Part shown: positions 1 through 64,000 of the stretch, in pieces
Numbering within the stretch: position 1 is the first letter of the stretch
Layout of the letters: each line of letters opens with the position of its first letter
From: an uncultured delta proteobacterium
Lineage (GTDB): Bacteria; Desulfobacterota; Zymogenia; Zymogenales; Zymogenaceae
Length of the DNA stretch: 64,000 nucleotides
Assembly: GCA_963792965.1 (NCBI GenBank)
Contig: CAWBYW010000016.1
Coordinates: 115,925 to 179,924 of the forward strand
Reading direction: 5' to 3'
Program-made: the position numbers and the translations under genes
Notes under the pieces: model-generated
What the model saw: only the letters and a program-made list of their open reading frames with translations
Database searches by the model: none
What the model was told of the DNA's origin: nothing

Positions 1-45
1 TAGGGGACATAGGCGTTATACTTAAAGTATGGTTGTTGTTAATAC

Positions 46-231
46 ATGAAGGAGGGTACTATGGCCAAAGTCAATGTCTCAAATAAGGTCTTCTGGTGGG
101 TTGCGCTGATCCTGCTCATTGTCGGAGGCGTCTCTTTCATTCTCGAACAGCTGGGCGCATTCGCGCTGCCGTATGAGCTAACGGGGTGGCTGCTGTTGAT
201 TTCAGCGCTCCTTTTTGCTTTCGTGGTCTGA
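46..231 (+). CDS. Small hydrophobic membrane protein, hypothetical
   Basis: 61-aa ORF with one or two predicted TM helices (WWVALILLIVGGVSFIL, LLLISALLFAFVV) and a terminator hairpin downstream. No recognisable family. Confidence 0.35.
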   Translation: MKEGTMAKVNVSNKVFWWVALILLIVGGVSFILEQLGAFALPYELTGWLLLISALLFAFVV

Positions 232-288
232 CGCCAGCGTCGCTCGCCGGCGCGTCAGCCTCACAAAGCGATTTATCAGAGTGTTTCC

Positions 289-322
289 AAGGTGACCCTT
301 CAACGGGTCACCTTTTTATTTT
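289..322. terminator. Bidirectional rho-independent terminator hairpin between convergent small genes
   Basis: The stem aaggtgaccc / gggtcacctt has a 6-nt loop and is followed by ttttatttt. It lies between convergent ORFs 46..231(+) and 340..570(-). Confidence 0.55.
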
Positions 323-339
323 CCCGGTTACCCCCCCAC

Positions 340-570
340 TCAGCGCTTTTTGACTGCCGCGACAACGAGGAGGATAATCCCTCCGGTCAGTGCGACGACT
401 CCCAGTATCGGCGGGAGGGGAAGCGTTTTGGTCTTCTCCGCGGTCACGTGCAAGGGACCGAGCTCGACGACATTCTCCTGGGTTTTATAGGTAATGCCGT
501 GATAGGCCAGCGCCACGACCCCTAACACGATCAGAATAATCGCAACGACAATCATGACTTTTGGCTTCAT
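340..570 (-). CDS. Small two-TM membrane protein, hypothetical
   Basis: 76-aa ORF with two hydrophobic helices (MIVVAIILIVLGVVALAY and ILGVVALTGGIILLVVAAV). Confidence 0.4.
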   Translation of the reverse strand: MKPKVMIVVAIILIVLGVVALAYHGITYKTQENVVELGPLHVTAEKTKTLPLPPILGVVALTGGIILLVVAAVKKR

Positions 571-786
571 CCAGACCTCCCATTCCCTTGCTTCTGGTAA
601 CCGCTTTACCCGCCATGATCATCCCTGGATGGCGCGACTAACGCCGGGATAGCGGCATCCCCTGCTACGTCGACCCTTGCTTAAAGTATTATTTACGCGA
701 TACGTTACGGTCCCTTTGAACTCTGCGTCGAGCGGAGTGTAGGTTTCGGTGAGAAGGGACGGCTGCGCCGGCGCGGCCGTGACGTC

Positions 787-2193
787 TCACGTGCGGGCCG
801 TGCGAATCCTCCCGAGGACTTCCGTAAACTCCCGGATGTCCTTCATCTCATCGATTCTCATGGCGGATTCATAGATCTCCCGCCATTGGCCGTCGGAAAG
901 GAAGTTTCTCGTGCAGACGAGGAGCTTTTCCCGGATATCGATCGGGTTCTTGTAGGAGCCCTTCATCGCCTCGGTGAACTTCGAAAACGTCGCACCGTTC
1001 TTCATCACGAAGGTGACCTCGCCCGAATTGATTCCCTCCTGCATCTCCCTGACGTCAAGAGACGGATCGGCGGTGAACTCTATTTTATCGAAGAAGGCGT
1101 GGAGTCTCTTGTCCGCCATCCTCTTCTTCGTAAACTGGGCCTCCGTCAGCTCACCGTCGAGGATCGCCGCCGCCAGCGGATAGACCGAATTGAAGAAGAG
1201 CGGCACCGCGGTCAGGTAATCGGTCTTGACGATCTCGCCTATCAGATCGACCAGCTCGTCGGTAGGCTTGTTGAGGAGCAGCGTCACCGTGGGGCACCGC
1301 ACCTGGACCCGGTCGATCGCGTCGCGGTCGATCCCGTGCTCTCGGATCAGGTCAAGGGCGCTGTCCACCAGGGCGTCCAGCCACCCGCAGCAGGGATAGA
1401 GTTTGGGTGAGTGCGTGTCCGTGCGCCAGTCGGTGCCGAGGTCCTTGACCATCTCCGTCAGGTCGTACCGGTCAAAAATCGCGTTGGAGAAGCCGTCGGG
1501 GTGCTCGATGATCTTCCGAAAGCCGTGGAGCCCGCTCTTGGCCAGCGACGCACCGAGGATCCCCGCGTAGACCGGGGCCCCGGTGATGAACCCCTTGCTC
1601 GGGGAAAACCATCCGGCAAACGACTGGGTCATCGGCGGAAAACACGAGATCCCCACCGCGTCCATTATCTGTTCCTTCGTGAGACGGAAGAGTTTCCCGG
1701 CCACGAAGGCGGCATCGATCTGGTGGTTCGGGCACGAGTTGGTGAAAAGACGGCTCTTGATGTAGGCGTGGCCCGTCCTTCCGGAGATCTCGTTGCCGAC
1801 GATCAGCGCCGTCAACAGCTCACGGCCGGATGCCCCGACCGCCTCCGCCACCGCCAGGGCGCAGGGGACGGTGGACGCGCCGGAGTGCTGGGACCTGAGG
1901 TAATCCTCCCACTCGAGCGTCTGGGCGGCCACCGCGTTGGCCATCCCGGCGTGGCGCATGCTGCTCTTGGTGCCACGGCCGATGAGGGTCGATTCTTCGC
2001 GGTCTCCGAACGACTCGACGCCGGCAAAGAGCGGCGCGAGCTCATCCGTGCGGCTCCCGGCAAGGATCGCCGCGACGATGCCGATCACCTGCTCCTTGGC
2101 GCAGCCGACGGTCTTTTTCGGAATATCGGTAAACGCGAGGCCGGACGCCCATTCGCTCAGGATCTCCGTTACCGCAATGCCTTTCTGTGTCAT
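787..2193 (-). CDS. MmgE/PrpD family protein (2-methylcitrate dehydratase-like)
   Basis: 468-aa ORF with length and sequence pattern typical of the PrpD/MmgE family. Typical N-terminal segment (TEILSEWASGLAFTDIPKKTV) and Cys-containing C-terminal half. Confidence 0.75.
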   Translation of the reverse strand: MTQKGIAVTEILSEWASGLAFTDIPKKTVGCAKEQVIGIVAAILAGSRTDELAPLFAGVESFGDREESTLIGRGTKSSMRHAGMANAVAAQTLEWEDYLRSQHSGASTVPCALAVAEAVGASGRELLTALIVGNEISGRTGHAYIKSRLFTNSCPNHQIDAAFVAGKLFRLTKEQIMDAVGISCFPPMTQSFAGWFSPSKGFITGAPVYAGILGASLAKSGLHGFRKIIEHPDGFSNAIFDRYDLTEMVKDLGTDWRTDTHSPKLYPCCGWLDALVDSALDLIREHGIDRDAIDRVQVRCPTVTLLLNKPTDELVDLIGEIVKTDYLTAVPLFFNSVYPLAAAILDGELTEAQFTKKRMADKRLHAFFDKIEFTADPSLDVREMQEGINSGEVTFVMKNGATFSKFTEAMKGSYKNPIDIREKLLVCTRNFLSDGQWREIYESAMRIDEMKDIREFTEVLGRIRTART

Positions 2194-2207
2194 GACAAAT
2201 CCTCCGA

Positions 2208-2606
2208 TTATCCGAGCGGAAGGAGCACCATCGCCTGCATGACCGACGAGAAGCGCTCGACCAGCGCCATATCCTTCAGGGCGACGACGTCACGGACCGG
2301 GTCAAGCTCAAAGCGGAAGACCGTGGCGTAGGTCTTCTTCCCGGTCAGGATTTTCTCCCACTGGTCGCGCGTGGTGACAAGGCGCGCGTGGCAAAACGGG
2401 TCGTCCCCATCTGTGACGGTCATCCCCTCGGGGGTGATCGTCACGGTATACGCCCGCCCCCCGGCCTCGGCGAGCACGACCTTCTTGTGGAGGAGGTCCT
2501 CCACGATGCCCATCTGCAGCATGACGGGGATGAGCATATTGAAACGGTCTTTTACCCTGCCGAGCAATTCCAAGAGTCGTTCATTGTTTTTCACCGGGTT
2601 CTTCAT
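2208..2606 (-). CDS. SCP2 sterol-carrier-like domain protein (tentative)
   Basis: 132-aa ORF whose C-terminal half resembles the SCP2 fold pattern (TRDQWEKILTGKK...ALKDMALVERF). Weak assignment. Confidence 0.3.
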   Translation of the reverse strand: MKNPVKNNERLLELLGRVKDRFNMLIPVMLQMGIVEDLLHKKVVLAEAGGRAYTVTITPEGMTVTDGDDPFCHARLVTTRDQWEKILTGKKTYATVFRFELDPVRDVVALKDMALVERFSSVMQAMVLLPLG

Positions 2607-2666
2607 GGCCCATTCTCGCTAAAGGGATGAGATAAACGGCAACCCGCGCCCTTCCCGGGCCGAGGC

Positions 2667-3985
2667 CTATTTCAATCGTTTGACGATCTCAAAGACTTTT
2701 GCCAACGCCTCCCCCTCGTCGAACGTGAGGATCTTCCCCCAGTGATGGACGACCCGCCCCCCACGATCGTGGTCTTGACATCGAGCCCCCGCGCGGAATA
2801 GACGAGGTGGGACTCGTACGAGAAGAGCGGCGCGGCATGGGGACGCGACAGGTCGACGACGATCAGGTCCGCGGCCATGCCCGGCGCAAGGCTCCCCACC
2901 TCCGTTTCCAGCCCGAGGGCCTCGGCGCCAAGGAAGAGCGAGAGCGAGAGGACGGTTTTGGCGTCCATCTGGGCGGGGTCCTTCGAGGCAAGCTTATGCC
3001 CCTTGGCGCAGAAGTCCATCTCGTAGAAGAGGTCCTGGCGGTTGTTGGAGGCCGGCCCGTCGGTGCCGAGCCCCACAGGGATGCCGGCCGCCAACATCGC
3101 CGGCACCGGGGCAAGGCCGTTGCCGAGCTTGGCGTTGCTGCCCGGGCAGTGTACCACGGACGCGCCGTACTCGGCCAGGATATCGATCTCCTCGGGCTCG
3201 ACGTAGACGGCATGCACCGCGATAAAGGTATCGGAAAGAATACCCTCCCGCGCGAGGAGGCGCACGGGTGTCGCCCCGTATTTCTGCGTGACCGTCTTCA
3301 CCTCCGCCTCCGACTCGGCAAGGTGGGTGAAGAGCGGCACTCTGTACTCGTCGCACAGCTCCTTTACCGTGCGGTATGTCCGGGGGGAGGCGGTGTAGGG
3401 GGCGTGAACGAAGAGGGCCGGGGTCACGAGGCCGCCGCCCTTCTTTTTCGTTTCTTCGAGGAATTGCCTGAGGACCGATAGGCGCCCGCCGTCGTCCTTC
3501 CACTGGGGCTGCGGCCCATCGATGACTCCCTGGGCCGAGATCGCCCTTATCCCCGCGGCGCCGAAGGCCTCGGCGGCAGAGGAGGCAAAGAAATAGGCGT
3601 CGGCGCACGTGGTGATGCCCGAGCGCAGCATCTCGGCGGCCGACACGAGGCTCCCCCAGTAGACCATGTCGCGTCCCATGAGTTTTTCTTCGGCGGGTAT
3701 GATCCGATTAAATAGCCAGGTGTCAAACGGGAGGTCATCGGCATAGCCGCGCAGGACCGACATGGCGGCGTGGGTGTGGCCGTTGATGAGCCCCGGCATG
3801 ACGAGGTCGCCCCCGGCATCTAAGGTGCGCTCGGCCTCAAATCCGTGGCCGATCTCGAATTCGTCGCCGACCGCGACAATCACCCCGTCTTTTATGCAGA
3901 CGATGCCGCTCGGAAAGCGGCTCCCCCGCTCATCGAAGGTGAGGACCGGACCACCCTTGACGATGAGGTCGACCTTCTCGGTCAT
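2667..3985 (-). CDS. Amidohydrolase, MtaD-like 5-methylthioadenosine/S-adenosylhomocysteine deaminase family (apparent frameshift near C-terminus)
   Basis: Metal-binding HxH motif (LINGHTHAAMSVLRGYADDLPFDTWL) and a GTDG/HAVY-type chlorohydrolase core. The ORF tail after VGGG is non-protein-like. The alternative frame reads RVVHHWGKILTFDEGEALAKVFEIVKRLK* and stops at 2667. The shift lies in a C6-7 homopolymer at about 2752-2758. Confidence 0.75.
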
Positions 3986-4380
3986 ACGACCACCGACTCG
4001 TCATCGGCGCGCCAGGCCGGGTCAACGATGCAATAGAAGACGAGGTCGGAATTGCCCGTGTTCTCGGTCCACTGCAGCGCCCCGGGGGGGACGTAGACGA
4101 GGCTGCCCGCCGAGACCTCGGCCGCCTCATCATTCACGTGCATGATGCCCCGTCCCTCGGTGACGATGAAGACCTCGGAGGACGATTTCAGCCGGTGGGG
4201 CAGGTTCCGGGAGCCCTTCGGCATGCGCGCGACGGCGATCGAGTAATGCGTCGCGACGGGGTCCTTCATGGGCGACATGAGCTCCTTGATCGGCGTCGTG
4301 TCGGCGGCCGTGATGCCCGGCGTCTTATGCGGTTCAACGATTTTCATTTGTTCTACCCGATTAGAGGATTTTGGTGACAC
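3982..4380 (-). CDS. Cupin domain protein
   Basis: 132-aa ORF with two cupin-like motifs (HRLKSSSEVFIVTEGRG...GSLVYVPPGALQW). Its stop overlaps the downstream amidohydrolase start in an ATGA arrangement. Confidence 0.55.
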   Translation of the reverse strand: MSPKSSNRVEQMKIVEPHKTPGITAADTTPIKELMSPMKDPVATHYSIAVARMPKGSRNLPHRLKSSSEVFIVTEGRGIMHVNDEAAEVSAGSLVYVPPGALQWTENTGNSDLVFYCIVDPAWRADDESVVV

Positions 4381-4452
4381 TCTACTTAATTAAGACTCTA
4401 TAAATTGACGGGGTAGATCTCAATTAAAATTAAGCATGGTGTCCCCCTAATT

Positions 4453-4860
4453 CTACTTCCTTCTCCCGCACTCAGAACAAACACCTTTATGAACACAAAT
4501 AGTCCCACCACAATCGGGACATGTCCATCTTGATTTTTCGTTTAGTAGAAATTTTGTAATACCCAATTTTTCAATATTCCCGAGATTTTCAATCATGCTC
4601 ATAGTATACTTTGTTCTATATCTTTTGTCCAAATGCTTCAATGTATCGCAGGGAAAATCATTGCATTGAAAACAAAACGTTGCCTTTCCATTCTTGAGGA
4701 CTTCGCAGATTTTGATTTTGCATGTGGTGCGGGTAATCGGCTTGCCAACATCCGAGCCTCTGCATCCACGACATTTGTTACTTTCTCTCAGATATGCTAA
4801 GCAAACACCGCAATTCATCCCACAGGGGGCGATGAGCAAAGCTGCGCCTAATGATGCCAT
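4453..4860 (-). CDS. Cys-rich DUF3795-like protein on a low-GC islet
   Basis: 135-aa ORF with 20 Cys in CxxC-type clusters (CGMNCGVC, CRGCRG, CFQCNDFPCD, CPDCGGTICVHKGVCSECG). Local GC is about 38-40% against about 62% elsewhere. Confidence 0.55.
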   Translation of the reverse strand: MASLGAALLIAPCGMNCGVCLAYLRESNKCRGCRGSDVGKPITRTTCKIKICEVLKNGKATFCFQCNDFPCDTLKHLDKRYRTKYTMSMIENLGNIEKLGITKFLLNEKSRWTCPDCGGTICVHKGVCSECGRRK

Positions 4861-4887
4861 GCTATTACTATATATTATTTCCCAAAA

Positions 4888-4972
4888 GAATTAAGGGGAC
4901 ACAATACTTAATTCACTTTTCTTTGCTTATCCTGAAGGCCCGTTGAATTAAGTATTGTGTCCCCTTAATTCG
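4888..4972. repeat. 28-bp perfect inverted repeat (long hairpin) flanking the low-GC islet
   Basis: gaattaaggggacacaatacttaattca (4888-4915) and its exact reverse complement tgaattaagtattgtgtccccttaattc (4945-4972) are separated by a 29-nt spacer. A related direct copy ggtgtccccctaattc sits at 4440-4455 on the other side of the DUF3795 gene. Confidence 0.8.
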
Positions 4973-4973
4973 C

Positions 4974-6302
4974 TTACCCCACCGACTTCCTCACCCTCCC
5001 CGACAGCTCCCGCGCCTTAGCCATGATGTCGGCCGCATCCGCCTTCGTTAGCTTGCCGTCGTGCACCAGCACGTCCCCGTTGACCAGCACGTCCCGCACG
5101 TCGGTGGATTTTGCGGCGTAGACGAGGTGCGAATAGGGGTTGTAGACAGGCGTCAGGTGGGGCTTATTGAAATCGACGATGATGAGGTCGGCCTTCTTGC
5201 CGACGGCGAGCGTCCCCACCAGCTCACCGAGCCCGAGGGCTCGCGCGCCGTTTTTTGTGGCGGTCTGGAGGACGGTCTTTGCCTCCATGTGCGTCGGGTC
5301 CGCATCGTAGACCTTGTGGAGCTTTGCCAGCGTATCCATCTCCCCGAAGAGGTCAAGGTCGTTGTTGCTGGCGCATCCGTCCGTGCCCAGCCCCACGACG
5401 ATCCCCCGCCCAAGGTACTTGTGCACCGGCGCCCATCCCGAGGCGAGCTTCATGTTGCTCTCGGGGTTGGTGACGACGGTAACATTCCTTTCACGCATGA
5501 TCTCCATCTCGGCATCATCCACCCAGACGGCGTGGAGCGCCGTGAATCTCTCGTTGAGGACGCCCAGGTCGTCCAGATACTCAAACGAGCTCTTGCCGTG
5601 CTTCTTCTTCACGTCCTCGATGTTTGCACGGGACTCCGCCACGTGGACGATGCAGCGCACCCCAAACCCGTCCGAAATCTCCTTTGCCCGCACGAAGAGC
5701 TCCGGCGAGCAGGTGTCCAGCGCGTGGGGCTGGATGGAGGGAACGATAAGGGGGTCGCTCTGCCACTTCTTGATGAAGTTTTCCGTATACTCGAATCCCT
5801 TCTCGATGGGCCCGTAGTTCGGGGAGGGAAAGTCATAGAGCACCTCGCCGAGCACCCCCCGCATCCCCATCTCTTTGGCGGCTCTCGCCGCCGAGTCCTC
5901 GAAGAGGTACATGTCACAAAAGGTCGTCACCCCCCCGAGCAGCATCTCCGCGCAGGCGAGCTTCGTCCCCCAGTAGACGAAGTCGTCGTCGAGGTTGGCC
6001 TTCTCGGCCGGAAAGATATAGTCGCATAGCCACCGCTCCAGCGGCAGGTCGTCGGCGATCCCCCGAAAGAGGCTCATGGCCGCATGCGTGTGCCCGTTGA
6101 CCAACCCCGGCATCACGACGCATCCCGTCGCGTCAATCTCGGTTCTTGCCGCCCAGCGACGGGCGGCATCGCTCCGTTTCCCCACGAAAGCGATCGCGTC
6201 GCCTACGACCACGACCGCGCCGTCTTCAATCGGGACCCCGTCCTCCATCGTCAGGACGATCCCGCCCGAAATAACTACGTCCGCGCCGATTCTCTCCGTC
6301 AT
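4974..6302 (-). CDS. mtaD: Amidohydrolase, MtaD-like 5-methylthioadenosine deaminase (second paralog)
   Basis: 443-aa region beginning MTERIGADVVISGG with the HxH motif (LVNGHTHAAMSLFRGIADDLPLERWL). It is the C-terminal part of the annotated 765-aa read-through ORF. Its ATG overlaps the upstream phosphorylase stop (ATGA). Confidence 0.75.
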   Translation of the reverse strand: MTERIGADVVISGGIVLTMEDGVPIEDGAVVVVGDAIAFVGKRSDAARRWAARTEIDATGCVVMPGLVNGHTHAAMSLFRGIADDLPLERWLCDYIFPAEKANLDDDFVYWGTKLACAEMLLGGVTTFCDMYLFEDSAARAAKEMGMRGVLGEVLYDFPSPNYGPIEKGFEYTENFIKKWQSDPLIVPSIQPHALDTCSPELFVRAKEISDGFGVRCIVHVAESRANIEDVKKKHGKSSFEYLDDLGVLNERFTALHAVWVDDAEMEIMRERNVTVVTNPESNMKLASGWAPVHKYLGRGIVVGLGTDGCASNNDLDLFGEMDTLAKLHKVYDADPTHMEAKTVLQTATKNGARALGLGELVGTLAVGKKADLIIVDFNKPHLTPVYNPYSHLVYAAKSTDVRDVLVNGDVLVHDGKLTKADAADIMAKARELSGRVRKSVG

Positions 6303-7166
6303 TCCTCTTTTGTTTCTCCTATCCGCCGGATTACCGCGGCGATCAGTCTGATGAGGTCCGGACCGGTCCTCTTCTCCCGTGGCGATGATATCGTCGATCA
6401 GGATGGGAGCCATGGCGTCGGGGAGGTTAACGTTGGCCACGAGCGAAAAGCCCAACACCCGCATCCTCACGTGCGCCGCGGTGATCACCTCCATAACCGT
6501 CGACATGCCCAGGGCGTCGGCACCGAGGCCGCGAAACATCCTGGTCTCGGCCGCCGTCTCGAGGCTCGGGCCCAAGACCCCGATATAGACCCCCCGGTTG
6601 ACGTGGATGCCCAGCCTGAGCGCCTCCTCTTCGGCGATCTCGATGAGCTCCCGATCATAGGCCTTCGTCATGTCGGGAAAGCGGGGGCCCAACGTGTCGA
6701 GATTGGGGCCGACGAGCGGGTTACGGCCCGTGAAGTTGATCTGGTCGTGGATAACCATGATCTCCCCCGGCCGAAAGAGCGGATTGAGGCCGCCGGCCGA
6801 ATTGGTGATGATGAGGGTGTTGATCCCAAGGGCGAAGAGGGCCCGGACGGCAAAGGCGATCTCGGGGGCCGTATACCCCTCGTAGAGGTGGAACCGGCCC
6901 TCCATGGCCGCCGTCTCCACCCCGGCGATCCTCCCGATATGCAAAATCCCCGCATGACCCTCCGCGGTCGAGACGGGGAAGTGGGGGATCTCCCCATACG
7001 GGATCGAAACCTCCGTCTCCATGACCGCGGAAGTACCGGAAAGTCCCGTGCCGAGGATCACGGCCACGCGCGGACGGAGGTTTGTCTTGATGAGGATGTG
7101 ATCGGCCGCCTCGTGGATCTCTTTGATCGCTTTGTCTGCATCGCGGGGGGGCTGGACTGTCATGGT
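6299..7166 (-). CDS. Purine nucleoside phosphorylase, PNP-I (PunA/XapA-like) family, probable methylthioinosine phosphorylase (apparent frameshift near C-terminus)
   Basis: PNP-I motifs (ILGTGLSG, EGHAGILHIG, GRFHLYEGY, ALGMSTV). The protein-like C-terminus TGPDLIRLIAAVIRRIGETKEE* lies in the +1 frame and ends at a TGA overlapping the mtaD ATG. The shift is at about 6335-6345. The start is placed at the internal Met MTVQPP. Confidence 0.7.
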
Positions 7167-7313
7167 ATGACTCCCTCCACTGAGATAGACCGCTGGACCG
7201 GACGGACACAAACGGTCCGTCTGCGGCGCACGGGTGAGTGGCATACGGTCAGCCGGGCCGCATGAGCACACGGCCCATCGCGTCCGCGCGGCGCACCGTG
7301 CCCGAAAGTATCT

Positions 7314-10300
7314 TTACTTTGCGTTCGGCCGTATGGGCTTGGGCGGGATCGGGGTTTTCTTCTCCTCTTTTGGGATCTTTTCGTCGACCGTGGAGAGAAG
7401 CTCGGTGATCTCCGCATCGTCGGGGAGCCCGTTTTTAGCCAGCTTCAGGTACTTCTTTGCCTCGGTATAGTTCTTCATCTGAAAATAGATGAGCCCGAGC
7501 GCTTTTTCCGCCGGCGCGTTTTCGGCCTTGAGGACGAGGGATCGATTGGCCAGCTTCAGCGCCCTATCGAGCTTCTTGTTTTCTTTCGCGTACAGGAGTG
7601 CCGTGTCGGACCAGACCGAGTAGTCGCTCGGGTCAAGCGCGAGCGATTTCTCGTAATATTTGAGGGCCTCCGACACCTTTCCGTTCCTGAGGTAGTAATC
7701 GCCGATGGTACGGAAGGTGGCATAGTCGTTCGGCTTGAGCTTGACCAGCGCAAGGTAGGCCGCCTCCGCCTTTTCGGGGTCGGGTTTGGCCTCATAGGTC
7801 TCGGCAAGCCCGAGCATCGCGGGGTAGTTGTCCGGTTTTGTCGCCAGCGCCGCCGTCAACAGCTCAACCGCTTTGTCATACTGCCCCGTGCGGGAATAGC
7901 ACTGGCCCAACAGATAGTAGACATCGGTGTTGTCGGGGGCCATCTCCCGCGCCTTTTCGAGATACCCGATGGCTTCATCAAACTTCCCGGCGATCCTCAG
8001 CCCGTCGCCAAGGTCGATGTAGGGCCTCGGGTCGTCGGGGTAGCTCTTCATGAGGTTGGTGTTGAATTCACGCAGCTTATCGAGCGCAACGTCGTAATCC
8101 GGCTTTATCGAGAGACAACGCTTGAGGGAGAGCATCGCCTCTTCCGACCATCCCCGCACGGCGAAGATGACGCCGAGGTTGTAGTGGGCCTTGTAGTTTT
8201 CGGGCTGGATGCGCACGACGTTGTTGAAGGCCGAGATCGCCTCGTCATAGGAGCCGAGCTTGACGTAGTTGGTGCCGAGGACGAAATAGAGGTCGGCGTT
8301 GTCCGGCTCGATCTCAAGCGCTTTCCAGATCGTATCGACGGCGAGCTTGTATTGGCCGGTGTTGGAGTAGCACTCGGCGACGTAGAGCATTGCCTGGATG
8401 TTTTTCGGATCCCGTGAGATCACGTCCGCAAAGACCCCGAGCGCCTTCTCGTAGAGTCCCCCGTCGAAATAGGTCTGCCCGAGCAGTATCTGCGCGTCGC
8501 TATAATCCGGCTTGACTTCAAGCGCCTTTCCGAGGGCCTTGGCCGCTTCGTCGTAGTTGGCCAGTTGGTGATAGGCAAGCCCGAGCATGAACAGGCCGTC
8601 GACGTATTCCGGGGAGTAGGAGACCGCCTTCTTGAAATATTCGAGGGCTTCCGGCGTCTTGCCGCCTTCCATCTTCAGAATACCGATCTGATAGTAGGCC
8701 AGGTAGTTATCCGGGGACTGCTCGATCGATTTTTCGTAGTTCAGGGTGGCATTGTCGGTATCTCCGAGCTTCCAGTAGACCTGGCCGAGGCTGTAATAGA
8801 CCAAAAACTGGTTGGGATCGAGCTTGAGCGACTCCTCGTAGGCCGCAATCGACTTGTCGTATTCTTCCCGGTAGTAGTAGACCTTACCGACCCCCTTGTA
8901 GGAGCGGGGGTTGGCCGGATCGATGTCTTGCGCGCGCTCGTAGTAGTCCATGGCCTTGTCGAGCTCACGGTTATCGAGGTAGGTCTCGGCCATGAGGATC
9001 AGCGCATCAAAAAAGCGGGGGTCGATCTTGACTGCCATATCCAAGAGCGCCATGCCGTTGGTCTTTTCTCCCTTTGCGATATAGATATCCGCAAGCGAGT
9101 AGAGGGCCGTCGTGTTCTTCGGGTCGATCTCGACGACCTTCCGGAAGGTCTCGATGGCCGTGTCCTTCTGGCCCAGAAAGGCATAGAGATTGCCGAGGGC
9201 GAGGTAGGCGTCGACATACTTCGGATCCGTGTCGATGGCCTTCTTAAGTATGCGACGATGGCCGATTTCACGTCGCCGGCCTCGACATAGATCCTGGCCC
9301 TGTTATAGTATCCGGGCGCGTATCCCGGTTGTATCTTTATGGCCTTATCGATCGCGGCGATCGCCTTTTTCTTCTCCCCCATGGCAAGGTAGACACGCGA
9401 GAGCTCCACGTAGGCCTCGTAGTAGTCGGGCTTGAGCTTGATGGCCCGCTCCAGCGTGGCGACGGCATCACCGAACCTGCCGAAGGACGCATACGACCTG
9501 CCGATGGCAAGGTACGCCGGGTAGAAATCGGGCTTTATCTTCAACACGCCCTCATAGACCGATATCGCCCGGTCGATATCGCCGATGGCCAGCGCCACTC
9601 TCCCGATGTGGTCGTATCCGTCCACGAAATCGGGCCTGAGCTCCACGGCCTTCAGGTATGCCGCCAGGGCGTCCCGTGATTTCCCCTGGGCCTCCAGCAC
9701 CGCCCCGAGCTCGTCGTATGCCAGGTAGTGGTGGAATCCAGGGCGACGGCCTCGTTGAGGAACTGCTCGGCCATGACGTATTCGCCCTTCTTGAAGTAGG
9801 CGACGCCGAGGCCGTAGTCTATATCGGCATCCTTCGCGTCAAGGGCGAGTGCTCGGGAGAAGACCCCGATGGCGTTATCGGTGTCGCCCGTCAAAAGGTA
9901 GATCGTCCCGAGCTCGGAGAGGACCTTCGGGTTGTCCCCGGCAAGGGCCAGCGCCCGGGTAAGGACTGTCACCGCCTCGGCGTATTCCTTCTGAGCGGAG
10001 AAGACTTCGCCCTTGAGGATATAGATGGAAGGATCGGCGGGGCGCAGCTTCTCGGCCCTCGCGAGAAAGGAGAGCGCACCCTCAAGGTTCCCCGAGGCCA
10101 CCGCGTTTCTTGCCGAGAGGATGAGCGCGTCGAAGTGGTTGGGATCGATGGTCAACAGCGCGTCGAGCGCCGTTTTGGCCCCGGCGAAGTCTCCGAGGTC
10201 ATACGACAGCTTCGCCATGAGGAGGAGCCCCTCCGGGGAATCCTTCGCCGTCTCGGCCGCCTTCTTATACGCGGCGAGGGCTTCTTTCGTCAGGCCCTCG

Positions 10301-10836
10301 GACGCCAGGAGTTTTCCTATCTTGATATATGCCTCGGTATAGTCAGGCTTGATGTCGACGGCCCGATTGTAGGCCTCAAGCGCCCCGTCGCGGTCGCCCG
10401 CGCCCGCCAGCGCATCGCCAAGGTAGTTGTAGGCAATGAACGAATCGCCGACGATATCGACGGCCTTTTTCAGCGGGTCCGTGGCCTCATCAAACCGTTT
10501 GTCCTCGAGGTAGGTCTTGCCGAGGTTGAAAAAAGCCTCGAAGAACTTCGGGTCAATGGTGACGGCCTCCCGGAAGGCCCGGGTAGCATTCTCGTGATCT
10601 CCCATCGCGAGGTAGACGAGTCCGATCTTATTCTCCGGGCGGGGATCACCGGGGGTGAGGCGGTAGGCGGTTTCAAATTCCTTGAGGGCTTCCTGATACT
10701 CGGCGTTGTTCAGGTAAAAATCGCCCTGGCTCATGGCCGAGAGGAACTCGGTATCGTCGGTCTGGCCCACGAGAGGAGGGACTAGGGAAAGAAGAAGCAT
10801 CACACACAAGGCGCACATCCAAACGGTTCGTTTCAT
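7314..10836 (-). CDS. Giant secreted tetratricopeptide-repeat (TPR) protein, about 1180 aa, split into three ORFs by two apparent frameshifts
   Basis: ORFs 9652..10881, 8999..9700 and 7314..9053 each carry continuous 34-aa TPR repeats. They overlap end to start, and each has a nonsense tail. Frameshifts lie at about 9725 and about 9245. N-terminal signal peptide MKRTVWMCALCVMLLLSLVPPLVG. Confidence 0.7.
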
Positions 10837-13679
10837 CTCTGTTCGCTCACAAAATCGCTTAAGAAAATAACGGTAGTCCATCCTATCGGGGAGCCCGACC
10901 CCATACCCTGTGCAAGATCGCGGACGGTCTGGGCATAGCCGTCAAGAAGAGGGGCCTTCCTGGACGCGGTAATCATTCGAGACAGAAAAGGGGATACCTC
11001 GTCCGGGCGCGCCCCCCGGGGGATCAGCAGATAGGGTGCATCCTTCATGAAGGCCAGGTATTCTATCTGGAAAAACTCCCCGGGAGCGGAGTCTTCGTCG
11101 ATGTCCGATACAACGACGAGGGGTGCCTCCTGCTCCCACCACGCCCGGTCGCCCGGATGCGCGAGGAGGAGCACGGTTGGGGCTCCCACGCCCGTCTCTT
11201 TCGTGTCTGGGTCCGGGAGTCGCCTCACGTCCGTAAAGAGGTCTAATAATCCCTTGTCGACAGGGCCGGCGTCTCCGACGACGGTCACGCTATCCGGCAT
11301 CGTCGGGAGGGCCTGAGGGATCATCGACCGGGGAGAAAGACAGGACGTAAGGAATACGGCGTATTCGGCCGCAAGCGGCACGAACGTCCCGTCCCCGGGA
11401 CTATGCCCGAGGGCGTTGAGCGGAAGTGATGAAAGACGAGGCCCGGGAGATATCCCGAGCGTGGTGACGCCGTCGAGCTCCCCGATCAGAGGGGCAATCA
11501 GTATTGAGTAGAGGTGGTCCGATGCCGCGGCAAATGGGGGAAGCGCGGCCGCCGTCGACCCCTCGGGGGCGGGAGCGGCGACGGGGGGTGTGGAGATTTC
11601 CTTCTTTAGGTCCCGCACAAGCCCCGCGGCTTCCTCCTGTGTTGTCCCGAGTTTTACGACGGATGTCCCCCGTGATGTGACCACGAATGCAAATGCGGCC
11701 TCCCCGTCAAAGTAGTAGTGGACGAAGGCCGCGCCGTTCGGCACGATCCGCGCAAGGTCGCCCGCGTCGGGCGGCCCGATGCCCATGAAGGCGGCAAGCC
11801 GAGGGGACCGCCGCGCGATCGAGGACACGGCGTCGGAAAGCGCCGCGTTTGCCTCATCGCGGCGTCGGATGATGTCCGTGCGCGAGGATTCGGCAAGCTT
11901 GGTGAAGTCACCCGACAAAAAGACCCCTTGGGCCGCGATCGCGCGCATCGCCGCGTCCCGAAAAAGGCCCACGAGCTCCGCGTCTGTTTTCTTCAGGACG
12001 GGTGGAGACTGAAAGATCCCTCGCGCCACCCACGATCCCTCGGACGAAATGAGGGCCTCAAGCCCCTCCCTCTCTTCCCCGAGCTCCGCACAGAGGCCCA
12101 GGAGCTTATTAAGGGCTCCCGCACGCTCCTCTGTTCCGAAGGAAAGGAGCGCTGCTTCCGGCACATCCGTCCTGATGTCCTCCGAGGTTCGGACGCAAGA
12201 GGCCAGCGCGTCGAAGGCCTTCTCTTTTTGACCGAGGGCGATCCTCACTTCGGCCTCGGCTAAAAGCGCCGCGGCGCGCGTGAGCGGGACATCCTCGGAA
12301 AACGCGAGCGTATGGGCCGAAAGGGCGGCCGCCTCGGCCCCCTTGAGATCGCCCATGGCGATGAGAACCCGCGCCGTCTCGCAGTAGACCGCCGTCTCGC
12401 CGAGGGTCCAGCCGAGATCCTTTGCCACCATAAGGGCGTCCTTCAGGAACAGCGAGGCCGCCTTTGAATCGCCGGCCTTGCGGTAGGCCGTCGAGAGCCC
12501 TATGAGGGCGGTTTCTCTGACCACTTCGTCCTCGATTCTTTCCCCGAGGGTCTCGGCGACCTTGTAGGCCGCTATGGCACCGGGGAAGTCCCCCTCGCCG
12601 GCGAGGATCCGGCCGAGCGTCAGATAAGCACGGCCCAGCCGCCCGGCATCGGCCAGTCTCTCAAAGATCGTGATCGCCTCTCTGATCTTCGCCTCTCCCT
12701 GTTTGTTCTCTTGCTGGGCGGCGTCAATCTCGGCGCCCAGCATGAGGACATCGCCGACGTCAGGCGCCGGCCCCGATGCCCCCACCTCTTTGAGAGTCTC
12801 ATCGGCCTGGCGCTTTGCGGCCTCTCGATCACCCGTGAGGAAGAGAAGCCGCGCCTGCGCAAGCCCGGCTTCGGCGACGTACTCGGGCCTGCCGAGGGTG
12901 CGTGATAGCTCTTGGGCCGCGGCCAGGTCGTCCCGCGCGCCTGCCGCGTCGCCAAGGGATATCCGTGCCCTCGCCAGCCCCATCAGGCACTGATAGATCC
13001 CTTCATCGTTTTCCGCCGTCCGAAAGATATTCTCCGCGGAGAGGTACGACTCGATGCCCCGAACGCGATCCAGGAGGATGTCGGAGGCGACCTCCGCCTG
13101 GATGAAGATCGCCTGGGCCTTGGAGACGAGGATCTCCTTTTCCGGGGCGGAGAGCTTGGCCGGCGTGAGGGGTTTTGTCTTGAGGTCGGCGATATTATTG
13201 AGGTAGGCCGAAAGGGTGGCGGCATCTATCGTGACCCTGGCCGTCACCAATACCATATCGGAGGTAGGGAACGGGGTGGAAGAGACGACCTCGGTTTTCT
13301 TGATATATTTCTTGTAGTCGGGGATGACCAGGGCGTCCAGCGCGTCCTGGAGGCGGAAGAATTCATCTTCGCCGAGGGTCTGGAAGATAGACGTGACAAG
13401 CGCCCTTTTTTCGGCGTCATCGACGGCGGTCGGAAGCGGCGGCTCCGCATCCGAAGGTGTCTTCTGAGCGGGCGCGCCCAGGCCGAGGGAAAAAATGGTG
13501 ACCCCGTCTTCGCCTCCGTTGCCGGCGCCGAAGAGCGGATGCGCGCCGAATGAGACGAATAGAAGGATAAGGAGCACGACTATGCGGTACGTAGTATGGA
13601 TAATAGCCCGAGAAAAAAAGGTCATCGGATAGATCCTCGCCCCGGCCCGATACGGCCTCAGTTCATCGTCGAACATCAC
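10833..13679 (-). CDS. Large TPR-like repeat protein with C-terminal CHAT-like (caspase/HetF-type) domain
   Basis: 948-aa ORF with an N-terminal hydrophobic segment and a long alpha-helical repeat region with many LxxA motifs. The C-terminal about 300 aa carry a candidate His (FVHYYFDGEA) and a candidate Cys (VFLTSCLSP) reminiscent of CHAT peptidase domains. The assignment is tentative. Confidence 0.45.
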   Translation of the reverse strand: MMFDDELRPYRAGARIYPMTFFSRAIIHTTYRIVVLLILLFVSFGAHPLFGAGNGGEDGVTIFSLGLGAPAQKTPSDAEPPLPTAVDDAEKRALVTSIFQTLGEDEFFRLQDALDALVIPDYKKYIKKTEVVSSTPFPTSDMVLVTARVTIDAATLSAYLNNIADLKTKPLTPAKLSAPEKEILVSKAQAIFIQAEVASDILLDRVRGIESYLSAENIFRTAENDEGIYQCLMGLARARISLGDAAGARDDLAAAQELSRTLGRPEYVAEAGLAQARLLFLTGDREAAKRQADETLKEVGASGPAPDVGDVLMLGAEIDAAQQENKQGEAKIREAITIFERLADAGRLGRAYLTLGRILAGEGDFPGAIAAYKVAETLGERIEDEVVRETALIGLSTAYRKAGDSKAASLFLKDALMVAKDLGWTLGETAVYCETARVLIAMGDLKGAEAAALSAHTLAFSEDVPLTRAAALLAEAEVRIALGQKEKAFDALASCVRTSEDIRTDVPEAALLSFGTEERAGALNKLLGLCAELGEEREGLEALISSEGSWVARGIFQSPPVLKKTDAELVGLFRDAAMRAIAAQGVFLSGDFTKLAESSRTDIIRRRDEANAALSDAVSSIARRSPRLAAFMGIGPPDAGDLARIVPNGAAFVHYYFDGEAAFAFVVTSRGTSVVKLGTTQEEAAGLVRDLKKEISTPPVAAPAPEGSTAAALPPFAAASDHLYSILIAPLIGELDGVTTLGISPGPRLSSLPLNALGHSPGDGTFVPLAAEYAVFLTSCLSPRSMIPQALPTMPDSVTVVGDAGPVDKGLLDLFTDVRRLPDPDTKETGVGAPTVLLLAHPGDRAWWEQEAPLVVVSDIDEDSAPGEFFQIEYLAFMKDAPYLLIPRGARPDEVSPFLSRMITASRKAPLLDGYAQTVRDLAQGMGSGSPIGWTTVIFLSDFVSEQR

Positions 13680-13705
13680 CGATAGATGATCTCGTGTTCC
13701 CCGTG

Positions 13706-14275
13706 CTATAACCCGAGCTCCCCCGCAATCGTCCCCATCGCCTCGATGCTGAGGGTGACGAACTCCTCAAGCGGTATCCCGATCTCCTCACAGAGCCTGA
13801 TCCCCTCGCGGCTGACGGACCTGGCGAAACCCTTCTCTTTCATCCGCTTGACGACGGAGGAGGGTTTCACCTGGGCGATCTTCTTGTCCGGCTGCACGAG
13901 GGCCGTGGCCACAATCAGCCCGGTGATATTTTCCGCGGCGGTGAGGGCGAAATGGAACGTGTCGGTGCGGGAAATCCCAAGGGCCTCGGCGTTGTGGCTC
14001 TTGATCGCCTCGATGATCTCGGGGCTTACCCCCTTTTCGACGAGGATCTTTTCAGTCTCGAGTCCGTGGCGCTCGGGGGTATCCTTGGTCGTCGCGTAGT
14101 CAAGGTCGTGAAGCAGGCCCGCGACTCCCCATACCTCGGGGTCTTTTCCGAACCGCGCCGCAAGCCGCCTCATGATCGCCTCGGTGGCCAGGCTGTGCTT
14201 GATCAGGGCCTGATCCGTGACTTTTTCTTTCACGAGCGCCCACGCCTCGTCTCTTGTTACCGTGCGGCCGCTCAT
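13706..14275 (-). CDS. HD/HDIG domain phosphohydrolase
   Basis: HD motif (LLHDLDYATT) and a second H..D cluster. 189-aa ORF typical of standalone HDIG proteins. Confidence 0.7.
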   Translation of the reverse strand: MSGRTVTRDEAWALVKEKVTDQALIKHSLATEAIMRRLAARFGKDPEVWGVAGLLHDLDYATTKDTPERHGLETEKILVEKGVSPEIIEAIKSHNAEALGISRTDTFHFALTAAENITGLIVATALVQPDKKIAQVKPSSVVKRMKEKGFARSVSREGIRLCEEIGIPLEEFVTLSIEAMGTIAGELGL

Positions 14276-14733
14276 CGATATCGATTCTCCTTTTCCGTTC
14301 TTTTTTGTTTGTCTTCCAGCATCTTTGCCGTACAGTAGGTGTCGGCCAGCTCACAGGCCTTCGTAATGTCGGCATCGGCCTTATCGGCAAGCCCCATCAT
14401 GTTGTAGCAGCCGCCCCGCTGGTAGAGGGCCTCGGCGTCGTTCGGGTAAAAGCCCAATACCATGGAGAAATCATCCGAGGCCTCTTTCCATTTGAAAAGC
14501 TTTTTATAAGAGAGCCCCCGGTTGAAATAGACGGTCGACAGATCGATCCCCTCTGTCGTTGTGCCGGAAGATGCCGCCTCGATTACGCTCGTCCACAGCT
14601 CGATCGCAGTCCCATAGTCGCCCCTTCTGAAGTGCCGCTGGGCATCGTCATTGACATCTTTAACGCTGGCGGCCGCGGCTATCGAGGCCGCCAGCGAGAG
14701 GATCAGAAGAGAAACACATACGCGCTTTTTCAT
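14272..14733 (-). CDS. Secreted TPR-like protein
   Basis: Signal peptide MKKRVCVSLLILSLAASIAAAAS followed by two or three TPR-like helices. There is a 4-nt overlap with the HD gene. Confidence 0.45.
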   Translation of the reverse strand: MKKRVCVSLLILSLAASIAAAASVKDVNDDAQRHFRRGDYGTAIELWTSVIEAASSGTTTEGIDLSTVYFNRGLSYKKLFKWKEASDDFSMVLGFYPNDAEALYQRGGCYNMMGLADKADADITKACELADTYCTAKMLEDKQKRTEKENRYR

Positions 14734-15026
14734 GCTCTGCACCCGCATCGGTAAGATCGGCCTTCTCCCCGGCAATATCTGGTAGTTATCCACAATAATA
14801 TACACAACATGTGGATAGAATAGCGAAAAACAGGGGAAAATTGTTACTTATCATGATGATACGCTGAAATTGTTTTATGATACTGTATTGTGAGAGTATA
14901 GTCAAGCTTTTCCCTTGACGATGACTCCTGCTTATGATATTTAATTATATTTATACACACGGCACTGTTCGGTCTGACACACGGCGTGCGGTATCTTTTC
15001 GGGCCGACGGCTCGATGGGGTCAACG

Positions 15027-15458
15027 ATGAAACAGCTCCTGCTGGTGGATGACCGCAACAAATATTCGAAGATCATCACGAGCTTCTTCACGAAGCGCGG
15101 CTACCTGGTCGACCGCGCCGTCTCCGCCAGAGAGGGGATCAGACTCCTGGGCGAAAGAGGGCTGGATTACTATTGTGTCGTGGTCACGGACATCACCATG
15201 GAGCATCAGCTGGCCGGCCTGACGGTGATCCTGTATCTACACCGAAAGAGGTTTTCGGGGACGGTTGTCATGGCGAGCACCGGCTTCGACGTATTTTTCG
15301 GGATGTTCTTCTCCAAGCTCTTCATGGGAATTTTCGGCGTGCACTATCTCGTTCCCAAGACCACGGTGTTGAAGCACGATTTTGATTTTTACCCGGCCCG
15401 GCTCGGCTCGCAACCGCAAAAAGAGTTCACCGAGGTTACCGCCGCACTCGGGGCTTGA
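15027..15458 (+). CDS. Standalone receiver (REC)-like protein, degenerate
   Basis: LLLVDDRNKY...VVVTDITMEHQLAGLTVI resembles a response-regulator receiver fold. There is no output domain. Confidence 0.4.
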   Translation: MKQLLLVDDRNKYSKIITSFFTKRGYLVDRAVSAREGIRLLGERGLDYYCVVVTDITMEHQLAGLTVILYLHRKRFSGTVVMASTGFDVFFGMFFSKLFMGIFGVHYLVPKTTVLKHDFDFYPARLGSQPQKEFTEVTAALGA

Positions 15459-15575
15459 CCGTAGGATCGTAGCTGCGATTGAGCCCTCAGAATCATCACC
15501 ACAGCAAACCTCCTCGTAAGGGGCGGTGAGTGTCGACAAAATAAAGTACATAATCTATTAAGAAAGGAGCATCCT

Positions 15576-16589
15576 ATGAAACGGTTTGTACTTCTTACGT
15601 TAGTGGCGGCCCTGATCGTCCCCCTGGCCTTCGGGATCACCGGCTGCGCGAAGGAAAAGAAACATTACCTCATCGGCATCTCCCAGTTCGTCGAGCACCC
15701 GGCGCTTGATGCCGTTCGCAACGGATTCATCGACTACCTCAAGGAGAACGGCTACGTGGAAGGGGAGAACGTGACGTATGATATTAATCTGGCCCAGGCC
15801 GATTTCGGAACGGCGGCGCAGATCGCGGAGAAGCTTGTCGGGATGAAGCCGGATCTGGTTCTTACCATCGCCACTCCCTCCTCCCAGGCCATGGTCAAGG
15901 CGACCGCGGAAATCCCCATCGTCTTTTCCGCCGTGACCGACCCGGTCGGAGCGGGGTTGGTGAGCTCGCTTTCCGGCGGCGGGAAGAACGTGACCGGGAC
16001 CTCGGACCTCTCCCCCGTAGACAAGCAGCTTGAGCTCATCAAGAAGATCGTACCGAACATCAAGAAGCTCGGCTTTATCTACAACGCCGGCGAGTCCAAC
16101 TCCCTGACTTCTCTCAAGCAGGCCAAGGAAGCGGCCGCCAAGCTCAACATTGAGATCGTCGAGGCCACCGTCACCAACTCAAGCGAGGTCTTGATGGCGG
16201 CTCAATCCCTGGTGGGCAAGGTGGACGCCATTCACGTCCCCACGGACAACACCGTCGTTTCCGCCTTTGAGGCGATCACCAAGGTCTGCATCGACAATAA
16301 GATCCCCCTCTTCGCGGCGGACGTCGATTCGGTCCCGCGGGGCGCCGTCGCGGCCCTCGCGATTGACTACTATCGCCTCGGCCAGCAGACAGGCAGGATG
16401 GCCATCGAAATCCTCAAGGGAAAGAAACCGGGCGACATGCCGGTCGAAACCCTCGAAGATCTGCTGCTTTATGTCAACCTCGATTCCGCCAAGAAGATGG
16501 GCGTGACGATCCCGGCCGACGTGCTTGATAAGGCCGACAAGAAGATCGAAGAAATCTCGGCGCCGACGCCCGCGGAAGAAAAGAAGTAG
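15576..16589 (+). CDS. ABC transporter substrate-binding lipoprotein (ABC_sub_bind / PF04392-like)
   Basis: Lipobox LAFGITGC. The sequence pattern (IGISQFVEHPALD...GFIYNAGESNS...FAADVDSV) is typical of the uncharacterised ABC_sub_bind family. It is followed by a cognate permease and ATPase. Confidence 0.75.
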   Translation: MKRFVLLTLVAALIVPLAFGITGCAKEKKHYLIGISQFVEHPALDAVRNGFIDYLKENGYVEGENVTYDINLAQADFGTAAQIAEKLVGMKPDLVLTIATPSSQAMVKATAEIPIVFSAVTDPVGAGLVSSLSGGGKNVTGTSDLSPVDKQLELIKKIVPNIKKLGFIYNAGESNSLTSLKQAKEAAAKLNIEIVEATVTNSSEVLMAAQSLVGKVDAIHVPTDNTVVSAFEAITKVCIDNKIPLFAADVDSVPRGAVAALAIDYYRLGQQTGRMAIEILKGKKPGDMPVETLEDLLLYVNLDSAKKMGVTIPADVLDKADKKIEEISAPTPAEEKK

Positions 16590-16689
16590 GCGCACGTGCG
16601 CAGACGGATACCGCCGGAAGTCGCCGTCGGCGCTCCGACCGGTCGATACCGGTGCCGAGTCGGGAGTTTTCGAACATCGAAGGTAAAAC

Positions 16690-16731
16690 GAGACGGGGTG
16701 GGATATCGATTCTCACCCCGTCTCTTTTTTT
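16690..16731 (+). terminator. Rho-independent terminator/attenuator after the substrate-binding protein gene
   Basis: gagacggggtg...caccccgtctc hairpin followed by a T7 run. Confidence 0.7.
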
Positions 16732-16843
16732 GTCACGACGGCGGCGCCGGGCTTTTCCCTTGACCATATAAAGTTATTGTGATATTTAACTACTTTTAAT
16801 AATTGATTTTCGAGCCCGGCCTTTCAAGTACCGTGACCTGGAG

Positions 16844-17788
16844 GTGGCGCACGTGTCGTTGTATGCCCTCATGGGTGCGATCTCACAGGGCCTCGTCTAT
16901 TCCCTGATGGCGCTCGGGGTTTACCTTACGTTTCGGGTCTTGGATTTCCCCGACCTCACGGTGGACGGCAGCTTCCCGCTCGGGGCTTCGGTGAGCGCCG
17001 TGTTGATCACACACGGGGTAAACCCGTTCCTGACGCTCCCCGCGGCCATAGCCGCCGGGATGCTGGCCGGCCTCGCCACGGGCTTTCTCTCCACGAAGCT
17101 GCACATCCTTAATCTCCTGGCCTCGATCCTAACGATGATCGCACTCTATTCCATCAACTTGAGGATCATGGGCAAGCCAAACATCTCCCTCCTCAACAGG
17201 AAGACCGTCTTTGACTACTTTTCGGCCCTCAGGGATTTCATGGTGGGTCTCGGCATCCCCGAGTCGGTGATGGTCCCCCTTCTCTTCCTTGCGATCATCA
17301 TCCTCGTCAAGATCGCCCTTGATTTCTTCCTCCACACGGAGCTCGGATTGGCGCTGCGCGCCACCGGCGACAACCCCCATATGATCCGGGCGCAGGGCGT
17401 CAATACGAACTTCACCATCATGCTGGGCGTTGCGATCTCAAACGGCCTTGTCGCGTTGTCCGGGGCGCTCTTTTCCCAGAACCAGGGGAGCGCGGACGTC
17501 AACATGGGGGTAGGGACGATCGTGGCGGGGCTCGCTTCGGTGATCGTCGGGGAGGCCGTCATAGGAGAGATGACCGTATTTCGGGCGACGATCGGCGTTA
17601 TCATCGGGTCGGTCATCTACCGACTCGCCATCGCCGTGGCCCTGCAGATCAAGATCGGAAGCCTCCAGATCACCCCGAGCGACCTGAAGCTCATCACGGC
17701 GATTCTCGTGATCATCGCACTGACCCTTCCCACGTTCAGGAATAAGATCAAGATCGGCATCTTCCGAAGGGGAGGGACCCAACAATGA
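16844..17788 (+). CDS. ABC transporter permease (BPD_transp_2-like)
   Basis: 314-aa polytopic membrane protein. It overlaps the downstream ATPase start by 4 nt. Confidence 0.75.
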   Translation: MAHVSLYALMGAISQGLVYSLMALGVYLTFRVLDFPDLTVDGSFPLGASVSAVLITHGVNPFLTLPAAIAAGMLAGLATGFLSTKLHILNLLASILTMIALYSINLRIMGKPNISLLNRKTVFDYFSALRDFMVGLGIPESVMVPLLFLAIIILVKIALDFFLHTELGLALRATGDNPHMIRAQGVNTNFTIMLGVAISNGLVALSGALFSQNQGSADVNMGVGTIVAGLASVIVGEAVIGEMTVFRATIGVIIGSVIYRLAIAVALQIKIGSLQITPSDLKLITAILVIIALTLPTFRNKIKIGIFRRGGTQQ

Positions 17789-18591
17789 TCAGGGTACGCG
17801 ATCTCACCAAGATCTTCAATCCGGGCAGCGTCAATGAGAACCTTGCCCTGGACGACGTAACCCTCGATATCAAGAAGGGCGACTTCATCACCGTCATCGG
17901 CTCCAACGGCGCCGGGAAATCGACGCTGCTCAACCTCATCGCGGGCGTCTATCCTCCGGAGCGGGGCCGAATCGTCATCGACGGCGTTGACGTCACTTCC
18001 TTGAGGGAGTACGAGCGGGCCAAGTTTATCGGCCGCGTATTCCAGGATCCGATGATGGGGACTTCCGCCGCAATGACCATCGAGGAGAACTTCTCCATCG
18101 CCCTGGCGCGTGGCAGGAGGCGGACCCTTCGGTTCGGCGTGAATCACCGGACGAGAGACCTCTTCAAGAGCCGCCTGGCCCTGTTGGGGCTGGGGCTTGA
18201 GAACCGCCTCAAGGATAAGGTGGGCCTCCTTTCCGGAGGGCAGCGCCAGTCGCTCACCCTCCTCATGGCGACCCTCAACTCCCCGAAGGTGCTCCTCCTT
18301 GACGAGCATACGGCGGCGCTTGACCCCAAGACGGCGAAGCTCGTCATGGACATCACCACAAAGATCATCGAAAAGTACGAGCTGACAACCATCATGATCA
18401 CCCACAACATGCAGCAGGCCCTGGCCAACGGAAACCGGCTCATCATGATGCACCTGGGCAAGATTATCCTCGACGTACGGGGCCCGGAGAGGGACAACCT
18501 GACGGTGGAGGACCTCCTGGAGCAGTTCGGCAAGCTCAGGGGGAGCCTGACGGACAAGACCCTCCTTTCGATCAAGTCCGAGGCGCCGTAA
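17785..18591 (+). CDS. ABC transporter ATP-binding protein
   Basis: Walker A (GSNGAGKST), ABC signature (LSGGQRQ), Walker B (LLLDEHT) and an H-loop. Confidence 0.85.
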   Translation: MIRVRDLTKIFNPGSVNENLALDDVTLDIKKGDFITVIGSNGAGKSTLLNLIAGVYPPERGRIVIDGVDVTSLREYERAKFIGRVFQDPMMGTSAAMTIEENFSIALARGRRRTLRFGVNHRTRDLFKSRLALLGLGLENRLKDKVGLLSGGQRQSLTLLMATLNSPKVLLLDEHTAALDPKTAKLVMDITTKIIEKYELTTIMITHNMQQALANGNRLIMMHLGKIILDVRGPERDNLTVEDLLEQFGKLRGSLTDKTLLSIKSEAP

Positions 18592-18596
18592 AGACA

Positions 18597-18625
18597 CCCC
18601 AAAAATGCTTCGCATTTTTCGGGGC
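18597..18625 (+). terminator. Terminator hairpin after the ABC ATPase
   Basis: ccccaaaaatgc ttc gcatttttcgggg palindrome. Confidence 0.5.
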
Positions 18626-18746
18626 CCCGTCAGAGAGGGGATAAAAGTGACAACGGTCTAAGAATAATGTGCCCAGTCATTAAACTCTCAGTACCTAGTT
18701 GGACGATCGTAGTATTAGAAAGATAGACCTTTCTTATTCCAGGTGT

Positions 18747-20117
18747 ATGTCAAAAAAAACCAAGACCCATTTCATTTGCCAGTCATGTGGATTTACCGTG
18801 CCACGCTGGGTGGGCAGGTGCCCCCAGTGCAACGAGTGGAACACCATCGTCGAGGAGGCCGTGCCGGAGAAGACACTGGCGACGTCGAGGGCCGCCCCCC
18901 GAAGCAGTGCGGTCTTCCTCTCGGCGGTAGACAGGACCGAGGTCTCCCGCATGGTCATCGGGATCGGAGAGCTTGACCGCGTGCTCGGCGGCGGGCTCGT
19001 GCCCGGCTCCGTGGTGCTCGTGGGAGGAGACCCCGGCGTCGGCAAGACGACGCTCTTGATGGAGGCGCTCTCCCGTCTGGCATCACACGGGGTCAAGACC
19101 CTCTATGTCTCGGGAGAAGAATCGGGGGCGCAGCTTGCCGTCCGCGCGGAGCGCCTGGGCCTTGATCCCGCCAAGATGCTCGTCCTTTTCACAACCGCGC
19201 TTTCCGACATCATGGATGCCATGGAGCGGCTCTCCCCGCGGGTCGTGGTCGTCGACTCGATCCAGACCACGGCCGACGACGAGGTCGAGTCGGCTCCAGG
19301 GGGCATCGGGCAGATCCGTGAGGTCGCCCAGAAGCTGACGCAGGCGGCCAAGGAAAAAGGGACCGCGATTTTTCTCGTGGGACACATCACCAAAGAGGGC
19401 GCCATCGCCGGGCCCAAGGTGTTGGAGCATCTTGTCGATACCGTCCTCTATTTCGAGGGGGGGACCCATTACCCCTATCGAATCCTCAAGGCCCACAAGA
19501 ACCGTTTCGGTCCCACCCACGAGGTGGGGATTTTTGAGATGCGAGAGCGGGGGCTTGTGGAGGTGACAAACCCCTCGGAGCTCTTCCTCACCCGGCGCGA
19601 CGAGCCGGTCTCCGGCGGCAGCGTTACCGCGGCGATCGAGGGAACCAGGACCATCATGGTCGAGGTGCAGGCCCTGACCACCCCGAGCGCGCTGGCCGTG
19701 CCGCGCCGGACGTCTCTCGGCATCGACTATAACCGGACCAACATCATCGCCGCGGTGCTCGAGAAAAAGGGGGGCGTCAACCTGTCGGGGCACGATATCT
19801 TCGTCAACGTCGCCGGCGGCATCAGGCTTTCCGAGCCCTCCGTGGATGCGGCGCTGGCCGCAAGCCTCATATCGAGCTTTTCAGACATACCGGTCGCCTC
19901 CGACACCGTCTTGTTCGGGGAGATCGGGCTCTCGGGAGAGATCATGGGCGTCTCTCAGGGAGCGCAAAGGATCGCGGAGGCCAAACGGCTCGGCTTTTCG
20001 AGGGCCATCGTGCCGGCCAAGAACGCGGAGGAAAAGGGGATGCCCTCCCAGATCGAGGCCGTCGGCGTGAGAACGGTCCGGGAATTGATCGACATCCTCT
20101 TTAAGGGCAAGAAGTAA
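18747..20117 (+). CDS. radA: DNA repair protein RadA (Sms)
   Basis: N-terminal zinc ribbon (CQSCGF...CPQCNEW), RecA-like Walker A (GGDPGVGKTT), KNRFG motif and a Lon-like C-terminal domain. Confidence 0.9.
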   Translation: MSKKTKTHFICQSCGFTVPRWVGRCPQCNEWNTIVEEAVPEKTLATSRAAPRSSAVFLSAVDRTEVSRMVIGIGELDRVLGGGLVPGSVVLVGGDPGVGKTTLLMEALSRLASHGVKTLYVSGEESGAQLAVRAERLGLDPAKMLVLFTTALSDIMDAMERLSPRVVVVDSIQTTADDEVESAPGGIGQIREVAQKLTQAAKEKGTAIFLVGHITKEGAIAGPKVLEHLVDTVLYFEGGTHYPYRILKAHKNRFGPTHEVGIFEMRERGLVEVTNPSELFLTRRDEPVSGGSVTAAIEGTRTIMVEVQALTTPSALAVPRRTSLGIDYNRTNIIAAVLEKKGGVNLSGHDIFVNVAGGIRLSEPSVDAALAASLISSFSDIPVASDTVLFGEIGLSGEIMGVSQGAQRIAEAKRLGFSRAIVPAKNAEEKGMPSQIEAVGVRTVRELIDILFKGKK

Positions 20118-20161
20118 GGCGTCGTTGGGTAGGGCGATGCCCCGGCGGTTTCGGAGCCTCA

Positions 20162-23100
20162 TCAAAGGCTTACTTGGCGATGAGCTCGTCCAGCCGCTCG
20201 ATGAGTAATTCGACGCTGAAACGGCTTTTCGACGAACGGGCTTCCCGTAATCTTCAGGAAGGCCTGGGTGTCTTTTCCGAGGACGTCACCGGTGATAAAG
20301 AGAACCCTGTTGGAAAGGCCGGGGTGATATTTCTGAATAAAGGTATAGAGCTCTTTTCCGCCGATACCGGGCATCTTCATGTCCGAGATCACCACGTCAT
20401 ATCGCTTGCCGTTGATAGCCTCGATGGCCTCCTCGCCGCCCGTGCATAGATCCACCCGATGCCCCTCGTCGGCCAACGCTTCAAACAGGAGGTCCCTCAC
20501 GGATTTCTCATCTTCGACCACAAGCACCGACTTTCCGTTTCGCGGTCCGGCCGCCTTTTTCTGCATGGGCCGCTCCGTGCGTTCTTCCTCACTCGTGACG
20601 GGGAGCTCGATGCTAAAGCGTGTCGCCTTCCTTGGGGAGCTTGTCACGTCGATTTTCCCGCCATGCTCACCTATGATGCCGTAGACGATGGCAAGGCCCA
20701 AGCCCGTCCCCTTTCCGACCTCTTTGGTCGTGAAAAACGGATCAAAGATGTAGTTGATGATATCCTTGGGTATGCCCGGCCCGTCGTCCTCAAATTCGAT
20801 CGAGATGGCGCCGTTTTTCAGTACCGAGCGGATCACGAGCGTGCCCCCGCCGGCCGTGACCAGGGCGTCGTGGGCATTGTTGATGAGGTTGATGAAAACC
20901 TGCTGCAGCTGGTAGGGGTCGGCCGAGGTCTTGGGTATATCCTCGGAAAGATCCGTCTGAATCACGACGTTGTCCACCCGCAGCTCATATTCCCTGAGCC
21001 GGTACGATTCCATGATCACGTCGTTGATGGATATCATTTTTCGCTCGGGCTTGTGCTCGCGCGCAAAGGCCAATAGTCCCTGGATGATCTTCGACGAGCG
21101 GAAGGACTCTTTACGGATGATTTCGAGCTTTTCCCGTATGTGGGCCGGTATCTCCTTTCGCATCATCAGATCGGCGTGGCCGATGATGGAGGTCAGGGGG
21201 TTGTTCAGCTCGTGGGCCACCCCGGACAGGATCCCCCCGAGGCTCGAGAGCTTCTCGGCCTGGGCGAGCTGTCGCTCCATTTTCTTTCTCTCGGTGATGT
21301 CCTTGAGGAAGCCCTGGTAGCCGATGATCGCGCCCGACTTGTCCTTCCTGACGACCGCCGTCATCAGGCAGTCGAGCAACTGGCCGTCTTTTCGCGTGAA
21401 CGATATCTCGTGGTCCTTAACGAAACCCCTTTCCGCAAGAAGACGAATAATCCGGTCTCTTTCGTCCGACGGTGAATAGACCTCGGTGAGGTCCAGGCTC
21501 AAGAGCTCTTCCCTCGTGTATCCGGTGAGTTGTTCCGCCGCCCGATTGATGTCGATGATCCGGGCCTCTCTATTCGTCACGACGATGATATCCCGGGAAG
21601 TCTCGAAGATACCGCGGTACCTTTCTTCAGACTCTTTGATTGCCTCTTCGGCCTCTTTTCGCTCGGTGATGTCTCTGATGGTCCCCTGGTAGCCGACGAT
21701 AGCTCCTTTCCTGTCCCTCCTGGCCGCCGCGGTCATGAGGCAGTCCGCATACGTCCCGTCTTTTTTCCGCATAGTCAATTCAAAATCCTTGATAAACCGT
21801 GTCTTTCTATGGTCTCCTTGAATCGATTGCGCTCCGTGAGGATCCTTATAGAAGTAGCTGACGTTTCTGGAGAGGGTCTCCTCCCTCGTGTAGCCGAGGA
21901 TCGTTTCAAACGCCGGATTGACGTCAAAGATAGCTCCTTCTGGCGAGGTAATGAAGACGATATCCTGGGACGTCTCGAAAAAGCCGCGGTATTTCTCCTC
22001 GGACTCTTTGAGGGCCTCCTCGGCCCTTTTGCGCTCCTGTTCGCTCTCAATAGACCGACAGGGCAAATGCGATATCTCCGGCTACTTCCACGAGCAGGGA
22101 TGCTTCCTCATTATCGAAGACGTCGGCCTGGTCCCCATAAACCCCCAGCGCGCCGAAGACCTGTGTACCGACCACAATGGGCAGCGCCATGCATGAGCGG
22201 TAACCCCTTTTCAGCGCCTCCTTCCGCCAGGGCAGGAAGTCCGGATCATGGGCGGTATCATTGGTTATCCACGGGCGCTTCGTTTTGATCGCCGTCCCCA
22301 TCGGGCCCCTTGCCGGTTTTCGTGCTCATCCCAGGTTACGGTGATGTTCTTGAGATATCCGTCCTCAAATCCCCAGTAGGCCGCCGGGATGACTCGTTTG
22401 TGCCCCTCTTCGACCAGGCCGATCCAGACGAAGTGGTAGCCGCTCACCTCGCACAGGATCTCGCATGCTCCCTCAAGGATCGTATCTTTATCCTTTCACC
22501 TTCGCGATCAACTGGTCGATGTTCCTCAGCGACCGGAGGAGCCGGTTGAGGTGGGCGATCCGCTCCTGCGCCCGCTTCCATTCGGTGATGTCCCTCCCGA
22601 GGCCGTGCGCCTCGACGACTTTCCCGTCCTTCCAGATCAGGGTTTCCCTCATCTCCACCGTCCTGATTTCTCCGCCCTTATCAACAATGGAAAGATCGAA
22701 GGGGCCGATATCCTCGCCCTTTCGCTGTCTCTCGAAGAGCTCGGGAATCTTTTTCACTGATTCCGGGGCCAAGAGCTCAATGTAGTTTTTCCTGATCAGC
22801 TCATCCCGGGTATACCCGGAGACCCGCGCGAGGGCCCGGTTGAGATAGAGTATCTTTCCGGTTCCGTCCGTCACGTAGACGATGTCGTCGATGTTCTCCA
22901 CCAGCTCCCGATAGCGCCGTTCCGACTCCCTGAGCGCATCCTCCGCCCTCTTACGCTCGGTGATGTCGCGCCCGATCCCCTGAAATTCCACGATGCGATT
23001 TCCGCTCCAAACCAGTTTTTCCCGGGTCTCGATGGTCTTCAGCGTAACCGTCGGCATCAAAGACATCAAGGCGGAAGATCCCGACATCCTCACCGGCGCG

Positions 23101-24495
23101 CTGGCGCGCTGAAGACGTCGGCGGCGGTCTCCAATGAGCCGGGCGCAAGGAAATCGGCGAAGCTCCGTCCAATCACCTCCTCCCGTCGACGTCCGATAAA
23201 CTCCTCCGCCGCGCTGTTCAGAAAAGTGATTTTCCCCTGCTCGTTGGTAACGTAGACGATATCCGCGATATTCTCGACCAGCTCCCGGTAGCGTTGTTCC
23301 GACTCCCTGAGAGCCAGCTCGGCCTCCTTGCGCCTGCTGATATCCGTTACGATAACCTGAACAGCCGGCTTTCCCCGATACGTGAGAGGTGTCGCAAGGA
23401 CATCGACGGGAACGGCGGTGCCATCCAGCCTGACGTAGACATTCTCCGCCGGGTAGAGCCCTTCCTCTCCGGACAACATCCGCTTAATCCGGTCCTCGGC
23501 ATCTTTCAGATAGTCGGGGTGGATGATCTGCTTAATATCACGGCCGGTTATCTCGTCGGGGGATCCCGCGCCGAGGATCTTTGCCCCCTCCATATTCGTG
23601 AAAACGATCTTCCCCTCGGACTGGACGGCTATACCCACGGGGGCGATCTCAAGGAGTTTACGGTAACGCTCCTCGCTCTCGCGGAGGGCTTCCTCGGCCT
23701 CCCTGCGCTCCGTAGTGTTTCTTCCCACGCCCAGAAAGCCGGAGGGCCGCCCGTCGGCGTCCCTGAGGAGCGTCACGTTGATCTCGCCCCAGAAGGTGGA
23801 ACCGTCCTTCCGACAAAACTCGAGCTCCATCGTTCGGGATATCTTCACGTTCGGGTCGTAAAGCCGCTCAGGCGTCAGGTCTTCCGCCATCGCCCCGGCG
23901 GCGATCCGATACGAATCGGGGGCCATGCTTTTTTCAAGAGGAAGGTCACGGAGCTCCTCGAGGCTGTACCCCCGGTTGAATGCGACCGAAGGATTCGAGT
24001 ACGTCGTGCGAAAGTCCATGTCCATCATCCAGACGGTGTCGTTCATATTCTCGGTGATGATGCGGTAGCGCTCGTCTTTTTCGCGCAGGGCCGCCTCGGC
24101 GCGCTCTTTTTCGATCCGGAGCCTTTTTTGTTCGAGGGCGACGGCGACGGCGGGCCCCAGCCCTTCATATGCTCCTTGATGACGTAGTCGGCCGCGCCCG
24201 CCTTCATGCACTCGACGGCGGTGTCCTCGTTTTGCGATCCGGTCAGGATGATCACGGGCGTTATCGGCGCGCGCTCAAGGGTAAGTTTGAGCGCCGTCAG
24301 CCCGTCAAAGGAGGGGAGCTTGAAGTCCGAGACGATGAGGTCGGGACGGAACGCCTCGAGGGCCGCGAGGAACTCCTCGCGCGTCTCGACCGTCCGGAAG
24401 ACACACTTCTTGCAGCTCTTGCCGATCTCCCGCTCGGCCAATTCCGCGTCCGTCGGGAGGTCTTCGACGATCAGGATGCGCGTGGGCTCATCCAT
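20162..24495 (-). CDS. Very large hybrid sensor histidine kinase (REC-PASxN-GAF-PAS-PAS-HisKA-HATPase-REC), fragmented into at least 5 ORFs by apparent frameshifts
   Basis: ORFs 24043..24495 (REC), 23090..24211 and 22488..23093 (repeated PAS with ERYR motifs), 22265..22447 plus 22047..22301 (GAF) and 20162..22066 (PAS, HisKA H-box, HATPase, C-terminal REC) overlap end to start. The real sequence continues across each junction in another frame. Confidence 0.7.
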
Positions 24496-24543
24496 TGGGT
24501 TTCACCTTCGCTTCATTGATAAGAAGGGATGCCGTCGGCCCGC

Positions 24544-24989
24544 CTAAGAAGGGGGCTGATTCACCAGCAGCCAGTAGAGCCCGAGGTTGCTCATCGCCTG
24601 AAAGAACTGGTCGAAATCGACCGGTTTGACCACGTAGCTGTTGGCGCCGAGGGCGTAGGCCTCCTTGATGTCCGGGTCTTCCCGCGAGGAGCTCACGACG
24701 ACGACGGGGATGCTTTTCGTCCGCTCGATGCCCTTGATCACCCGCAGAACCTCAAGACCGTTCATCTTGGGGAGCTTCAGGTCAAGGAGCACCACCTTGG
24801 GAAGCTTCATCGTCTTTCTTTCCGCGTATTCCCCCTGGGCCAGGAGGATATCCAGCGCCTGCGCCCCGTCCTGCGCAACATAGATCTGGTTTGCCAGATG
24901 GTTTTTCTTGAGTGCCCTGACCGTCAGCTCGGCATCATTGGGATTATCCTCCACCAGGAGGATGTCTAATCGGTTCGATGTTGCTCATG
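24544..24989 (-). CDS. Single-domain response regulator (REC)
   Basis: [10 protein letters not shown]...[13 protein letters not shown]...VVVSSS...K. The true ATG at 24989 overlaps the upstream kinase stop. A 1-nt apparent frameshift follows MSNIEPIRH. Confidence 0.7.
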
Positions 24990-27508
24990 AAGTCCCCCCT
25001 TCATTGAGTAGGGCAAAGTAAAACGCGGCGCCTTTTTCCACTTCTCCTTCGGCCCAGACCCGCCCGCCGTGGCGGTGGATCACCCGCTGGACGATAGCGA
25101 GGCCGACGCCGGTGCCCGGAAATTCCCGCTCGCCGTGGAGCCGCTGAAAAACCCCGAAGAGCTTGTCCGAATAGCGCATGTCAAAGCCGGCGCCGTTGTC
25201 CCTGACGGAGTAGATCGCCTCGCCGTTCTGTATTTCTCCGTTTACCTCGATTACCGCCCGCTCTTTCTTGGACGAAAACTTAACCGCGTTCGATATGAGG
25301 TTCACCCACACCTGCCGAATCATCGTCGGGTCTCCCTCGAAGCGCGGCAATTTCCCCACCCGAAAGTCGATGCGTCCGCGGCCTTCCTCGTTCGTCAGCT
25401 CGAAAAAGACGGAGCGCGCCAGAATCCCCATATCGATCGGGGCGGCCTGCATCTCGACGCGCCCGATGCGCGAGAACGCCAGCAGATCGTCGATGAGCCT
25501 GCCCATTTTGTTCGTGTTATCGCGGATGATCGCGCTCAGGCGCCTTCCCTCCTCGTCCAGAGACGCCTCGTGCTCCTCGAGAAGGACCTTGGTGAACCCG
25601 TCGATGGCGCGCAGCGGGGCGCGCAGGTCGTGCGACACCGAGTAGCTGAAGGCCTCGAGCTCCTTGTTGGAGGCCTCCAGCTGCGCCGTGCGGTCGCGCA
25701 CGCGCTGTTCCAGCTCCTTGTTGAGCGTCTGAATTTCTTCCTCCGCCCGCCTGCGGTCGGTGATATCGAGCGCCGAAGACAGCGCACCCGTCACCTTTCC
25801 GCTTTCGTCTTTGAGCACACGGCACCACCAACCGAGCAGTCGACTTTGGCCGTCACTGCGCCGCTGCCAGCTCTCGACGTAGAAAACGTTTTCAACACCG
25901 TCAAAGAGTGGCTGCACCACGGTCATAGGTTTCCTGCTCACCGACGAAGTAACCGGCCGCTTCTTTCCCGATTACGTCCTCCCCGAAGAACTCGAGGCCC
26001 GCCTGATTGGCCCAGGTATAGACCTTGTTGTTGTCCACCTCCATGATGATGTCGCTAACGGCGTCCAGGATGGCCTCCTGGCGATTAGACAACGCCCGCA
26101 AATTCTCCTCGGCGCGTTTTTTTTCGGTGATGTCTCGTAGGACGGACCGGCTATAGAGGATTTTGCCCTTCGCGTCTCTCACCGCGCTGGTGCTGAGCAT
26201 GACGTCGATCGTCGTCCCGTCCTTTCGCAGTATCTTGAGCTCTTCGCCGTGCACCTCTCCCGTCTTCAGAAAGGTCGGGAACACCACCTTGCCGGGAACG
26301 TTCGGCGCTGTCCGGATGATATATTTCAAAGACGGGGCGGCCGATGATCTCGTCCTTCGTGTACCCCGCTTGCCCTGGCAAACGTCTCGTTGCAGCTTGA
26401 TGATTTTCGCCGTTTTTGCGTCCACCGATACGAACATGTCGGGGGCGTTTTCGTAGAGGTCCTCGTATCGTGCCTCCGACTCCCTGAGCGCCTCTTCTGC
26501 CCGCTTGCGCTCCGTTACGTCCCTCCCGATTCCGTGGACTTCCTTGGCTCTCCCTTGTTCCCAAATGAGCCGCTCTCTTGTTTCGACCGTGTGGATAGCG
26601 CCGCCCTTACCGTGTAGTTTGACTTCAAACGGGCCGACATTTTCCCCGGCGAGTTGTCGTTTATATACACGCGTAATATCCTTATACGAGTCGGTTGTGA
26701 GGAGGCTCTTCGTATTGAGCCTGAGGAACTCTTCCCTCGAATATCCCAGTTTTGACGCGGCGGCGCTGTTGACGAACGTTATGTTTCCCTTATCGTCAAA
26801 GACATAGATAATGTCCTCGATATTTTCTACGATATTGCGGTAGCGCTCTTCGCTTTCCTCGATCCGGCGCAGCATCGGAGACGAGACCCGCAGGAAGAGA
26901 AAGGCGCCGACAAGCGCCAACAGGAGCGCAATGGAACCCGCGGTCAGGCCCGCCCGGACGAAGGGGGCTTTGACCTCCGCAAGGTCGATCTTGGCCACGA
27001 CGCCGAGGCCCAGCGCCTGCACCGGCTCGTAGGCCGCCAGCACCTTCTCCCCCCGGTAGTCGATGCCGACCATCGTCCCGGAAAGCCCCGAGAGGGCGCG
27101 TCGCATTGGCTCGGCCACGGGGGAATCGAGTGGGAGGATCGTCGGCGCCTGGGCCTTCTCGGCGAATCTTCCTGCGAACAGGAAGACCATCGAGTCTCCC
27201 TCGCGACGGGCGACGACGACCTCCCCGCTCACTGTTTCGGGATGATAATGGATGTGAGACTCAAGGAGCTCCCGGAGCTTTGCGTCGTCTATTTTTTTGA
27301 CTCGACTCCCGGCCACTATTCCATTTGCGCGGGTGATCTCCTCAAAGTGCAACGCCTGGCTCCGCGCGATCTCTGACAGGCGCTGCTTCTGCTCCTCGAT
27401 AGCCGCCCGGTAGAGCATGCTGATCGTGACGCCGAGGACGACGAGAATAATCGCGGTCATGATGAGGATGAGGATGGCGATTCTTCTTCCGCTCTCTTCA
27501 CGGTCCAA
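24985..27508 (-). CDS. Membrane-anchored multi-PAS sensor histidine kinase (fragmented by apparent frameshifts)
   Basis: An N-terminal TM, an extracytoplasmic region and a second TM are followed by three PAS modules with ERYR motifs. HisKA (SHDLRAPL) and HATPase (GTGVGLAIV) follow. The ORFs 25901..27508 and 24985..25941 overlap, and there are internal nonsense stretches at about 26200-26350. Confidence 0.7.
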
Positions 27509-27969
27509 GACCTCGCTGTTTATCTTTTAGAATGCAGAGTGAACACGAATCCGCCGCCCACGTCTTGTCGGGATCTTTGAGAACAAACCAATACGTTAGT
27601 TAGTGCCGTGAATTGAGACTACCCTCCGAGAGCATGCCGTGCCGTCTCCGAGCACGGATTTCACCGCGTAAAGTCAGTTCGACCGATGGCCCGCCGCGAG
27701 AGGTCGCTGTGGAAGTTGAATAGTAAGACGGTACTGATAGTCGCCACGAATGTGAGCTGATGGAGGGAGCGGTAACATACAACGTGCCCCGGTCTCTCTT
27801 GATTAACCAATAACGATTCTTATGATATTATCCGCCGTTTTATTTGATTATGCAAACAGTATTTTGGATATCCTTTCACTATCATATCAGATTAGTATAC
27901 GCATGCCCGTTTTTGCGCTTCATGCTCGGATAAGAAACGGCCATTCATGCGCCTTCCTTCTCTCCCCAA

Positions 27970-28614
27970 TCACAGCCGGATCACGATGGTGTCGCATATC
28001 ATGTCGTGCCACCCCTGCCGCTCCTCGTCCCAGATGATCCACAGGAATCCGACGAAGAGCAAGAGCCCCGATGGAATATAGCACACAAGCCTTAGGGCGG
28101 AGATCGGAAAGGATACCGCCCTTCCATCACTCATGACCACCCTGATGCCCATGATCATCTTCCCCACGGTCTGCCCGAACAGGGTAGTCATCACGATGAA
28201 GTAGAGGGGCGGAACGGCAATCCCGACAAGGAGTCCCGCTTTCAGGAGGGGAGAAAGGAATCCAAGGAACTCCAGGCCCTGGCTCGTGAGTATCATGTCT
28301 ACAATCCCCGTGGTCTTATCTATGAGAAGCGCCGCTCCCAATAGGAGCGCCAGGTCGAACATGAAGACAAAGAGGATATCGAAGGCCATCGCAAACGACC
28401 GGATGAAGAAACCGGCTCGCCTGAAATCGGCGATATTCTTCTTTGGAACAGGGGCATCATGCCGCGCCGGAACAGTCGCCTTCCTCCGACGGACGAGCGG
28501 CTCTCTTTTCGGGCTTTTCACGGCAACCGCCTGTCGGCCGGGCAACAGGGCGCCGCATGAGCGGCAGCGCAGCGCGTCGGCCCTGTTATAGTAGTCGCAC
28601 TCGGGGCATTTCAT
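27970..28614 (-). CDS. RDD family membrane protein with N-terminal zinc ribbon
   Basis: CPECDYY...CRSCG zinc ribbon followed by an RDD-type polytopic region (WHDMICDTIVIRL C-terminus). Confidence 0.65.
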   Translation of the reverse strand: MKCPECDYYNRADALRCRSCGALLPGRQAVAVKSPKREPLVRRRKATVPARHDAPVPKKNIADFRRAGFFIRSFAMAFDILFVFMFDLALLLGAALLIDKTTGIVDMILTSQGLEFLGFLSPLLKAGLLVGIAVPPLYFIVMTTLFGQTVGKMIMGIRVVMSDGRAVSFPISALRLVCYIPSGLLLFVGFLWIIWDEERQGWHDMICDTIVIRL

Positions 28615-28618
28615 CGTC

Positions 28619-29341
28619 TCAGCGCCACCCCCACTCGTATTGAACGATCGCGGCCGCCACCAGCGGCGCGGTCTCCGCCCGAAAAATGAGCCCGCCGAGG
28701 CCCGCCACAATAAGGCCGGCCTCCCGTGCGCCGGCGATCTCGGCACCCGAGAAACCGCCCTCCGGGCCGGTGAAAAGGGAGATCGTGCCGGGGGGGTCCG
28801 TCACCTCTCCGATGATCTCCTTTATTCCCCTGGTCTCCTCCTCCGAGAGGATGAGGGAAAGGCCCCCGCGAAGCTCGACGGCCTCCGAAAAAGCGAGGGG
28901 GGAATGCACCTCCAGCGCGCGGTTTCGCCGCGCCAGCCGGGACTCCTCCTCGGCGATCTTCTTCATTCGCGCAAGCTTCATGTCGCCGATATCACGCACG
29001 ATCGTCCGTGATGAAACAAAGGGAGTCACCGACGAAACGCCAAGCTCGGCCGCGTCCCGAACGAGGCGCTCCATCTTTTTCCCCTTCAGAAGCCCGATAA
29101 AGAGGTGAACGGCAAGCGAGGCCTCGGGGTGCGGCGGCATCTCTTCAATAACGACGAGCGACACCATCTTCCGTGAGACGGCCGCCGTCCGCGCCGCGAA
29201 CTCGTGCCCCCTCTCGTCCACAAGGCAGATCGTATCGCCGACCGAAAGCCTCAACACATCCCTGATATAGTGGGCCTGCTCGGACGAAGGCATGATCGCC
29301 GCCCCCGAGGAGAGCGTCCCCTTAACGAAGAGCCGCTTCAT
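28619..29341 (-). CDS. rsmE: 16S rRNA (uracil1498-N3)-methyltransferase RsmE
   Basis: An N-terminal PUA-like domain and a C-terminal SPOUT domain (GPEGGFS...AGLGGLIFRAETA). Confidence 0.8.
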   Translation of the reverse strand: MKRLFVKGTLSSGAAIMPSSEQAHYIRDVLRLSVGDTICLVDERGHEFAARTAAVSRKMVSLVVIEEMPPHPEASLAVHLFIGLLKGKKMERLVRDAAELGVSSVTPFVSSRTIVRDIGDMKLARMKKIAEEESRLARRNRALEVHSPLAFSEAVELRGGLSLILSEEETRGIKEIIGEVTDPPGTISLFTGPEGGFSGAEIAGAREAGLIVAGLGGLIFRAETAPLVAAAIVQYEWGWR

Positions 29342-31316
29342 CTTCTGCCCCGCCTGTTCCCAGCAGCTCGTAAATCCCCACGGCCTGTTCCTTCCCCTTG
29401 ACGTTGACCTGGCCCAGATCACGGGTCACGAAATCTCCCGCCTTCTTTAGCGTAAACTCGCTGATGATGATCGTCGTGCCGAACTCCTTGTTCAGCCCCT
29501 CCAGTCGCGAAGCCAGATTGACGCTGTCGCCAATGACGGTATAATCCATCCGTCGCTCCGAGCCGATATTACCGACGACCACTTCGCCGCTGTTGATGCC
29601 GATGCCGATCTGCATGGGCGGTATCCCCTCCGTCATGAGGCGCTCGTTGACTTTTTTGAGCTCTTGCTTCATGGACAGGGCGCAGAGACACGCCTTGCGC
29701 GCGTGGTCGGGGGCTTGTTTCGGCGCCCCGAAAAACGCCATGATGGCGTCGCCGACGTATTTGTCGAGGGTTCCGTCGAATCGGAAGACCACCTCGACCA
29801 TGGCCTTGAAATAGATATTCAGGCGCCGCACCACTTCCTCGGGGGGGAGCTTCTCGCTCATGGAAGTAAAGCCCCGGATGTCCGAAAAGAGGATCGAGAT
29901 ATCCCTGCGCTCGCCGCTATCGAGCTTCAGGTCCTCGATGTTCTTGCTGATCTCTTCGGCCACCTGGTGGGAGACATACTTCGCGAAGGCTTCCTTGAAC
30001 TTCTTTTTTGTCCTCCCTTCGGTAACATAGTTGAAGACGAGCGTCGAGACAAAGGAGAGAAATATCGCCGACGTCGGCGCGATATAGTCCATCATGACCC
30101 TCTCCCAGCGAAAGAGGTAGCCGACGATAAGCGTAAAGACGATGAGGATTACGAAAAGCGAGAGGATGCCGTACGCGGCGGACGAGGCCCTGAGCGAGAC
30201 CGCCGCCACCAACAGGGAGAGGATGACAATGACCGCCACGCCCTCCGCCCGCGGGAGGCTTTTCACATGGTCGTTATTGAGGATATTGTCAAGTGCCGTG
30301 GCGTTGAGCTCCACCCCCGGGTAGACCGGCGAAAAGGGGGTCGCCCGCAGGTCGAAGAGCGATACGGCGGTCGTCCCCACCAGGACGATCCTGCCGGCGA
30401 AGGTCTCGGCGGGGATGCGTGGGGGCTGCCCCCTCCGGAGTGCCGCCATCGATTCGATAATGTCGCCGATCGAGTAGTATTCATAGGTACGGTACGGGCC
30501 GTGCCAATTGACGGCCATCCTCCCGTCGGGAGACAGCGGAATGGTAATCGGCCCAGCGAGGAGCGTTCGATTCTTCGTGATGACGATTGACTCCTTTTTC
30601 GGGTCGACTCCAAGGTACTTCAGGGCGGATATGAGACAGAGAGACGGATAATAGCGGCCCTGGTACAGAAAGAGGGGATAGACGGCGCGCGAGGGCCCGT
30701 CGGGGTCGGCCACGAAATTGATGCATCCCGTCCCCGATGAGGCGGCCAACAGCCCGAGGTAAGGCAGCGTGGCCGACCGGTATTGTGAAAGGGTGATATC
30801 GCTTCTGTTCTCCACCGGGACACTGAAGTGCTCCGCCAGATAGAGGTGCTCCATGAGCGCCTCATAGGTCTCGGTCCCGGTTTCCGGGCCCGGCAGAAAG
30901 ACCGTCGAGGTGATGGCCTTCCCGAAACCGGAGGCGGCCCGAGCGAATGCGGCATCGGATGTCGGGTTTTTTATGTCGGGCTCAGCGAAGATGAGGTCGA
31001 AGGCCACCAGCCGCGCCCCGCCGGCTTTCAGGTAGTCCAGCAGTGCCCCAAAGACCTCCCGGGGCCAGGGCCACGTACCCAGGTCGTTCCGATAGAAGTT
31101 GAGGCTCTCCTCATCGAGCGTGATGATGACGATGCGGTCGTCATGGCGCTTCGGGTCGGAAAAGATCCTGAAGCGGACGTCGCCGGTCTTGTTCTCAAGT
31201 GAGGTCAACAATCCCCCGAGATGGGCGGACAGGACCACCGCGCTTACCACAGCGCCGATCACTGCACCCATCAGGAATCGATAGAGAGCGGGATATGTTT
31301 TCCTAATATTCTTCAT
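29322..31316 (-). CDS. CHASE2 sensor domain-containing adenylate/guanylate cyclase (class III)
   Basis: A signal/TM is followed by a periplasmic CHASE2 region and three TM helices. Then comes a class III cyclase domain (ISILFSDIRGFTSMSE...KYVGDAIMAFFGAP...GINSGEVVVGNIG). Confidence 0.8.
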   Translation of the reverse strand: MKNIRKTYPALYRFLMGAVIGAVVSAVVLSAHLGGLLTSLENKTGDVRFRIFSDPKRHDDRIVIITLDEESLNFYRNDLGTWPWPREVFGALLDYLKAGGARLVAFDLIFAEPDIKNPTSDAAFARAASGFGKAITSTVFLPGPETGTETYEALMEHLYLAEHFSVPVENRSDITLSQYRSATLPYLGLLAASSGTGCINFVADPDGPSRAVYPLFLYQGRYYPSLCLISALKYLGVDPKKESIVITKNRTLLAGPITIPLSPDGRMAVNWHGPYRTYEYYSIGDIIESMAALRRGQPPRIPAETFAGRIVLVGTTAVSLFDLRATPFSPVYPGVELNATALDNILNNDHVKSLPRAEGVAVIVILSLLVAAVSLRASSAAYGILSLFVILIVFTLIVGYLFRWERVMMDYIAPTSAIFLSFVSTLVFNYVTEGRTKKKFKEAFAKYVSHQVAEEISKNIEDLKLDSGERRDISILFSDIRGFTSMSEKLPPEEVVRRLNIYFKAMVEVVFRFDGTLDKYVGDAIMAFFGAPKQAPDHARKACLCALSMKQELKKVNERLMTEGIPPMQIGIGINSGEVVVGNIGSERRMDYTVIGDSVNLASRLEGLNKEFGTTIIISEFTLKKAGDFVTRDLGQVNVKGKEQAVGIYELLGTGGAEDEAALR

Positions 31317-31483
31317 ATGTTATACATACCAATAAAAGCAGTCGGAGGCAATAATTTTTATACAACGGGGACGCCTTTCCTCGCTCGTGACGATTGACAT
31401 GATATAAAGAACGGGGTACTATTTACGGCATTACATAATCTTCATGTATTCTTGATGGTAAGCGACAGAGGGAGGCCGCGCTC

Positions 31484-33072
31484 GTGTACGGAACGGATGA
31501 AGGATACGACGGGTGGGAGGGATATCTTGCCTTATTCATGATTTTCGCGGTCGGCACCGCCCTCAGGGCGGTCATGCTTTTTCACCAGACCGTTATCTCG
31601 CCCGATAGTCCCGGGTATATTTATAATGCCCTCGCAATCGGTAAGGAAGGGCTGAAAAGTCTCTTCGCAGGCGGTTTCGCCGGGAATTTCTCCATCTACC
31701 CCATCTTCATCTACCTTACCAATCTCGTGATCGGCGATCCGGTATTGTCCGGTCAGCTGGTCTCGCTCGTATTCGGTTCGCTCGCTATTTTGCTCGTTTA
31801 TCCCATCACGAAAGAGATAATGGGTGCGCGGGCCGGGCTCATCGTCGCCTTTCTCGTGGCCGTTCATCCGCACCTGATCAGGTATTCGGGGATGGTCCTG
31901 AAAGACTCGACCCTGATCTTCTTCGCCCTCGGGGCTGTGGCCCTGGGTCTGTTTGGGTGCACGAGAAGGAACAGGCTCCTCATCGTCCTTGCCGGGATCT
32001 TGGCATGGACCACGGCGGTCGTGCGTCTGTATGGCATCATCGTCGTCCCCTCGCTCGCTCTCGCCATCGTTGTCTATACCCTTTTTCAGAGGGAAGGGAT
32101 AAAGGAGACGCTCCTTCGTCTGGCCCTCTTTCTCTTTCCCCTGCCCGTCGTGGGGTACATCGCGTTCCTCATCTTTATCGGGCCCCACAATGAATTCTTC
32201 ATCGAGAGTTTCCTGAAGGTCCTCACCATTGTCGTATCCTTTGTTCATCAGACCGGGACCTACCGGGACCTGCTTTTGCGTGGCAATCCCGAAATCAGTC
32301 GTGGTTATCTGGACGTGATAACCCGCTATCCCCGGGTTTCGGCCGCCGTTCATTTCGTTGCTGTTTTTGGAACCGCGTTCTTTTTTTTCTTTTTCGTCCT
32401 TTTTCTGTTGGGCATCTACATTGACAGGAAAAATCTCCTCAACAAGGGCCCGCGCCTCTTCATTCTTTCGTTTGCCTCGGTATACATCTTTTTCGATCTT
32501 GCCATTCTCATGGTCTTCTTCTTCCTCACGAAAAGGCAGCTCATGCCGCTCGTTATCGTTCTTCTCCCCTGGTCGGCGCTCACGTTCGAAAGGGGCATCA
32601 CGTGGCTCACGGACTATTCGCGTGCCCGCGCAGAAGAAGAACGCGGCAGATCCTTCGGGCGACAGTTCCGCTCCTCGCCGTTATCTGGATCGTCGGCGCC
32701 TTCTCTTACACAAGTTCTCCGACCGCGGAAGGTGCGCTGCTCGGGTACAAAAGGGCGGCGGGCGAGTATATCAAGGAGACGGCAGGCGGCCATCCCCTGA
32801 TTCTTCTTCCCCACGCCGATGCCGAAGGACTGGTCGTCTTCTATGCGGGCGCCGAGGGCATATCCTTCGATGACCCGGCCACAATCGAGAAGATGATCGA
32901 TACCGATGACCCCAATATCATCTTGTGGGATACGGTCCTCGGCCCCCTGCCGAAGGAGTTTCCTCTGCTGGTTGAGCACGGCAAAATCGAGCATATCACG
33001 ACGATACCGGGCTCAGGCACCAATGTTATCTATATCTATCGGAATACCCGAAACGAAACCGGCAGGCGGTAG
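31484..33072 (+). CDS. ArnT/PMT-family (GT39/GT83-like) membrane glycosyltransferase with C-terminal periplasmic domain (apparent frameshift at about 32620)
   Basis: Polytopic N-terminal region with a DxD-less PMT-like pattern. The tail of ORF 31484..32800 is nonsense, and ORF 32602..33072 continues in another frame. Confidence 0.6.
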
Positions 33073-33176
33073 GCGCCACGGAAGGCCCGCAAAAAAGGGG
33101 CTGGAGAAAACTATCCCCAACCCCTCTTGTTTCCCACGACTCGCCCCGCCGAGCGGCGGCGTCCCAAAATCTCAGA

Positions 33177-33800
33177 TCAGTTGGTCGCCGGGACCACGTT
33201 GAAGGCCACGGAGGTGTAGTATTCATTGTCAAAATAGATGTCCCAGCGCCACTGACCCGTGGGGTCACCCGAGGGATTAAACCCCCAGTAGCTGGTAAAG
33301 ATGTCGCTGTCCGGCGTCAGCGTGGTGCTATAGACGGCGCGGTTCTCCGCCGGGTAGGTTTTATAGCTTCCCTCGCTCCCCTCCCAGAGGGTCCAGTTCT
33401 GGGGCGCATAGGGGAAAAACTCCTCTTCACGGTAGGAAACCGGATGTCCGCTGTTGCTTTTGTATTTGAATGAGATGCCGAAATAGGTGCTCGGGATGTA
33501 CGGTATGGTAGTCGCGTCCTCATACACGTAGAGATTTCCCGAGCCGTCGTCCTTCATCTTGCCCATCCTGAATTCAGTGATGACACACGTCGTGAGGGCT
33601 TGCGGGGGCGACATCCCGGGCCCGACCACGCTCGGCACTCCGGGCTGGGACGGCGCGCCATACGGCTGCGGGCCCGCGGGCCCCGCCTGTCCGGGTCCCC
33701 CGGCTCCTATCCCGAGCATCTGTTTGATCCTGTCGCATCCCGTCCCCGCGAAGGCCAGCGCAAGCACAAGGAGGGACAAAATAATCAGGTTCTTTCTCAT
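33177..33800 (-). CDS. Secreted protein / putative lipoprotein with Pro/Gly-rich linker, hypothetical
   Basis: Signal peptide with a Cys at position 22 and a PGQAGPAGPQPYGAPSQPG linker. The C-terminal domain is aromatic-rich. Confidence 0.45.
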   Translation of the reverse strand: MRKNLIILSLLVLALAFAGTGCDRIKQMLGIGAGGPGQAGPAGPQPYGAPSQPGVPSVVGPGMSPPQALTTCVITEFRMGKMKDDGSGNLYVYEDATTIPYIPSTYFGISFKYKSNSGHPVSYREEEFFPYAPQNWTLWEGSEGSYKTYPAENRAVYSTTLTPDSDIFTSYWGFNPSGDPTGQWRWDIYFDNEYYTSVAFNVVPATN

Positions 33801-33932
33801 ATCGTGCTCCTTTATCTATAGTCTATCATAGGCCGAAAAGTAGATGTTTTTCGTATAGTAATGAAATCGGGGTCCCCTGTCAAGGGGGGAAAGACCCGAC
33901 CCACCGTTTTGACGGACGACACCGGACCCGAT

Positions 33933-34580
33933 TCAGGGCAACCGTTCCCCCCGCGTGGACGCCCGGCCCTGCCCCCCGATAACCTTTACCGCCTCCTCAT
34001 AGGCCAGCACATACCCCCACCGATTTTTCTCCCTGTCCGTCCGCTCCGAAAGGAGCGCGTCGATCTCGCCGGTGTTCCGGGTGACGGGCTTGGGTCCCGA
34101 AAGGCCCTTTTTCAACGCGTCGATCTCGCCGGCATAGTAGACCGCGAGTCCCTCCGAAAACCAGAGCGGCACGTGGGTGCCGAAACGAAGCCGGAGAAGC
34201 GCGAGACACACCTCATGGGCGACGGTCGACTTCAACACCCCGCGCTCTTTCAGGACGTTCACCGGCTGCAGGTAGATCGATCCGTCGATCATCGCCGAGG
34301 CCGACCAGAACGGCAGCCTCGTCTGGGCCGTGAAATCTCCGGTCTCCTTGAAGATCACCACGTCGATGGGACGGCCCGCGCCGCTCCCAACCCTCGTTTC
34401 CATCGCGGTGTATGCCGATTCGAGGGCGTCCTTTACCTCCGAGAGCTCGCCGGCCCGAAGGGTCTCGGCGAAATAGATATTGAAATGCCGTGTCTGGGTC
34501 TGGGCAAAGTCAAGGGCGCCTGCCTCTCGGCTGATGACGAGAAGAAGGCACGAGATCAGAAATAGGAACGGTCTTCTCAA
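33933..34580 (-). CDS. Secreted hypothetical protein (last gene of the A2M-PBP operon)
   Basis: Signal peptide. There are 4-nt overlaps with the upstream PBP gene. No confident family is recognised (an HEVCL segment is present but there is no HExxH). Confidence 0.4.
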   Translation of the reverse strand: MRRPFLFLISCLLLVISREAGALDFAQTQTRHFNIYFAETLRAGELSEVKDALESAYTAMETRVGSGAGRPIDVVIFKETGDFTAQTRLPFWSASAMIDGSIYLQPVNVLKERGVLKSTVAHEVCLALLRLRFGTHVPLWFSEGLAVYYAGEIDALKKGLSGPKPVTRNTGEIDALLSERTDREKNRWGYVLAYEEAVKVIGGQGRASTRGERLP

Positions 34581-35605
34581 TCCGTATGCACGCCTCCGAA
34601 ATAGACGCGGAAAACCTCCCGGGCCACCGGCGCGGCATCCTCACCCCCCCGGCCGTGGTAGAGGAAGACGACCACGGCGATCTCGGGGTTCTCGGCGGGG
34701 GCAAAACCCAAGAACCAGGCGTGAGTCGCCCAGCTGGAGCCGAGGAACTCGCCGGTGCCGGTTTTGCCCATAATCTCGTGCCCGTCCGGCGTCCCCTTGA
34801 CGGCGGTTCCGTACGCCGCCGCATCGCGCATTCCCTCGGCGAGGATCGGCGCCGCGCGGGAAACCTCTACCTTCCTGTTGAGTCTCGGCGAAAATGAACC
34901 GATATCGTCTGCGGTGGGGGTCACGCGGGGAACCCAGATACTGCCCCCGTTCACGAGGGCCGAAAGATTCACGATCACCTGAAGGGGCGTCGCCGTGACG
35001 TTGTCGGTGTCTCCGATGACATACTCACGGGCAAACGCCGGCTCGGGGGGGATGAGCCTTCCCGCCTCCTCCTGTGGAAGGTTGACCCCGGTCTTTTCTC
35101 CAAACCCGAGCTCGGAAAGCCCCCGGTAGGTGGTGTCGGCGCCCAGCGTCTCGGCAAGGGAAAGGAAATAGAGATTACACGAGTAGGCGATCCCGCGGAC
35201 AAGGTTGAGATCACCGTGTCCGGGGGGGTACCAGCAATCGTATTTCGTTCCCGATATAACGGCACTCCCGGTACACCTGAAGCGAGCGTCGGGAGAGATA
35301 CGCTTCTCTTCGATCCCTTTCCAGACGCTCACAAGCTTGACGAGCGAGCCGGGGGGAAAGGCCCAGCGTGTCGCCATGTCGGGCCCCACCATCGCTCTGA
35401 TGCGTCCCGTCTTCACGTCCATGACGACGACCGCCCCGGTCCGGCCCGCCAGGGCGTCGGATGCCGCGCTTTCGAGGAGGGCGTCGCCTTTCAACACCTG
35501 TTCCGGGCCCGGCCTGCAACCCGAGGCGAAGAGAAATAAAAGGGCGACCCCCCCGATGAGGGGTCGCCGAAAGAGTAAACGAATCCGCCGCCGGATCCCC
35601 GTCAT
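34577..35605 (-). CDS. Penicillin-binding protein, transpeptidase-domain-only (PbpC-like partner of alpha-2-macroglobulin)
   Basis: Lipobox-like LFLFASGC. Transpeptidase motifs include SxxK (PGSLVKLV), SCN (YSCNLYF) and KTG (GKTGTGEF). There is no transglycosylase domain. It overlaps the A2M stop by 4 nt. Confidence 0.75.
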   Translation of the reverse strand: MTGIRRRIRLLFRRPLIGGVALLFLFASGCRPGPEQVLKGDALLESAASDALAGRTGAVVVMDVKTGRIRAMVGPDMATRWAFPPGSLVKLVSVWKGIEEKRISPDARFRCTGSAVISGTKYDCWYPPGHGDLNLVRGIAYSCNLYFLSLAETLGADTTYRGLSELGFGEKTGVNLPQEEAGRLIPPEPAFAREYVIGDTDNVTATPLQVIVNLSALVNGGSIWVPRVTPTADDIGSFSPRLNRKVEVSRAAPILAEGMRDAAAYGTAVKGTPDGHEIMGKTGTGEFLGSSWATHAWFLGFAPAENPEIAVVVFLYHGRGGEDAAPVAREVFRVYFGGVHTD

Positions 35606-38600
35606 TTCCCCTCGGTGATGACAAGGCTTGAGCTTCCCGTCCTTCCGAAGCGGTCCGGGAAGTACATCAGGTACGCCTCGGCCGGCATGACACCGTAGGT
35701 CCCCGGGTTTTGGGCGCGGAGGATATACTTGAAGACATAGGTCCCCACGTCGACGTAGTCCATCGATAGAGCGATCCGCTCATCCCGGAATTCCCTTCCG
35801 GCAAACCACCAGTCCGCATCGCCGGTATAGAGATCGTCCCCGGAGATGACATAGTTTTTATCGTCGCTGATGGCCTCATAGCCCGCCGGGTAGTAGTCCT
35901 CCAGCAGGAAGTATTGGGCCTTCTTGTCGGTCGTGACCGAAAGCTCCACGAGGATCTCGTCCCCGCTACTGACCGGGCCGCTGAGCGGCACCTTCGCGTA
36001 GATGAGCTCTCCCTTCTTGGGCACCTTCTTGAGGAGGTAGTACTTTCTGCTCACGGCAAATCCGGCGTTCAGCGGGGCTATCGAGGGGGCCGCGCTGTAG
36101 TGCGTGAAGGTCGAGGAATAGTAGAGGCTACCCGGCCCGTCCTTCTTGATGACGATCGTATTGGGGCCGGTCTTGAGATCCCCTTCCTTGACGGTAATCG
36201 TTCCCCCCTCGGTGAGCATCGTCTCCTTGGTGATGTGGCTCTTCTTGAGCTGTTTGCCGTTGAGGGTAAGCGTCATGGTGTAGTTCGGCTTGATCTCCCC
36301 GGTCCGGGTGATGTAGTCCGTCAGGGCATAGATGATCTTCCCCGTGGCCTTGGTGGAGCGCCAGTAGCTTCCGGTCCGGTTGATGATAAGCCAGCGGATC
36401 GTCTTGGGGATGAGGGGATTATTGACGTCGCGCATGGCCATCACCCGCAAAACGTACGCGGTGGTCTCCAGGGGATCGGCCTCCCAGTCCCACCAATAGA
36501 AGTCCTCTCCGACGTAACCCCAGTGAACATAGCCGTTCTCCTGGATCTTTTCCTTCATGAGCAGGTCATACAGGACGTTGGCCTTCTCCCGGATCCCCTC
36601 GTTCTCGTAGGCCAACAGCAGCATCGCCTGAGAAATGGGGGTGAGCTTGTCGCGCTTCTCGAACATCTCGTCGAGCCACGCGGTCTTGAGCTTGTCCGTG
36701 TAGGACAAGACGTAGAGGGCGTAGACCTTGACGGAGTCCTGATCGATCTTGCTCAGCTGAGAGATGAGGGACGCGGTGCCGCGCTTGATGACGCCCTCGT
36801 CCACGGTGATGGGAATGCCTGCCTCGGGAAGGAGGCGTTTCGCTTCGAGGAGCCCGTACAACACGTAGGCGGTCATGTAGGGATCGGTCTCGTCGAACTC
36901 GTACCACCCCCAGCCGTTATCGTCGTGCTGCCGTTTGTAGAGCACCATGAGCCCGCTCTTGATGTAGGCGGGGAGGTCCTTCTCTACGCTCTTATCGGAA
37001 AGGTCAAGCTTCTTTAATACCGACGCGACCATGACTGATGGCAAGAACCTTGCCATTACCTGCTCGTTTCACCCATAGGGGTAGCCGACGAGGAATGGTA
37101 TAGCGGCAAGCATTGTGTTGACGAGCGATGGACTGGTGGTAATGGTGAGCTCAGCAGCGTTCTTTATCGTGTTGGCGGGCTTGTTGACCGTCACCGTGAG
37201 CGTCCCGGAGTCCTTGATGATCTCTCCCATATCGTTCTTTGTCTCTTTGATGCCGAGCGGGAGGATCGGCACCTTTATCTCCATTCCGTCGGAGACCTCG
37301 TTGGTCATCGCCTTTGCCGTGAGAACGGCACTTCCCACGAGGTCCGCCCTGACGTGCCAGTCGACGCGCTTCTCTCCGTTTTTCGGGACGATTGCATCGA
37401 CCGGAACGCCGGAAGCGAGCGTCAATCCCTTTGCGTCGAACGTGAAGTGCACCTTCTTGTCGGTCGACAGGTAATTATGGGCGATGGTGGAGATTACGAG
37501 GTCGTCCCCCTGGCGCAGAAATCGCGGCGCCTCTATGCGGACGAGTAAGTCCTTGCGCTCGATGACCCGGTAGGTAGTCTCCCCCATGCTGTCGCCCGTG
37601 GTCACCCCCCGGACCGTCGCACGCCAACGCGTCAGGTTGTCCGGGAAGGTGACGGTGACCGTGGCCATACCCTTTGCGTTGGTCGTGATCGTGGGCGACC
37701 AGTACATCGTGTCCTTGAAGTCCTTTCGGATCAGCGGTTGAACGAGCGTGTCTCCCTTGAAGTCGGCAAGCTTCGTCTCTTTTTCCGGAAGTCCCGCCAG
37801 GAGTCCTTTCCGGTGAGAGTATCCGTAAAAGCGGAAGTAGAGGGATGACGACGTGTCCACGGAATGATAGCGCAGCGAGTAGAAATACTTCTGGATTTCG
37901 TCGACAAGCTCCGGTGAGATGGCGTAGATGGCGTCGTCCACGACGCCGAGCGACACCTCTGCCGACACGGGTTTGCCTGTGCTGTCCGTCGTCTTTATCG
38001 TAAAGGTGCCCTTTTCTTGCGGCTCGTACGTCGCCTTATTGGAGGTCACCTCGACGTTGATGAACTTTTCGGTCGGTGGGATGATGATGTTCTTGCTGTC
38101 CGAATAGAGCTCATCGTTGAAGATCGCGGCAACCGAGAGGTAGATGTTGGGGGTGTATCTCTCCTTTATGGGGAGATCCAGCATCGCCGTGCCACCCGTG
38201 GCTTTGATGACTCGGCTATCAAGGATCGAGTCTCCCTCGGTGGTAATCAACAGATAGGTATCCTTCACCGGCGCGGCGATCAGGATGTGGGCGGTATCGC
38301 CCACCGCGTAGGTATCCTTGTCGGGGATAATCGTGACGCCGCCCTCCGACGTCCCGCCGTAGGCATACCCCTCCGTAAAGGAATACGATGAGTCCTTGGC
38401 CGTGGTGGAGTTGCCCGCGTTATCGAAGACCGTGGCGATGAAATTGACGTCGCCCACGTTTTTCACCGTATATTCGATGACGGCGTCCCCACCGGAGTTC
38501 GTCCTTCCCGAAAGGGTGGCCGAGCTCGTGACCTTGCCCCCCTGCCAGTCGGTCTCCGTGACGATGAGCGTCACCGGCACATTCGCCACACCCTTGTTGT

Positions 38601-40254
38601 CAAAGTCGGAGACGTTGACCGTGATCCGCGCCTTATCCCCCGGCGCGTAGACCCAGCGGTCGGGACGTAGCGAAACGGTGTAGTTTGACCGAACGACCTT
38701 GACGACGCTGCTGGTGGTAACCACCCGGCGCGAGAGATCGGTAACGTTGGCCTCGATGGTGAAGGTATAGTCGTTGTCGGGCGACTCAAGGTATTGCGAC
38801 GTGTCTACCGTGAGCCTGAGCTTCCCGGCGTTGTCGAGCATAGCCGTGCCACTGTCCACCATGACCTTCTCGGTGGCGGTCCAGTAGTCTTCGTCCATGA
38901 AGTACCAGCCCCAGTCGTACCCCCACCACCAGGGGCGCTCGTAGACCGACCGGTAGACCGTATAGTCCACCTTGGCCTCCGTTACGGGGCTGCCGAAGTA
39001 GTAGCCCGCCTCGATATCGGCCGTGATCGTGTCGCCCCGGATGTAGACGTTCTTATCCGTCCTGATCTTGACCTCGTATTCGGGCTTCTTGTACTCCTCC
39101 ACCTTGAAGCTGTTGTAGTAGTTCTGTCCATTCAGTCCCACGACGATCTGATATTCGCCGAGCGAGGGCTCCTCTCCGAGGGTGAAGTCCCCCGAGAGGC
39201 TCCCGTACTTATTAATCTTATAGTTGTTCCGGAAGACCTCGTCGCCCTTGGCGTCGTCGATGATGACCAGGTAGTCGTCGCCGGTGTCGGGAACCTTCAG
39301 CCCCGAGTCGGTGGCGTTTCTCAGGATCGAGCGAAAATGCACCGTGTCGCCGGGACGGTAGACGGGTCGGTCGGTGTAGGTGTAGACCTTGTCGCTTGCT
39401 TCCCCTTCCCCGTAGGCATAGGGGTCGGCCAGGGTGAAGTTCTCGCCGTCCTGGGCGAAGACATAGATGACGTCACTCTCGGTCGCTTTCACCTTGGAGT
39501 AGTAGATCCCGTCGGAGTCCGTCTTCCCCTTGAAGAGGAGTTTTTTCTGGTTGTCGTAGACCGATACCTTAACGCCTTTCATCGGTTTGCCGGTTACCCG
39601 GTCGGCCACGTAGATAAGGCTGTCGGTGCTCGAGTTCTTCACGACAAACGACATGGGGGTAACGACGACCATCGTATAGGCCACCGAATCCTCAAAGACC
39701 GCCTCGACGAGGTAGCACCCCGGTTTCGGGACTTTGACGTCTATGTTGTGGTACTCCCACTGTCCACTGCCCGAGATGACCAACTTCTCCTGCCAGCGGT
39801 TGAGGAGCTTGAACTGGGTCAGGATCGGGAAGAGCTCGTAGGTCTGTGGCGCGGGTGAGACGGGCTCCTGGGCGTGCGGCAGGCCGAGTGCCGAGACGAC
39901 ATCGTCTCGGATGTTGTCGGAGAGTTTTGAGCGATAGTCGTCCCGGAAGAGTTCTACCCCCTTCCGTTTGATCGCCCCAACCATCTCGGCGGGGGCCGAT
40001 GTCCCCCGTTTCGTCGTCACCACCGGCGAGTGGACGTCATCGAGCCCGAGGAAGTACGATTTCGGATCGTCTACCCGGTAGAGCCGGATATCGAGGGACG
40101 GGACATCCATGGAGGAAACGGTGACGGTGACGGGCTCCCCCGGAGCGAAGATCTTGTCCGTGGAGAGCTCAAAGGAGCCTGCGAGCGTCACGGCCGGCAG
40201 TGTTAAGAGCAATACGATCGAAAGAATAAGGGACTTTTTCATAGTTTCCCTCAA
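35602..40254 (-). CDS. Periplasmic alpha-2-macroglobulin, about 1550 aa, interrupted by a single in-frame TGA at the thioester-cysteine position
   Basis: Signal peptide followed by about 1000 aa of MG-type beta-sandwich repeats. Then comes GYPYG-[TGA]-NEQ, aligning with the canonical GYPYGCxEQ thioester motif. An alpha/alpha-toroid thioester-containing (TED) domain follows (DDNGWGWY...), then a C-terminal receptor-binding-like domain. The two ORFs (37069..40254 and 35602..37056) are in the same frame and separated only by the TGA at 37069..37071. Confidence 0.8.
37038..37056 (-). promoter_or_regulatory. Perfect 8-bp stem-loop 12 nt downstream of the in-frame UGA (candidate bacterial SECIS element)
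   Basis: On the mRNA: UGA AACGAGCAGGUA AUGGCAAG-GUU-CUUGCCAU. The apical loop begins with G and lies about 20 nt from the UGA. Confidence 0.4.
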
Positions 40255-40485
40255 AGAATGGAGTATATCGTTGTTTGGTCTGTCACCGTGAGAGTGCGCG
40301 GCGACCGCGGCAATCCCCGGCTGTCGTTACCGATACGGAGGTAATAAGGATCCTTCCTCGAGAATCAGGGCTCGCCTCGTTGTGCCACATCGCCTGGCCT
40401 CCCACGATTCGGGCAGGAACGTTCCCCTGCAATGACCGAGAAGAGCTCCCACGATACTTTGGACCTCAAAAGCACCTATAAAGCT

Positions 40486-41583
40486 TTAGTTCAGTATCTT
40501 GAACCGATAATAACCCAAAAAATGGTCGTTCTCTCTTACCGGCCGCCAGCGCTCGTCCGGATGCACTTTGAGCGTGGCGAGCCTGACCTTCCTCACGTCC
40601 CCGTTATCGTGGGAGCGCGGGCCGGTGTGATAGACGAGCCAATCTTCGTTTACGTCCGAATCGCTCTCCTTTCCCCACTCGCCGAGGTAGATCATCATAT
40701 GGGAGGGCATCCGGGGGTTTTCCGGGTTGAAGAAAAAGAGGAGATCACCGGGAAGAATACCCTTCTCGGTTCGCCCGAGGAACACGACGTTGTACTGAAG
40801 CAGCGCCTCGGCCGATGCCGCCGCAGAAAAGTTGACGCCGATATCGGAAGGGACAAACGGCCCCGGCGCCGTCCGAAAGACATCGACTCCCAGCAGCGGC
40901 ACGTGGGGATAGGTGTACTTCTTCACGTCGGGATTTGCGGGGCTGACCAGCGTCGCGTAGGAGGAAAAGAAAGCGTCGTCGTGGCGCTTGAGCGCCTCGA
41001 CATAGGCAAAACGCACAAGCCCCGCACAGTCCCGGTTGATCTGGTCCCAGTGGCGGTTCTTCTCGTAGACTTGAGATTCCGCGATGGCGCAGAGCCACCG
41101 CCGGAAGTTGAGGCGGTCTGTGTCGCCGAAGAGCTCCACCACATCGGGAAACCCGTCCCCGTCCCGGTCACGCATGTCGGGGATAACATTCACCTGTGCC
41201 CGGGCAGGCGCCACCCCCGGAGACTCGGCCCGGATCGTGAGGTCACCCGTCTCGAAGGTCGAGATGAGCGTGAGGGAGGCCGTTCCGCGGACAAACGCGA
41301 GCGGTCCTGTTTCCACCCTTGTCGTCGCCGGGCCGACAAGCGTCACCGTAAGGGGTGCGCCGCAGCCGCGCGCAACATTCCCCCTGTCGGTCTTTGCAAG
41401 GATCGTGATCTCCACGGTATCTTCCTTGTTGGCCCAGAGCGTCTGCTTTGACACGGCGATCTCGATGCTTTTGGCCTTTGCGCACGACGTGATCAAACAG
41501 GCCAACAGGAGCGTCGAAAGGATCGCCGCTCCGCCTTTAATCCAGGTCCTTGACCCTGATCTTAAACCCGCCTTGAATTGCAT
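40486..41583 (-). CDS. DUF1175 (YfaT-like) family protein with N-terminal extension
   Basis: Lipobox-like LLLACLITSC. The C-terminal half carries the DUF1175 signature RDCAGLVRFAYVEAL...GDLLFFF...MMIYLGE...LVYHTGP...ERWRP...FLGYYRF, collinear with E. coli YfaT. The N-terminal about 170 aa add an Ig-like extension. Confidence 0.65.
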   Translation of the reverse strand: MQFKAGLRSGSRTWIKGGAAILSTLLLACLITSCAKAKSIEIAVSKQTLWANKEDTVEITILAKTDRGNVARGCGAPLTVTLVGPATTRVETGPLAFVRGTASLTLISTFETGDLTIRAESPGVAPARAQVNVIPDMRDRDGDGFPDVVELFGDTDRLNFRRWLCAIAESQVYEKNRHWDQINRDCAGLVRFAYVEALKRHDDAFFSSYATLVSPANPDVKKYTYPHVPLLGVDVFRTAPGPFVPSDIGVNFSAAASAEALLQYNVVFLGRTEKGILPGDLLFFFNPENPRMPSHMMIYLGEWGKESDSDVNEDWLVYHTGPRSHDNGDVRKVRLATLKVHPDERWRPVRENDHFLGYYRFKILN

Positions 41584-43280
41584 CACCGCTGAAGTTGACC
41601 CCCCCGTAGCATGAGACAAAAGATCTTCTGGTCAGTTCCACGAGCGGCACGAGCCGCTTTTCCGAATCCTGGTAGAGAAAGTATTTATAGTTTGCCGAGA
41701 TGTTGACGAGATAACCCTCGATCAACGACATGGCGTTGTTCCCGTCTACGTAGAGATAGAGGTCGTAGGCGTCTTTCGGCATGTCTTTTTGCGCCGAGAT
41801 GAACGCGGGCGACTTCACGAGAAAATCGCGGTCAAAAAGGCCGCCCGCCCCCGTCATCGAGGAAATAACAGAGAGGTCGTTGAGCTGCTCCATCGTCGAA
41901 AGGTCCCAGAAGAGGAAGAGCCTGTCATCCTTGAGCGCAAAACCAGGATTAGGCTTGACGGAGGCGACGTACGACGTCCCGTTCCAATCGAGGCTCTTTT
42001 CCCTGAACTGGCCCATATAGGAGATGTGAGCGGCGTCAAGCTCGAGGGGAGACGGGCCCGCATCTGAAGAATGAATAGCTGTAGAGCTTGCCGATATTGG
42101 TGGAAAGGGCCTCTTCTTTGCCCGGTGCCACCCCAACGGAGGCGATCGTCCTGAGGTACGGTTTTTCTCCCTCATACCCGATCCCGACGAGGGCCGCCAG
42201 CGCCCCCCTGCCGAGGTTGTTGATGATTCCACCCTCCAGGTCGAATCCGCCCTTGTCCTTCCATTTTTTCAGGATCGAGATGTAGTTTACCTTTTGGGCG
42301 ATGTCGGTAAACCAGACCTTCCCGAAATGGGTATAAAGGATGCCGGGGTCGAAGGCCCGAAACGCCACGAGCGCCGCCGTCTCGCCGGGCATCGCCGATA
42401 GGTCTATTGTCGCCTTATCGGAGAGCGACCCCAGCCCCGCCAGGAGGCTTTTCCCCTCGCCCCCGGTGTAGGGGGCAAAGAGCGTGATATCCGCGCCGGC
42501 CTCGGAAAAGGTGACCGAGAAAAGGAGCGCGTCCGTCCCCTTGAGAAGCCGTCTGGCATGGGCGACGATGCCCATCTCGGAGTCATCGGGGCTCATCGCC
42601 TTCGTTGAATAGAAAAGGATATGGTAGTCCTTTGGCAGGTGGGAGAGCCGATCCATGACGGCGGGGTTTCCGGAGAGGTTCTTTGGGTTTTGCCCCGTAA
42701 CGATGTCCCACTCGGATTTGAAGAGATCGGGGGAGTCGGAGACGATCGTATAGCCTTTGACGTTCTTGTAATAGATCTTCTTGTCTGTGCTCGCGACAAC
42801 CCAGACGGAATAGGAGCCCCAGTTTTCCTTCGTCACGTGGCTCGAAAAGATCGAAAAGAGGTTGATGAGAAAACCCTTAAACCAGCCCGTCTCAAGCAGC
42901 GCCGCCGAGGCCTCCTTTCCCTCGAGGGTCGTCCGATAGAAGACGGCCCGCGCACCTATGACCCACAGGAAGCGTTTCAGGGTCGGGCGAATCCCGGTCA
43001 TCTTCTCGATAGTCCCGAGCCTGGAGAGCATCGGGGCCGAGAGGTCGCTCTTGATCGGGCCCTCAAAGAGCGAAAGATCGCCGACTTCATCAAAATAATC
43101 GCTTGAGAGCAACGGCCTCAATCCTGCCCTGAGGTCCCTGAGGTAGACGAAGGAGTCTACGTTCTCCGGGATGATCTGATAGAGCTCGTAGGCGTCTCCG
43201 GCCACGGCACTAAGGGCCCCAAGCGAAAGGGCCGCGATAACGACCGCGCCGATCAGACATGCCCTGATCTTAGATCTCAT
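41537..43280 (-). CDS. Large secreted protein, YfaA/DUF2138-like (tentative), split by one apparent frameshift
   Basis: ORF 42036..43322 gives a signal peptide plus about 400 aa and ends in nonsense. ORF 41537..42232 starts in nonsense then continues with LELDAAHISYMGQFREKSL... The position upstream of DUF1175 mirrors the yfaA-yfaT arrangement. Confidence 0.45.
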
Positions 43281-43299
43281 GAATCCCTCCTTTTCTCCG

Positions 43300-43839
43300 C
43301 TATCGGCCGATGGGGCCCGCAAATGACTCGGGATCGGCCCCCGCCCGGAGGATCGTATTGTAGTACCTCAGCGTGACGATGTGAATCACCCGCTCGCGCA
43401 TAGTATCGGGGGTCGCCTTCATGAGAGCGGGGAGGTCCTTGTAGAAATCCTTCAGCGACTCGTTCACGTCGCTCTTCATCTCGGGCGTCGGCGCGCCGGC
43501 ACGACCGAGGCCCGGAGGTTCTTGTATTCGTCCCACTCGGCGTCAAGGATGACGTCCAGCGCGTCTCCCACGGCACCTGTGTCCGTCCCGCCGGGCTGGC
43601 TGTAGTCCGTACCCGACGGCGTCTCGGAGACCGTGGGAGGCACAAGCATCCTGGTCCCGGGCGGCGGCGATCATCTCCCACTCGTGGCGAGGGACGTCCG
43701 GATCTCGCTTTTGCGGCTTGGGATAGCCCGCCTTGATCTGATCGATCGCAAGGGTAACGTCGGCAAAGACCCCCCCGACCTTCGGACCCTTCTCTCCGGG
43801 CGCGGGCGCCTTTTTTTCGCAGGCCCACGAGAAGATCAA
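43300..43839 (-). CDS. Small secreted/lipoprotein, hypothetical (frameshifted)
   Basis: ORFs 43543..43839 and 43300..43536 look like two halves of one gene (signal-peptide-like LLSFLLIFSWAC...; C-terminal half KDFYKDLPALMK...). No family is recognised. Confidence 0.3.
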
Positions 43840-43911
43840 GAGAAACGAGAGGAGCCCAAGAATCGGCCAGAGCAGTCCCGGTCGGGCGCTCAGTCCGTCC
43901 CGCCGTTTCCG

Positions 43912-44779
43912 TCAGGATCGGCCGAGCGCCGAGAGGATCTCGGCCAGCGCCCGATCCGAGCGATACGTATTGGTCTTGATGTTCCATCCCTTCTCCTTCA
44001 AACCGATTAAGAGCTGGGTAACCTCGGGCAGAAACGGCCTCACGCCGTCGAGCGCCGCCCGGTCGGAAAAGAGTTCTTCCGGGGTGCTGTCTAGTTTGAT
44101 CTTCCCCTTCTCGATAACGACGATCCGGTCGGCCACCCGGATGATTTCTTCCATGTCATGGGAGATGATGATGACGGTCTTGTTCTTGGCGTTGAGGGCC
44201 TTGATGTGCCGGATGGTCTCGGTCCTCGACTGGGGATCAAGTCCCTGGGTGGGCTCGTCGAATATGAGTATGGGAGGATCCATAGCGAGGATCGAGGCGA
44301 TGGCGACCTTGCGCTGCTCACCGCCGGAAAGGGTGAACGGCGAGCGCGTCCTGAGCCGGTCGATGTCAAGGTTGACGAGGCCTGCCGCATCACGACACTC
44401 GCCTTTCGACCTCCTCTTTCGAAAAACCCCCTCGGTTGACGAGGGAAAACGCGATCTCTTTCTCGACCGTCTCCTCAAAGAGCTGGTGCTCGGGATACTG
44501 AAAGACGAGCCCTACCATTTCCCGCAGCCTGCCGGTCTTCTTGGTGGCGGGCGTCAGGTCAAAATCACCGACGCGGACGCTCCCCTTCGCGGGCGTCAGC
44601 AGTCCGTTGAGGTGCAGCGCCAGCGTCGTCTTCCCCGAGCCGGTGCGCCCGATCAGCGCGACGAACTGGCCCTCCTCGATCGAGAGGTTCACCCCCGAGA
44701 GCGCCTCCTTTTCCAGCGGCGTATTGGGGAAAAAGACATGCGAGAGGTCTTTTATCTCGATGAGCGGTGCGGTCGTCAT
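43912..44779 (-). CDS. ABC/ECF-type transporter ATP-binding protein (CbiO/EcfA-like), apparent frameshift at about 44410
   Basis: Walker A (GRTGSGKTT) and Q-loop in ORF 44390..44779. Signature (LSGGEQRKVAIA), Walker B (ILIFDEPTQGLD) and H-loop in ORF 43912..44478. Confidence 0.7.
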
Positions 44780-45033
44780 GAGACTTTGTAGACCATGTCG
44801 CCCGGCCGAACCCTGTCTTTGATCTTGATCCCCACGAGTGCGCCTGACGCGACCTCGGTTACCGGGGCGTTGTCGATCTGCATCGACTCCACCACTTCCG
44901 TGAAATCGGTCGTCGCACCCTTGAAGCGGAGCTCGTCCCCAACCTTGAGGGAGCCCTCGACCTTTATGGCGGCAACCGACGGCTTGGCAAAGAACTTGAT
45001 GACCTCTCCGATTTTTACCTCACTTGACATCAC
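44776..45033 (-). CDS. Small beta-barrel protein resembling EF-Tu/SelB domain II (tentative)
   Basis: 85-aa ORF with a G-rich beta-barrel pattern (IKVEGSLKVGDELRFKG...GALVGIKIKDRVRPGDMVYKV). It lies immediately downstream of selA. Confidence 0.35.
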   Translation of the reverse strand: MMSSEVKIGEVIKFFAKPSVAAIKVEGSLKVGDELRFKGATTDFTEVVESMQIDNAPVTEVASGALVGIKIKDRVRPGDMVYKVS

Positions 45034-45052
45034 ACTCCTCCTCCCGTGGTAG

Positions 45053-46524
45053 TCAGCATGATCTATCCTTATTCATTCCCTTCTCATGGCCGACAGGATT
45101 CCGTTTGCGAGGTCCGTGACCTCCCTCTCCAGGACGGTTCGAGGATCGATGACGAGGCTCTCGTCCGAGATTCGTGCGATAATGGTCGGATGCTTGCGTC
45201 CTCAAGCGTCTCTCGAGCGCCTCGGGGCTCTCGGCCAGCGGAGCAATCGTTACCACCCTTGTCGGGATCTGTGCGGTGGGAAATGCCCCGCCGCCCACTC
45301 CCGAGAAGTCATCGGCGGTCGTGACGTGGAACTTCGGATGGGGCGTGGCCGCCAGCAGCTTCACGATCCTTTTGGCCCTTTTCTTCGTCTCGTCATAGGA
45401 CATCGTAATCATCGCCAGGACCGGGATCTTTTTTCGCGCATCAAACGGGTCCCGATAAATCATCAGGGTCGATTCGACGGCGGCAAGCGACAGCTTATCG
45501 ATCCTCACGGCCCGCGCCAGTGGGTTCTTTTTAATGCGGTCCGATCGGGTCCGCCTCCCCTACGATGAACCCCGCCTGGGCACCGCCCAACAGCTTATCG
45601 CCCGAAAAACGTAATGACATCGACGCCCGATTTAATCACTTCCGAGACGGTCGGCTCATGGGGGAGGCCCCAGGGCCCGAGATCCATGAGCGAGCCGCTG
45701 CCGAGGTCCTCCATGACCGGGATGTCATATTTTTTCCCGAGCCCGACGAGCTCGGCGGTCGACACTTCCTCGGTGAACCCGACGATCCGGTAATTGGAGG
45801 TGTGGACCTTGAGGAGGAGCGCGTCTGGCCGACCCGATGGCGCTCTCGTAGTCCGAAAGCCCTCGTCCGGTTCGTCGTGCCGACCTCTCTGAGGCGCGCG
45901 CCGCTCTTTTCCATGACATCCGGGATACTAAAAGCGCCGCCGATCTCCACCAGCTCTCCCCGTGAGACGATGACGTCCCTGCCGTCGGCAAGAGTATTGA
46001 GCGCAAGCAACACGGCCGCGGCGTTGTTGTTGACCGCAAGGCCCGCCTCCGCGGAGGTGATATGGGCGATCAGGTCGGAAACGTGGTCGTGGCGGGATCC
46101 CCGCTCTCCGCGCTCGACGTTGAATTCGAGATTGGAATAGCCCGAGGCGATGCGTACGATATGCTCGAGGGCCTCCGCGGCGAGGGGCGCGCGGCCGAGG
46201 TTTGTATGCAAGATAATCCCCGTGGCGTTGATGACGGGCGCAAGCTGACGGCGTGACCGATTTGATCAGCCACTGCTCGATGAGCGACAAGAGCTCCGGC
46301 TCCGAGACTTCGGCGGGATGCTCTTTGGACATGAGCTCTTTTCGCGCGGACAAAATGGCGCCTCTCACCGCCTCCTTTACCACCATCCTCGGAAAGCGCC
46401 TCGATAGTTCCGTGACCATGGGGTGAGCCAGCAGCTTATCCACCGCGGGGAGTTTGGCGAGAGGGGATTTTTGTGCCGGGTTTTCCGACTTTCTTGGCAT
46501 GGCGCCGCTCGAGATTTTTTCCAT
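45053..46524 (-). CDS. selA: L-seryl-tRNA(Sec) selenium transferase SelA, fragmented into 4 or more frames
   Basis: N-terminus KLPAVDKLL. Core [11 protein letters not shown]...[56 protein letters not shown] is nearly identical in pattern to E. coli SelA (PLP-lysine region). The C-terminal domain is [20 protein letters not shown]... The pieces lie in ORFs 45928..46524, 45636..46211, 45725..46039 and 45053..45508. Confidence 0.75.
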
Positions 46525-46787
46525 CTATACCATACTTTGACGGATTTCTCAAGGAAAATAAGGCTCTATGGGCGACGAACCTGACCCTCCCGCGCGGTTC
46601 TCAGTTCGGAAATGGAGATTTTGACCCTCAGGCGAGCGAAGGGCTCGGGGGGCCGAGCCCCGCCAAGACAAACGATTCCGCCGCTCATTATCTGACGGTA
46701 AAGGTAACTGAAGTCAGCTCCGCTCCACCCGAATCGGAGCCGTTCATGCGCAGGTCGTAGCTTCCGGGGGTCGTCGGGCCACAAGGC

Positions 46788-47792
46788 TTATAAATCCTCA
46801 ATTTCTTTAACCAGACTTCGGTCCAGCCGCGCCCCGTGGCTTGCCACCACCTGGGCGGAGATGTAGGCCGCGATCCTGCCGGCCCTCTCCATGTCTATTC
46901 CGTGCGTGACCCCGTAGAGGATTCCCGCCGCGTAGGCGTCCCCCGCCCCGTTGGTGTTGACGACCCGGACGGGGTAAATCGGCACCCTGATGACACGGTC
47001 GTCGGCCTTGATGAGGCTTCCCCGCTGCCCGAGCTTGACGACGGCCAGATCGCACAGCTCGTATATCAGAGACAGCGCCTGTTCCTCGTCATCCTTTCCG
47101 GTGAACGCCCTGGCTTCAAGCTCATTGACGAAAATGATATCGGCGTATTCCTTGACAAGGTCGCGGATCGGCTCAAGGTTCCTTCCGATGAGGGCGGGGT
47201 CGGCAAGATCGATGGAGACCCGTCCCCCCGACTCATGCGCGATTTTCATCGCGTGGACGCAGGTCTCCCTCAACAGGGGGTCCTCCAGCTGGTACCCCTC
47301 AATATGAAGGGTCTTGCTCTCCCTGATGTCCTCATCAAGGATATCTTCCTTCCTGAAATGGATTGCCGCGCCCAGATGCGTGGCAAACGTCCGCTCGGAA
47401 TCCGGGGTAATGAAGGTGATAGCGTGGCCGGTGCCTGCGGACTTGTGCCTGGAGAGCTTGGATGCGACCCCGTCTACGATCGTCCTCTGCTCATAGACCG
47501 TCCCGTGGTAGTCGTCGCCGATCTTGCCGAGGAAGACGGCGCTCCCCCCGAGGGCGCTGACGCCGGCCAGGGTGTTGGCCGATGAGCCCCCCGGGGCGGT
47601 CTTTACCGTGTAGCTCTCCAGCATCTTGAGGATCTTGGTGCTCTGGGCTTCGTCTATCAGGTGCATCTCGCCCTTCTTCATATCGATCTCGGCCAGCACT
47701 CCCTCGTCCACCTCGACGATGAAATCCAACAGCGGGCTCCCGATTCCGCAGACATCGTATCGCTTCACCGAATGTTCCTCAGGCTTCATCAT
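46788..47792 (-). CDS. PfkB-family carbohydrate/nucleoside kinase (adenosine kinase-like)
   Basis: The GG dipeptide region and the C-terminal NTNGAGDAYAAG anion-hole motif are typical of ribokinase/PfkB kinases. Confidence 0.8.
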   Translation of the reverse strand: MMKPEEHSVKRYDVCGIGSPLLDFIVEVDEGVLAEIDMKKGEMHLIDEAQSTKILKMLESYTVKTAPGGSSANTLAGVSALGGSAVFLGKIGDDYHGTVYEQRTIVDGVASKLSRHKSAGTGHAITFITPDSERTFATHLGAAIHFRKEDILDEDIRESKTLHIEGYQLEDPLLRETCVHAMKIAHESGGRVSIDLADPALIGRNLEPIRDLVKEYADIIFVNELEARAFTGKDDEEQALSLIYELCDLAVVKLGQRGSLIKADDRVIRVPIYPVRVVNTNGAGDAYAAGILYGVTHGIDMERAGRIAAYISAQVVASHGARLDRSLVKEIEDL

Positions 47793-47832
47793 CGCCCCAC
47801 CGATACTCTATTACTGTGCATTCCGTCACACT

Positions 47833-49409
47833 CTACCGTCCGAGCAGGAGGCGACCGATAATCGACCGGATCGTCTCGTCATCACGCCCGGTCGAGTCGA
47901 CGCCGAGGGAATCGGGCCTCTCCGATGCGTCGAGTGGCTCGCGGAGCAGCTTTTGCTTCAGGTAGACCTCAAAGGTCGCGTCCGACGCGTTTTTCTCCTT
48001 CATCCGCTTGGCAATCCTTCTCTTGACCACGTCGTCCGGGCACGTGACGGCAACTATAAGGAAACGCGCCCCGGTCTTTTCGGCGACGCTCTTTGCCTCC
48101 TGCCTCTCTTTGTGCTTGAGGAAGCATGCGTCCAGGATCACGGATCGGTTGGCCCCGAGCGCTTTTTCGGCGCGCGCATACAGGGTAGCGTAGGTTTTCC
48201 TGGTCATCGTGGTCGAGTAGATCCCGGATCCGAAACGGTCGTAGTGGTGAGCCAGAGGGCTTTGCCCCGCCAGCTCCTTTCTCACCTCGTCGGAGCGATA
48301 GACAATGCTGTCCATTTCGTCGGCAAGATCGTCGGCGATTCGGCTCTTGCCCGTCCCGGCAAGGCCGAACATGATGATCAAGAACGGGCGCGTCTCCCTC
48401 ACCGCATAGTGATGGGCAAGGTGAAAATAGCCCCGGGCCCGCCCGGCCGCCTCTTCTTTTTCTTCTGAGTCGATCTCCGCCTCTCCCAGCTCGAAGCTCA
48501 GCACCTTTCCCCGGGTAAAGGCGTGGTAGCAGGCGTAAAAGTCTATCAGCTCGCCGAGCCGTGTGTCCCCCGAGAGCCGCACATATTCTTCGACGAAGAA
48601 GCGCGGCAAGTCCCGGATACCTGAAGGAGTCCAGATCCATCTTGAGAAAGGCGATATCCTGGGCCACGTCCCCCATCCGGAATCGCTCGTTGAACTCGAT
48701 GCAGTCATAGATATAGATATCCTTTGTGGTGATGCAGATGTTTCTCGAGTGGAGGTCTCCGTGCCCCTCCCTGATAAACCCGCCCGCGACCCTCTCCTCC
48801 AAGAGGTCGGCCTTCTCCCTGAAGAAGCGCTCGGTATAGTCCTTGATCGTCTCAAAGTCGAGGGGCGGTATCGTCTTTGAGATATACTTTTTCGTCTGGT
48901 TGAAGTTCTCGTCGCAGTTGAGCCCGATCACAGGGATCGTCCCGTATCGGTTGACGTGCTGGCCCGTGCGCGCGGCGCGGTAAAACGGGACGAGGACCCC
49001 GACTATCCGCGCGATGTCGCCTCTCCCGACCTTCCCCGCGGCAAGCCCCACGTCCATCATCCCCCGCGCCGGGAGCCGCCTCATCACGACGGCGAAGTCT
49101 ATGACGGTGCCCGCGCCCTCTGACCGCGATGCGTGTCCCGTCATCCGTAATCGGCACCACGCCGAGATAGACATCGGGGCAGAGCCGCGCGTTGAGCGCG
49201 ACTTCCTGCTCGCAGTAGAACTTACGCTTTTCCAGCGTGGTGAAATCGAGGAATCCGAAGTCCACCGGCTTCTTGATCTTGTAGACGAGGTCGCCGGCGA
49301 TAAATACGACCGAGATATGGGTCTGGATGACCTCGGCCCGCTTGGGCCAGTGGGGAAAGCTCCCGGGCTTGCTGAGCGACTCGATGAGCGCCGTCAGGGG
49401 CATGGACAA
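47833..49409 (-). CDS. Bifunctional APH-like protein-kinase-fold phosphotransferase / P-loop (AAA_33-like) kinase, fragmented by apparent frameshifts
   Basis: N-terminal kinase N-lobe (VYKIKKP). Catalytic loop HGDLHSRNI and DFG-like IYDCIEF in ORF 47969..49174. C-terminal Walker A GLAGTGKS and ...[10 protein letters not shown] in ORF 47833..48855. Confidence 0.6.
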
Positions 49410-49493
49410 CTCCGATAGGGGAAAATAGCAAGGGGGAAAGACGGCTTCCCCCCACGTAACTCAGTCACAGGAATGATTCGCGCGCGCCTCTCA

Positions 49494-50660
49494 TTACGAG
49501 AAGAGGTCGTCGAAAAATCTTTTCTTCGTCTTGATTTTCAACAGACTGAAAATGTCCCGCTGAATGTCCCGGATGCTCTTTCCGGCCTCAACCATGACGT
49601 CCTGTTTGCGCCACTCGTCGAGCCGAAACGGGTGGTCCGACAGGCCCGACAGGTCAAAGCCCTCATCGTGGGCCTTCTGTACGAATCCCTGCGGCAGCTC
49701 GTTGGGAAGCGTCACGTCGTTCATGATCGCCCACACCATCGTCCAGAGCCGCGCCGTGTTGAAATGGTTGTAGCCGCCGCCCCCGAGCGCGATCCATCGC
49801 TTTGCGTTCTGGCGCATCTTCGTTACGGCGTGGACGTAGCCCTGGGTGGTGAGGTTGAGGTTTGCCAGGGGGTCGGTCAGCATCATGTCGCAGCCCACCT
49901 GGCTGACCAGGACGTCCGGGGAGAACTTCTCGATGACCGGGACAAAAATATCGTCAAAGGCCCACATAAAGGTCCGGTCGTCGGTCCCGTAGCGGAGCGG
50001 AACGTTGAGGGAATACCCTTTCCCCTTGCCGGCGCCGATCTCCTCGGTAAAGCCCGTCCCGGGGAAGAGGGACTTGCCGCTCTCGTGAAACGAGAGGGTA
50101 AGGACCCTGTCGGTATCGTAGAAGGCGGCCTGCACGCCGTCGCCGTGGTGCGCGTCGATGTCGACGTACATCACCTTGAGCCGCTTCTTGACCAGGTACT
50201 GGATCGCGATGACGATATCGTTGACGAAACAGAATCCCGCGGCCCGATCCTTCATGGCGTGGTGCATACCGCCGGCCATGTTGAAGGCGGCCCAGGCCTT
50301 GCCTTCGGCCACCGTCCGCGCCGCCGTCATCGTGTTCCCGAGGACCATCAGGGAAAAATCGAGGATGCCGGGGAAGACCGGGTTATCTCCCGGGCCGATG
50401 TTATATTTCGCGTGCTCGGGCAGGTAGGTGCCGTCGTTTGCGCTCTTCAACGCCTCCATATAGCCCGCGTCATGGTAGGAGAGGGCCTCCTCGATCGGCG
50501 CCGCCGACGAAGAGAGATAGAGGGAATTTTCGAGCTTATCCAGCCCATATGCGCGGATCAGCTCCATCGCGTAGGTAACCCGCTCCCATTTGAGCGGATG
50601 TCCCGGCCCGTAGTTGAACTTCTCAAACCCCTCGGGGATGATCAGGGCGGTCTTTTTTGA
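49494..50660 (-). CDS. Histone deacetylase family protein (AcuC/acetylpolyamine amidohydrolase-like)
   Basis: HDAC motifs (GPGHPL, FCFVNDIVIA, DIDAHHGDG, SFHESG...FPGTG, GGGGY). The coding sequence clearly extends upstream of the first ATG (KKTALIIPEGFEKFNYGPGHPLKWERV) with no canonical start in frame, so the N-terminal coordinate is approximate. Confidence 0.75.
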   Translation of the reverse strand, partial: SKKTALIIPEGFEKFNYGPGHPLKWERVTYAMELIRAYGLDKLENSLYLSSSAAPIEEALSYHDAGYMEALKSANDGTYLPEHAKYNIGPGDNPVFPGILDFSLMVLGNTMTAARTVAEGKAWAAFNMAGGMHHAMKDRAAGFCFVNDIVIAIQYLVKKRLKVMYVDIDAHHGDGVQAAFYDTDRVLTLSFHESGKSLFPGTGFTEEIGAGKGKGYSLNVPLRYGTDDRTFMWAFDDIFVPVIEKFSPDVLVSQVGCDMMLTDPLANLNLTTQGYVHAVTKMRQNAKRWIALGGGGYNHFNTARLWTMVWAIMNDVTLPNELPQGFVQKAHDEGFDLSGLSDHPFRLDEWRKQDVMVEAGKSIRDIQRDIFSLLKIKTKKRFFDDLFS

Positions 50661-50756
50661 GCGCTTGAAAATAGCTAACCTCCTGAAATCCTGCCTCCCA
50701 ATCAGCTGTATTGAGACCCACCGATATCGACGCGGCGACCTTAGCTTCGCTCAGTC

Positions 50757-52086
50757 CTACGGGGCGCCGAACGCCATGCTGGCGAAGGTGACGGTGGAAT
50801 CCGCGCTGTCCATCACCGTGCTGTCGTAGGAGAGGAGCCTCCCCTTCTTGTTTTCCAGCACCCTGAGCATCGTATAGATCGCCGGAAAGCCGCAGATCCT
50901 GCGTTTGTCGTCGTCCGACGCGATATGCTCGAGGAATCGATCCGCGTCTCCCGACGCGATCACCTCGATCATCTCATGGTCCCTTTCCCCGACGGTGGCC
51001 AGGTGCTCCCGCGTGGGGGGATGCTCGTCCCCGTATTTCACCCCGACGTGGGCAAAATCGACCGAGGCAATCAGCACGACCCTTCCCCGAAACGACGCCA
51101 CGGCCCCCTTGAGGGCGGCGATGAAATCCTCCACGACCGTCTTGACCGGCGCCAGCCGCTCCGAATAGAAGATCGAGTGGGGAAAGGAGGTGAGGATCGG
51201 CGCGATGGTAAACGGCGCATCGCCCAGCACGTACTTGAGAAAGACGGTCTGAAACTCGACGGTGTGCTCCGTGCGGTGGATCATCTCGCCGGTAAAGAGC
51301 CGGTCCCCGAAGCGCGCGCCCAGATCGTCCATGAACTCACGGTTCGTCCGGGCAACTCCGAACGGCGTCATGAAGTCCTTTTTCGTCCCGGCATAAAGCT
51401 GTTCGATCCCGGCGTGGCCGACGCCGAGCACCACGTAGAGGTCCGCCCTCGGCGCGCGCGCCAGCGCCGAGTAGGCGTGGGCGAAGCAGGTCCCCCGGAG
51501 GCGATGCTGATGTGGGGGGCAAGGAGCGCCGAAAGCCCGTCCCGGTCGGCGCCTGTACCATTGATCGGGTCCCCACGGCCGCCCCACCGTCGACCCCCGC
51601 GAAGTAGGAGGAGAACTCCTCTTTGAGCTTCTCAGGATCGGTCTGGTACCCGGCGCCCATATGGACCGCGGGACGGATCTGTGCGCGGAAAAAATCCCCC
51701 TCTATACGCCGCTTCTCTTTCAGGAACGATTCGCTCACCAGGAAATAGCTCTTGTCCAGCTCTTCGGCCACCTTCCTGATGTCTTCCAGGTCAAGGGTCG
51801 CGCCTGAATGCTTTTCTACTTCGGCCTGGATCTCCCGGAAGGTCTTGGTGCCGTCAAAAAATTGCATAACGGCCACGACCTCCCGGGGGACAAAGAGAAC
51901 CCGGTCCGTGTAAAGTAAGGGGTCCCTGAGCACGAGCCCCTCCTTGCCGCCGACGCTCATCGGGACGAACTCGACGTTTCTGAGCTTGGGATAGTCGTTA
52001 TCGGCCAAATCTGCACCTTTCTCGAATCGCGTGAGACCGCAAACTCGGAAAGTCCGGTTAAAGGGACTCTTTCTATTACGTATCAC
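50757..52086 (-). CDS. MEMO1/AmmeMemoRadiSam-system protein B-like protein with about 150-aa N-terminal extension (apparent frameshift at about 51450)
   Basis: Memo signature (RPAVHMGAGYQTDPEKL...) in ORF 51337..52086 and (HAYSALA...VLGVGHAGI...VDFAHVG) in ORF 50757..51587. Confidence 0.55.
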
Positions 52087-52243
52087 ACCACAAGGCTTTG
52101 GTCAAGCCCAAAACAGGCGCGTGCCCCGACACACCGCGAGCGCAGTGGCGCGCGATAGAGCGCCGGACCCGTGTCAACTCAATGTTATTGAAACCACGCC
52201 CATCATCTGATATGATGGCTCAGGTTTTTTTACAGGGTGTCTC

Positions 52244-53839
52244 ATGAAAATCACCTTCATCGGCGGGGCGCGGACCGTCACCGGCTCTTCGTTCCTGCTG
52301 TCCACAGACGGCGCCAATATCCTGGTCGACTGCGGGATGTTTCAGGGCGGGCGCGAGCTCATCGCCCGAAACTACCTCGAGCCGATCTACGACCCCAAAG
52401 ACATCGACGCGGTCGTGCTGACGCACGCCCACATCGACCACAGCGGGCTGATCCCGAAGCTCGTGCGCGGCGGATTTTCCGGAAAAATCTATACGACCAA
52501 GGCGACGGCCGACCTCTGCGAGCTGATGCTGCTGGACTCCGCGCACATCCAGGAGATGGACGCACGCTGGAAAACCAGAAAGAACCTCAGGCGCGGGCTG
52601 GCCGAGATGCCCCCTCTCTATACCGTCGACGACGCGCAGAAGTCGCTGCCTCACTTTTCGCGCGTAACGTACGACCAGACCTTCTCTCCCGCGCCGGGCA
52701 TCGAGGTCGTCTTCCGCGACGCCGGCCACATCCTCGGCTCGGGAATGATCGAGATGACCTGTCCCGTTGACGGCGGCACAAAAAGGAAGCTCGTTTTCTC
52801 AGGAGACATCGGGACGAGCGACCAGCCCATCATCCGGGACCCGAGCACGATTTCCGAGGCCGATTTTCTCTTCATCGAATCGACCTACGGAAACCGCACC
52901 CACCGGACCATCGAAGAGAGCAAGGAAGAGTTCACCGAGGCGCTGCTGTCGACCACGCGGCTGGGCGGCAAGGTCATCATCCCGTCGTTTGCCGTGGGCC
53001 GTACCCAGGAGATCATCTATTATCTGGCGGAGCTCACGCGAGCGGGCAGGCTCCCGGCCCTCCCCATTATCGTCGACAGCCCCATGGCCACCTCGGCCAC
53101 GAAGATCATGGAGAACAACCCCGACTGTTTCGATCAAGAAACGAAAGACCTCATCGCCGGCGGGAAGGACCCGCTGGAAATCCCGACCCTGAAATTCACG
53201 CGGTCCACCGAGGAGTCGATGGCGATCAACACGATGAAGGGAAGTGCGATCATCATCTCGTCCTCCGGCATGTGCGACGGGGGGCGCATCAGGCACCACC
53301 TGCGCCACAACCTCTGGCGGCCGGAGACCACGGTGATCTTCGTCGGCTACCAGGCCGAGGGGACCCTCGGCCGCCAGATCGTCAACGGAGACCAGGAGGT
53401 CAGGATCTTCGGCGAAGAGGTACAGGTCAAGGCGAAGATCTACACGATCAACGGCCTGTCGGCCCACGCCGACCGGGACGGGCTGCTGGACTGGGCGTCT
53501 CATTTTCGGGGCGCGGCCCCGACGACGTTCGTGATCCACGGCGAGGAGCGCTCCGCGCTCGATTTCTCCGAGACCCTCAAGGCGGAGCTGTCGCTGACGA
53601 CCTACGTGCCCTCCTGGAGGGAGACGGTGGAGCTTTCCCCGGATAAGAGCTTCCGGTCGCTACCGGCGGCCGAGGCGGGCAAAGAGATCCCGATATTCGC
53701 AAAGAAATATGAGGGTGACCTTGCCTCCATCAAGGAGAAGCTGGCGAGCCTCGAAAAGAAGGGGATCACGGGGAAGAAAGAAGTCGCAGACCGCTTGGGG
53801 GCGATCAAGAATATTTTGAGTGAGATCGAGGACGAGTAG
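52244..53839 (+). CDS. MBL-fold beta-CASP family RNA-metabolising hydrolase (CPSF73/RNase J-like)
   Basis: HxHxDH motif (THAHIDHSG), beta-CASP region and a C-terminal RMMBL-like segment. 531 aa. Confidence 0.8.
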   Translation: MKITFIGGARTVTGSSFLLSTDGANILVDCGMFQGGRELIARNYLEPIYDPKDIDAVVLTHAHIDHSGLIPKLVRGGFSGKIYTTKATADLCELMLLDSAHIQEMDARWKTRKNLRRGLAEMPPLYTVDDAQKSLPHFSRVTYDQTFSPAPGIEVVFRDAGHILGSGMIEMTCPVDGGTKRKLVFSGDIGTSDQPIIRDPSTISEADFLFIESTYGNRTHRTIEESKEEFTEALLSTTRLGGKVIIPSFAVGRTQEIIYYLAELTRAGRLPALPIIVDSPMATSATKIMENNPDCFDQETKDLIAGGKDPLEIPTLKFTRSTEESMAINTMKGSAIIISSSGMCDGGRIRHHLRHNLWRPETTVIFVGYQAEGTLGRQIVNGDQEVRIFGEEVQVKAKIYTINGLSAHADRDGLLDWASHFRGAAPTTFVIHGEERSALDFSETLKAELSLTTYVPSWRETVELSPDKSFRSLPAAEAGKEIPIFAKKYEGDLASIKEKLASLEKKGITGKKEVADRLGAIKNILSEIEDE

Positions 53840-53936
53840 CCGCCCGGCAGACGTGGACGAAGACCCGTAGGGGCGGCATATATGCCGCCCGTCTCCAGCC
53901 CGCGATGACGAATAGACAAATGCTGAGGAACCATCC

Positions 53937-54689
53937 ATGGACCTGAAAGAAGAAATAAGGGAAAAGGCGCGCGAGCAGGGCTTTGCCCTCTTCGGCGTGG
54001 TGGACTCCAAAGACATGGAAGAGGTGGAGACGCCCCCCGGCCGGGGGATCGCCAGGCCCTCCGAGGTGGCGCCGTGGGCGCGATCGGTCATGGTGCTGGG
54101 GATCCGCGTGGCCGATGAGGCGATGAACGTCTCGATCTCAATACCTGTCCCCGGCGGCAAAGACACCTACTATAATTTCTATTACGAGATCACGGAGAGC
54201 CGCGCCTGGCGCCTGATCCGGTGGATGCGGGAGGAGAAGGGGATCAGGGCCGTGCCCTCCCACCGGATCGCCATGAAGCCCGCGGCGATGCTTGCCGGAA
54301 TCGGTTTCATCGGCCACAACACGCAGGTCATCACGCCCGACTTTGGCCCGCGCGTCCGGTTCGTGGCCGTCCTTACCGACAAAGAGCTTGAGCCCGACCG
54401 TCCCTTTGCCCGCGACCTCTGCGAGGAGGAGCCCGCCTGCCGGGACAAATCGCTCTGCGTGCAGGCCTGCCCCTACCGCGCCATCATCCCCGGCCCGTCA
54501 CAGGGCGTCCCGGCGGGGGAGAAGGTGCTGCTCGAAAAATGCGTCGTCTATCACGTGCAGGATAGGGAGATAGGTAAACGCTGGGAGAAGTATATCCGCC
54601 GCCTGACGAACCGCGGCTTCCTCGAATGCACCCTCTGCAACCTCGCCTGCCCGTACGGGGAGAGGGGGAGAGAAGAGCGGTTGACGTAA
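53937..54689 (+). CDS. QueG-like (DUF1730 + 4Fe-4S) iron-sulfur protein
   Basis: A C-terminal ferredoxin-like Cys cluster (CVQACPY) and a second cluster (CTLCNLACPY). The N-terminal region resembles epoxyqueuosine-reductase-family proteins. Tentative. Confidence 0.45.
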   Translation: MDLKEEIREKAREQGFALFGVVDSKDMEEVETPPGRGIARPSEVAPWARSVMVLGIRVADEAMNVSISIPVPGGKDTYYNFYYEITESRAWRLIRWMREEKGIRAVPSHRIAMKPAAMLAGIGFIGHNTQVITPDFGPRVRFVAVLTDKELEPDRPFARDLCEEEPACRDKSLCVQACPYRAIIPGPSQGVPAGEKVLLEKCVVYHVQDREIGKRWEKYIRRLTNRGFLECTLCNLACPYGERGREERLT

Positions 54690-54730
54690 GGACTTACCGA
54701 AACCCCTACGAACCGATAACGAACCTTGAC

Positions 54731-55321
54731 TTATAGCTTCCTGCAGACAAGCTCTCCGTTGCCCACGGGCACCACCATGGCGTCGACCCGGACGTCGGAC
54801 AGCACATAGTCGAGCATTTCCTTTAGCGCCACCTTATGGTTGATCGCGTTGTCGGCCACCAGAATCCCGCCCTCTACCATCCTTGGAATGAGCAGTTTAT
54901 AACAATCGAGATACACGTCCTTTTCGGCATCGAGGAAGCAGAACGATATCTTTTCGTAATCGGCCAGCTTCAGCCGTGCGTCACCATGAATGAGCCCAAC
55001 GGTGTCATCCATACCCGTGAGCCGAAACGTCTCTTCGGCTATCTTCACTTTCTCCTCAAGCACCTCGAAGGTGGTAAGCTTTCGCCCGATCTCACGACAC
55101 GCAAGCCCAATCCAAAGGGCCGAATATCCGCCGCTCGTGCCTATTTCGACGTAGTCGCCGGCCGGCGCACACCGCGCCAAAAGAGAAATGAATTTGCCCG
55201 TTTCAGCCGGAATCTGCCGGAGGCGTGAAAGCATCGGGGTGCCGTCCGCCCTGTCATGGGCGTCAATATTTTCGAGATAACGCATTCTCTCAAGGACGAT
55301 GGGAGGGATCGTATGAAACAT
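54731..55321 (-). CDS. Class I SAM-dependent O-methyltransferase (family 3, caffeoyl-CoA OMT-like)
   Basis: Motif [13 protein letters not shown] and acidic motif FCFLDAEK, typical of PF01596-like O-methyltransferases. Confidence 0.75.
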
Positions 55322-55719
55322 TGATTTCCTCCGTCAGTTTTGTTTCTCTCGGCGGATTCACATGCCTTAGCAATCATAGAAGCAGCCGATATCCGCTCAT
55401 GCAATGGTATATCGTGAAATTGTGGGAGTCAATCTCTATTAAGAGGCGCCTGCGAACCCAAGACGCTCCGAGAGACCCAGCAGCTTACCAAAAGGGCGCC
55501 GCAGCATTCTATAATGTCTTATATATAATGTGACAGCCTGAAAGTCGGCTTCCATGGCGTTTTCGTTTGATTTCATCCGGTGACGAGGATAGAATCTACT
55601 ACCGAAATGGTGACGTGACCATCGTTGAGCGAGCAGCACCGGGCCTTTCGAGGGCATTGAGCTGAATGACCCCATGTCAGTGGTTCATAGGGGGAATCTC
55701 GGATAAAAGGAGATCCGAT

Positions 55720-57072
55720 ATGAAAACCGTAATGAAAAGGGACAGGCTGAGTCTTTCCACGAAGATATTCTACCTCTTCGGCGACATCGGAGTATCGATG
55801 TGCCTGGCTACCGTGGGGTTCTTCATCCTCTTCTATTATGCCGACGTTGCCAAGATCAATCCTGCCCTCGTCGGCACGGCGCTGCTCCTGGGGAGGCTCT
55901 GGAACGCCGTAAACGATCCCCTGTTCGGTTGGTTTTCCGATCGGACGAGATCGCGCTGGGGAAGGCGAAAAGTATATCTCTATTTCGCCTCGATCCCCCT
56001 CGGGATCTCCTTTGCCGTCCTCTGGATGGTCCCAAAAGGACTCACCAACGTCACGGCCACCCTCTGGATCCTCGGGACCTTCTTTTTCTACTATACCCTC
56101 ATCAACGTCGTGGCGGTATCCTACTACGCCATGACGCCCGAGCTGACGCGCGACTATGACGAGCGCACCAATCTCACCACCTTCCGCATGATCGGCGGGA
56201 CGATCGGGTACATGTCCGGCGCGGCGTTTCCTCCCTTTATCGCGGGGCTTTTCATTACCGAGCAGATCGGTTGGAGCATGGTCGGTATCATGTTCGGTGC
56301 CTTTGCGGTCGTCTGCATATTTATAACCGCCTTCGGAGTCAAGCAGCGCAAGGAATTAGAGGGCGCTCCTTCGACGATCCCGGCGCTGAAATCCATCATG
56401 TTCTGTTTCAAGAACAGGCCCTTCGTCTATCTTCTGATCCAGGCCGTCGCGGCCGGGGTCTGTTTCACGCTGGTAATGTCGTATATGGCATTCTTCCTTA
56501 CGTACCAAATGGAAATGAAGGCCAAGATTCCTCTTATCATGACGCTTCTTCTGGTGACGATCGGCGCGTTTCTCTTTTTCTGGAAATGGTTGACGGACAA
56601 ATGGGCAAAGGGGCCCACCTACGCCCTCGGCCTCTTCATCGCCTTCGGTGCGATCGCCTGCTCGTTCCTGCTCCCCCAGGGGGAGAGCATCTGGATATAC
56701 GTCATCGTCTTTATCGCGGGCTTCGGGTTTTCCGCCCAGTGGGTTTTGCCCTGGTCAATCCTCCCGGATGTCGTGGAACACGACGAGCTTTTGACCGGCC
56801 AGCGGCGGGAGGGGATCTATTACGGGGTAAAAGGGTTTGTCGACAACACCTCCAGCGCCTTCGGCCTCTTCATCGGGGGATGGGTATTGTCACTGTTCGG
56901 GTACGTCCCCGAGGCGGTACAGACCAAGACGGCGCTGTTGGGTATTCGGCTCTTCTTCGGCCCCCTCCCTGCGCTCCTGGCGTTCATAAGCCTCCCGCTC
57001 CTCATCTGGTTTCCGATAACACGGAAGACCCATACCGAGACCCTCGAAAAGCTCAAGGAGAAACGGGATTAG
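55720..57072 (+). CDS. MFS transporter, glycoside-pentoside-hexuronide (GPH):cation symporter family
   Basis: 12 predicted TM helices. Characteristic GPH N-terminus (KIFYLFGDIG...GRLWNAVNDPLFGWFSDRT). An RBS aaaaggag sits upstream of the ATG at 55720. Confidence 0.8.
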   Translation: MKTVMKRDRLSLSTKIFYLFGDIGVSMCLATVGFFILFYYADVAKINPALVGTALLLGRLWNAVNDPLFGWFSDRTRSRWGRRKVYLYFASIPLGISFAVLWMVPKGLTNVTATLWILGTFFFYYTLINVVAVSYYAMTPELTRDYDERTNLTTFRMIGGTIGYMSGAAFPPFIAGLFITEQIGWSMVGIMFGAFAVVCIFITAFGVKQRKELEGAPSTIPALKSIMFCFKNRPFVYLLIQAVAAGVCFTLVMSYMAFFLTYQMEMKAKIPLIMTLLLVTIGAFLFFWKWLTDKWAKGPTYALGLFIAFGAIACSFLLPQGESIWIYVIVFIAGFGFSAQWVLPWSILPDVVEHDELLTGQRREGIYYGVKGFVDNTSSAFGLFIGGWVLSLFGYVPEAVQTKTALLGIRLFFGPLPALLAFISLPLLIWFPITRKTHTETLEKLKEKRD

Positions 57073-57220
57073 TGTAGTACGAGCGAGGACTTCTGTACGT
57101 GATTCCTCAATAGACCTTTAAGCGTAGAGCAAAGAATGATAGTCTTAAGAGCCATTGCTATTTGGGTCGTTGTGATCTTCGCCGAGGTCCTTCACGGCGT
57201 CTGCGCGAACGCTATTTCTT

Positions 57221-57418
57221 GTGCCGTACGTGGGTGATTTCAGGGCGCGCCAGATCGGCGTATTCACGGGGTCCGTCATAATTTTTGCTATTGCTCTTAT
57301 ATCCGTGCGATGGATCAGCGCGTCCCGTGCCGCAGAATTGCTGGCGGTCGGATTTCTATGGCTTGGCCTGATGCTTGCCTTTGAGTTTCTCTTCGGACAT
57401 TTCGTCTTAGGCTATTAG
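57221..57418 (+). CDS. Small membrane protein fragment, hypothetical
   Basis: 65-aa hydrophobic ORF. Reading continues in another frame to about 57540. Confidence 0.25.
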   Translation: MPYVGDFRARQIGVFTGSVIIFAIALISVRWISASRAAELLAVGFLWLGLMLAFEFLFGHFVLGY

Positions 57419-57630
57419 CTGGCAGCGGCTCGCCGCAGACTACAACCTGACGAAGGGCGGCCTCATGTCGATCGGTATGCTGGTGCTGACGCTATCGCCC
57501 TTGATAGCCGGAAAGGTGCGGGGTCTGGTTTGATTGACCCCCTTACAGCGTGTCGCAGAATGAGTCAAATCTACCCTTGGCGCTCTTTGCTCAAACTTTC
57601 GCTGAAGACATGCATCTGACGGAGAGAGAG

Positions 57631-58251
57631 ATGGGAAGAAATAGGATTGTCATAATGATGCTTCTTCTATCGCTCCTTGTTGTGTCAGCCGCTGGATACG
57701 CCCAAACCGTCAAGGATTGGTGCAATATTGGAGACTGTGCTGCTGCATCGGGGGATTATGCCAAGGCAATGAAGTGTTATAGCAAGGCCATCGAGCTCGA
57801 TCCGAAGTATGCCCCAGTCTACAGTGACCGGGGTAACATGTATCGACTTCAGGGCAAATACGATATGGCTTTTGCCGACTTCACCAGGGCCATCGAGGTC
57901 GACCCGAAGTATGCCCCCGCCTACGTTGACCGGGGGACAACGTATCGACTTCTGGGCAAATACGACCTGGCAATCGCCGATTTTAGCAGGGCCATCGAGG
58001 TCGATCCGAAGCTTGCCCCAGCCTACAATAGCCGGGGTATCGCCTATGGGTGTCTGGCCAAGTACGACCTGGGGATCACCGACTTCACAAGGGCCATCGA
58101 GCTCGACCCGAAAGACGCCCAGGGCTACTATAACCGGGGAAATGCCTATTACAATTCAGGAAGGATGAATGAAGCCTTCTCGGATTATAAAAAAGGCTGT
58201 GAATTAGGGTCTAAAGATTCTTGTAAAAGCTACGGTCTATTAAAGAGATAA
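57631..58251 (+). CDS. Secreted TPR-repeat protein (5 near-identical 34-aa repeats)
   Basis: Signal peptide MGRNRIVIMMLLLSLLVVSAAGYA followed by five TPR units of the form AIE(V/L)DPK(Y/L)APAY..RG..Y. The units are also repeated at the DNA level. Confidence 0.65.
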   Translation: MGRNRIVIMMLLLSLLVVSAAGYAQTVKDWCNIGDCAAASGDYAKAMKCYSKAIELDPKYAPVYSDRGNMYRLQGKYDMAFADFTRAIEVDPKYAPAYVDRGTTYRLLGKYDLAIADFSRAIEVDPKLAPAYNSRGIAYGCLAKYDLGITDFTRAIELDPKDAQGYYNRGNAYYNSGRMNEAFSDYKKGCELGSKDSCKSYGLLKR

Positions 58252-58350
58252 TATCTTATAGGAATACTATGAAGAGCGAGTATTCCGAAACGAGCGTGAC
58301 GTAAAAGGGGGTAAATCTACCCCGCAAAACTTTAGCCTCCGCCCCCCCTC

Positions 58351-58983
58351 TCACCCGTTCTCCTCTCCCTCTTTCTTAGCGTCAAAGGAGATCACGATCT
58401 TGCACACGTCGTCCCCTTTGGCCCGGCACAGCACCTCCTTCACGTCGTGCTCGTCCCCCGTGGCCCACTTGGCCACCTCGGCGTTCAGCCCGACGTCGCC
58501 GAAGCAGATCGGTCCTTCGCTCTTGAGCCCCTTGCACCAGTAGCAGTCAAACAGCTCCAGGATAAACCCCTCCTCGCCCACGTAGAATCTCTGGTTTTCC
58601 CCAAAGACCTTGTTGGTCGATTCCGCGCCGATCTCCATCACCTTTTCGAGCCGTTTCCTTTTTGACAGGAGCTTGAGCCCAAGCCCCATGAACCCGATCA
58701 TCGCGGGGTTCTTTTCCATGACGAGCTGAAATCCCCTCCGCCCCGCTTTGTAGAGCAGGGGGCGGGCACCCTTCTCGCCGAAGACGTCTATGATGCTCCC
58801 CACGATCGCGCCGAAATCGCTCCCCGGCACTTCGAGCTTTTCGTCGTTGGGCGGGAAGTTATCCCGGTATTTGGTGAGCCCGGAATAGTTCAGTATCGAG
58901 TTGAGCCCGTTTTCACCTATGATGTCCTCCACGGTAAGCAGAGTAACATACATCATCGAATTCGGAATATACTCCTTGAGCAT
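58351..58983 (-). CDS. V4R (4-vinyl reductase) domain protein
   Basis: C-terminal FDCYWCKG...GPICFGDVG motif characteristic of V4R hydrocarbon/small-molecule-binding domains. Confidence 0.55.
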   Translation of the reverse strand: MLKEYIPNSMMYVTLLTVEDIIGENGLNSILNYSGLTKYRDNFPPNDEKLEVPGSDFGAIVGSIIDVFGEKGARPLLYKAGRRGFQLVMEKNPAMIGFMGLGLKLLSKRKRLEKVMEIGAESTNKVFGENQRFYVGEEGFILELFDCYWCKGLKSEGPICFGDVGLNAEVAKWATGDEHDVKEVLCRAKGDDVCKIVISFDAKKEGEENG

Positions 58984-59253
58984 GTCTTTTCCCCCTGGAC
59001 AGGTCCCAGTTCTATTATCCCCCCCGGCAGGCGGGAAGTCAACGGGCACGGGTTGGAGGGGTCGAGTCTACACTTGTCTTGGTGATACGCGACGGCTGGC
59101 TCTACCTATCCACCAGCGACCGGGACGGCCGGGGGACGGTGCGACGCGGTGACGATCGCTCATCAGGATACGCCCGGTCGACATCAAAGGATTGCCGTGA
59201 AATCCGACGCATTGGCCGGACGGCCCTCTCGTGGCCGTCTCTACGCTCTGCCC

Positions 59254-59943
59254 TCACGTTCGGTCGCGTGTCAATCCCGCGTGATGTGGACAGACCGTTC
59301 GGCAGGTGTTACACGCGATCACCCATCCGCCTCCTTCCGTGGAGGAGATGGAGCGTGCCCTGCAGAGGTTCTGGTTAATCGTTGTCCCGTCCAGCGCCTG
59401 CTGCGGGCACGCGTCCAGGCAGATACTGCATCCGTCGTTACATCCGTTGTAAGAGGTGGCGGGGTCTCCCTCGAGCTCGGCGGAGACCAGCACGGCCCCC
59501 AGCCAGATCATGTTTCCGAACGTCTTATTAATCAGAAGCGTGTTCTTCCCCAGCGTCCCCATGCCTGCGAGCCACGCCGCGTGTTTCAGCGACAGGATGC
59601 CCCTCCCGTGGCTCCGATCCGGGTCCCAATAGTCGTACGGCTCGGCGGAGGGAATGGGGACCGAGCCGATACCCTCGGCCTCCAGCTCTTCAGACAGGCG
59701 AAAGGAGATCGCGTCGAGCTTTTCAACCATCTTGTTTCTGACAAAGGTATAGGGGGTGAGGCTCGGCAAGACGAGGGTGCTTGCCGGAAAGCGCGACGCA
59801 TAGACGATCACCGATCGGCATCCCTCGTGGATATCGCGCGGGTGAAACCCCTGCGGGGCATCGCTGAACCGGTCGACCGGGGCGATCCCGCAGATATCCG
59901 CCCCCAGGCCCAGCACCTTCTCCTTCACTTCTTTACAGTCCAT
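59254..59943 (-). CDS. QueG-like (DUF1730 + 4Fe-4S) iron-sulfur protein, second paralog
   Basis: GCNDGCSICLDACP and CNTCRTVCP clusters. The N-terminal region is collinear with the 53937..54689 protein (LFGVVDSKDM vs LGADICGIAPVDRF). Confidence 0.45.
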   Translation of the reverse strand: MDCKEVKEKVLGLGADICGIAPVDRFSDAPQGFHPRDIHEGCRSVIVYASRFPASTLVLPSLTPYTFVRNKMVEKLDAISFRLSEELEAEGIGSVPIPSAEPYDYWDPDRSHGRGILSLKHAAWLAGMGTLGKNTLLINKTFGNMIWLGAVLVSAELEGDPATSYNGCNDGCSICLDACPQQALDGTTINQNLCRARSISSTEGGGWVIACNTCRTVCPHHAGLTRDRT

Positions 59944-60011
59944 CACAAGGCCTTTTCTTCCGTTCAGTTTTATCGTGTGATACCGACCGCAGAGGACCGT
60001 TCCCTTTGCCG

Positions 60012-60443
60012 TTATCCTCGGGCGAGTGCCGTCTTGACGCACGCGGCTCCCAACAGCACCACGATCACGGTCCCGACAATCTGGGGCGCGATGAAGAAAT
60101 AGACCCAGCCCAGCACGGCCACCGCGACGAAGCTCGCGAAGAGCGCCCAGGAGACGGGGAGCAGGGCCGCCCGTGCCTTTTCATCCAGCCCCCCGAGGTG
60201 CCACGTCAGCACCGCCGAGAAGAGCAGAAAAACCGAAAAGAGGAGCCCAAACCCAAGGTACATCCCGCCCCACGTAACGGTCGAGCCCATGATCTCAAAA
60301 TCGACTGACTTCATCAAGGAAAGCACGCCGTCGGCCGCCACCCCGTGGTCGGCGTGCGACAGCATCCCCCCGAACGTGTGGGAGAGGAAAAAGATGACCA
60401 ACAGATACGAACAGATCCGATAGAGATTGAAATACCTGGCCAT
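60012..60443 (-). CDS. Small polytopic membrane protein, hypothetical
   Basis: 143-aa ORF from the Met in MARYFNLY, with four hydrophobic helices. The longer annotated ORF has a non-protein-like N-terminus. Confidence 0.45.
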   Translation of the reverse strand: MARYFNLYRICSYLLVIFFLSHTFGGMLSHADHGVAADGVLSLMKSVDFEIMGSTVTWGGMYLGFGLLFSVFLLFSAVLTWHLGGLDEKARAALLPVSWALFASFVAVAVLGWVYFFIAPQIVGTVIVVLLGAACVKTALARG

Positions 60444-60601
60444 GCCATTCCTCCTTATACAGCGGTGACGGAAATACGTTTTGATTATATCACGATCTAT
60501 CGGGGCCACGACGCGGCCGGCGCGGAGAGAAATCTCCTTTCCGGCGCGACGATCCATAGGCGGAGTGGGGGACCCAGCAGAATCTCTGGACATGTGTCTG
60601 G

Positions 60602-61213
60602 TCACAGGAAGTCCGGCAGGACCCCACATAACGCCTCGACTGCGCGCCTGCGGTGGCTGATTTCGTTCTTCTCGGCCTCCGTCATCTCCGCGTAGGTCTT
60701 GCCGAGCGGCGGATAAAAGAAGATCGGGTCGTAGCCGAACCCTTTGCTCCCACGTGGCGCACGGATAATCTGCCCTGCGCACTCCCCCCTGACGACCATC
60801 TCCCTTCCATCGGGCGATACCAGCGCGATCACCGCCACGAAGCGCGCCCCTCTCTCCCCTTCCGGGACCCCGGAAAGCTCGCGCAACAGCTTCTCGTTGT
60901 TTTGCTCGTCGGAGGAGCCTTCCCCGGCGTATCGTGCCGACATCACCCCCGGTGCGCCGCCCAGGGCATCCACCTCTATGCCGGAGTCGTCGGCCAAGGC
61001 TACGTGCGCGGTGCGACGCGCCGCTTCCCGGGCCTTGATGAGGGCGTTTTCCTCAAACGTCTTGCCGGACTCGACCACGTCGGGATAATCGGGAAAGTCG
61101 GAAAGAGAACGCAGAGTGACGAGCCTCAGGAGCCCCAGTCCGTCCATGATCCGGCCGAGTTCGTTGAGCTTTCCCCGGTTCTTGGTGGCGACGACGATCT
61201 CAGGAGCGCTCAA
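60602..61213 (-). CDS. rdgB: Non-canonical purine NTP pyrophosphatase RdgB/HAM1
   Basis: Motifs [50 protein letters not shown]. Probable TTG start at 61213, just after the rph stop. Confidence 0.8.
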
Positions 61214-61931
61214 TGATCTCTCCGAGGAGCTCCTTCTGTTTTGCGATGAGCCGCGCGATCCCGTCCCGGGCAAGCTCCATCATCATATCGAGGGTCTTCT
61301 GATCAAACGGGTGGTTTTCCGCGGTGCCCTGGACCTCCACGAAGAGGCCGGATCCCGTGATGACGAAGTTCATATCGACCTCGGCGGCGGAATCCTCCTT
61401 GTAGTCGAGGTCCAGGAGTATCTTTCCGTCCACCACCCCCGCGCTGATTGCCGCGATATAGTCCCTGATCGGGAACCGGGAGATCTGCCCCGACTTCTTC
61501 AGCTTCAACAGCGCGTATGCCAGCGCCACGAAACCGCCCGTGATGGAGGCCGTCCTTGTGCCGCCGTCGGCGCAGATGACGTCGCAGTCGATCCAGATCG
61601 TCTTTTCGCTCAGGGCCGACAGATCGACCACCGCCCTGAGCGCCCTGCCGATGAGCCGCTGGATCTCAAGGGTGCGGCCCCCCGCCCGCCCCTGGGTGAC
61701 CTCGCGGGTCATCCGGGTTTCGGTCGAGCGGGGCAGCATCCCGTACTCCGCCGTCACCCACCCGTCCCCGGTGCCCTTGAGAAAGTTCGGCACCCGATCC
61801 TCCACGGAGGCGGTGACGACCACCCGGGTGAGCCCCATCTCGATGAGGACGCTCCCTTCCGCGTAGGGGATATAGTTGGGCGTAATGACAACGGGACGTA
61901 TGGCGTTAAGCTGCCTCCCGTTTCTCCTCAT
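61200..61931 (-). CDS. rph: Ribonuclease PH
   Basis: Near full-length collinearity with E. coli RNase PH ([14 protein letters not shown]...EGSVL...[14 protein letters not shown]...[16 protein letters not shown]...[18 protein letters not shown]). The conserved rph-rdgB gene pair is present. Confidence 0.85.
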
Positions 61932-62472
61932 CCAGTCTACCTGCTTCGCATTCTTGTATGGTTTCAAGGCCCACCCTGTATACGTGAGGGTACGAATCAT
62001 ACTGGTTTCGCCTCTGCCTGTCAAGGGATAACGACCCTCCCGCCCAACGCTCGCGACGTGCCGCCGGAATACAGGAATATGAAGGAAAACAGGAATGGCG
62101 GGGAAAGCCGCTGCCGCACACAACCGACCGCATGCAACGGTACGGAAGATGACCTGCATCAGTGGAACAAAAGTGCAAGTTATTTTGCATCCTGGCAACA
62201 TCTCGTTATCATTAGAAATATCGGTATCTGTTCCTGACAGGATAAACTCGATGAAACACCGTTGAAACATGCATGCAACGCCTCAGAAACCGCGTTAAGA
62301 TGCTGTGCGATAACCTGCTGTAATCATTATAGTATTTGGCCACGGACATCGGGTGGATCGTGCCCGCATATAGGCATGGATATTGCTTAATATATGGCCA
62401 GACACATACGGTTTGGTATATGAGATCTCCGGCAACCGTGTGTATTCATGCAACGAGAGAAAGGAGGAGAGA

Positions 62473-63168
62473 ATGAATAAGAAAAGACTGATGGTGCTTG
62501 ATAACGATTCCCAATTCGTCGGCTCTCTCAACACCGCGTTGGGCAAGACCTATGACGTGCTGTGGGTCAAGGAAGTCGCCGCCGCCGTCCAGACCATTCA
62601 TTCATGCGAGGCGGACGTCATCCTCGTCAACTTCGCCGTCGGCGTCGAGGGGGGGTTCTCCGTAATCCGGGAGGCAAAGAAGTGGGCGATCCCATCGGTC
62701 GTCGTCACCCATCTCTCGACGGAGGAGATGGCCATCGAGGCCCTCAACTCCGGCGTCTCGTATTATATCAAGAAGCCGGTCCTTCTGGAGGACCTGGCAA
62801 AAGCCGTCAACCGGGTCGCGGGCATCCCGAGCGCCGATATGGATACCATCGAGCGCGTGAGATTCTTCATCGTAGAAAATTACATGAAAGACATCTCGGT
62901 CAACGACCTTTCGGACTCGGTCGGCATCAGGCGGCAGAAGATCTTCTACCACTTCAAGAAGCGGTACGGCAAGGGGATCAAGTCATATCTGCGCGACATC
63001 AGGATGCAGAAGGCGCAGGAGTTGCTGGAGACCACCGACCTTGCGATCTACCGTATCGCCAAGGCCGTCGGATATAATCACTTCGGCTATTTTTGTCGGG
63101 AATTCAAGCGCCTCTACCACCTGACCCCCAAAGAGATCAGGAGGGGCCGCTACCAGCAGGCCAGCTGA
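62473..63168 (+). CDS. AraC-family transcriptional regulator with N-terminal receiver-like domain
   Basis: REC-like N-terminal domain (LMVLDND...ILVNF) and a C-terminal AraC HTH (helix pairs around GYNHFGYFCREFKRLYHLTPKE). RBS gaaaggagg upstream. Confidence 0.7.
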   Translation: MNKKRLMVLDNDSQFVGSLNTALGKTYDVLWVKEVAAAVQTIHSCEADVILVNFAVGVEGGFSVIREAKKWAIPSVVVTHLSTEEMAIEALNSGVSYYIKKPVLLEDLAKAVNRVAGIPSADMDTIERVRFFIVENYMKDISVNDLSDSVGIRRQKIFYHFKKRYGKGIKSYLRDIRMQKAQELLETTDLAIYRIAKAVGYNHFGYFCREFKRLYHLTPKEIRRGRYQQAS

Positions 63169-63295
63169 TTCTTACTTGCTCAAGGCGCATGCCGGCTCCA
63201 GGGAGGGAAGGGGCCGTTGCCGGTGATCCGGGGAGAGGAGGATGACGCCGATCTTTCCGGCGCCGGGGACGTGAATAGAGGGGAGGACCGAGCCG

Positions 63296-64000
63296 TTATC
63301 CGTCCTGCTTCTGCCATTCATCGAGGCGGCAGCAGGAAACGCGGTGCCCTTTCTCCACTTCGACCATGGGCGGGACGAACTCGCAGCACGACGGGTCGTC
63401 CACCGGGCAGCGGGTATGAAACCGGCATCCCGGCGGCGGTGATATGGCCGACGGGATCTCTCCCCTCGGGATGGCGTGGGCCCTGCGCATCTTCGGGTCC
63501 GGCACCGGAACCGCAGACAGGAGGGCCCGTGTATAGGGATGCATCGGGTTGTGAAAAACCTGGTCCACCGTGCCGATCTCCACGATGATTCCGAGATACA
63601 TGATCGCGATCCGGTCGCAGATATATTTCGCGGTCGCAAGGTCGTGGGTCACAAAGAGGTAGGTGAGCGATAGATCTTCTTTCAGCTCTCGCATCATCTC
63701 GAGGATCAGCGCCCGCACCGAAACGTCCGCCATGGCGATCGGCTCGTCGGCCACCACCAGCTTGGGGGAAAGGACGAGTGCCCGCGCAAGGACCACCCTC
63801 TGCTTTTGCCCCCCCGAGAGGAGATGGGGATAGCGCTTGTAGATGTCGTTCACGGGGGTGAGCGCCACCCGCCTCATGACTTCCTTGACCCGCTCTTCCC
63901 GTTCTTTCTTATTTCCGATTTTCTGAATCACGAGAGAATAGCCGATATTATCGCCGACCGTCATGCGGGGGTTCAGCGACGCATGCGGGTCCTGAAACAC
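63296..64000 (-). CDS. Oligopeptide/dipeptide ABC transporter ATP-binding protein (OppF/DppF-like), N-terminus outside window
   Basis: ABC signature LSGGQKQRVVLARAL, Walker B VVADEP, H-loop THDL and a C-terminal oligo_HPY domain (NPMHPYTRALLSAVP). Partial: continues beyond coordinate 64000. Confidence 0.8.
   Translation of the reverse strand: MFQDPHASLNPRMTVGDNIGYSLVIQKIGNKKEREERVKEVMRRVALTPVNDIYKRYPHLLSGGQKQRVVLARALVLSPKLVVADEPIAMADVSVRALILEMMRELKEDLSLTYLFVTHDLATAKYICDRIAIMYLGIIVEIGTVDQVFHNPMHPYTRALLSAVPVPDPKMRRAHAIPRGEIPSAISPPPGCRFHTRCPVDDPSCCEFVPPMVEVEKGHRVSCCRLDEWQKQDG

What the first reader, a model, noticed from the sequence alone, without database searches (positions are those of the whole stretch)
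33177..43322. Composite alpha-2-macroglobulin operon combining pbpC-type and yfaS-type accessory genes, with a transpeptidase-only PBP
Bacterial A2M genes are known in two contexts. One is yfhM-pbpC: a thioester-containing A2M paired with PBP1C. The other is a yfaS-type A2M with the yfaP/Q/A/T accessory genes. Here a single co-directional cluster contains genes of both types. Immediately upstream of the A2M sit a YfaA/DUF2138-like secreted protein and a DUF1175 (YfaT-like) protein carrying an extra Ig-like N-terminal domain. Immediately downstream sits a PBP that has only the transpeptidase domain and no glycosyltransferase module, with 4-nt overlaps implying translational coupling. Two further small secreted proteins follow. 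The A2M also lacks a lipobox, unlike YfhM-type proteins. This hybrid architecture, together with the UGA at the thioester site, suggests an uncharacterised variant of the periplasmic protease-trapping and cell-wall-repair system.
Basis: partly seen in the sequence, partly recalled or inferred. Interest (0 to 1): 0.7.

Follow-up and report, generated by a model that had tools for sequence, protein, structure and literature searches.

The report
Selenocysteine alpha-2-macroglobulin in a conserved envelope-defence operon
The gene cluster is real and conserved, and its main surprise is that the reactive cysteine of the protease-trapping alpha-2-macroglobulin is encoded by UGA read as selenocysteine, which would replace the protein's thioester 'warhead' with a more reactive selenoester.

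Summary
The minus-strand cluster at 33177-43322 exists largely as described. It encodes a DUF1175/MagC lipoprotein, a roughly 1546-aa alpha-2-macroglobulin (A2M) without a lipobox, a 342-aa transpeptidase-only PBP joined by 4-nt overlaps, and two small exported proteins.

Three corrections apply:
- The upstream "YfaA/DUF2138" gene is not DUF2138 by any sequence test. Its remote relatives carry DUF3352, and in this window it has a 1-nt frameshift.
- The PBP resembles class B PBP2/MrdA, not PbpC.
- The arrangement is not a one-off. It is syntenic across Candidatus Zymogenaceae, and MagC-A2M with a nearby TP-only PBP recurs in Acidobacteriota.

The key result concerns the UGA at the CxEQ cysteine. 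It is conserved in all eleven close protein clusters (58-100% identity). It is followed by the longest invariant nucleotide run of the gene, 35 nt, which forms a hairpin fitting the bacterial SECIS consensus. Close Cys orthologues have TGC or TGT instead and have lost the hairpin.

A metagenome scan found the same UGA in at least eight other A2M lineages, with different but compensating stems. selA lies 5 kb upstream. I found no report of a selenocysteine A2M. Selenoester formation is inferred, not shown.

The parts
35602..40242 (-). Alpha-2-macroglobulin gene. It encodes 1546 aa including one in-frame UGA, has a Sec-type signal peptide and no lipobox, and ends in its own TGA stop.
   Evidence: Pfam domains are. 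The single reading frame is shown. Orthologues are listed. dN/dS is 0.09-0.26 both upstream and downstream of the UGA. The stop codon is TGA.
37069..37071 (-). UGA codon at the Cys position of the CxEQ thioester motif (GYPYG-U-NEQ). It is read as selenocysteine.
   Evidence: Sequence context is. All 11 close protein clusters end in ...LVGYPYG. TGA is present in the DNA of every orthologue read, while Cys orthologues have TGC or TGT. The same pattern occurs in other lineages.
37038..37056 (-). Candidate SECIS hairpin, AUGGCAAG-GUU-CUUGCCAU. The stem base lies 12 nt after the UGA and the apical loop 20 nt after it. The invariant block spans 37037-37071.
   Evidence: The fold is shown. The 35 nt starting at the TGA form the longest invariant run in the 4.68-kb alignment of six orthologues; the next-longest run is 14 nt. 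The hairpin is lost in Cys forms. The Sec-versus-Cys energy comparison is and the covariation count.
40486..41619 (-). MagC/DUF1175 (YfaT-like) lipoprotein with an additional N-terminal Ig-like region. The lipobox is LITSC.
   Evidence: Pfam DUF1175 matches at 5.4e-61, with weak NlpC/P60 and Ig-like hits. The solved P. aeruginosa MagC structure 7bk8 matches at 1.8e-14. Synteny is shown.
41537..43280 (-). Gene for a roughly 580-aa membrane-anchored or secreted protein at the yfaA/magB position. Its family is related to DUF3352, not DUF2138. In this window it is interrupted by a 1-nt insertion near 42065.
   Evidence: The frameshift is shown. There is no Pfam hit. Remote homologues carry PF11832. 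hhalign against YfaA is negative. The same gene lies upstream of MagC-A2M in L010, L100 and L108. The AF2 model has pLDDT 82.8.
34577..35605 (-). Transpeptidase-only penicillin-binding protein of 342 aa. It is class-B-like, carries SLVK, SCN and KTG motifs, and has a lipobox-like ...ASGC. It is translationally coupled to the A2M through an ATGA overlap.
33933..34580 (-). Secreted 215-aa protein with weak similarity to MA-clan metallopeptidases. Its conserved motif is HE[VT][CA]L...EGLA, so the second His of HExxH is absent. It overlaps the PBP stop as TTGA.
   Evidence: Homologues lie next to TP genes near MagC-A2M in Acidobacteriota.
33177..33800 (-). Putative 207-aa lipoprotein of the PM0630 (PF27186) family. 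It is the last conserved gene of the cluster.
   Evidence: Orthologues carry PF27186 in precomputed annotations. tblastn identity to the L001 gene is 59%.
45194..46500 (-). selA (selenocysteine synthase). It lies about 5 kb upstream in conserved synteny and is apparently frameshifted in this assembly.
   Evidence: tblastn with the L001 SelA protein is. Orthologous loci carry intact SelA (PF03841).

Best explanation
GENE CLUSTER
The locus is a conserved envelope-defence cluster of a Candidatus Zymogenaceae-type deltaproteobacterium. In transcription order its products are:
- a roughly 580-aa DUF3352-related protein
- a MagC/DUF1175 lipoprotein with an NlpC/P60-like fold
- a periplasmic, non-lipidated alpha-2-macroglobulin of the YfaS/COG2373 lineage
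- a class-B-like transpeptidase-only PBP that is probably a lipoprotein
- a small MA-peptidase-like secreted protein
- a PM0630-family lipoprotein

SHOWN BY COMPARATIVE SEQUENCE EVIDENCE
The A2M is one gene. The codon for its reactive-centre residue is UGA, recoded as selenocysteine by a SECIS hairpin that starts 12 nt downstream. The product is therefore a full-length protein of about 170 kDa with a U-N-E-Q centre.

INFERRED
- After export and folding, the selenol of Sec1058 attacks the side-chain amide of Gln1061 and forms an internal selenoester. This would mirror how thioesters form in A2M and C3.
- Cleavage of the bait region then exposes this bond, which acylates lysines of the attacking protease.
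- Selenoesters are better acyl donors than thioesters. The Sec form should therefore capture proteases faster than its Cys paralogues.
- The neighbouring peptidoglycan-directed proteins (MagC and the TP-only PBP) would tie protease trapping to maintenance of the cell wall.

The confidence given (0.8) applies to the shown part, namely one gene, UGA read as Sec through a SECIS element, within a conserved cluster. The selenoester step and the defence role are less certain, at about 0.55.
For: 1. All 11 close protein clusters (58-100% identity) were truncated by gene callers at the same residue...LVGYPYG.
2. The DNA of seven independent loci shows TGA there, followed in frame by NEQVMARFLPS... and about 488 further codons with no stop. 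dN/dS is 0.09-0.26, the same as upstream of the UGA.
3. In the 4.68-kb alignment of six orthologues, only 11% of third codon positions are invariant. The longest invariant run is 35 nt and begins exactly at the TGA; the next-longest is 14 nt. Ten of the 11 following third positions are invariant.
4. That block folds into an 8-bp hairpin with a GUU loop. The loop lies 20 nt after the UGA. This matches the bSECIS consensus: a G followed by G or U in the first loop positions, 16-37 nt from the UGA (PMC13188914).
5. Cys orthologues nested in the same clade have TGC (L007) or TGT (L118; 86% nucleotide identity to a Sec form over the N-terminal part). Both have lost the hairpin.
6. A pattern scan of metagenomes found 27 contigs with TGA at this position, in at least eight further A2M lineages. 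Their stems differ but compensate: GGCAAG/CUUGCC, GGGAC/GUCCC, GGCAG/CUGCC, GGGCAA/UUGCCC and GCAG/CUGC.
   - On seven sequences in the same register, 90.5% of cells are paired and two pairs change on both sides. Only 1 of 500 shuffles reaches these values, and slid-register controls score far lower.
   - The Sec form L096 and its 85%-identical Cys form L009 encode the same peptide, SRFLP. Only the Sec form uses the synonymous codons that build the stem.
7. Hairpin stability at nt 13-42 has a median of -9.8 kcal/mol in Sec genes and -4.2 in 85 Cys homologues, p=1.7e-7.
8. UGA is still an ordinary stop in this genome, because both the A2M and the PBP end in TGA.
9. selA lies 5 kb upstream here and in every orthologous locus.
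10. For the cluster as a unit: synteny holds in all Zymogenaceae loci, genes overlap by 4 nt, and MagC co-occurs with TP or the 215-aa homologue in distant phyla at 23/25 versus 3/26 loci.
11. Published work links the related mag operon to resistance against peptidoglycan-targeting T6SS effectors (PMC12663445).
Against: - There is no experimental evidence for Sec insertion, such as 75Se labelling or mass spectrometry.
- selB, selC and selD are not in the window. No tRNA-Sec was found in the window or in the 14 related loci scanned.
- Rfam has no matching SECIS family.
- RNAalifold found no consensus on the ungapped 16-sequence alignment, because the hairpin register differs between lineages.
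- Three scan lineages (L095/L113, L101, L111) have weak or displaced hairpins.
- The metagenome pattern itself required YPYG, EQ and M. It cannot therefore show that those residues are conserved.
- Selenoester formation from a Gln amide is chemically plausible but has never been shown in a protein. It may be thermodynamically less favourable than thioester formation.
- The window assembly is rich in indels, and selA itself looks frameshifted.
- The functional link between the A2M and the TP, MagC and other neighbours rests on gene neighbourhood only.
Confidence: 0.8

Rival explanations
1. The UGA is a genuine stop. The A2M is then made as two polypeptides: an exported N-terminal part of 1057 aa, and a 484-aa C-terminal part re-initiated at the AUG five codons downstream. 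The conserved hairpin would serve termination-reinitiation coupling. No thioester or selenoester would exist.
For: An in-frame AUG lies 15 nt after the UGA. Every gene caller split the gene there.
Against: - That Met is invariant in Cys-type A2Ms too, so it is not a dedicated start codon.
- The AUG is base-paired inside the conserved stem. This would hinder initiation.
- The C-terminal part would lack a signal peptide and could not reach the periplasm.
- The stop falls exactly on the catalytic Cys and alternates with TGC or TGT in close orthologues, which have lost the hairpin.
- The same pattern recurs in at least eight lineages.
Confidence: 0.05
2. The TGA is a sequencing error or a recent nonsense mutation, so the gene is a pseudogene in an indel-rich assembly.
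For: Several genes in the window are broken by frameshifts: AAA_33, selA, the ABC ATPase, the 580-aa gene and PMT_2.
Against: - The TGA is present in more than 20 independent contigs from different samples and sequencing centres.
- The sequence downstream of the UGA is under the same purifying selection as the sequence upstream.
- A point substitution is not the indel type of error seen elsewhere in the window.
Confidence: 0.01
3. Selenocysteine is inserted but does not form a selenoester with Gln. It might instead act as a redox-active or metal-binding residue, or as a free nucleophile, so that this A2M works differently from thioester A2Ms.
For: Most known selenoproteins are redox enzymes (PMC13188914). 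No protein selenoester has been described in the literature searched.
Against: - The residue replaces precisely the thioester Cys.
- The E and Q of CxEQ, and the surrounding TED sequence, are kept in the homology-defined clade.
- Sec and Cys forms interchange at up to 85-88% protein identity (C-terminal part) without other changes at the site. This argues for the same chemistry.
Confidence: 0.15
4. The accessory genes (TP-only PBP, 215-aa protein, PM0630, 580-aa protein) are simply neighbours kept by synteny in one family. They have no functional tie to the A2M.
For: - L003 and L004 lack the upstream MagC and 580-aa genes.
- Most other Sec-A2M lineages have no TP nearby.
- In Acidobacteriota, the TP and 215-aa-type pair is usually on the opposite strand.
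Against: - The genes overlap by 4 nt: A2M/TP and TP/215-aa.
- The order A2M-TP-215aa-PM0630 is kept even where the upstream genes differ.
- In distant phyla, MagC-positive loci co-occur with TP or the 215-aa homologue at 23 of 25 loci, against 3 of 26 MagC-negative loci.
- The order 580-aa-like, MagC, A2M recurs in L010, L100 and L108.
Confidence: 0.15

Closest known systems
Type I bacterial A2M with PBP1c (E. coli YfhM/ECAM-PbpC, Salmonella Sa-A2M)
   Same: Both have a multi-MG-domain A2M with a bait region, a TED domain and an xEQ reactive centre. Both have a peptidoglycan-synthesis enzyme encoded immediately downstream. The proposed role in periplasmic protease trapping plus wall repair is also shared.
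   Different: - The reactive residue here is UGA/Sec, not Cys.
- There is no lipobox.
- The neighbouring PBP is a 342-aa class-B-like TP domain. It lacks the glycosyltransferase and C-terminal modules and gives no detectable hit to PbpC.
- MagC lies upstream.
- Similarity to YfhM (121 bits) is lower than to YfaS (207 bits).
Type II bacterial A2M operons (P. aeruginosa magABCDEF; E. coli yfaA-yfaT-yfaS-yfaQ-yfaP)
   Same: Both have a signal peptide without a lipobox. Both have MagC/DUF1175 directly upstream (match to PDB 7bk8 MagC at 1.8e-14). Both have a gene of about 560-600 aa with an N-terminal hydrophobic segment upstream of that. This A2M's closest E. coli homologue is YfaS.
   Different: - Type II A2Ms lack CXEQ (PMC5764988). 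This one keeps the centre as UNEQ.
- No DUF2138, DUF2300 or DUF2135 genes are present.
- The upstream gene is related to DUF3352 instead.
- A TP-only PBP, a 215-aa protein and a PM0630 protein lie downstream.
Bacterial selenoproteins with Cys homologues (for example FdhF and the roughly 119 catalogued families)
   Same: Shared features are an in-frame UGA aligned with a catalytic Cys, Sec/Cys pairs among close orthologues, a stem-loop directly downstream with G then U or G in the apical loop, and selA in the genome.
   Different: - The family is not among the catalogued families in the reviews searched.
- The predicted role is acyl transfer through an internal ester, not redox chemistry.
- The protein is a Sec-pathway-exported periplasmic protein of about 170 kDa.
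Eukaryotic thioester proteins (A2M, C3/C4, insect TEPs)
   Same: The TED domain and the GCxEQ-type reactive centre are shared, as is bait-triggered covalent capture.
   Different: All described members use Cys. No Sec form was found in the literature searched.

Membership tests
Bacterial selenoprotein gene (Sec-UGA plus bSECIS) | In-frame UGA aligned with a Cys in homologues | tested here: met
   The UGA sits at C1058 of the invariant C-x-E-Q motif. Cys orthologues are P0002/L007 (TGC) and P0121/L118 (TGT).
Bacterial selenoprotein gene (Sec-UGA plus bSECIS) | UGA conserved among orthologues, with the downstream ORF under purifying selection | tested here: met
   Eleven protein clusters end at the same residue. 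TGA is present in all DNA read. The C-part has dN/dS of 0.09-0.26 and no stops.
Bacterial selenoprotein gene (Sec-UGA plus bSECIS) | Stem-loop immediately downstream, with the apical loop 16-37 nt from the UGA and G(G/U) at the start of the loop | tested here: met
   The stem is 8 bp and the loop is GUU, 20 nt after the UGA. The consensus is taken from PMC13188914.
Bacterial selenoprotein gene (Sec-UGA plus bSECIS) | The structure, not only the sequence, is conserved (covariation), and it is absent from Cys forms | tested here: met
   Covariation is shown, different stems, the synonymous-codon contrast between L096 and L009, and the Sec-versus-Cys MFE comparison. RNAalifold on the ungapped alignment failed.
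Bacterial selenoprotein gene (Sec-UGA plus bSECIS) | Sec machinery (selA, selB, selC, selD) in the same genome | tested here: inconclusive
   selA is in the window (frameshifted in this assembly) and intact in orthologous loci. No tRNA-Sec was found in the window or loci. selB and selD are not within the sequence held.
Bacterial selenoprotein gene (Sec-UGA plus bSECIS) | Selenium demonstrated in the protein | not testable with these tools
   This requires 75Se labelling or mass spectrometry.
Type I bacterial A2M (YfhM/ECAM type) | CXEQ thioester motif | tested here: inconclusive
   The motif is present as U-N-E-Q, with Sec in place of Cys. Ester formation has not been tested.
Type I bacterial A2M (YfhM/ECAM type) | Lipoprotein signal (lipobox Cys) | tested here: not met
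   The signal peptide has no Cys.
Type I bacterial A2M (YfhM/ECAM type) | Adjacent pbpC (class A PBP1c with glycosyltransferase and transpeptidase) | tested here: not met
   The neighbour is a 342-aa TP-only, class-B-like protein. There is no GT51 domain and no hit to PbpC.
Type II bacterial A2M operon (MagD/YfaS type) | A2M lacks CXEQ | tested here: not met
   The reactive-centre motif is retained as UNEQ.
Type II bacterial A2M operon (MagD/YfaS type) | MagC/YfaT (DUF1175) encoded directly upstream | tested here: met
   PF06672 matches at 5.4e-61. PDB 7bk8 MagC matches at 1.8e-14.
Type II bacterial A2M operon (MagD/YfaS type) | YfaA-type DUF2138 gene upstream of MagC | tested here: not met
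   No PF09909 hit was found. hhalign probability is 0.2-0.3%. Remote homologues carry DUF3352. A comparison at fold level with DUF2138 was not possible, because afdb50 was unavailable and PDB holds no such structure.
Type II bacterial A2M operon (MagD/YfaS type) | YfaQ (DUF2300) and YfaP (DUF2135) genes downstream | tested here: not met
   The downstream genes are the TP, the 215-aa protein and PM0630. Among related loci, YfaQ/YfaP phmmer searches gave YfaQ hits in only two and none for YfaP.
Class B PBP (PBP2/MrdA, FtsI) | Transpeptidase domain with SxxK, SxN and KTG motifs | tested here: met
   SLVK, SCN and KTG are conserved in seven orthologues. TIGR03423 matches at 1.2e-60, covering the C-terminal half only.
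Class B PBP (PBP2/MrdA, FtsI) | N-terminal pedestal/dimerisation domain and a TM anchor | tested here: not met
   Only about 56 residues precede the TP domain, and they contain a lipobox-like G-C. The score is below the equivalog cutoff: 205.8 against 455.

The most novel reading that the evidence does not exclude
Bacteria have repeatedly replaced the thioester cysteine of alpha-2-macroglobulins with selenocysteine. This would create a natural protein selenoester 'warhead'. It would be the first selenoprotein whose selenium serves acyl transfer and covalent capture rather than redox chemistry, and it sits in a large, Sec-pathway-exported periplasmic protein. Sec/Cys pairs at 85-88% protein identity (C-terminal part) would offer a ready-made natural experiment on why selenium is chosen over sulfur.
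Probability: 0.55. Interest if true: 0.92.

Novelty: new variant of a known kind. Interest (0 to 1): 0.85.

Why it matters
If selenocysteine is inserted and forms the internal ester, three things follow.

1. Selenium biology would extend beyond redox catalysis into acyl-transfer 'warhead' chemistry. Synthetic chemists already exploit this reactivity in selenoester ligation, but it has not been described in a natural protein.
2. Thioester-protein research (A2M, complement, TEPs) would gain a natural variant of higher reactivity. Closely related Cys controls exist for direct kinetic comparison.
3. A2M-based protease-capture tools could be improved.

The result also shows that annotation pipelines systematically split these genes into two 'hypothetical' ORFs. 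The family is therefore invisible in current catalogues.

Separately, MagC-A2M(CxEQ) with a TP-only PBP is common in Zymogenaceae and Acidobacteriota. The Type I/Type II scheme, derived from Proteobacteria, is therefore too narrow. This strengthens the link between bacterial A2Ms and protection of peptidoglycan.

Tried and rejected
- Rfam at gathering threshold on the whole window, and at E<=10 around the UGA, gave no SECIS family.
- RNAalifold on the ungapped 16-sequence alignment predicted no structure, because the hairpin register differs by 1 nt between lineages. I used a same-register subset instead.
- The covariance model R1 mostly recovered primary-sequence similarity. It was not informative about structure.
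It returned only relatives at 38% identity or less, all of the Cys type, so it gave no taxonomy for the Sec clade. Those loci were reused as the Cys control set and for the neighbourhood statistics.
- The P0001 look-up found no record.
- The DUF2138 hypothesis for the 580-aa gene was tested with Pfam, NCBIfam, two hhalign runs, a profile search of 1.84 billion proteins and a profile word search. All were negative for DUF2138.
- A scan of the window for other in-frame-TGA selenoprotein genes found none that was convincing. The best candidate, at 24985-24987, is a histidine-kinase/response-regulator gene junction.
- The promoter and terminator scan was not above shuffled expectation for promoters.
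- No tRNA-Sec was found in 14 related loci.

Full report
WHAT IS THERE

All genes of the finding lie on the minus strand. In transcription order they are:
- **A gene for a protein of about 580 aa (43280-41537).** In this window it is split into ORFs of 428 and 231 aa by a 1-nt insertion near 42065 (TTCTTC-A-GATGCG). Orthologues are intact at 580-604 aa.
- **A 377-aa MagC/DUF1175 protein (41619-40486).** Pfam PF06672 matches at E=5.4e-61. There are weak NlpC/P60 and Ig-like hits in the extra N-terminal region, and the lipobox is LITSC. It matches the solved P. aeruginosa MagC structure 7bk8 at 1.8e-14.
- **The alpha-2-macroglobulin (40242-35602).**
- **A 342-aa transpeptidase-only PBP (35605-34577).**
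- **A 215-aa secreted protein (34580-33933).**
- **A 207-aa lipoprotein (33800-33177).** Its orthologues carry Pfam PM0630.

The A2M stop and PBP start overlap as ATGA. The PBP stop and the next start overlap as TTGA. The A2M signal peptide contains no Cys, so it has no lipobox.

THE A2M IS ONE GENE WITH AN IN-FRAME UGA AT THE THIOESTER CYSTEINE

- The 1057-codon N-part carries bMG3, MG2, bMG5, A2M_BRD and A2M. The 488-codon C-part carries TED and bMG10. Both are in the same frame.
- They are separated only by TGA at 37069-37071, in the context LVGYPYG-TGA-NEQVMARFLPSV.
- In an alignment with nine full-length relatives, C-x-E-Q is invariant at exactly this place.

THE UGA IS CONSERVED, NOT ACCIDENTAL

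- A search of 5.8 billion proteins returned eleven clusters at 58-100% identity. Each is 1057-1063 aa long and every one ends ...LVGYPYG.
- The DNA of seven such loci from different samples has TGA at this codon. It is followed in frame by NEQVMARFLPS... and an uninterrupted C-terminal part.
- dN/dS of the part after the UGA is 0.09-0.26, the same as before it, with synonymous sites near saturation.
- UGA has not been reassigned in this organism. Both the A2M and the PBP terminate with TGA.

A SECIS-LIKE HAIRPIN FOLLOWS THE UGA AND BEHAVES LIKE ONE

- The 33 nt after the UGA are identical in all Sec orthologues, although flanking codons vary freely.
- In the codon alignment of six full-length orthologues, 11% of third positions are invariant. 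The longest invariant run in 4,680 columns is 35 nt and starts at the TGA. The runner-up is 14 nt.
- The block folds as AUGGCAAG-GUU-CUUGCCAU. The stem base is 12 nt after the UGA and the loop 20 nt after it.
- This fits the published bacterial consensus: a G followed by G or U at the start of a small apical loop, 16-37 nt from the UGA (PMC13188914).
- Two Cys orthologues are nested within the clade. P0002/L007 has TGC. P0121/L118 has TGT and is 86% identical in nucleotide sequence (over the N-terminal part) to the Sec form L119. Both have several substitutions in this block, an Ala-to-Ser change, and no hairpin.

THE PHENOMENON IS RECURRENT

- A metagenome scan for YPYG-TGA-x-EQ-x-M found 27 contigs.
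- Besides the window's clade, at least eight other A2M lineages carry the UGA. They read through into TED sequence and have a hairpin at the same offset built from different, compensating stems.
- On seven same-register sequences, 90.5% of cells pair. Pairs 20-30 and 22-28 change on both sides. Only 1 of 500 shuffles matches this, and slid registers score far lower.
- Hairpin stability at nt 13-42 has a median of -9.8 kcal/mol in Sec genes and -4.2 in 85 Cys homologues, p=1.7e-7.
- In a distance tree of C-terminal parts, Sec forms are scattered among Cys forms.
- The Sec form L096/L100 is 85% identical to the Cys form L009. Both encode the same SRFLP peptide. Only the Sec form uses AGG and CUG, which build the stem, where the Cys form uses CGG and UUG.
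- selA lies about 5 kb upstream in the window and in all orthologous loci.
- Three scan lineages have weak or displaced hairpins. No tRNA-Sec, selB or selD lies in the sequence held.

TAXONOMY

NCBI names on the Cys orthologues are 'Deltaproteobacteria bacterium / Candidatus Zymogenaceae bacterium'.

THE OPERON CLAIM

- **Synteny within the clade.** The order SelA, 84-86 aa gene, ABC ATPase, ~190 aa gene, ~590 aa gene, MagC, A2M, TP, ~220 aa gene, PM0630 is kept in every Zymogenaceae locus with enough flank. L003 and L004 keep only A2M-TP-230aa-PM0630.
- **Distant relatives.** Among 80 Cys-type relatives at 38% identity or less, mostly Acidobacteriota, MagC is directly upstream in 31 of 66 loci. 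A TP and/or a homologue of the 215-aa protein lies within 10 kb downstream in 23 of 25 MagC-positive loci, against 3 of 26 MagC-negative loci. Most of these TP ORFs are 270-390 aa, and the pair usually lies in convergent orientation.
- **The 580-aa family.** It also precedes MagC-A2M in L010, L100 and L108.
- **Conclusion on distribution.** The architecture is a conserved, widespread module and not a one-off chimera. The literature held describes only Type I (CXEQ plus PBP1c) and Type II (no CXEQ, magABCDEF) (PMC5764988, PMC3735191).
- **Affinity of the A2M.** It is closer to E. coli YfaS (207 bits) than to YfhM (121 bits).

- **The PBP is not PbpC-type.**
  - Its best NCBIfam match is pbp2_mrdA at 1.2e-60, covering the C-terminal half only.
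  - Its closest solved structures are the TP domains of MrdA, SpoVD and FtsI.
  - It has no hit to PbpC.
  - SLVK, SCN and KTG are conserved, and a lipobox-like G-C precedes the domain.
- **The 215-aa protein is not a true HExxH protein.** It has HE[VT][CA]L...EGLA, so any metallopeptidase activity is doubtful.

MECHANISM

*Shown by comparative evidence.* The A2M is translated through the UGA, most plausibly as Sec.

*Inferred.*
- The Sec selenol forms an internal selenoester with Gln1061 after folding in the periplasm.
- Bait cleavage exposes this bond, and it acylates the protease.
- From general chemical knowledge (not tested here), selenols are more nucleophilic and better leaving groups than thiols, and selenoesters acylate amines much faster than thioesters. 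That would raise capture efficiency for a monomeric, tethering-type A2M.
- MagC has an NlpC/P60-like fold. Together with the TP-only PBP, it suggests coupling to peptidoglycan. This is consistent with the finding that the mag operon protects P. aeruginosa against peptidoglycan-targeting T6SS effectors (PMC12663445).

NOVELTY

- Two full-text searches combining selenocysteine or selenoprotein with macroglobulin found nothing relevant.
- The 2022 and 2026 reviews of the prokaryotic selenoproteome (the latter covering 119 families) and the deep-Sep paper contain no mention of macroglobulin, thioester, A2M or MG2.
- Public annotations split the gene into two ORFs.
- Absence from this library is not proof of absence elsewhere.

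Noticed in passing
window 41500-49400 and 31500-33050: Several genes are broken into two or three reading frames relative to intact orthologues: the AAA_33 kinase-like gene, selA, the ABC ATPase, the 580-aa gene and PMT_2. This suggests an indel-rich assembly, possibly from long reads, rather than real pseudogenes.
   Followed up: partly
window ~45194-46500 (-); L001 3920-5383, L005 3686-5110, L006 3582-5030, L007 3579-5027, L118 3772-5235: selA sits about 5 kb upstream of the A2M cluster in every Zymogenaceae locus, including the two whose A2M has reverted to Cys. It is followed by a conserved 84-86-aa gene, which in L005 has EF-Tu domain-2-like Pfam hits. It is unclear whether this linkage is functional or coincidental.
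   Followed up: no
window 33933-34580 (-): The 215-aa protein, weakly similar to MA-clan peptidases and flagellinolysin, has a conserved HE[VT][CA]L...EGLA motif. The second His of HExxH is missing in all six orthologues.
   Followed up: partly
L013, L014, L018, L025, L030-L035, L044, L046, L048, L050, L053, L056, L059, L062, L064 (Acidobacteriota): A TP-only PBP and a larger protein containing the 215-aa-type domain form a gene pair. It usually lies 0.7-3 kb downstream of MagC-A2M on the opposite strand. In some loci (L021, L028, L035, L044, L056, L084) the TP hit lies in an ORF of 720-1040 aa, which may be a fusion.
   Followed up: partly
L095, L113, L101, L111: These UGA-containing A2M lineages have weak hairpins (GAGC-CGUGU-GCUC, -3.8 kcal/mol), a hairpin displaced downstream (L101: UUACCUGC-GGU-GCAGGUAA), or GC-rich ambiguous folds. 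They may use atypical SECIS elements, or they may be pseudogenes.
   Followed up: no
window 29322-31316 (-); L003 18359-20563, L006 18092-20332, L007 18121-20349: A CHASE2-guanylate/adenylate cyclase gene, often with a FecR-like gene, is conserved just beyond the PM0630 gene in the orthologous loci. It may be a signalling module linked to the cluster.
   Followed up: no
window 24985-24987 (-): An in-frame TGA lies between a histidine-kinase ORF (328 codons) and a response-regulator ORF (146 codons) in the same frame, with a -10.9 kcal/mol hairpin downstream. I judged it an ordinary gene junction, possibly affected by an indel, and not a selenoprotein.
   Followed up: partly
[not shown]
   Followed up: partly

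Follow-up and report, generated by a model that had tools for sequence, protein, structure and literature searches.

A conserved in-frame UGA and a candidate SECIS hairpin at the thioester cysteine position of bacterial alpha-2-macroglobulins point to a selenoprotein family

In the window, by which we mean the whole 64-kb stretch of DNA analysed here, two adjacent minus-strand open reading frames (37069..40254 and 35602..37056) share one reading frame, and the translation of 40254..35602 contains a single internal stop. The best explanation for these two ORFs is that a single gene spans both and encodes a secreted bacterial alpha-2-macroglobulin (A2M) that is type-I-like; retranslation bore out the original prediction that they are split by just one TGA codon. 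The gene, its parts and its relevant neighbours are as follows:

40242..35602, minus strand: complete gene for a periplasmic A2M, with the TGA at 37069..37071 as its sole interruption
37072..40242, minus strand: upstream part of the A2M, 1057 codons, ending in ...FLVGYPYG (from translation and Pfam)
37069..37071, minus strand: in-frame TGA, the proposed selenocysteine (Sec) codon, in the Cys column of the CxEQ motif (U-N-E-Q), in the context ...AAIPFLVGYPYG-stop-NEQVMARFLPSVMVASV...RQHDDNGWGWY
35605..37068, minus strand: downstream part of the A2M, 488 codons, with the NEQ of the thioester motif, TED and MG10 (Pfam TED_complement and bMG10)
37037..37068, minus strand: 32-nt block AACGAGCAGGTAATGGCAAGGTTCTTGCCATC, made up of spacer, hairpin and one further base, identical in 9 of 9 distinct Sec-form sequences
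37038..37056, minus strand: proposed SECIS core according to published bacterial SECIS rules, an 8-bp stem AUGGCAAG/CUUGCCAU with the apical loop GUU
35602..35604, minus strand: true terminator (TGA) of the A2M
34577..35605, minus strand: PBP gene, transpeptidase domain only, 342 aa, an operon partner overlapping the A2M stop (Pfam Transpeptidase, 3e-46)
40486..41619, minus strand: MagC/DUF1175 gene, the operon partner directly upstream of the A2M (Pfam DUF1175, 5e-61), its position conserved in related loci
45073..46524, minus strand: selA (selenocysteine synthase) in several frames (Pfam Se-cys_synth_N and SelA on three ORF pieces)

The upstream part of the A2M comprises a signal peptide (MKKSLILSIVLLLTLPAVTLA, followed by GS), MG domains, a bait-region domain and an A2M domain, with Pfam matches to MG2, bMG3, bMG5, A2M_BRD and A2M ahead of the internal TGA, and is identical to a database protein (P0001). 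The signal peptide has no lipobox Cys, and the A2M is therefore probably not a lipoprotein but soluble. The downstream part is open in every orthologue. The PBP gene matches positions 300-592 of NCBIfam pbp2_mrdA and is likewise conserved downstream of the A2M in related loci; none of the remaining upstream genes has a Mag-family Pfam match.

Across the internal TGA the motif reads GYPYG-U-NEQ, in which Glu and Gln are retained and the Cys codon is replaced. With Cys substituted for the stop, phmmer searches against PDB chains placed this site opposite the thioester Cys in TEP1 (GVPTGCGEQNM) and in CD109 (MPYGCGEQNM), which confirms its predicted place in the thioester Cys column, and the thioester region also matched Salmonella A2M and E. 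coli YfhM. GCxEQ occupies this column in 134 of 153 diverse A2M representatives. UGA is the commonest terminator of the confidently predicted genes in the window, the A2M's own end included; the genetic code is thus standard, and a reassignment of UGA is ruled out. Elsewhere in the window, no in-frame TGA combines coding-like flanks with a SECIS-type hairpin; the remaining ones lie antisense to real genes.

Twelve nucleotides past the UGA begins a hairpin of eight Watson-Crick pairs, which consists of the spacer AACGAGCAGGTA (37068..37057), the 5' arm ATGGCAAG (37056..37049), the loop GTT (37048..37046) and the 3' arm CTTGCCAT (37045..37038), exactly the perfect stem and GUU loop that the original prediction had described; the G of the loop lies about 20-21 nt after the UGA. 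Bacterial SECIS elements are expected to have a loop of 3-9 nt, a stem of 4-16 bp, a G in the first two loop positions, a distance of 16-37 nt from the UGA and a minimum free energy of -7.5 kcal/mol or lower (PMC13188914), and with its 8 bp, its GUU loop and -9.8 kcal/mol the hairpin of the window clade falls within these ranges, so that the fit claimed for its geometry is upheld by the published model. The folding energy by itself is unexceptional when compared with synonymous recodings (-7.7 +/- 2.3 kcal/mol), 19% of which fold as stably; we therefore dropped it as evidence and relied on a shape test and on conservation instead. In the shape test, only 0.02% of synonymous recodings had at least eight uninterrupted Watson-Crick pairs together with the published SECIS loop and distance rules. 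Neither an Rfam search of the whole window nor a permissive scan of 36950..37150 produced a match to a SECIS family, and since nothing in Rfam matched the A2M hairpin at all, this result is uninformative.

The TGA at the thioester codon recurs in more than 15 independent assemblies, among them SPAdes, MEGAHIT, JGI, Logan and MFD MAGs, in orthologues with 58-83% protein identity, and in every one of these assemblies the 32 nt that follow it are 100% identical. At the protein level, the upstream parts of all eleven orthologue clusters defined at 90% identity (58-100% identity) end in ...LVGYPYG, and TGA occupies the thioester column in L001, L003-L015 and L018-L025. In the orthologue alignment, by which the original prediction had proposed to check its reading, the TGA is kept at the Cys column and the hairpin of the window clade is conserved to the nucleotide. 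Indeed, each of the codons +1 to +10 after the UGA is represented by a single codon in the Sec forms, i.e. the forms with TGA, and nine of these fixed codons are degenerate; in the flanks of the 32-nt block, by comparison, 21 of the 23 degenerate codons whose amino acid is invariant do vary (Fisher p = 2e-6). Synonymous sites elsewhere are saturated among these orthologues (dS 1.2-3.8), while the block is invariant, and several of its codons (GTA, GCA, AGG, TTG, CCA) are not the ones preferred by this genome, whose GC3 is about 0.8. The dN/dS values amount to 0.11-0.26 for the downstream part as against 0.08-0.24 for the upstream part; purifying selection thus acts alike on the two halves of the A2M. 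At the internal position only TGA occurs, while the true terminator may be TGA, TAG or TAA, depending on the orthologue.

Two groups of close relatives have a Cys codon at the thioester column, namely L002 (TGT) and L016/L017 (TGC). They nest in two different Sec subclades and share 90% and 88% identity, respectively, with the Sec forms that are their sisters. These Cys forms differ at five of the fixed codons and have lost the perfect stem, a SECIS-type stem of at most 2 bp being left in L002. The Sec forms carry an Ala where Ser is usual, in addition to five non-preferred codons, and these features are reverted once Cys returns. The A2M case thus illustrates how SECIS constraints shape a coding sequence, and it offers sister organisms that hold Sec and Cys versions of one protein, about 90% identical, for direct comparison.

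At least five further A2M lineages in unrelated genomic contexts also have TGA at the thioester codon, which makes at least six lineages in all; a third protein search returned mostly short fragments and added two extra TGA cases. The hairpin of L018/L019 (AUGGGCA-AGUUUC-UGCCCAU) and that of L020/L021/L024 ((U)GGCAGG-GUU-CCUGCC(A)) fit the bacterial SECIS model, and the latter differs from the window hairpin by an A-U to G-C double change; the G at +21 is retained in all of the further lineages. A canonical SECIS is absent from the TGA-bearing lineages L022, L023 and L025. In these other lineages the codons after the UGA vary synonymously (GTG/GTT for Val, CAG/CAA for Gln) with the xEQ kept, which shows that they are translated. 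Since the hairpins of the TGA lineages lie in different registers, RNAalifold found no structure common to all of them in one register and returned just a weak helix of another kind (-2.9 kcal/mol); for the same reason no covariance model was built, and we make no formal claim of covariation.

Taken together, the A2M very probably carries Sec at the position of the reactive Cys, as judged from comparative sequence data. We put the probability at roughly 80% that the UGA at 37069..37071 is decoded as Sec via the SECIS hairpin within one A2M gene, whose product would then form a Sec-Gln selenoester; the incorporation of Se, the selenoester and its kinetic advantage are inferred. Weighing against this reading, selB, selD and tRNA-Sec were not found in the window or in the fetched loci, and the window selA has six frameshifts; on the same side stand the folding energy, the RNAalifold and Rfam results and the three TGA-bearing lineages that have no canonical SECIS. 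The original reading, a Sec-encoding UGA at the thioester Cys accompanied by a SECIS hairpin, has passed each of the comparative checks proposed with it that could be run.

The selA homologue that had been noted 8 kb away is indeed present, upstream at a distance of 8.0-9.4 kb, and its state bears on the alternative that survives best, namely that the family is genuine but the window genome has lost selA function, so that the UGA would terminate translation there and leave a truncated A2M without its warhead. Mapping of the frameshifts of the syntenic block by tblastn, and of the window selA against six orthologues, located six single-base insertions in selA within 1.1 kb, about 4 per kb, compared with three frameshifts in the other ~16 kb of the block and none in the 4.65-kb A2M gene, a clustering that speaks for loss. 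However, all six are +1 events, whereas true decay would add deletions, nonsense or missense damage, and the corrected ORF is open, contains no stop codon, keeps the GDKLLGG motif with the PLP-binding Lys and shows ordinary conservation. The six insertions are therefore probably assembly artefacts. The window contains other frameshifts typical of long-read consensus errors, as do the sister MFD MAGs, and all consensus errors seen are indels, as the original prediction had stated. In L002, L011, L014 and L016/L017, selA is intact (472-491 aa) and syntenic, these being Illumina-based relatives, and in the window genome itself the downstream half of the A2M and the SECIS are untouched. Of the earlier statement that selA looks degraded, the six frameshifts thus stand, but the degradation is likely artefactual; the fossil reading offered with it as a fallback finds no support at the family level and is unlikely, a minority possibility, for the window genome.

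Quite improbable is a genuine conserved stop, with two polypeptides made from the locus (MG1 to the A2M domain, and TED-MG10 re-initiated at an AUG five codons on), no reactive residue, and the invariant block acting as a translational-coupling signal. Gene callers do predict a second ORF from that AUG (MARFLPS...), and in the window clade it is preceded by a weakly Shine-Dalgarno-like GAGCAGG. Yet this string is missing in L020, L022, L023 and L025, the AUG is sequestered in the stem, and the Met belongs to the motif in the Cys forms as well (CxEQxM), which read straight through in sister taxa. Nor would a mere stop explain why the internal codon is never TAA or TAG, why the xEQ codons remain in frame and vary synonymously across lineages, or why it is the same codon, that of the reactive Cys in all 134 Cys-type representatives, that has changed in at least six lineages.

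It is established that a hairpin located downstream of a stop codon can promote read-through, and the UGA might be read by near-cognate insertion of Trp or Cys or by another local recoding event, with the hairpin as a mere stimulator. In favour of such a read-through without Sec, the Sec machinery is documented in part: selA is present, while selB, selD and tRNA-Sec were found neither in the 64-kb window nor in the fetched loci, Pfam annotation of about 40 window ORFs containing no selB or selD and neither the window nor 15 loci yielding any tRNA with ARAGORN. Against it stand the specific SECIS features, with an apical loop that is small, opens with G-U and lies at the distance expected, the conservation of selA beside the A2M locus in the window clade, and the fact that in every case it is Cys, chemically analogous to Sec, whose place is taken; we regard this explanation as very improbable. 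Finally, although the window does hold consensus errors, all of those seen are indels, and a TGC or TGT miscalled as TGA, or a nonsense mutation private to one lineage, is refuted by the recurrence of the same TGA in independent assemblies from varied technologies and samples and across divergent orthologues.

If the UGA is decoded as Sec, the hairpin 12 nt downstream would act as a bacterial SECIS element and recruit SelB with Sec-tRNA(Sec), and the product would bear U-N-E-Q in place of the C-x-E-Q of other A2Ms. If it behaves like the Cys of the Cys-Gln thioester in A2M, C3 and TEP proteins, the selenol might attack the Gln side-chain amide during folding, which would yield a buried beta-selenocysteinyl-gamma-glutamyl selenoester. 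Cleavage of the bait region by a protease would then expose the selenoester, which would acylate an amine of the protease and thereby tether it covalently. Such a selenoester is expected to acylate faster than a thioester; in a ligation model, the k1 of a selenoester was 14-fold higher than that of a comparable thioester (PMC11600164). With less assurance than for the decoding itself, we lean towards the wider view that bacteria genetically encode a protein selenoester, that Sec has replaced the thioester Cys repeatedly in several A2M lineages to give a hyper-reactive covalent protease trap, and that this would be the first selenoprotein in which selenium serves to transfer acyl groups and not for redox or metal chemistry. 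A Sec-Gln internal ester would, if true, extend the chemistry of the 21st amino acid to a new role. In public annotation A2M genes of this kind appear as two "hypothetical proteins", and because the gene is split in this way the selenoprotein family is currently invisible in databases.

With bacterial selenoprotein genes such as FdhF, the A2M gene shares an in-frame UGA at a Cys column, a hairpin within the ORF whose loop opens with G-U about 20 nt from the UGA, and a selA in the genome, albeit one with six, probably artefactual, insertions in the window. Most known prokaryotic selenoprotein families are redox enzymes or contain thiol-oxidoreductase-like motifs (UxxC, CxxU), according to a 2026 review (PMC13188914), whereas the proposed Sec of the window protein occupies an acyl-transfer (ester-forming) position in a 170-kDa protease trap. 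An A2M family is absent from the catalogue of 119 prokaryotic selenoprotein families in that review, and the supposition that no selenoester A2M had been described agrees with the searchable literature. Eukaryotic thioester proteins (complement C3/C4, human A2M, insect TEP1, CD109) have a homologous TED with a GCGEQ-type motif; all of them carry Cys, and the window protein aligns to this reactive Cys but with Sec as the proposed residue. Literature text searches found no Sec form of eukaryotic thioester-containing proteins.

Type I bacterial A2Ms (E. coli ECAM/YfhM and Salmonella Sa-A2M; PDB 4ziq, 5a42, 4u48) show the same series of MG domains, bait region, A2M domain, TED and MG10, with the motif at the same place in the TED and its xEQ retained. 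A PBP gene directly downstream is a hallmark of type I loci (PMC5764988) and is present in the window as well, but there it encodes a transpeptidase-only protein of 342 aa and not a bifunctional PBP1c. The window protein further differs from type I A2Ms by the UGA (proposed Sec) in place of the thioester Cys codon, by the lack of a lipobox Cys and by the MagC/DUF1175 gene upstream. As its motif is U(TGA)-N-E-Q, with the Cys codon replaced, we regard it as a variant of type I A2M and not as a literal member. Type II bacterial A2Ms have no CxEQ motif, and their trapping of proteases is non-covalent (PMC5764988). Their Mag operons (P. aeruginosa MagD, E. coli YfaS) resemble the window locus in having MagC (DUF1175) directly upstream and in forming a multi-gene envelope operon, but the window protein keeps the xEQ and a codon for the reactive position (proposed Sec) and lies outside the definition of type II (no thioester motif, six-gene magABCDEF). 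The functional group proposed here is, finally, that of the synthetic peptide and protein selenoesters employed in chemical ligation, which transfer acyl groups faster than thioesters (PMC11600164). These are man-made aryl or alkyl esters at the C-terminus, whereas the A2M would contain a genetically encoded, intramolecular Sec-Gln selenoester, which, if true, would be a natural counterpart of the faster-reacting selenoesters devised by chemists.

On its minus strand, the window can be translated from 40254 to 35602 as a single open frame with just one stop inside, a TGA at 37069..37071 (...AAIPFLVGYPYG-TGA-NEQVMARFLPSVMV...). Pfam places MG2, bMG3, bMG5, the bait-region domain and the A2M domain 5' of this stop and TED_complement and bMG10 3' of it; with A2M domains on either side, the two ORFs are parts of one alpha-2-macroglobulin (A2M), as the original prediction had it. 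When Cys was substituted for the stop before alignment to solved thioester proteins, this residue fell on the reactive Cys of TEP1 (GVPTGCGEQNM) and CD109 (MPYGCGEQNM), which confirms the proposed location of the TGA in the thioester-Cys column, and the segment also matched Salmonella A2M and E. coli YfhM. Because its Sec-pathway signal peptide lacks a lipobox Cys, the protein is probably a soluble trap in the periplasm.

The read-through sequence, used as the query of a protein search, matched 11 clusters formed at 90% identity (58-100% identity to the query), all of them 1057-1063 residues long and with the C-terminal end LVGYPYG. The relatives' DNA was taken from species-representative genomes (loci L001-L005), metagenomes (L006-L010) and contigs encoding the database proteins (L011-L015). 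In all of these loci but L002, the codon in the thioester-Cys column is TGA and the 32 nt that come next, AACGAGCAGGTAATGGCAAGGTTCTTGCCATC, are invariant, so that both the stop codon and the hairpin behind it are conserved among TGA-bearing orthologues. The hairpin (37056..37038, minus strand) follows the TGA after a 12-nt spacer and reads AUGGCAAG-GUU-CUUGCCAU, precisely the geometry originally described. Bacterial selenocysteine insertion sequences (SECIS) have an apical loop of 3-9 nt, a stem of 4-16 bp, a G within the first two loop positions, a UGA-to-loop distance of 16-37 nt and a minimum free energy of -7.5 kcal/mol or lower (PMC13188914); with its 8-bp stem, GUU loop and 20-nt distance the window element agrees with every one of these rules. 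Its folding energy is unremarkable (-9.8 kcal/mol; recodings of the peptide with synonymous codons give -7.7 +/- 2.3, and 19% of them are as stable); a stem with at least 8 uninterrupted Watson-Crick pairs that also fits the published rules on SECIS loop and distance is rare, occurring in 0.02% of the recodings. Among 9 distinct sequences of the selenocysteine (Sec) form, each of the ten positions after the TGA (N E Q V M A R F L P) uses one codon, whereas codons for invariant amino acids in the flanks use 2-5 synonymous codons (21 of 23 vary; Fisher p = 2e-6). Because dS among Sec-form orthologues is saturated (1.2-3.8), recent common ancestry cannot account for the 32-nt identity. The fixed GTA, GCA, AGG, TTG and CCA are non-preferred codons, the GC3 of genes being ~0.8 in this genome. 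Judged by this codon usage, the hairpin region is an RNA element under selection of its own.

Two full-length relatives encode Cys at the site, a Candidatus Zymogenaceae MAG (L002; TGT) and the database protein P0002 (TGC; L016/L017, GCA_016931225.1). In a neighbour-joining tree they nest in two different Sec subclades, 90% and 88% identical to the respective Sec sisters, a topology which implies that Sec was replaced by Cys at least twice, and recently. Both Cys forms have the changes GTA>GTG, GCA>TCG (Ala>Ser), AGG>CGC/CGG, TTG>CTG and CCA>CCG in common. In the register of the window hairpin, 4 Watson-Crick pairs, 2 G-U pairs and 2 mismatches are left when the sequences are read by eye; the loop G is gone in L002, whose stem is at most 2 bp under the SECIS-rule test. 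Since distant Cys-type A2Ms also have Ser at that position (as do the Cys fragments P0280 and P0281), retention of the hairpin appears to be costly to the Sec forms, both in protein sequence and in codon choice. The shared Ala>Ser change and four switches to G/C-ending codons in the independent Cys forms L002 (9998-10040), L016/L017 (GYPYGCNEQ), P0280 and P0281 reflect either recombination between Cys alleles or convergence on release from the RNA constraint.

When 1.84 billion representatives were searched exhaustively with HMMER, using the 400 residues that precede the stop as the query, further proteins terminating exactly at ...YPYG or ...YPFG came up, and two more were obtained in a third protein search. 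Their contigs, whose genomic neighbourhoods are unrelated, show a TGA, then xEQ in frame and an open ORF for TED-MG10 (U, putative selenocysteine):

L018/L019: GYPYG-U-VEQ, hairpin AUGGGCA-AGUUUC-UGCCCAU
L020/L021 and L024: SYPYG-U-VEQ, hairpin (U)GGCAGG-GUU-CCUGCC(A)
L022 (13271-13273), L023 (1754-1756) and L025 (1046-1048): TGA at the thioester codon, downstream ORFs open

The stem in L020/L021/L024 has G-C in place of one A-U pair of the window, and between L020 and L024 the stem is kept whereas the flanks differ. The SECIS-rule test found no canonical hairpin in L022, L023 and L025, which may contain atypical SECIS elements or use a different mechanism. All seven lineage sequences have a G at +21 nt from the UGA; it occupies a synonymous third position, and the conserved Phe codon that comes next supplies the UU after it. 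Among diverse representatives covering the site, 134 of 153 have GCxEQ and 11 end there. The nearest neighbours of the database proteins P0123, P0225 and P0231 are Cys forms, which suggests that the Cys-to-Sec change arose independently several times. Random nonsense mutation would not recur at the single reactive codon with everything downstream intact.

Relatives share the gene order HPPK / selA / 86-aa protein / ABC ATPase / ~190 aa / ~590 aa / MagC / A2M / PBP. The window contains, among others:

45073..46524, minus strand: selA, five genes upstream of A2M
44779..45030, minus strand: 86-aa ORF (L011 5196-5456; L014 5115-5375; L016 5110-5370)
40486..43987, minus strand: MagC/DUF1175 gene and two conserved Pfam-less proteins (~590 aa, ~190 aa), upstream of A2M
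34577..35605, minus strand: PBP gene coupled to A2M, transpeptidase domain only, 342 aa, matching pbp2_mrdA 300-592

The original prediction had noted a nearby, degraded selA. The gene is indeed there and carries six frameshifts, all single-base insertions with zero deletions (~4 per kb, 20-fold denser than in the neighbouring genes; the other ~16 kb of the syntenic block contain three). Were selA truly broken, the A2M gene could be a fossil selenoprotein in this one genome. This is unlikely, however, because the corrected selA is an ORF without a stop, retains the PLP-lysine motif GDKLLGG and shows ordinary conservation; together with the restriction to insertions, this argues that the frameshifts are probably a local consensus artefact rather than real decay. 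In L002, L011, L014 and L016/L017 selA is intact (472-491-aa ORF). No selB, selD or tRNA-Sec was found in the 64-kb window or the fetched loci. The 86-aa ORF directly follows selA in every related locus and, from its precomputed Pfam matches to EF-G/EF-Tu domain II, is a stand-alone translation-factor-like barrel beside the Sec synthase. Three genes are each split by a single frameshift, namely the ABC ATPase at ~44410-44430, the ~590-aa protein upstream of MagC at ~42030 (a single ORF of 586-621 aa in relatives) and a PMT_2 glycosyltransferase at ~32650, consistent with indel-type assembly consensus errors.

The 488 codons after the TGA show dN/dS values of 0.11-0.26, compared to 0.08-0.24 for the 1057 codons before it. 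The true terminator differs among orthologues (TGA, TAG, TAA), and the internal stop is always TGA. In the other TGA lineages the codons straight after the UGA vary synonymously (Val GTG/GTT, Gln CAG/CAA) with xEQ kept, which indicates protein-level selection on codons that would be untranslated under a true stop. By these substitution patterns, the downstream half of the gene is translated. It is quite improbable that the stop is genuine and that translation starts anew at the AUG behind it, since this Met belongs to the motif in Cys forms also, the AUG is buried within the stem, a Shine-Dalgarno-like string is missing from other lineages and the xEQ codons evolve as coding sequence. Still less probable is read-through of the UGA via something other than Sec. 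Reassignment of UGA is ruled out, as TGA is the most frequent ordinary terminator in the window, the end of this A2M gene included, which indicates the standard genetic code. A sequencing artefact is hardly credible: as originally argued, a TGC-to-TGA miscall is not the default explanation, and the same TGA in assemblies from different samples and assemblers excludes it.

At the level of sequence, these comparisons establish that UGA is conserved at the reactive-Cys column, that a SECIS-type hairpin is conserved with it, that the downstream half is translated and that selA is syntenic. They support Sec at the A2M thioester cysteine, and we put the probability that this family is a true Sec-containing A2M at about 0.8. 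Sec would be inserted at the UGA in a SelB-dependent manner, and a Sec-Gln selenoester might form during folding by analogy with the Cys-Gln thioester, which is defining for type I A2Ms and essential to covalent protease capture (PMC5764988). After bait cleavage, acyl transfer to protease amines would be faster than from a thioester, selenol being the better leaving group; in a ligation model a selenoester reacted 14-fold faster than the matched thioester (PMC11600164). Given Sec, we have moderate confidence in this mechanism by analogy.

The 119 prokaryotic selenoprotein families and subfamilies tabulated in May 2026 (PMC13188914) include neither an A2M nor a thioester protein, none is mentioned in the main texts of the BSepDB and deep-Sep papers, and a full-text literature search for selenoprotein macroglobulins and selenoester thioester-containing proteins returned nothing relevant, in agreement with the initial impression that a selenoester A2M had not been described. 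There is no NCBIfam model for either A2M half. In public records each half has its own entry, as 'hypothetical protein' or 'YfaS family' (P0275 and others), the C-terminal ones beginning MARFLPS... or MV.SVL...; the family is thus systematically mis-annotated. Sec recoding and the thioester trap are each known, but their combination had not been described before and, if the Sec reading is true, would put selenium to a new chemical use.

With respect to known A2M loci, the window locus mixes features of both types. It has the reactive motif and an adjoining PBP gene in common with type I loci; in contrast to these, which usually include the bifunctional PBP1c, its PBP consists of the transpeptidase domain alone, as in all related loci. 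The MagC/DUF1175 neighbour is shared with type II loci.

Follow-up and report, generated by a model that had tools for sequence, protein, structure and literature searches.

The selA gene in the window, by which we mean the whole 64,000-nucleotide stretch of DNA analysed here, is broken into eight pieces that use all three minus-strand frames, and we consider this shattering to be most likely (with a probability of about 0.78) a consensus error in a gene that would be normal and functional in the organism. On this account, each of the seven frameshifts would be an erroneous one-base insertion that survived in the consensus of a long-read (or not fully polished) metagenome assembly, and together they would crowd into ~1.2 kb of poorly supported consensus; as to the cause of the local clustering, we can only suggest a coverage dip or an unpolished patch. 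The encoded SelA would make Sec-tRNA(Sec) from Ser-tRNA(Sec), with PLP on the lysine of its SGDK motif, and would serve at least one client, a bacterial alpha-2-macroglobulin (A2M) whose thioester cysteine codon is UGA. We also think it likely that selA is intact and part of a conserved block (selA, small barrel, ABC ATPase, ..., MagC, A2M), with a periplasmic A2M bearing selenocysteine in place of the thioester cysteine as its client.

The identity of the gene is clear in spite of the broken frame. The minus-strand ORF fragments match Se-cys_synth_N (PF12390; E = 2.5e-10) and, in order, positions 9-126, 158-211 and 242-346 of the SelA family PF03841. Removal of seven bases yields a 482-aa protein with zero in-frame stops, which covers positions 2-451 of the 455 in the TIGR00474 equivalog model and scores 586.3 bits against it (cut-off 267.9), compared with 586-598 bits for six intact relatives. 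The N-terminal tRNA-binding domain, the PLP core and the C-terminal domain are all present, and the corrected protein keeps the PLP-lysine motif SGDK (residues 306-309); what the window lacks is an uninterrupted reading frame, given the seven +1 insertions. The preliminary description, made from the sequence alone, had placed selA in four or more frames: the gene is indeed shattered with all its parts collinear, but what number at least four are the fragments, the frames being three.

The positions of the insertions are consistent across comparisons (Table 1). A frameshift-aware protein-to-DNA alignment returned the identical six +1 shifts against each of seven homologues, and a seventh, near the C-terminus, was added by DNA alignment to two close relatives with an open frame; these DNA alignments, A1 (to contig L010) and A2 (to contig L011), fixed the insertion positions. 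Insertion 4 sits two codons ahead of the SGDK motif, while insertion 7 turns the C-terminal tail ..AMEGNE* into ..AMRRE*. Runs of three or more identical bases occur at only two to three of the seven sites, which we count against an artefact. We also looked by eye for a sequence or methylation motif shared by the sites (TCGG/CCGA, GCGC), but these are too common at 59% GC to carry meaning.

Table 1. Coordinates of the selA locus, its insertions and associated features in the window.
Feature	Position	Strand	Details
A2M gene	35602..40254	minus	1550 codons in one frame, no frameshift (4.65 kb), single in-frame TGA
In-frame TGA at A2M thioester cysteine	37069..37071	minus	GYPYG-U-NEQ
SECIS-like hairpin	37038..37056	minus	AUGGCAAG-GUU-CUUGCCAU; starts 12 nt after UGA
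Small beta-barrel gene	44776..45033	minus	intact; 85 aa from GTG 45033, more likely 84 aa from ATG 45030
Shine-Dalgarno ahead of the small gene's ATG	45035..45045	minus	GGGAGGAGGAG; read from sequence
selA coding region as it stands	45073..46524	minus	from 46524 to stop at 45075..45073; complete collinear SelA with seven 1-nt insertions
Insertion 1	46246	minus	extra A, TC[A]GCTT, outside homopolymer; alignment A2 to JGI contig L011
Insertion 2	45854..45858 (~45858)	minus	one extra base in GCTTTCGG, TT->TTT or G->GG; alignments A1 and A2
Insertion 3	45825	minus	extra G, GCCA[G]ACGCG, beside a substitution; relatives have GCCACCGCG; absent in L010 and L011
Insertion 4	45605..45610	minus	ACGTTTTTCGG; T4->T5 against L011, or extra G against L010
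Insertion 5	45539	minus	extra C, GGA[C]CGC; alignment A1 to Logan contig L010
Insertion 6	45195	minus	extra A, CGC[A]AGC; alignment A1
Insertion 7	45084	minus	extra A, ATG[A]GAA, 4 codons ahead of stop; alignment A1
Remnant of secreted two-repeat protein	46691..46777	minus	last ~30 codons of a 235-aa protein; ~630 nt missing

Close relatives carry the gene in an open frame. The Logan assembly of run ERR11596056 (L010) is ~98% identical to the window at the nucleotide level, with a 100% identical small protein, and holds the last 280 selA codons in one frame, without insertions 2-7; the JGI contig L011, at ~90% identity, holds the first 298 codons in one frame, without insertions 1-4. The frame is likewise open in relatives L002, L003 and L004. 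The assembly behind L003 has a k87-type name and is apparently a short-read one. JGI contigs were scanned for exact matches to the window allele in the region of insertion 4, both as it stands and minus the extra base, with zero hits; a genome scan found relatives at no more than 73% identity, and a protein search for near-identical fragments with the N-terminal 229 residues of the protein gave distant matches only.

The main competing explanation, which we regard as unlikely, is that selA is a genuine and very recent pseudogene in a strain that is losing the selenocysteine trait, with the UGA-containing A2M left truncated at codon 1062. In natural mutation, substitutions far outnumber indels, and deletions are at least as common as insertions. 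The selA gene departs from this spectrum on each count, with seven insertions, no deletion and almost no substitutions. The window and L010 have 843 nt in common, in which six insertions, all of them in the window, stand against only ten differing codons (~11 nt) across both branches. For indel:substitution ratios of 0.05-0.2 and branch substitution counts of 6-12, the probability of at least six indels ranged from 8e-7 to 0.036 over the combinations tried, and exceeded 1.5e-3 only in the most permissive one. The mutation spectrum of selA thus does not look natural. Nor is there relaxed selection on the window branch: the codon differences to L011 comprise 45 synonymous and 22 non-synonymous ones in selA (58 and 17 in the neighbouring pfkB), and derived amino-acid changes number six on the window branch and nine on the sister branch for the N-terminal part of SelA, and two and four for the C-terminal part. 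On the window selA branch, non-synonymous and derived changes are not in excess, in-frame stops are absent and the HMM score has not dropped, all of which argues against decay.

The distribution of frameshifts is a point in favour of a pseudogene, as shifts confined to one gene are what one would expect if it decayed neutrally while its neighbours stayed under selection. The preliminary description had called selA the densest frameshift cluster in the window, and rightly so: seven shifts fall within its 1.45 kb and six verified ones (at 42065, 44395, 48604, 49112, ~51500 and ~32640) in the remaining 62.5 kb. This corresponds to 4.8 frameshifts per kb against a window background of ~0.1 per kb, a roughly 50-fold difference which rules out uniform sequencing noise, the probability of such a cluster under a uniform-rate Poisson model being ~2e-10. 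Furthermore, zero frameshifts fall in the genes on either side, pfkB (1 kb) and the small barrel gene, which again counts against an artefact. On the other hand, five genes neighbouring selA bear +1-type frameshifts too, so that a technical process must be at work in this contig regardless, and a net +1 shift is seen at 12 of the 13 verified frameshift sites of the window. Overlapping same-strand ORF pairs at 28.6, 29.3 and 60-61 kb were considered as further frameshifts and rejected, as Pfam identifies different genes with over-extended starts.

Clusters of the same kind exist in other genomes. Relatives L004, L005 and L008 are Microflora Danica MAGs, built from Nanopore reads only with Flye and one round of Medaka (PMC12313526). 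Their A2M genes contain 13, 10 and 11 frameshifts, respectively, mostly +1, of which a span of 1.2 kb can hold as many as 8, 6 and 7, and L005 and L008 have one frameshift each in selA. The same count is zero for the selA of L003 and of L004 (the latter a Nanopore MAG), and for A2M, pfkB, HDAC, LactB and MagC in the window.

Three further observations speak for a pseudogene. First, the corrected SelA matches 114 of the 117 family columns conserved at 97% or more, and its three deviations from near-invariant columns (E>D, R>S and T>S) are a count that only 2 of 114 family members reach. Second, the gene adjoining selA is deleted: the 235-aa two-repeat gene sits between pfkB and selA in all six relatives (6/6), and the 630-nt deletion that has reduced it to a remnant lies 170 nt upstream of selA. 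This deletion points to a genuine structural change of the strain and counts against the artefact reading. Third, selB, selD and tRNA-Sec (selC) are absent from the 64-kb window, in which Rfam and ARAGORN found no RNA genes. However, sel genes are normally dispersed in genomes, and their absence from 64 kb therefore says little.

The state of the A2M gene, 5-8 kb downstream of selA, also bears on this question. It is full length, with 79% identity across the UGA, and both gene and SECIS are untouched. Its UGA is aligned with a cysteine and has conserved flanks on both sides, and the hairpin just past it folds into an 8-bp stem with a GUU loop. Codons +1 to +10 past the UGA are of one type each in 11 sequences, whereas equally conserved A2M residues nearby use two to four codons, a pattern that indicates selection at the RNA level. 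The UGA at the thioester cysteine together with the SECIS-like hairpin is found in the window, three related MAGs and eight JGI contigs, while L003 has the cysteine form (GYPYG-C-NEQ) without a hairpin. As at least 11 contigs besides the window share this arrangement, the trait of selenocysteine use looks alive, and judging from sequence the lineage very probably makes a selenocysteine-containing A2M. Such a protein is apparently undescribed so far, given that neither recent reviews of prokaryotic selenoproteomes nor full-text literature searches mention it. The preliminary description had offered two scenarios and preferred neither. Its dying selenoprotein gene, caught before TGA-to-TGC conversion, is not supported, in view of the UGA at the thioester cysteine, the frozen synonymous sites of the hairpin in 11 sequences and an A2M frame that runs over 4.65 kb without a frameshift; a strain that only recently lost its selA, leaving the UGA-containing A2M behind without it, is the less likely alternative. 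The other scenario, an intact SelA near a candidate selenoprotein with an artefactual break, is favoured by the open frames of relatives, damage consisting of insertions only, few substitutions, the absence of relaxed selection and the clusters of the same kind in Nanopore genomes of the same family.

A mixed case, in which one frameshift (or the nearby deletion) is real and the others are errors from the co-assembly of strains 1-2% apart, seems very improbable to us. A strain of suitable divergence (~1.6%) does exist in L010, and at 46246, 45610, 45539 and 45195 the window can be read as both third-position synonymous alleles in series (e.g., ACG/ACT giving ACGT). Yet this pattern fits four to five of the seven sites, which is not clearly above chance, as by a rough estimate (not computed) it is expected at about one third of random insertion sites; in addition, the small gene and pfkB differ between the strains too and have no insertions, a sparing that alleles in series would leave unexplained. 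Programmed recoding, in which ribosomes shifting by +1, or slippage during transcription, would allow selA to be expressed, can be dismissed almost entirely: every shift has the same direction (+1), and two sites come after the codon AGG, which is rare in E. coli and at which +1 frameshifting has been described there, but the seven sites share no motif, stop or hungry codon, or slippery run of at least eight bases, and the close relatives L010 and L011 encode the same protein in one frame.

The small gene next to selA had been described as an 85-aa ORF resembling domain II of EF-Tu/SelB. Its likely start is ATG 45030, which a Shine-Dalgarno sequence precedes. The barrel fold holds up, and the structure prediction proposed at the time supports it: the AlphaFold model is all beta with a pLDDT of 91.9, and Foldseek gives a probability of 1.00 to EF-Tu-type barrels, namely EF-Tu, IF2, the U32 C-domain and Pbp11, with TM-scores of 0.85 to 4HE5, 0.72-0.74 to 7ANU and ~0.8 to domain 2 of IF2/EF-Tu. 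At 28.3 bits, the match to Pfam GTP_EFTU_D2 (PF03144) lies below the cut-off of 30.3, and many homologues have a precomputed match to this family. The link to SelB, by contrast, is unspecific, because EF-1alpha, EF-Tu, IF2, the U32-peptidase C-domain and Pbp11 match better (profile E = 3e-4 for EF-1alpha domain 2 against 0.028 for SelB domain II). A single barrel of 84-85 aa has neither the GTPase domain nor the C-terminal winged-helix SECIS-binding domains of SelB and, without a GTPase domain, is no elongation factor. The protein is an ordinary free-standing barrel of the EF-Tu-domain-2 type, from a family named 'translation elongation factor-like protein' in the sources. None of its homologues in other phyla adjoins selA, and their unrelated gene contexts rule out a Sec-specific role; it probably adjoins selA by clade-specific gene order and not as part of the Sec machinery. 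It probably binds tRNA.

Our results carry a caution for studies of trait loss: a 'shattered' gene in a long-read metagenome bin does not amount to the loss of a trait without read-level support, and the ratio of indels to substitutions, the direction of indels and comparison with short-read relatives are useful tests for such genes. Should the frameshifts be real after all, the locus would show what is seldom seen, a bacterium in the act of giving up selenocysteine with a UGA-containing gene still in place. If, on the other hand, the selenocysteine-containing A2M is true, a selenoester would take the place of the thioester that arms the protease trap. Selenocysteine would then have a role outside redox chemistry, as part of a structural warhead, and known selenoprotein chemistry would be widened.

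The elements of the locus can be compared with known systems. E. coli and Aquifex aeolicus SelA are the well-studied enzymes of their family. With bacterial SelA (TIGR00474; PF03841 and PF12390) the window gene shares a full-length collinear match, the N-terminal domain and SGDK, but its frame is interrupted seven times and the closest intact database proteins are 70-73% identical. In the Nanopore-only Microflora Danica MAGs (PMC12313526), three of which belong to the same family and cover the same locus, dense, mostly +1 clusters hit well-conserved genes as in the window; those MAGs are noisy throughout (~1 frameshift per kb), whereas the window is clean except for 42-51.5 kb and a site at ~32.6 kb. 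The small protein resembles Pbp11 of Pyrococcus abyssi (PDB 7ANU), a tRNA-binding protein (PMC9540759), PF1XE1 and the C-terminal domain of U32 peptidase (4HE5/4HE6) in being a single all-beta barrel of ~85 residues, but sequence identity is only 20-23%, and tRNA binding in the bacterial family is putative. Finally, the window A2M has the domain set of bacterial A2Ms with a CxEQ thioester (Pfam A2M, TED_complement and MG domains) and their known neighbourhood, with MagC upstream and a transpeptidase downstream, and differs from them in having UGA for the thioester cysteine codon, followed by a SECIS-like hairpin.

The selA homologue and the small-barrel gene behind it are ordinary members of known families, and all features of the locus lie on the minus strand. 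The preliminary description of selA as shattered, with all its parts present and collinear, proved accurate. ORF fragments within 46524-45053 match PF12390 (N-terminal domain of selenocysteine synthase), successive collinear fragments match positions 9-126, 158-211 and 242-346 of PF03841 (SelA catalytic domain), and a hand-stitched product matches the SelA equivalog model TIGR00474 over its full length with 576 bits (cut-off 268). A custom-written frameshift-aware protein-to-DNA alignment, run with seven homologues, placed six identical shifts in every run, each an extra nucleotide in the window selA. As the same routine found zero shifts in five intact window genes, including the 4.65-kb gene for alpha-2-macroglobulin (A2M), it does not invent shifts at this divergence.

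The closest intact SelA sequences in the protein collection (70-73% identity) come from deltaproteobacterial MAGs; a genome scan identified one of these relatives as Candidatus Zymogenaceae and three others as Microflora Danica (MFD) MAGs. Two further DNA records each cover part of selA in a single frame: L010, a 1296-bp Logan contig (run ERR11596056; ~98% identity) found through an exact match of the small protein, covers the last 280 codons, and L011, a JGI contig (~90% identity) reached via the pfkB protein cluster, the first 298. Against L010 the window selA has six single-base insertions and zero deletions; against L011 it has four insertions, three of them coinciding with those against L010. 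Removal of the seven inserted bases yields a 482-aa SelA with no stop codon, the SGDK lysine motif, 114 of 117 near-invariant family columns matched and 586.3 bits on TIGR00474 (586-598 in six intact relatives); judged by its sequence, the corrected product would have several properties of a working enzyme.

Features of the selA region, with A2M loci of three relatives (window positions unless a record is named)
Feature	Position	Strand	Remark
selA, single-base insertions	46246, ~45858, 45825, ~45605-45610, 45539, 45195, 45084	minus	alignments to L010 and L011 combined
235-aa gene remnant	46691-46777 within 46525-46787	minus	~630 nt gone just upstream of selA; last ~30 codons left
Small protein ORF	44776..45033	minus	intact
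ABC ATPase	44395		net +1 shift
621-aa unknown	42065		net +1 shift
AAA-kinase-like gene	48604, 49112		two net +1 shifts
Memo-like gene	~51500		net +1 shift
PMT_2-type glycosyltransferase	~32640 (ORFs 31484-32800, 32602-33072)	plus	deletion-type frameshift splits gene
A2M gene	40254..35602	minus	1550 codons, one frame, single TGA
In-frame TGA of A2M	37071..37069	minus	exactly at thioester cysteine position, GYPYG-U-NEQ
SECIS-like hairpin AUGGCAAG-GUU-CUUGCCAU	37038-37056	minus	begins 12 nt past UGA
MFD A2M genes with clustered frameshifts	L004 17245-20435; L005 16141-18834; L008 16325-20866		UGA and hairpin still intact

Most probably, selA looks shattered because of assembly error; this scenario, one of two considered at the outset, is the one favoured by the mutation spectrum, selection, neighbouring frameshifts and a Nanopore precedent in the family. 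In natural neutral change substitutions far exceed indels, and seven insertions without a deletion are not expected. Over the 843 nt shared with L010, all six insertions are on the window side and the differing codons total ten over both branches; the adjoining 420 nt hold six substitutions and no indel. For indel:substitution ratios of 0.05-0.2 and 6-12 substitutions on the window branch, the probability of at least six indels is 8e-7 to 0.036, and at most 1.5e-3 except in the most permissive combination. Codon differences from L011 number 45 synonymous and 22 non-synonymous in selA, comparable to the 58 and 17 of neighbouring pfkB. Derived replacements, polarised with outgroups, stand at 6 for the window branch and 9 for the sister branch over the N-terminal part of SelA, and at 2 and 4 over the C-terminal part. 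By these counts, selA was under purifying selection essentially until the present.

Frameshifts are also found beyond selA. Five net +1 shifts affect four neighbouring genes, all inside 42-51.5 kb around selA and intact in the relatives L002 and L003, and a PMT_2-type glycosyltransferase is split such that its second piece (156 aa) aligns with residues ~395-540 of 526-550-aa proteins; an indel-making process therefore acts on the contig in unrelated genes. Three successive TPR ORFs at 7314-10881 (minus strand, overlapping by ~50 nt) and a receiver-domain ORF overlapping a PAS ORF by 169 nt (23090-24495, minus strand) could be further frameshifts or separate genes. As for the precedent, the genomes of the MFD catalogue were assembled from Nanopore reads alone, using Flye and a single Medaka round (PMC12313526). 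In the three MFD relatives, A2M has 13, 10 and 11 frameshifts; the majority are +1 and as many as 8, 6 and 7 fall within 1.2 kb, a density equal to that of the window selA, which is a useful warning on pseudogene calls in this catalogue. A single +1 shift in selA occurs in two of these three relatives. The selA of L002, L003, L010 and L011, apparently short-read or k-mer assemblies to judge by the names and sizes of their records, has none.

That selA is instead a real, very recent pseudogene is unlikely, and we keep a small weight on it because the clustering is extreme (seven shifts in 1.45 kb vs ~0.1 per kb elsewhere in the window; P ~2e-10 under a uniform rate), runs of at least three identical bases hold only two or three of the seven insertion sites, the corrected SelA departs from the family at three near-invariant columns, a count above that of 112 of the 114 family members, and the adjacent 235-aa gene lacks ~630 nt, whether by true deletion or through faulty assembly. 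No frameshift is found in flanking pfkB or in the small gene. Clustered errors would be produced by a short stretch resting on one or two reads, or by a patch missed by polishing.

The other scenario, a lineage losing selenocysteine with A2M as a dying selenoprotein gene, is not supported, given the conserved UGA at the thioester cysteine and the frozen codons of the hairpin. The same TGA is found in 3/3 MFD relatives and, by a degenerate exact scan, in eight further A2M genes on JGI contigs. UGA and SECIS-like hairpin occur together in three related MAGs and eight JGI contigs; L003, a relative with Cys-form A2M, has TGT and lacks the hairpin. Codons +1 to +10 after the UGA use one codon type each in 11 sequences (10 distinct), whereas residues of equal conservation immediately on either side are encoded by two to four; such a pattern is a sign of selection at the RNA level, as would be expected of a bacterial SECIS. 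The selenocysteine trait thus appears to be alive in the lineage, with UGA the maintained state in A2M and selA needed for reading it. Genes for selB, selD and tRNA-Sec are usually scattered around the genome, and their absence from the 64-kb window is therefore uninformative. As selenocysteine in A2M is mentioned neither in prokaryotic selenoproteome reviews (PMC9312934, PMC13188914) nor in full-text literature searches, the family may be undescribed, and it is the item of this analysis worth pursuing.

The gene order pfkB, 235-aa gene, selA, 84-aa gene, ABC ATPase, several unknowns, MagC, A2M and transpeptidase is conserved among relatives. Between pfkB and selA, 6/6 of them carry the gene for the 235-aa protein, which has a signal peptide and two repeats in tandem. 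The block from selA through the small barrel, ABC ATPase, unknowns and MagC to A2M is kept down to 56% SelA identity (3470-10261 in the relative L012; window 35602-46524). In L012, A2M is called as a single product of 1555 aa, and this points to a Cys form; linkage of selA and A2M would in that case extend beyond selenocysteine forms.

The likely start codon of the small protein is the ATG at 45030, preceded by a strong Shine-Dalgarno sequence. The protein is one of a widespread family (462 matches, labelled 'translation elongation factor-like protein', 'IF-2' or 'putative protease'). Its gene follows selA only in this clade; in two other MAGs, one from Pseudomonadota and one from Eisenbacteria, it has unrelated neighbourhoods, which makes a dedicated role in selenocysteine insertion unlikely. 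Its proposed likeness to SelB domain II holds as to the EF-Tu-domain-2 type of barrel but less so as to SelB: a 27-member family profile matches domain 2 of EF-1alpha (E = 3e-4) and EF-Tu, and SelB more weakly (E = 0.028). Structure prediction, which the preliminary description had proposed, gave a confident all-beta AlphaFold model (pLDDT 91.9) with matches to domain-2 barrels. Its best solved match is the C-terminal domain of U32 peptidase (TM 0.85), followed by domain 2 of IF2 and EF-Tu (~0.8) and by Pbp11, a free-standing archaeal barrel (0.72-0.74). As gel shifts show tRNA binding by Pbp11 (PMC9540759), our best guess is that the small protein is likewise a small module binding tRNA ends.
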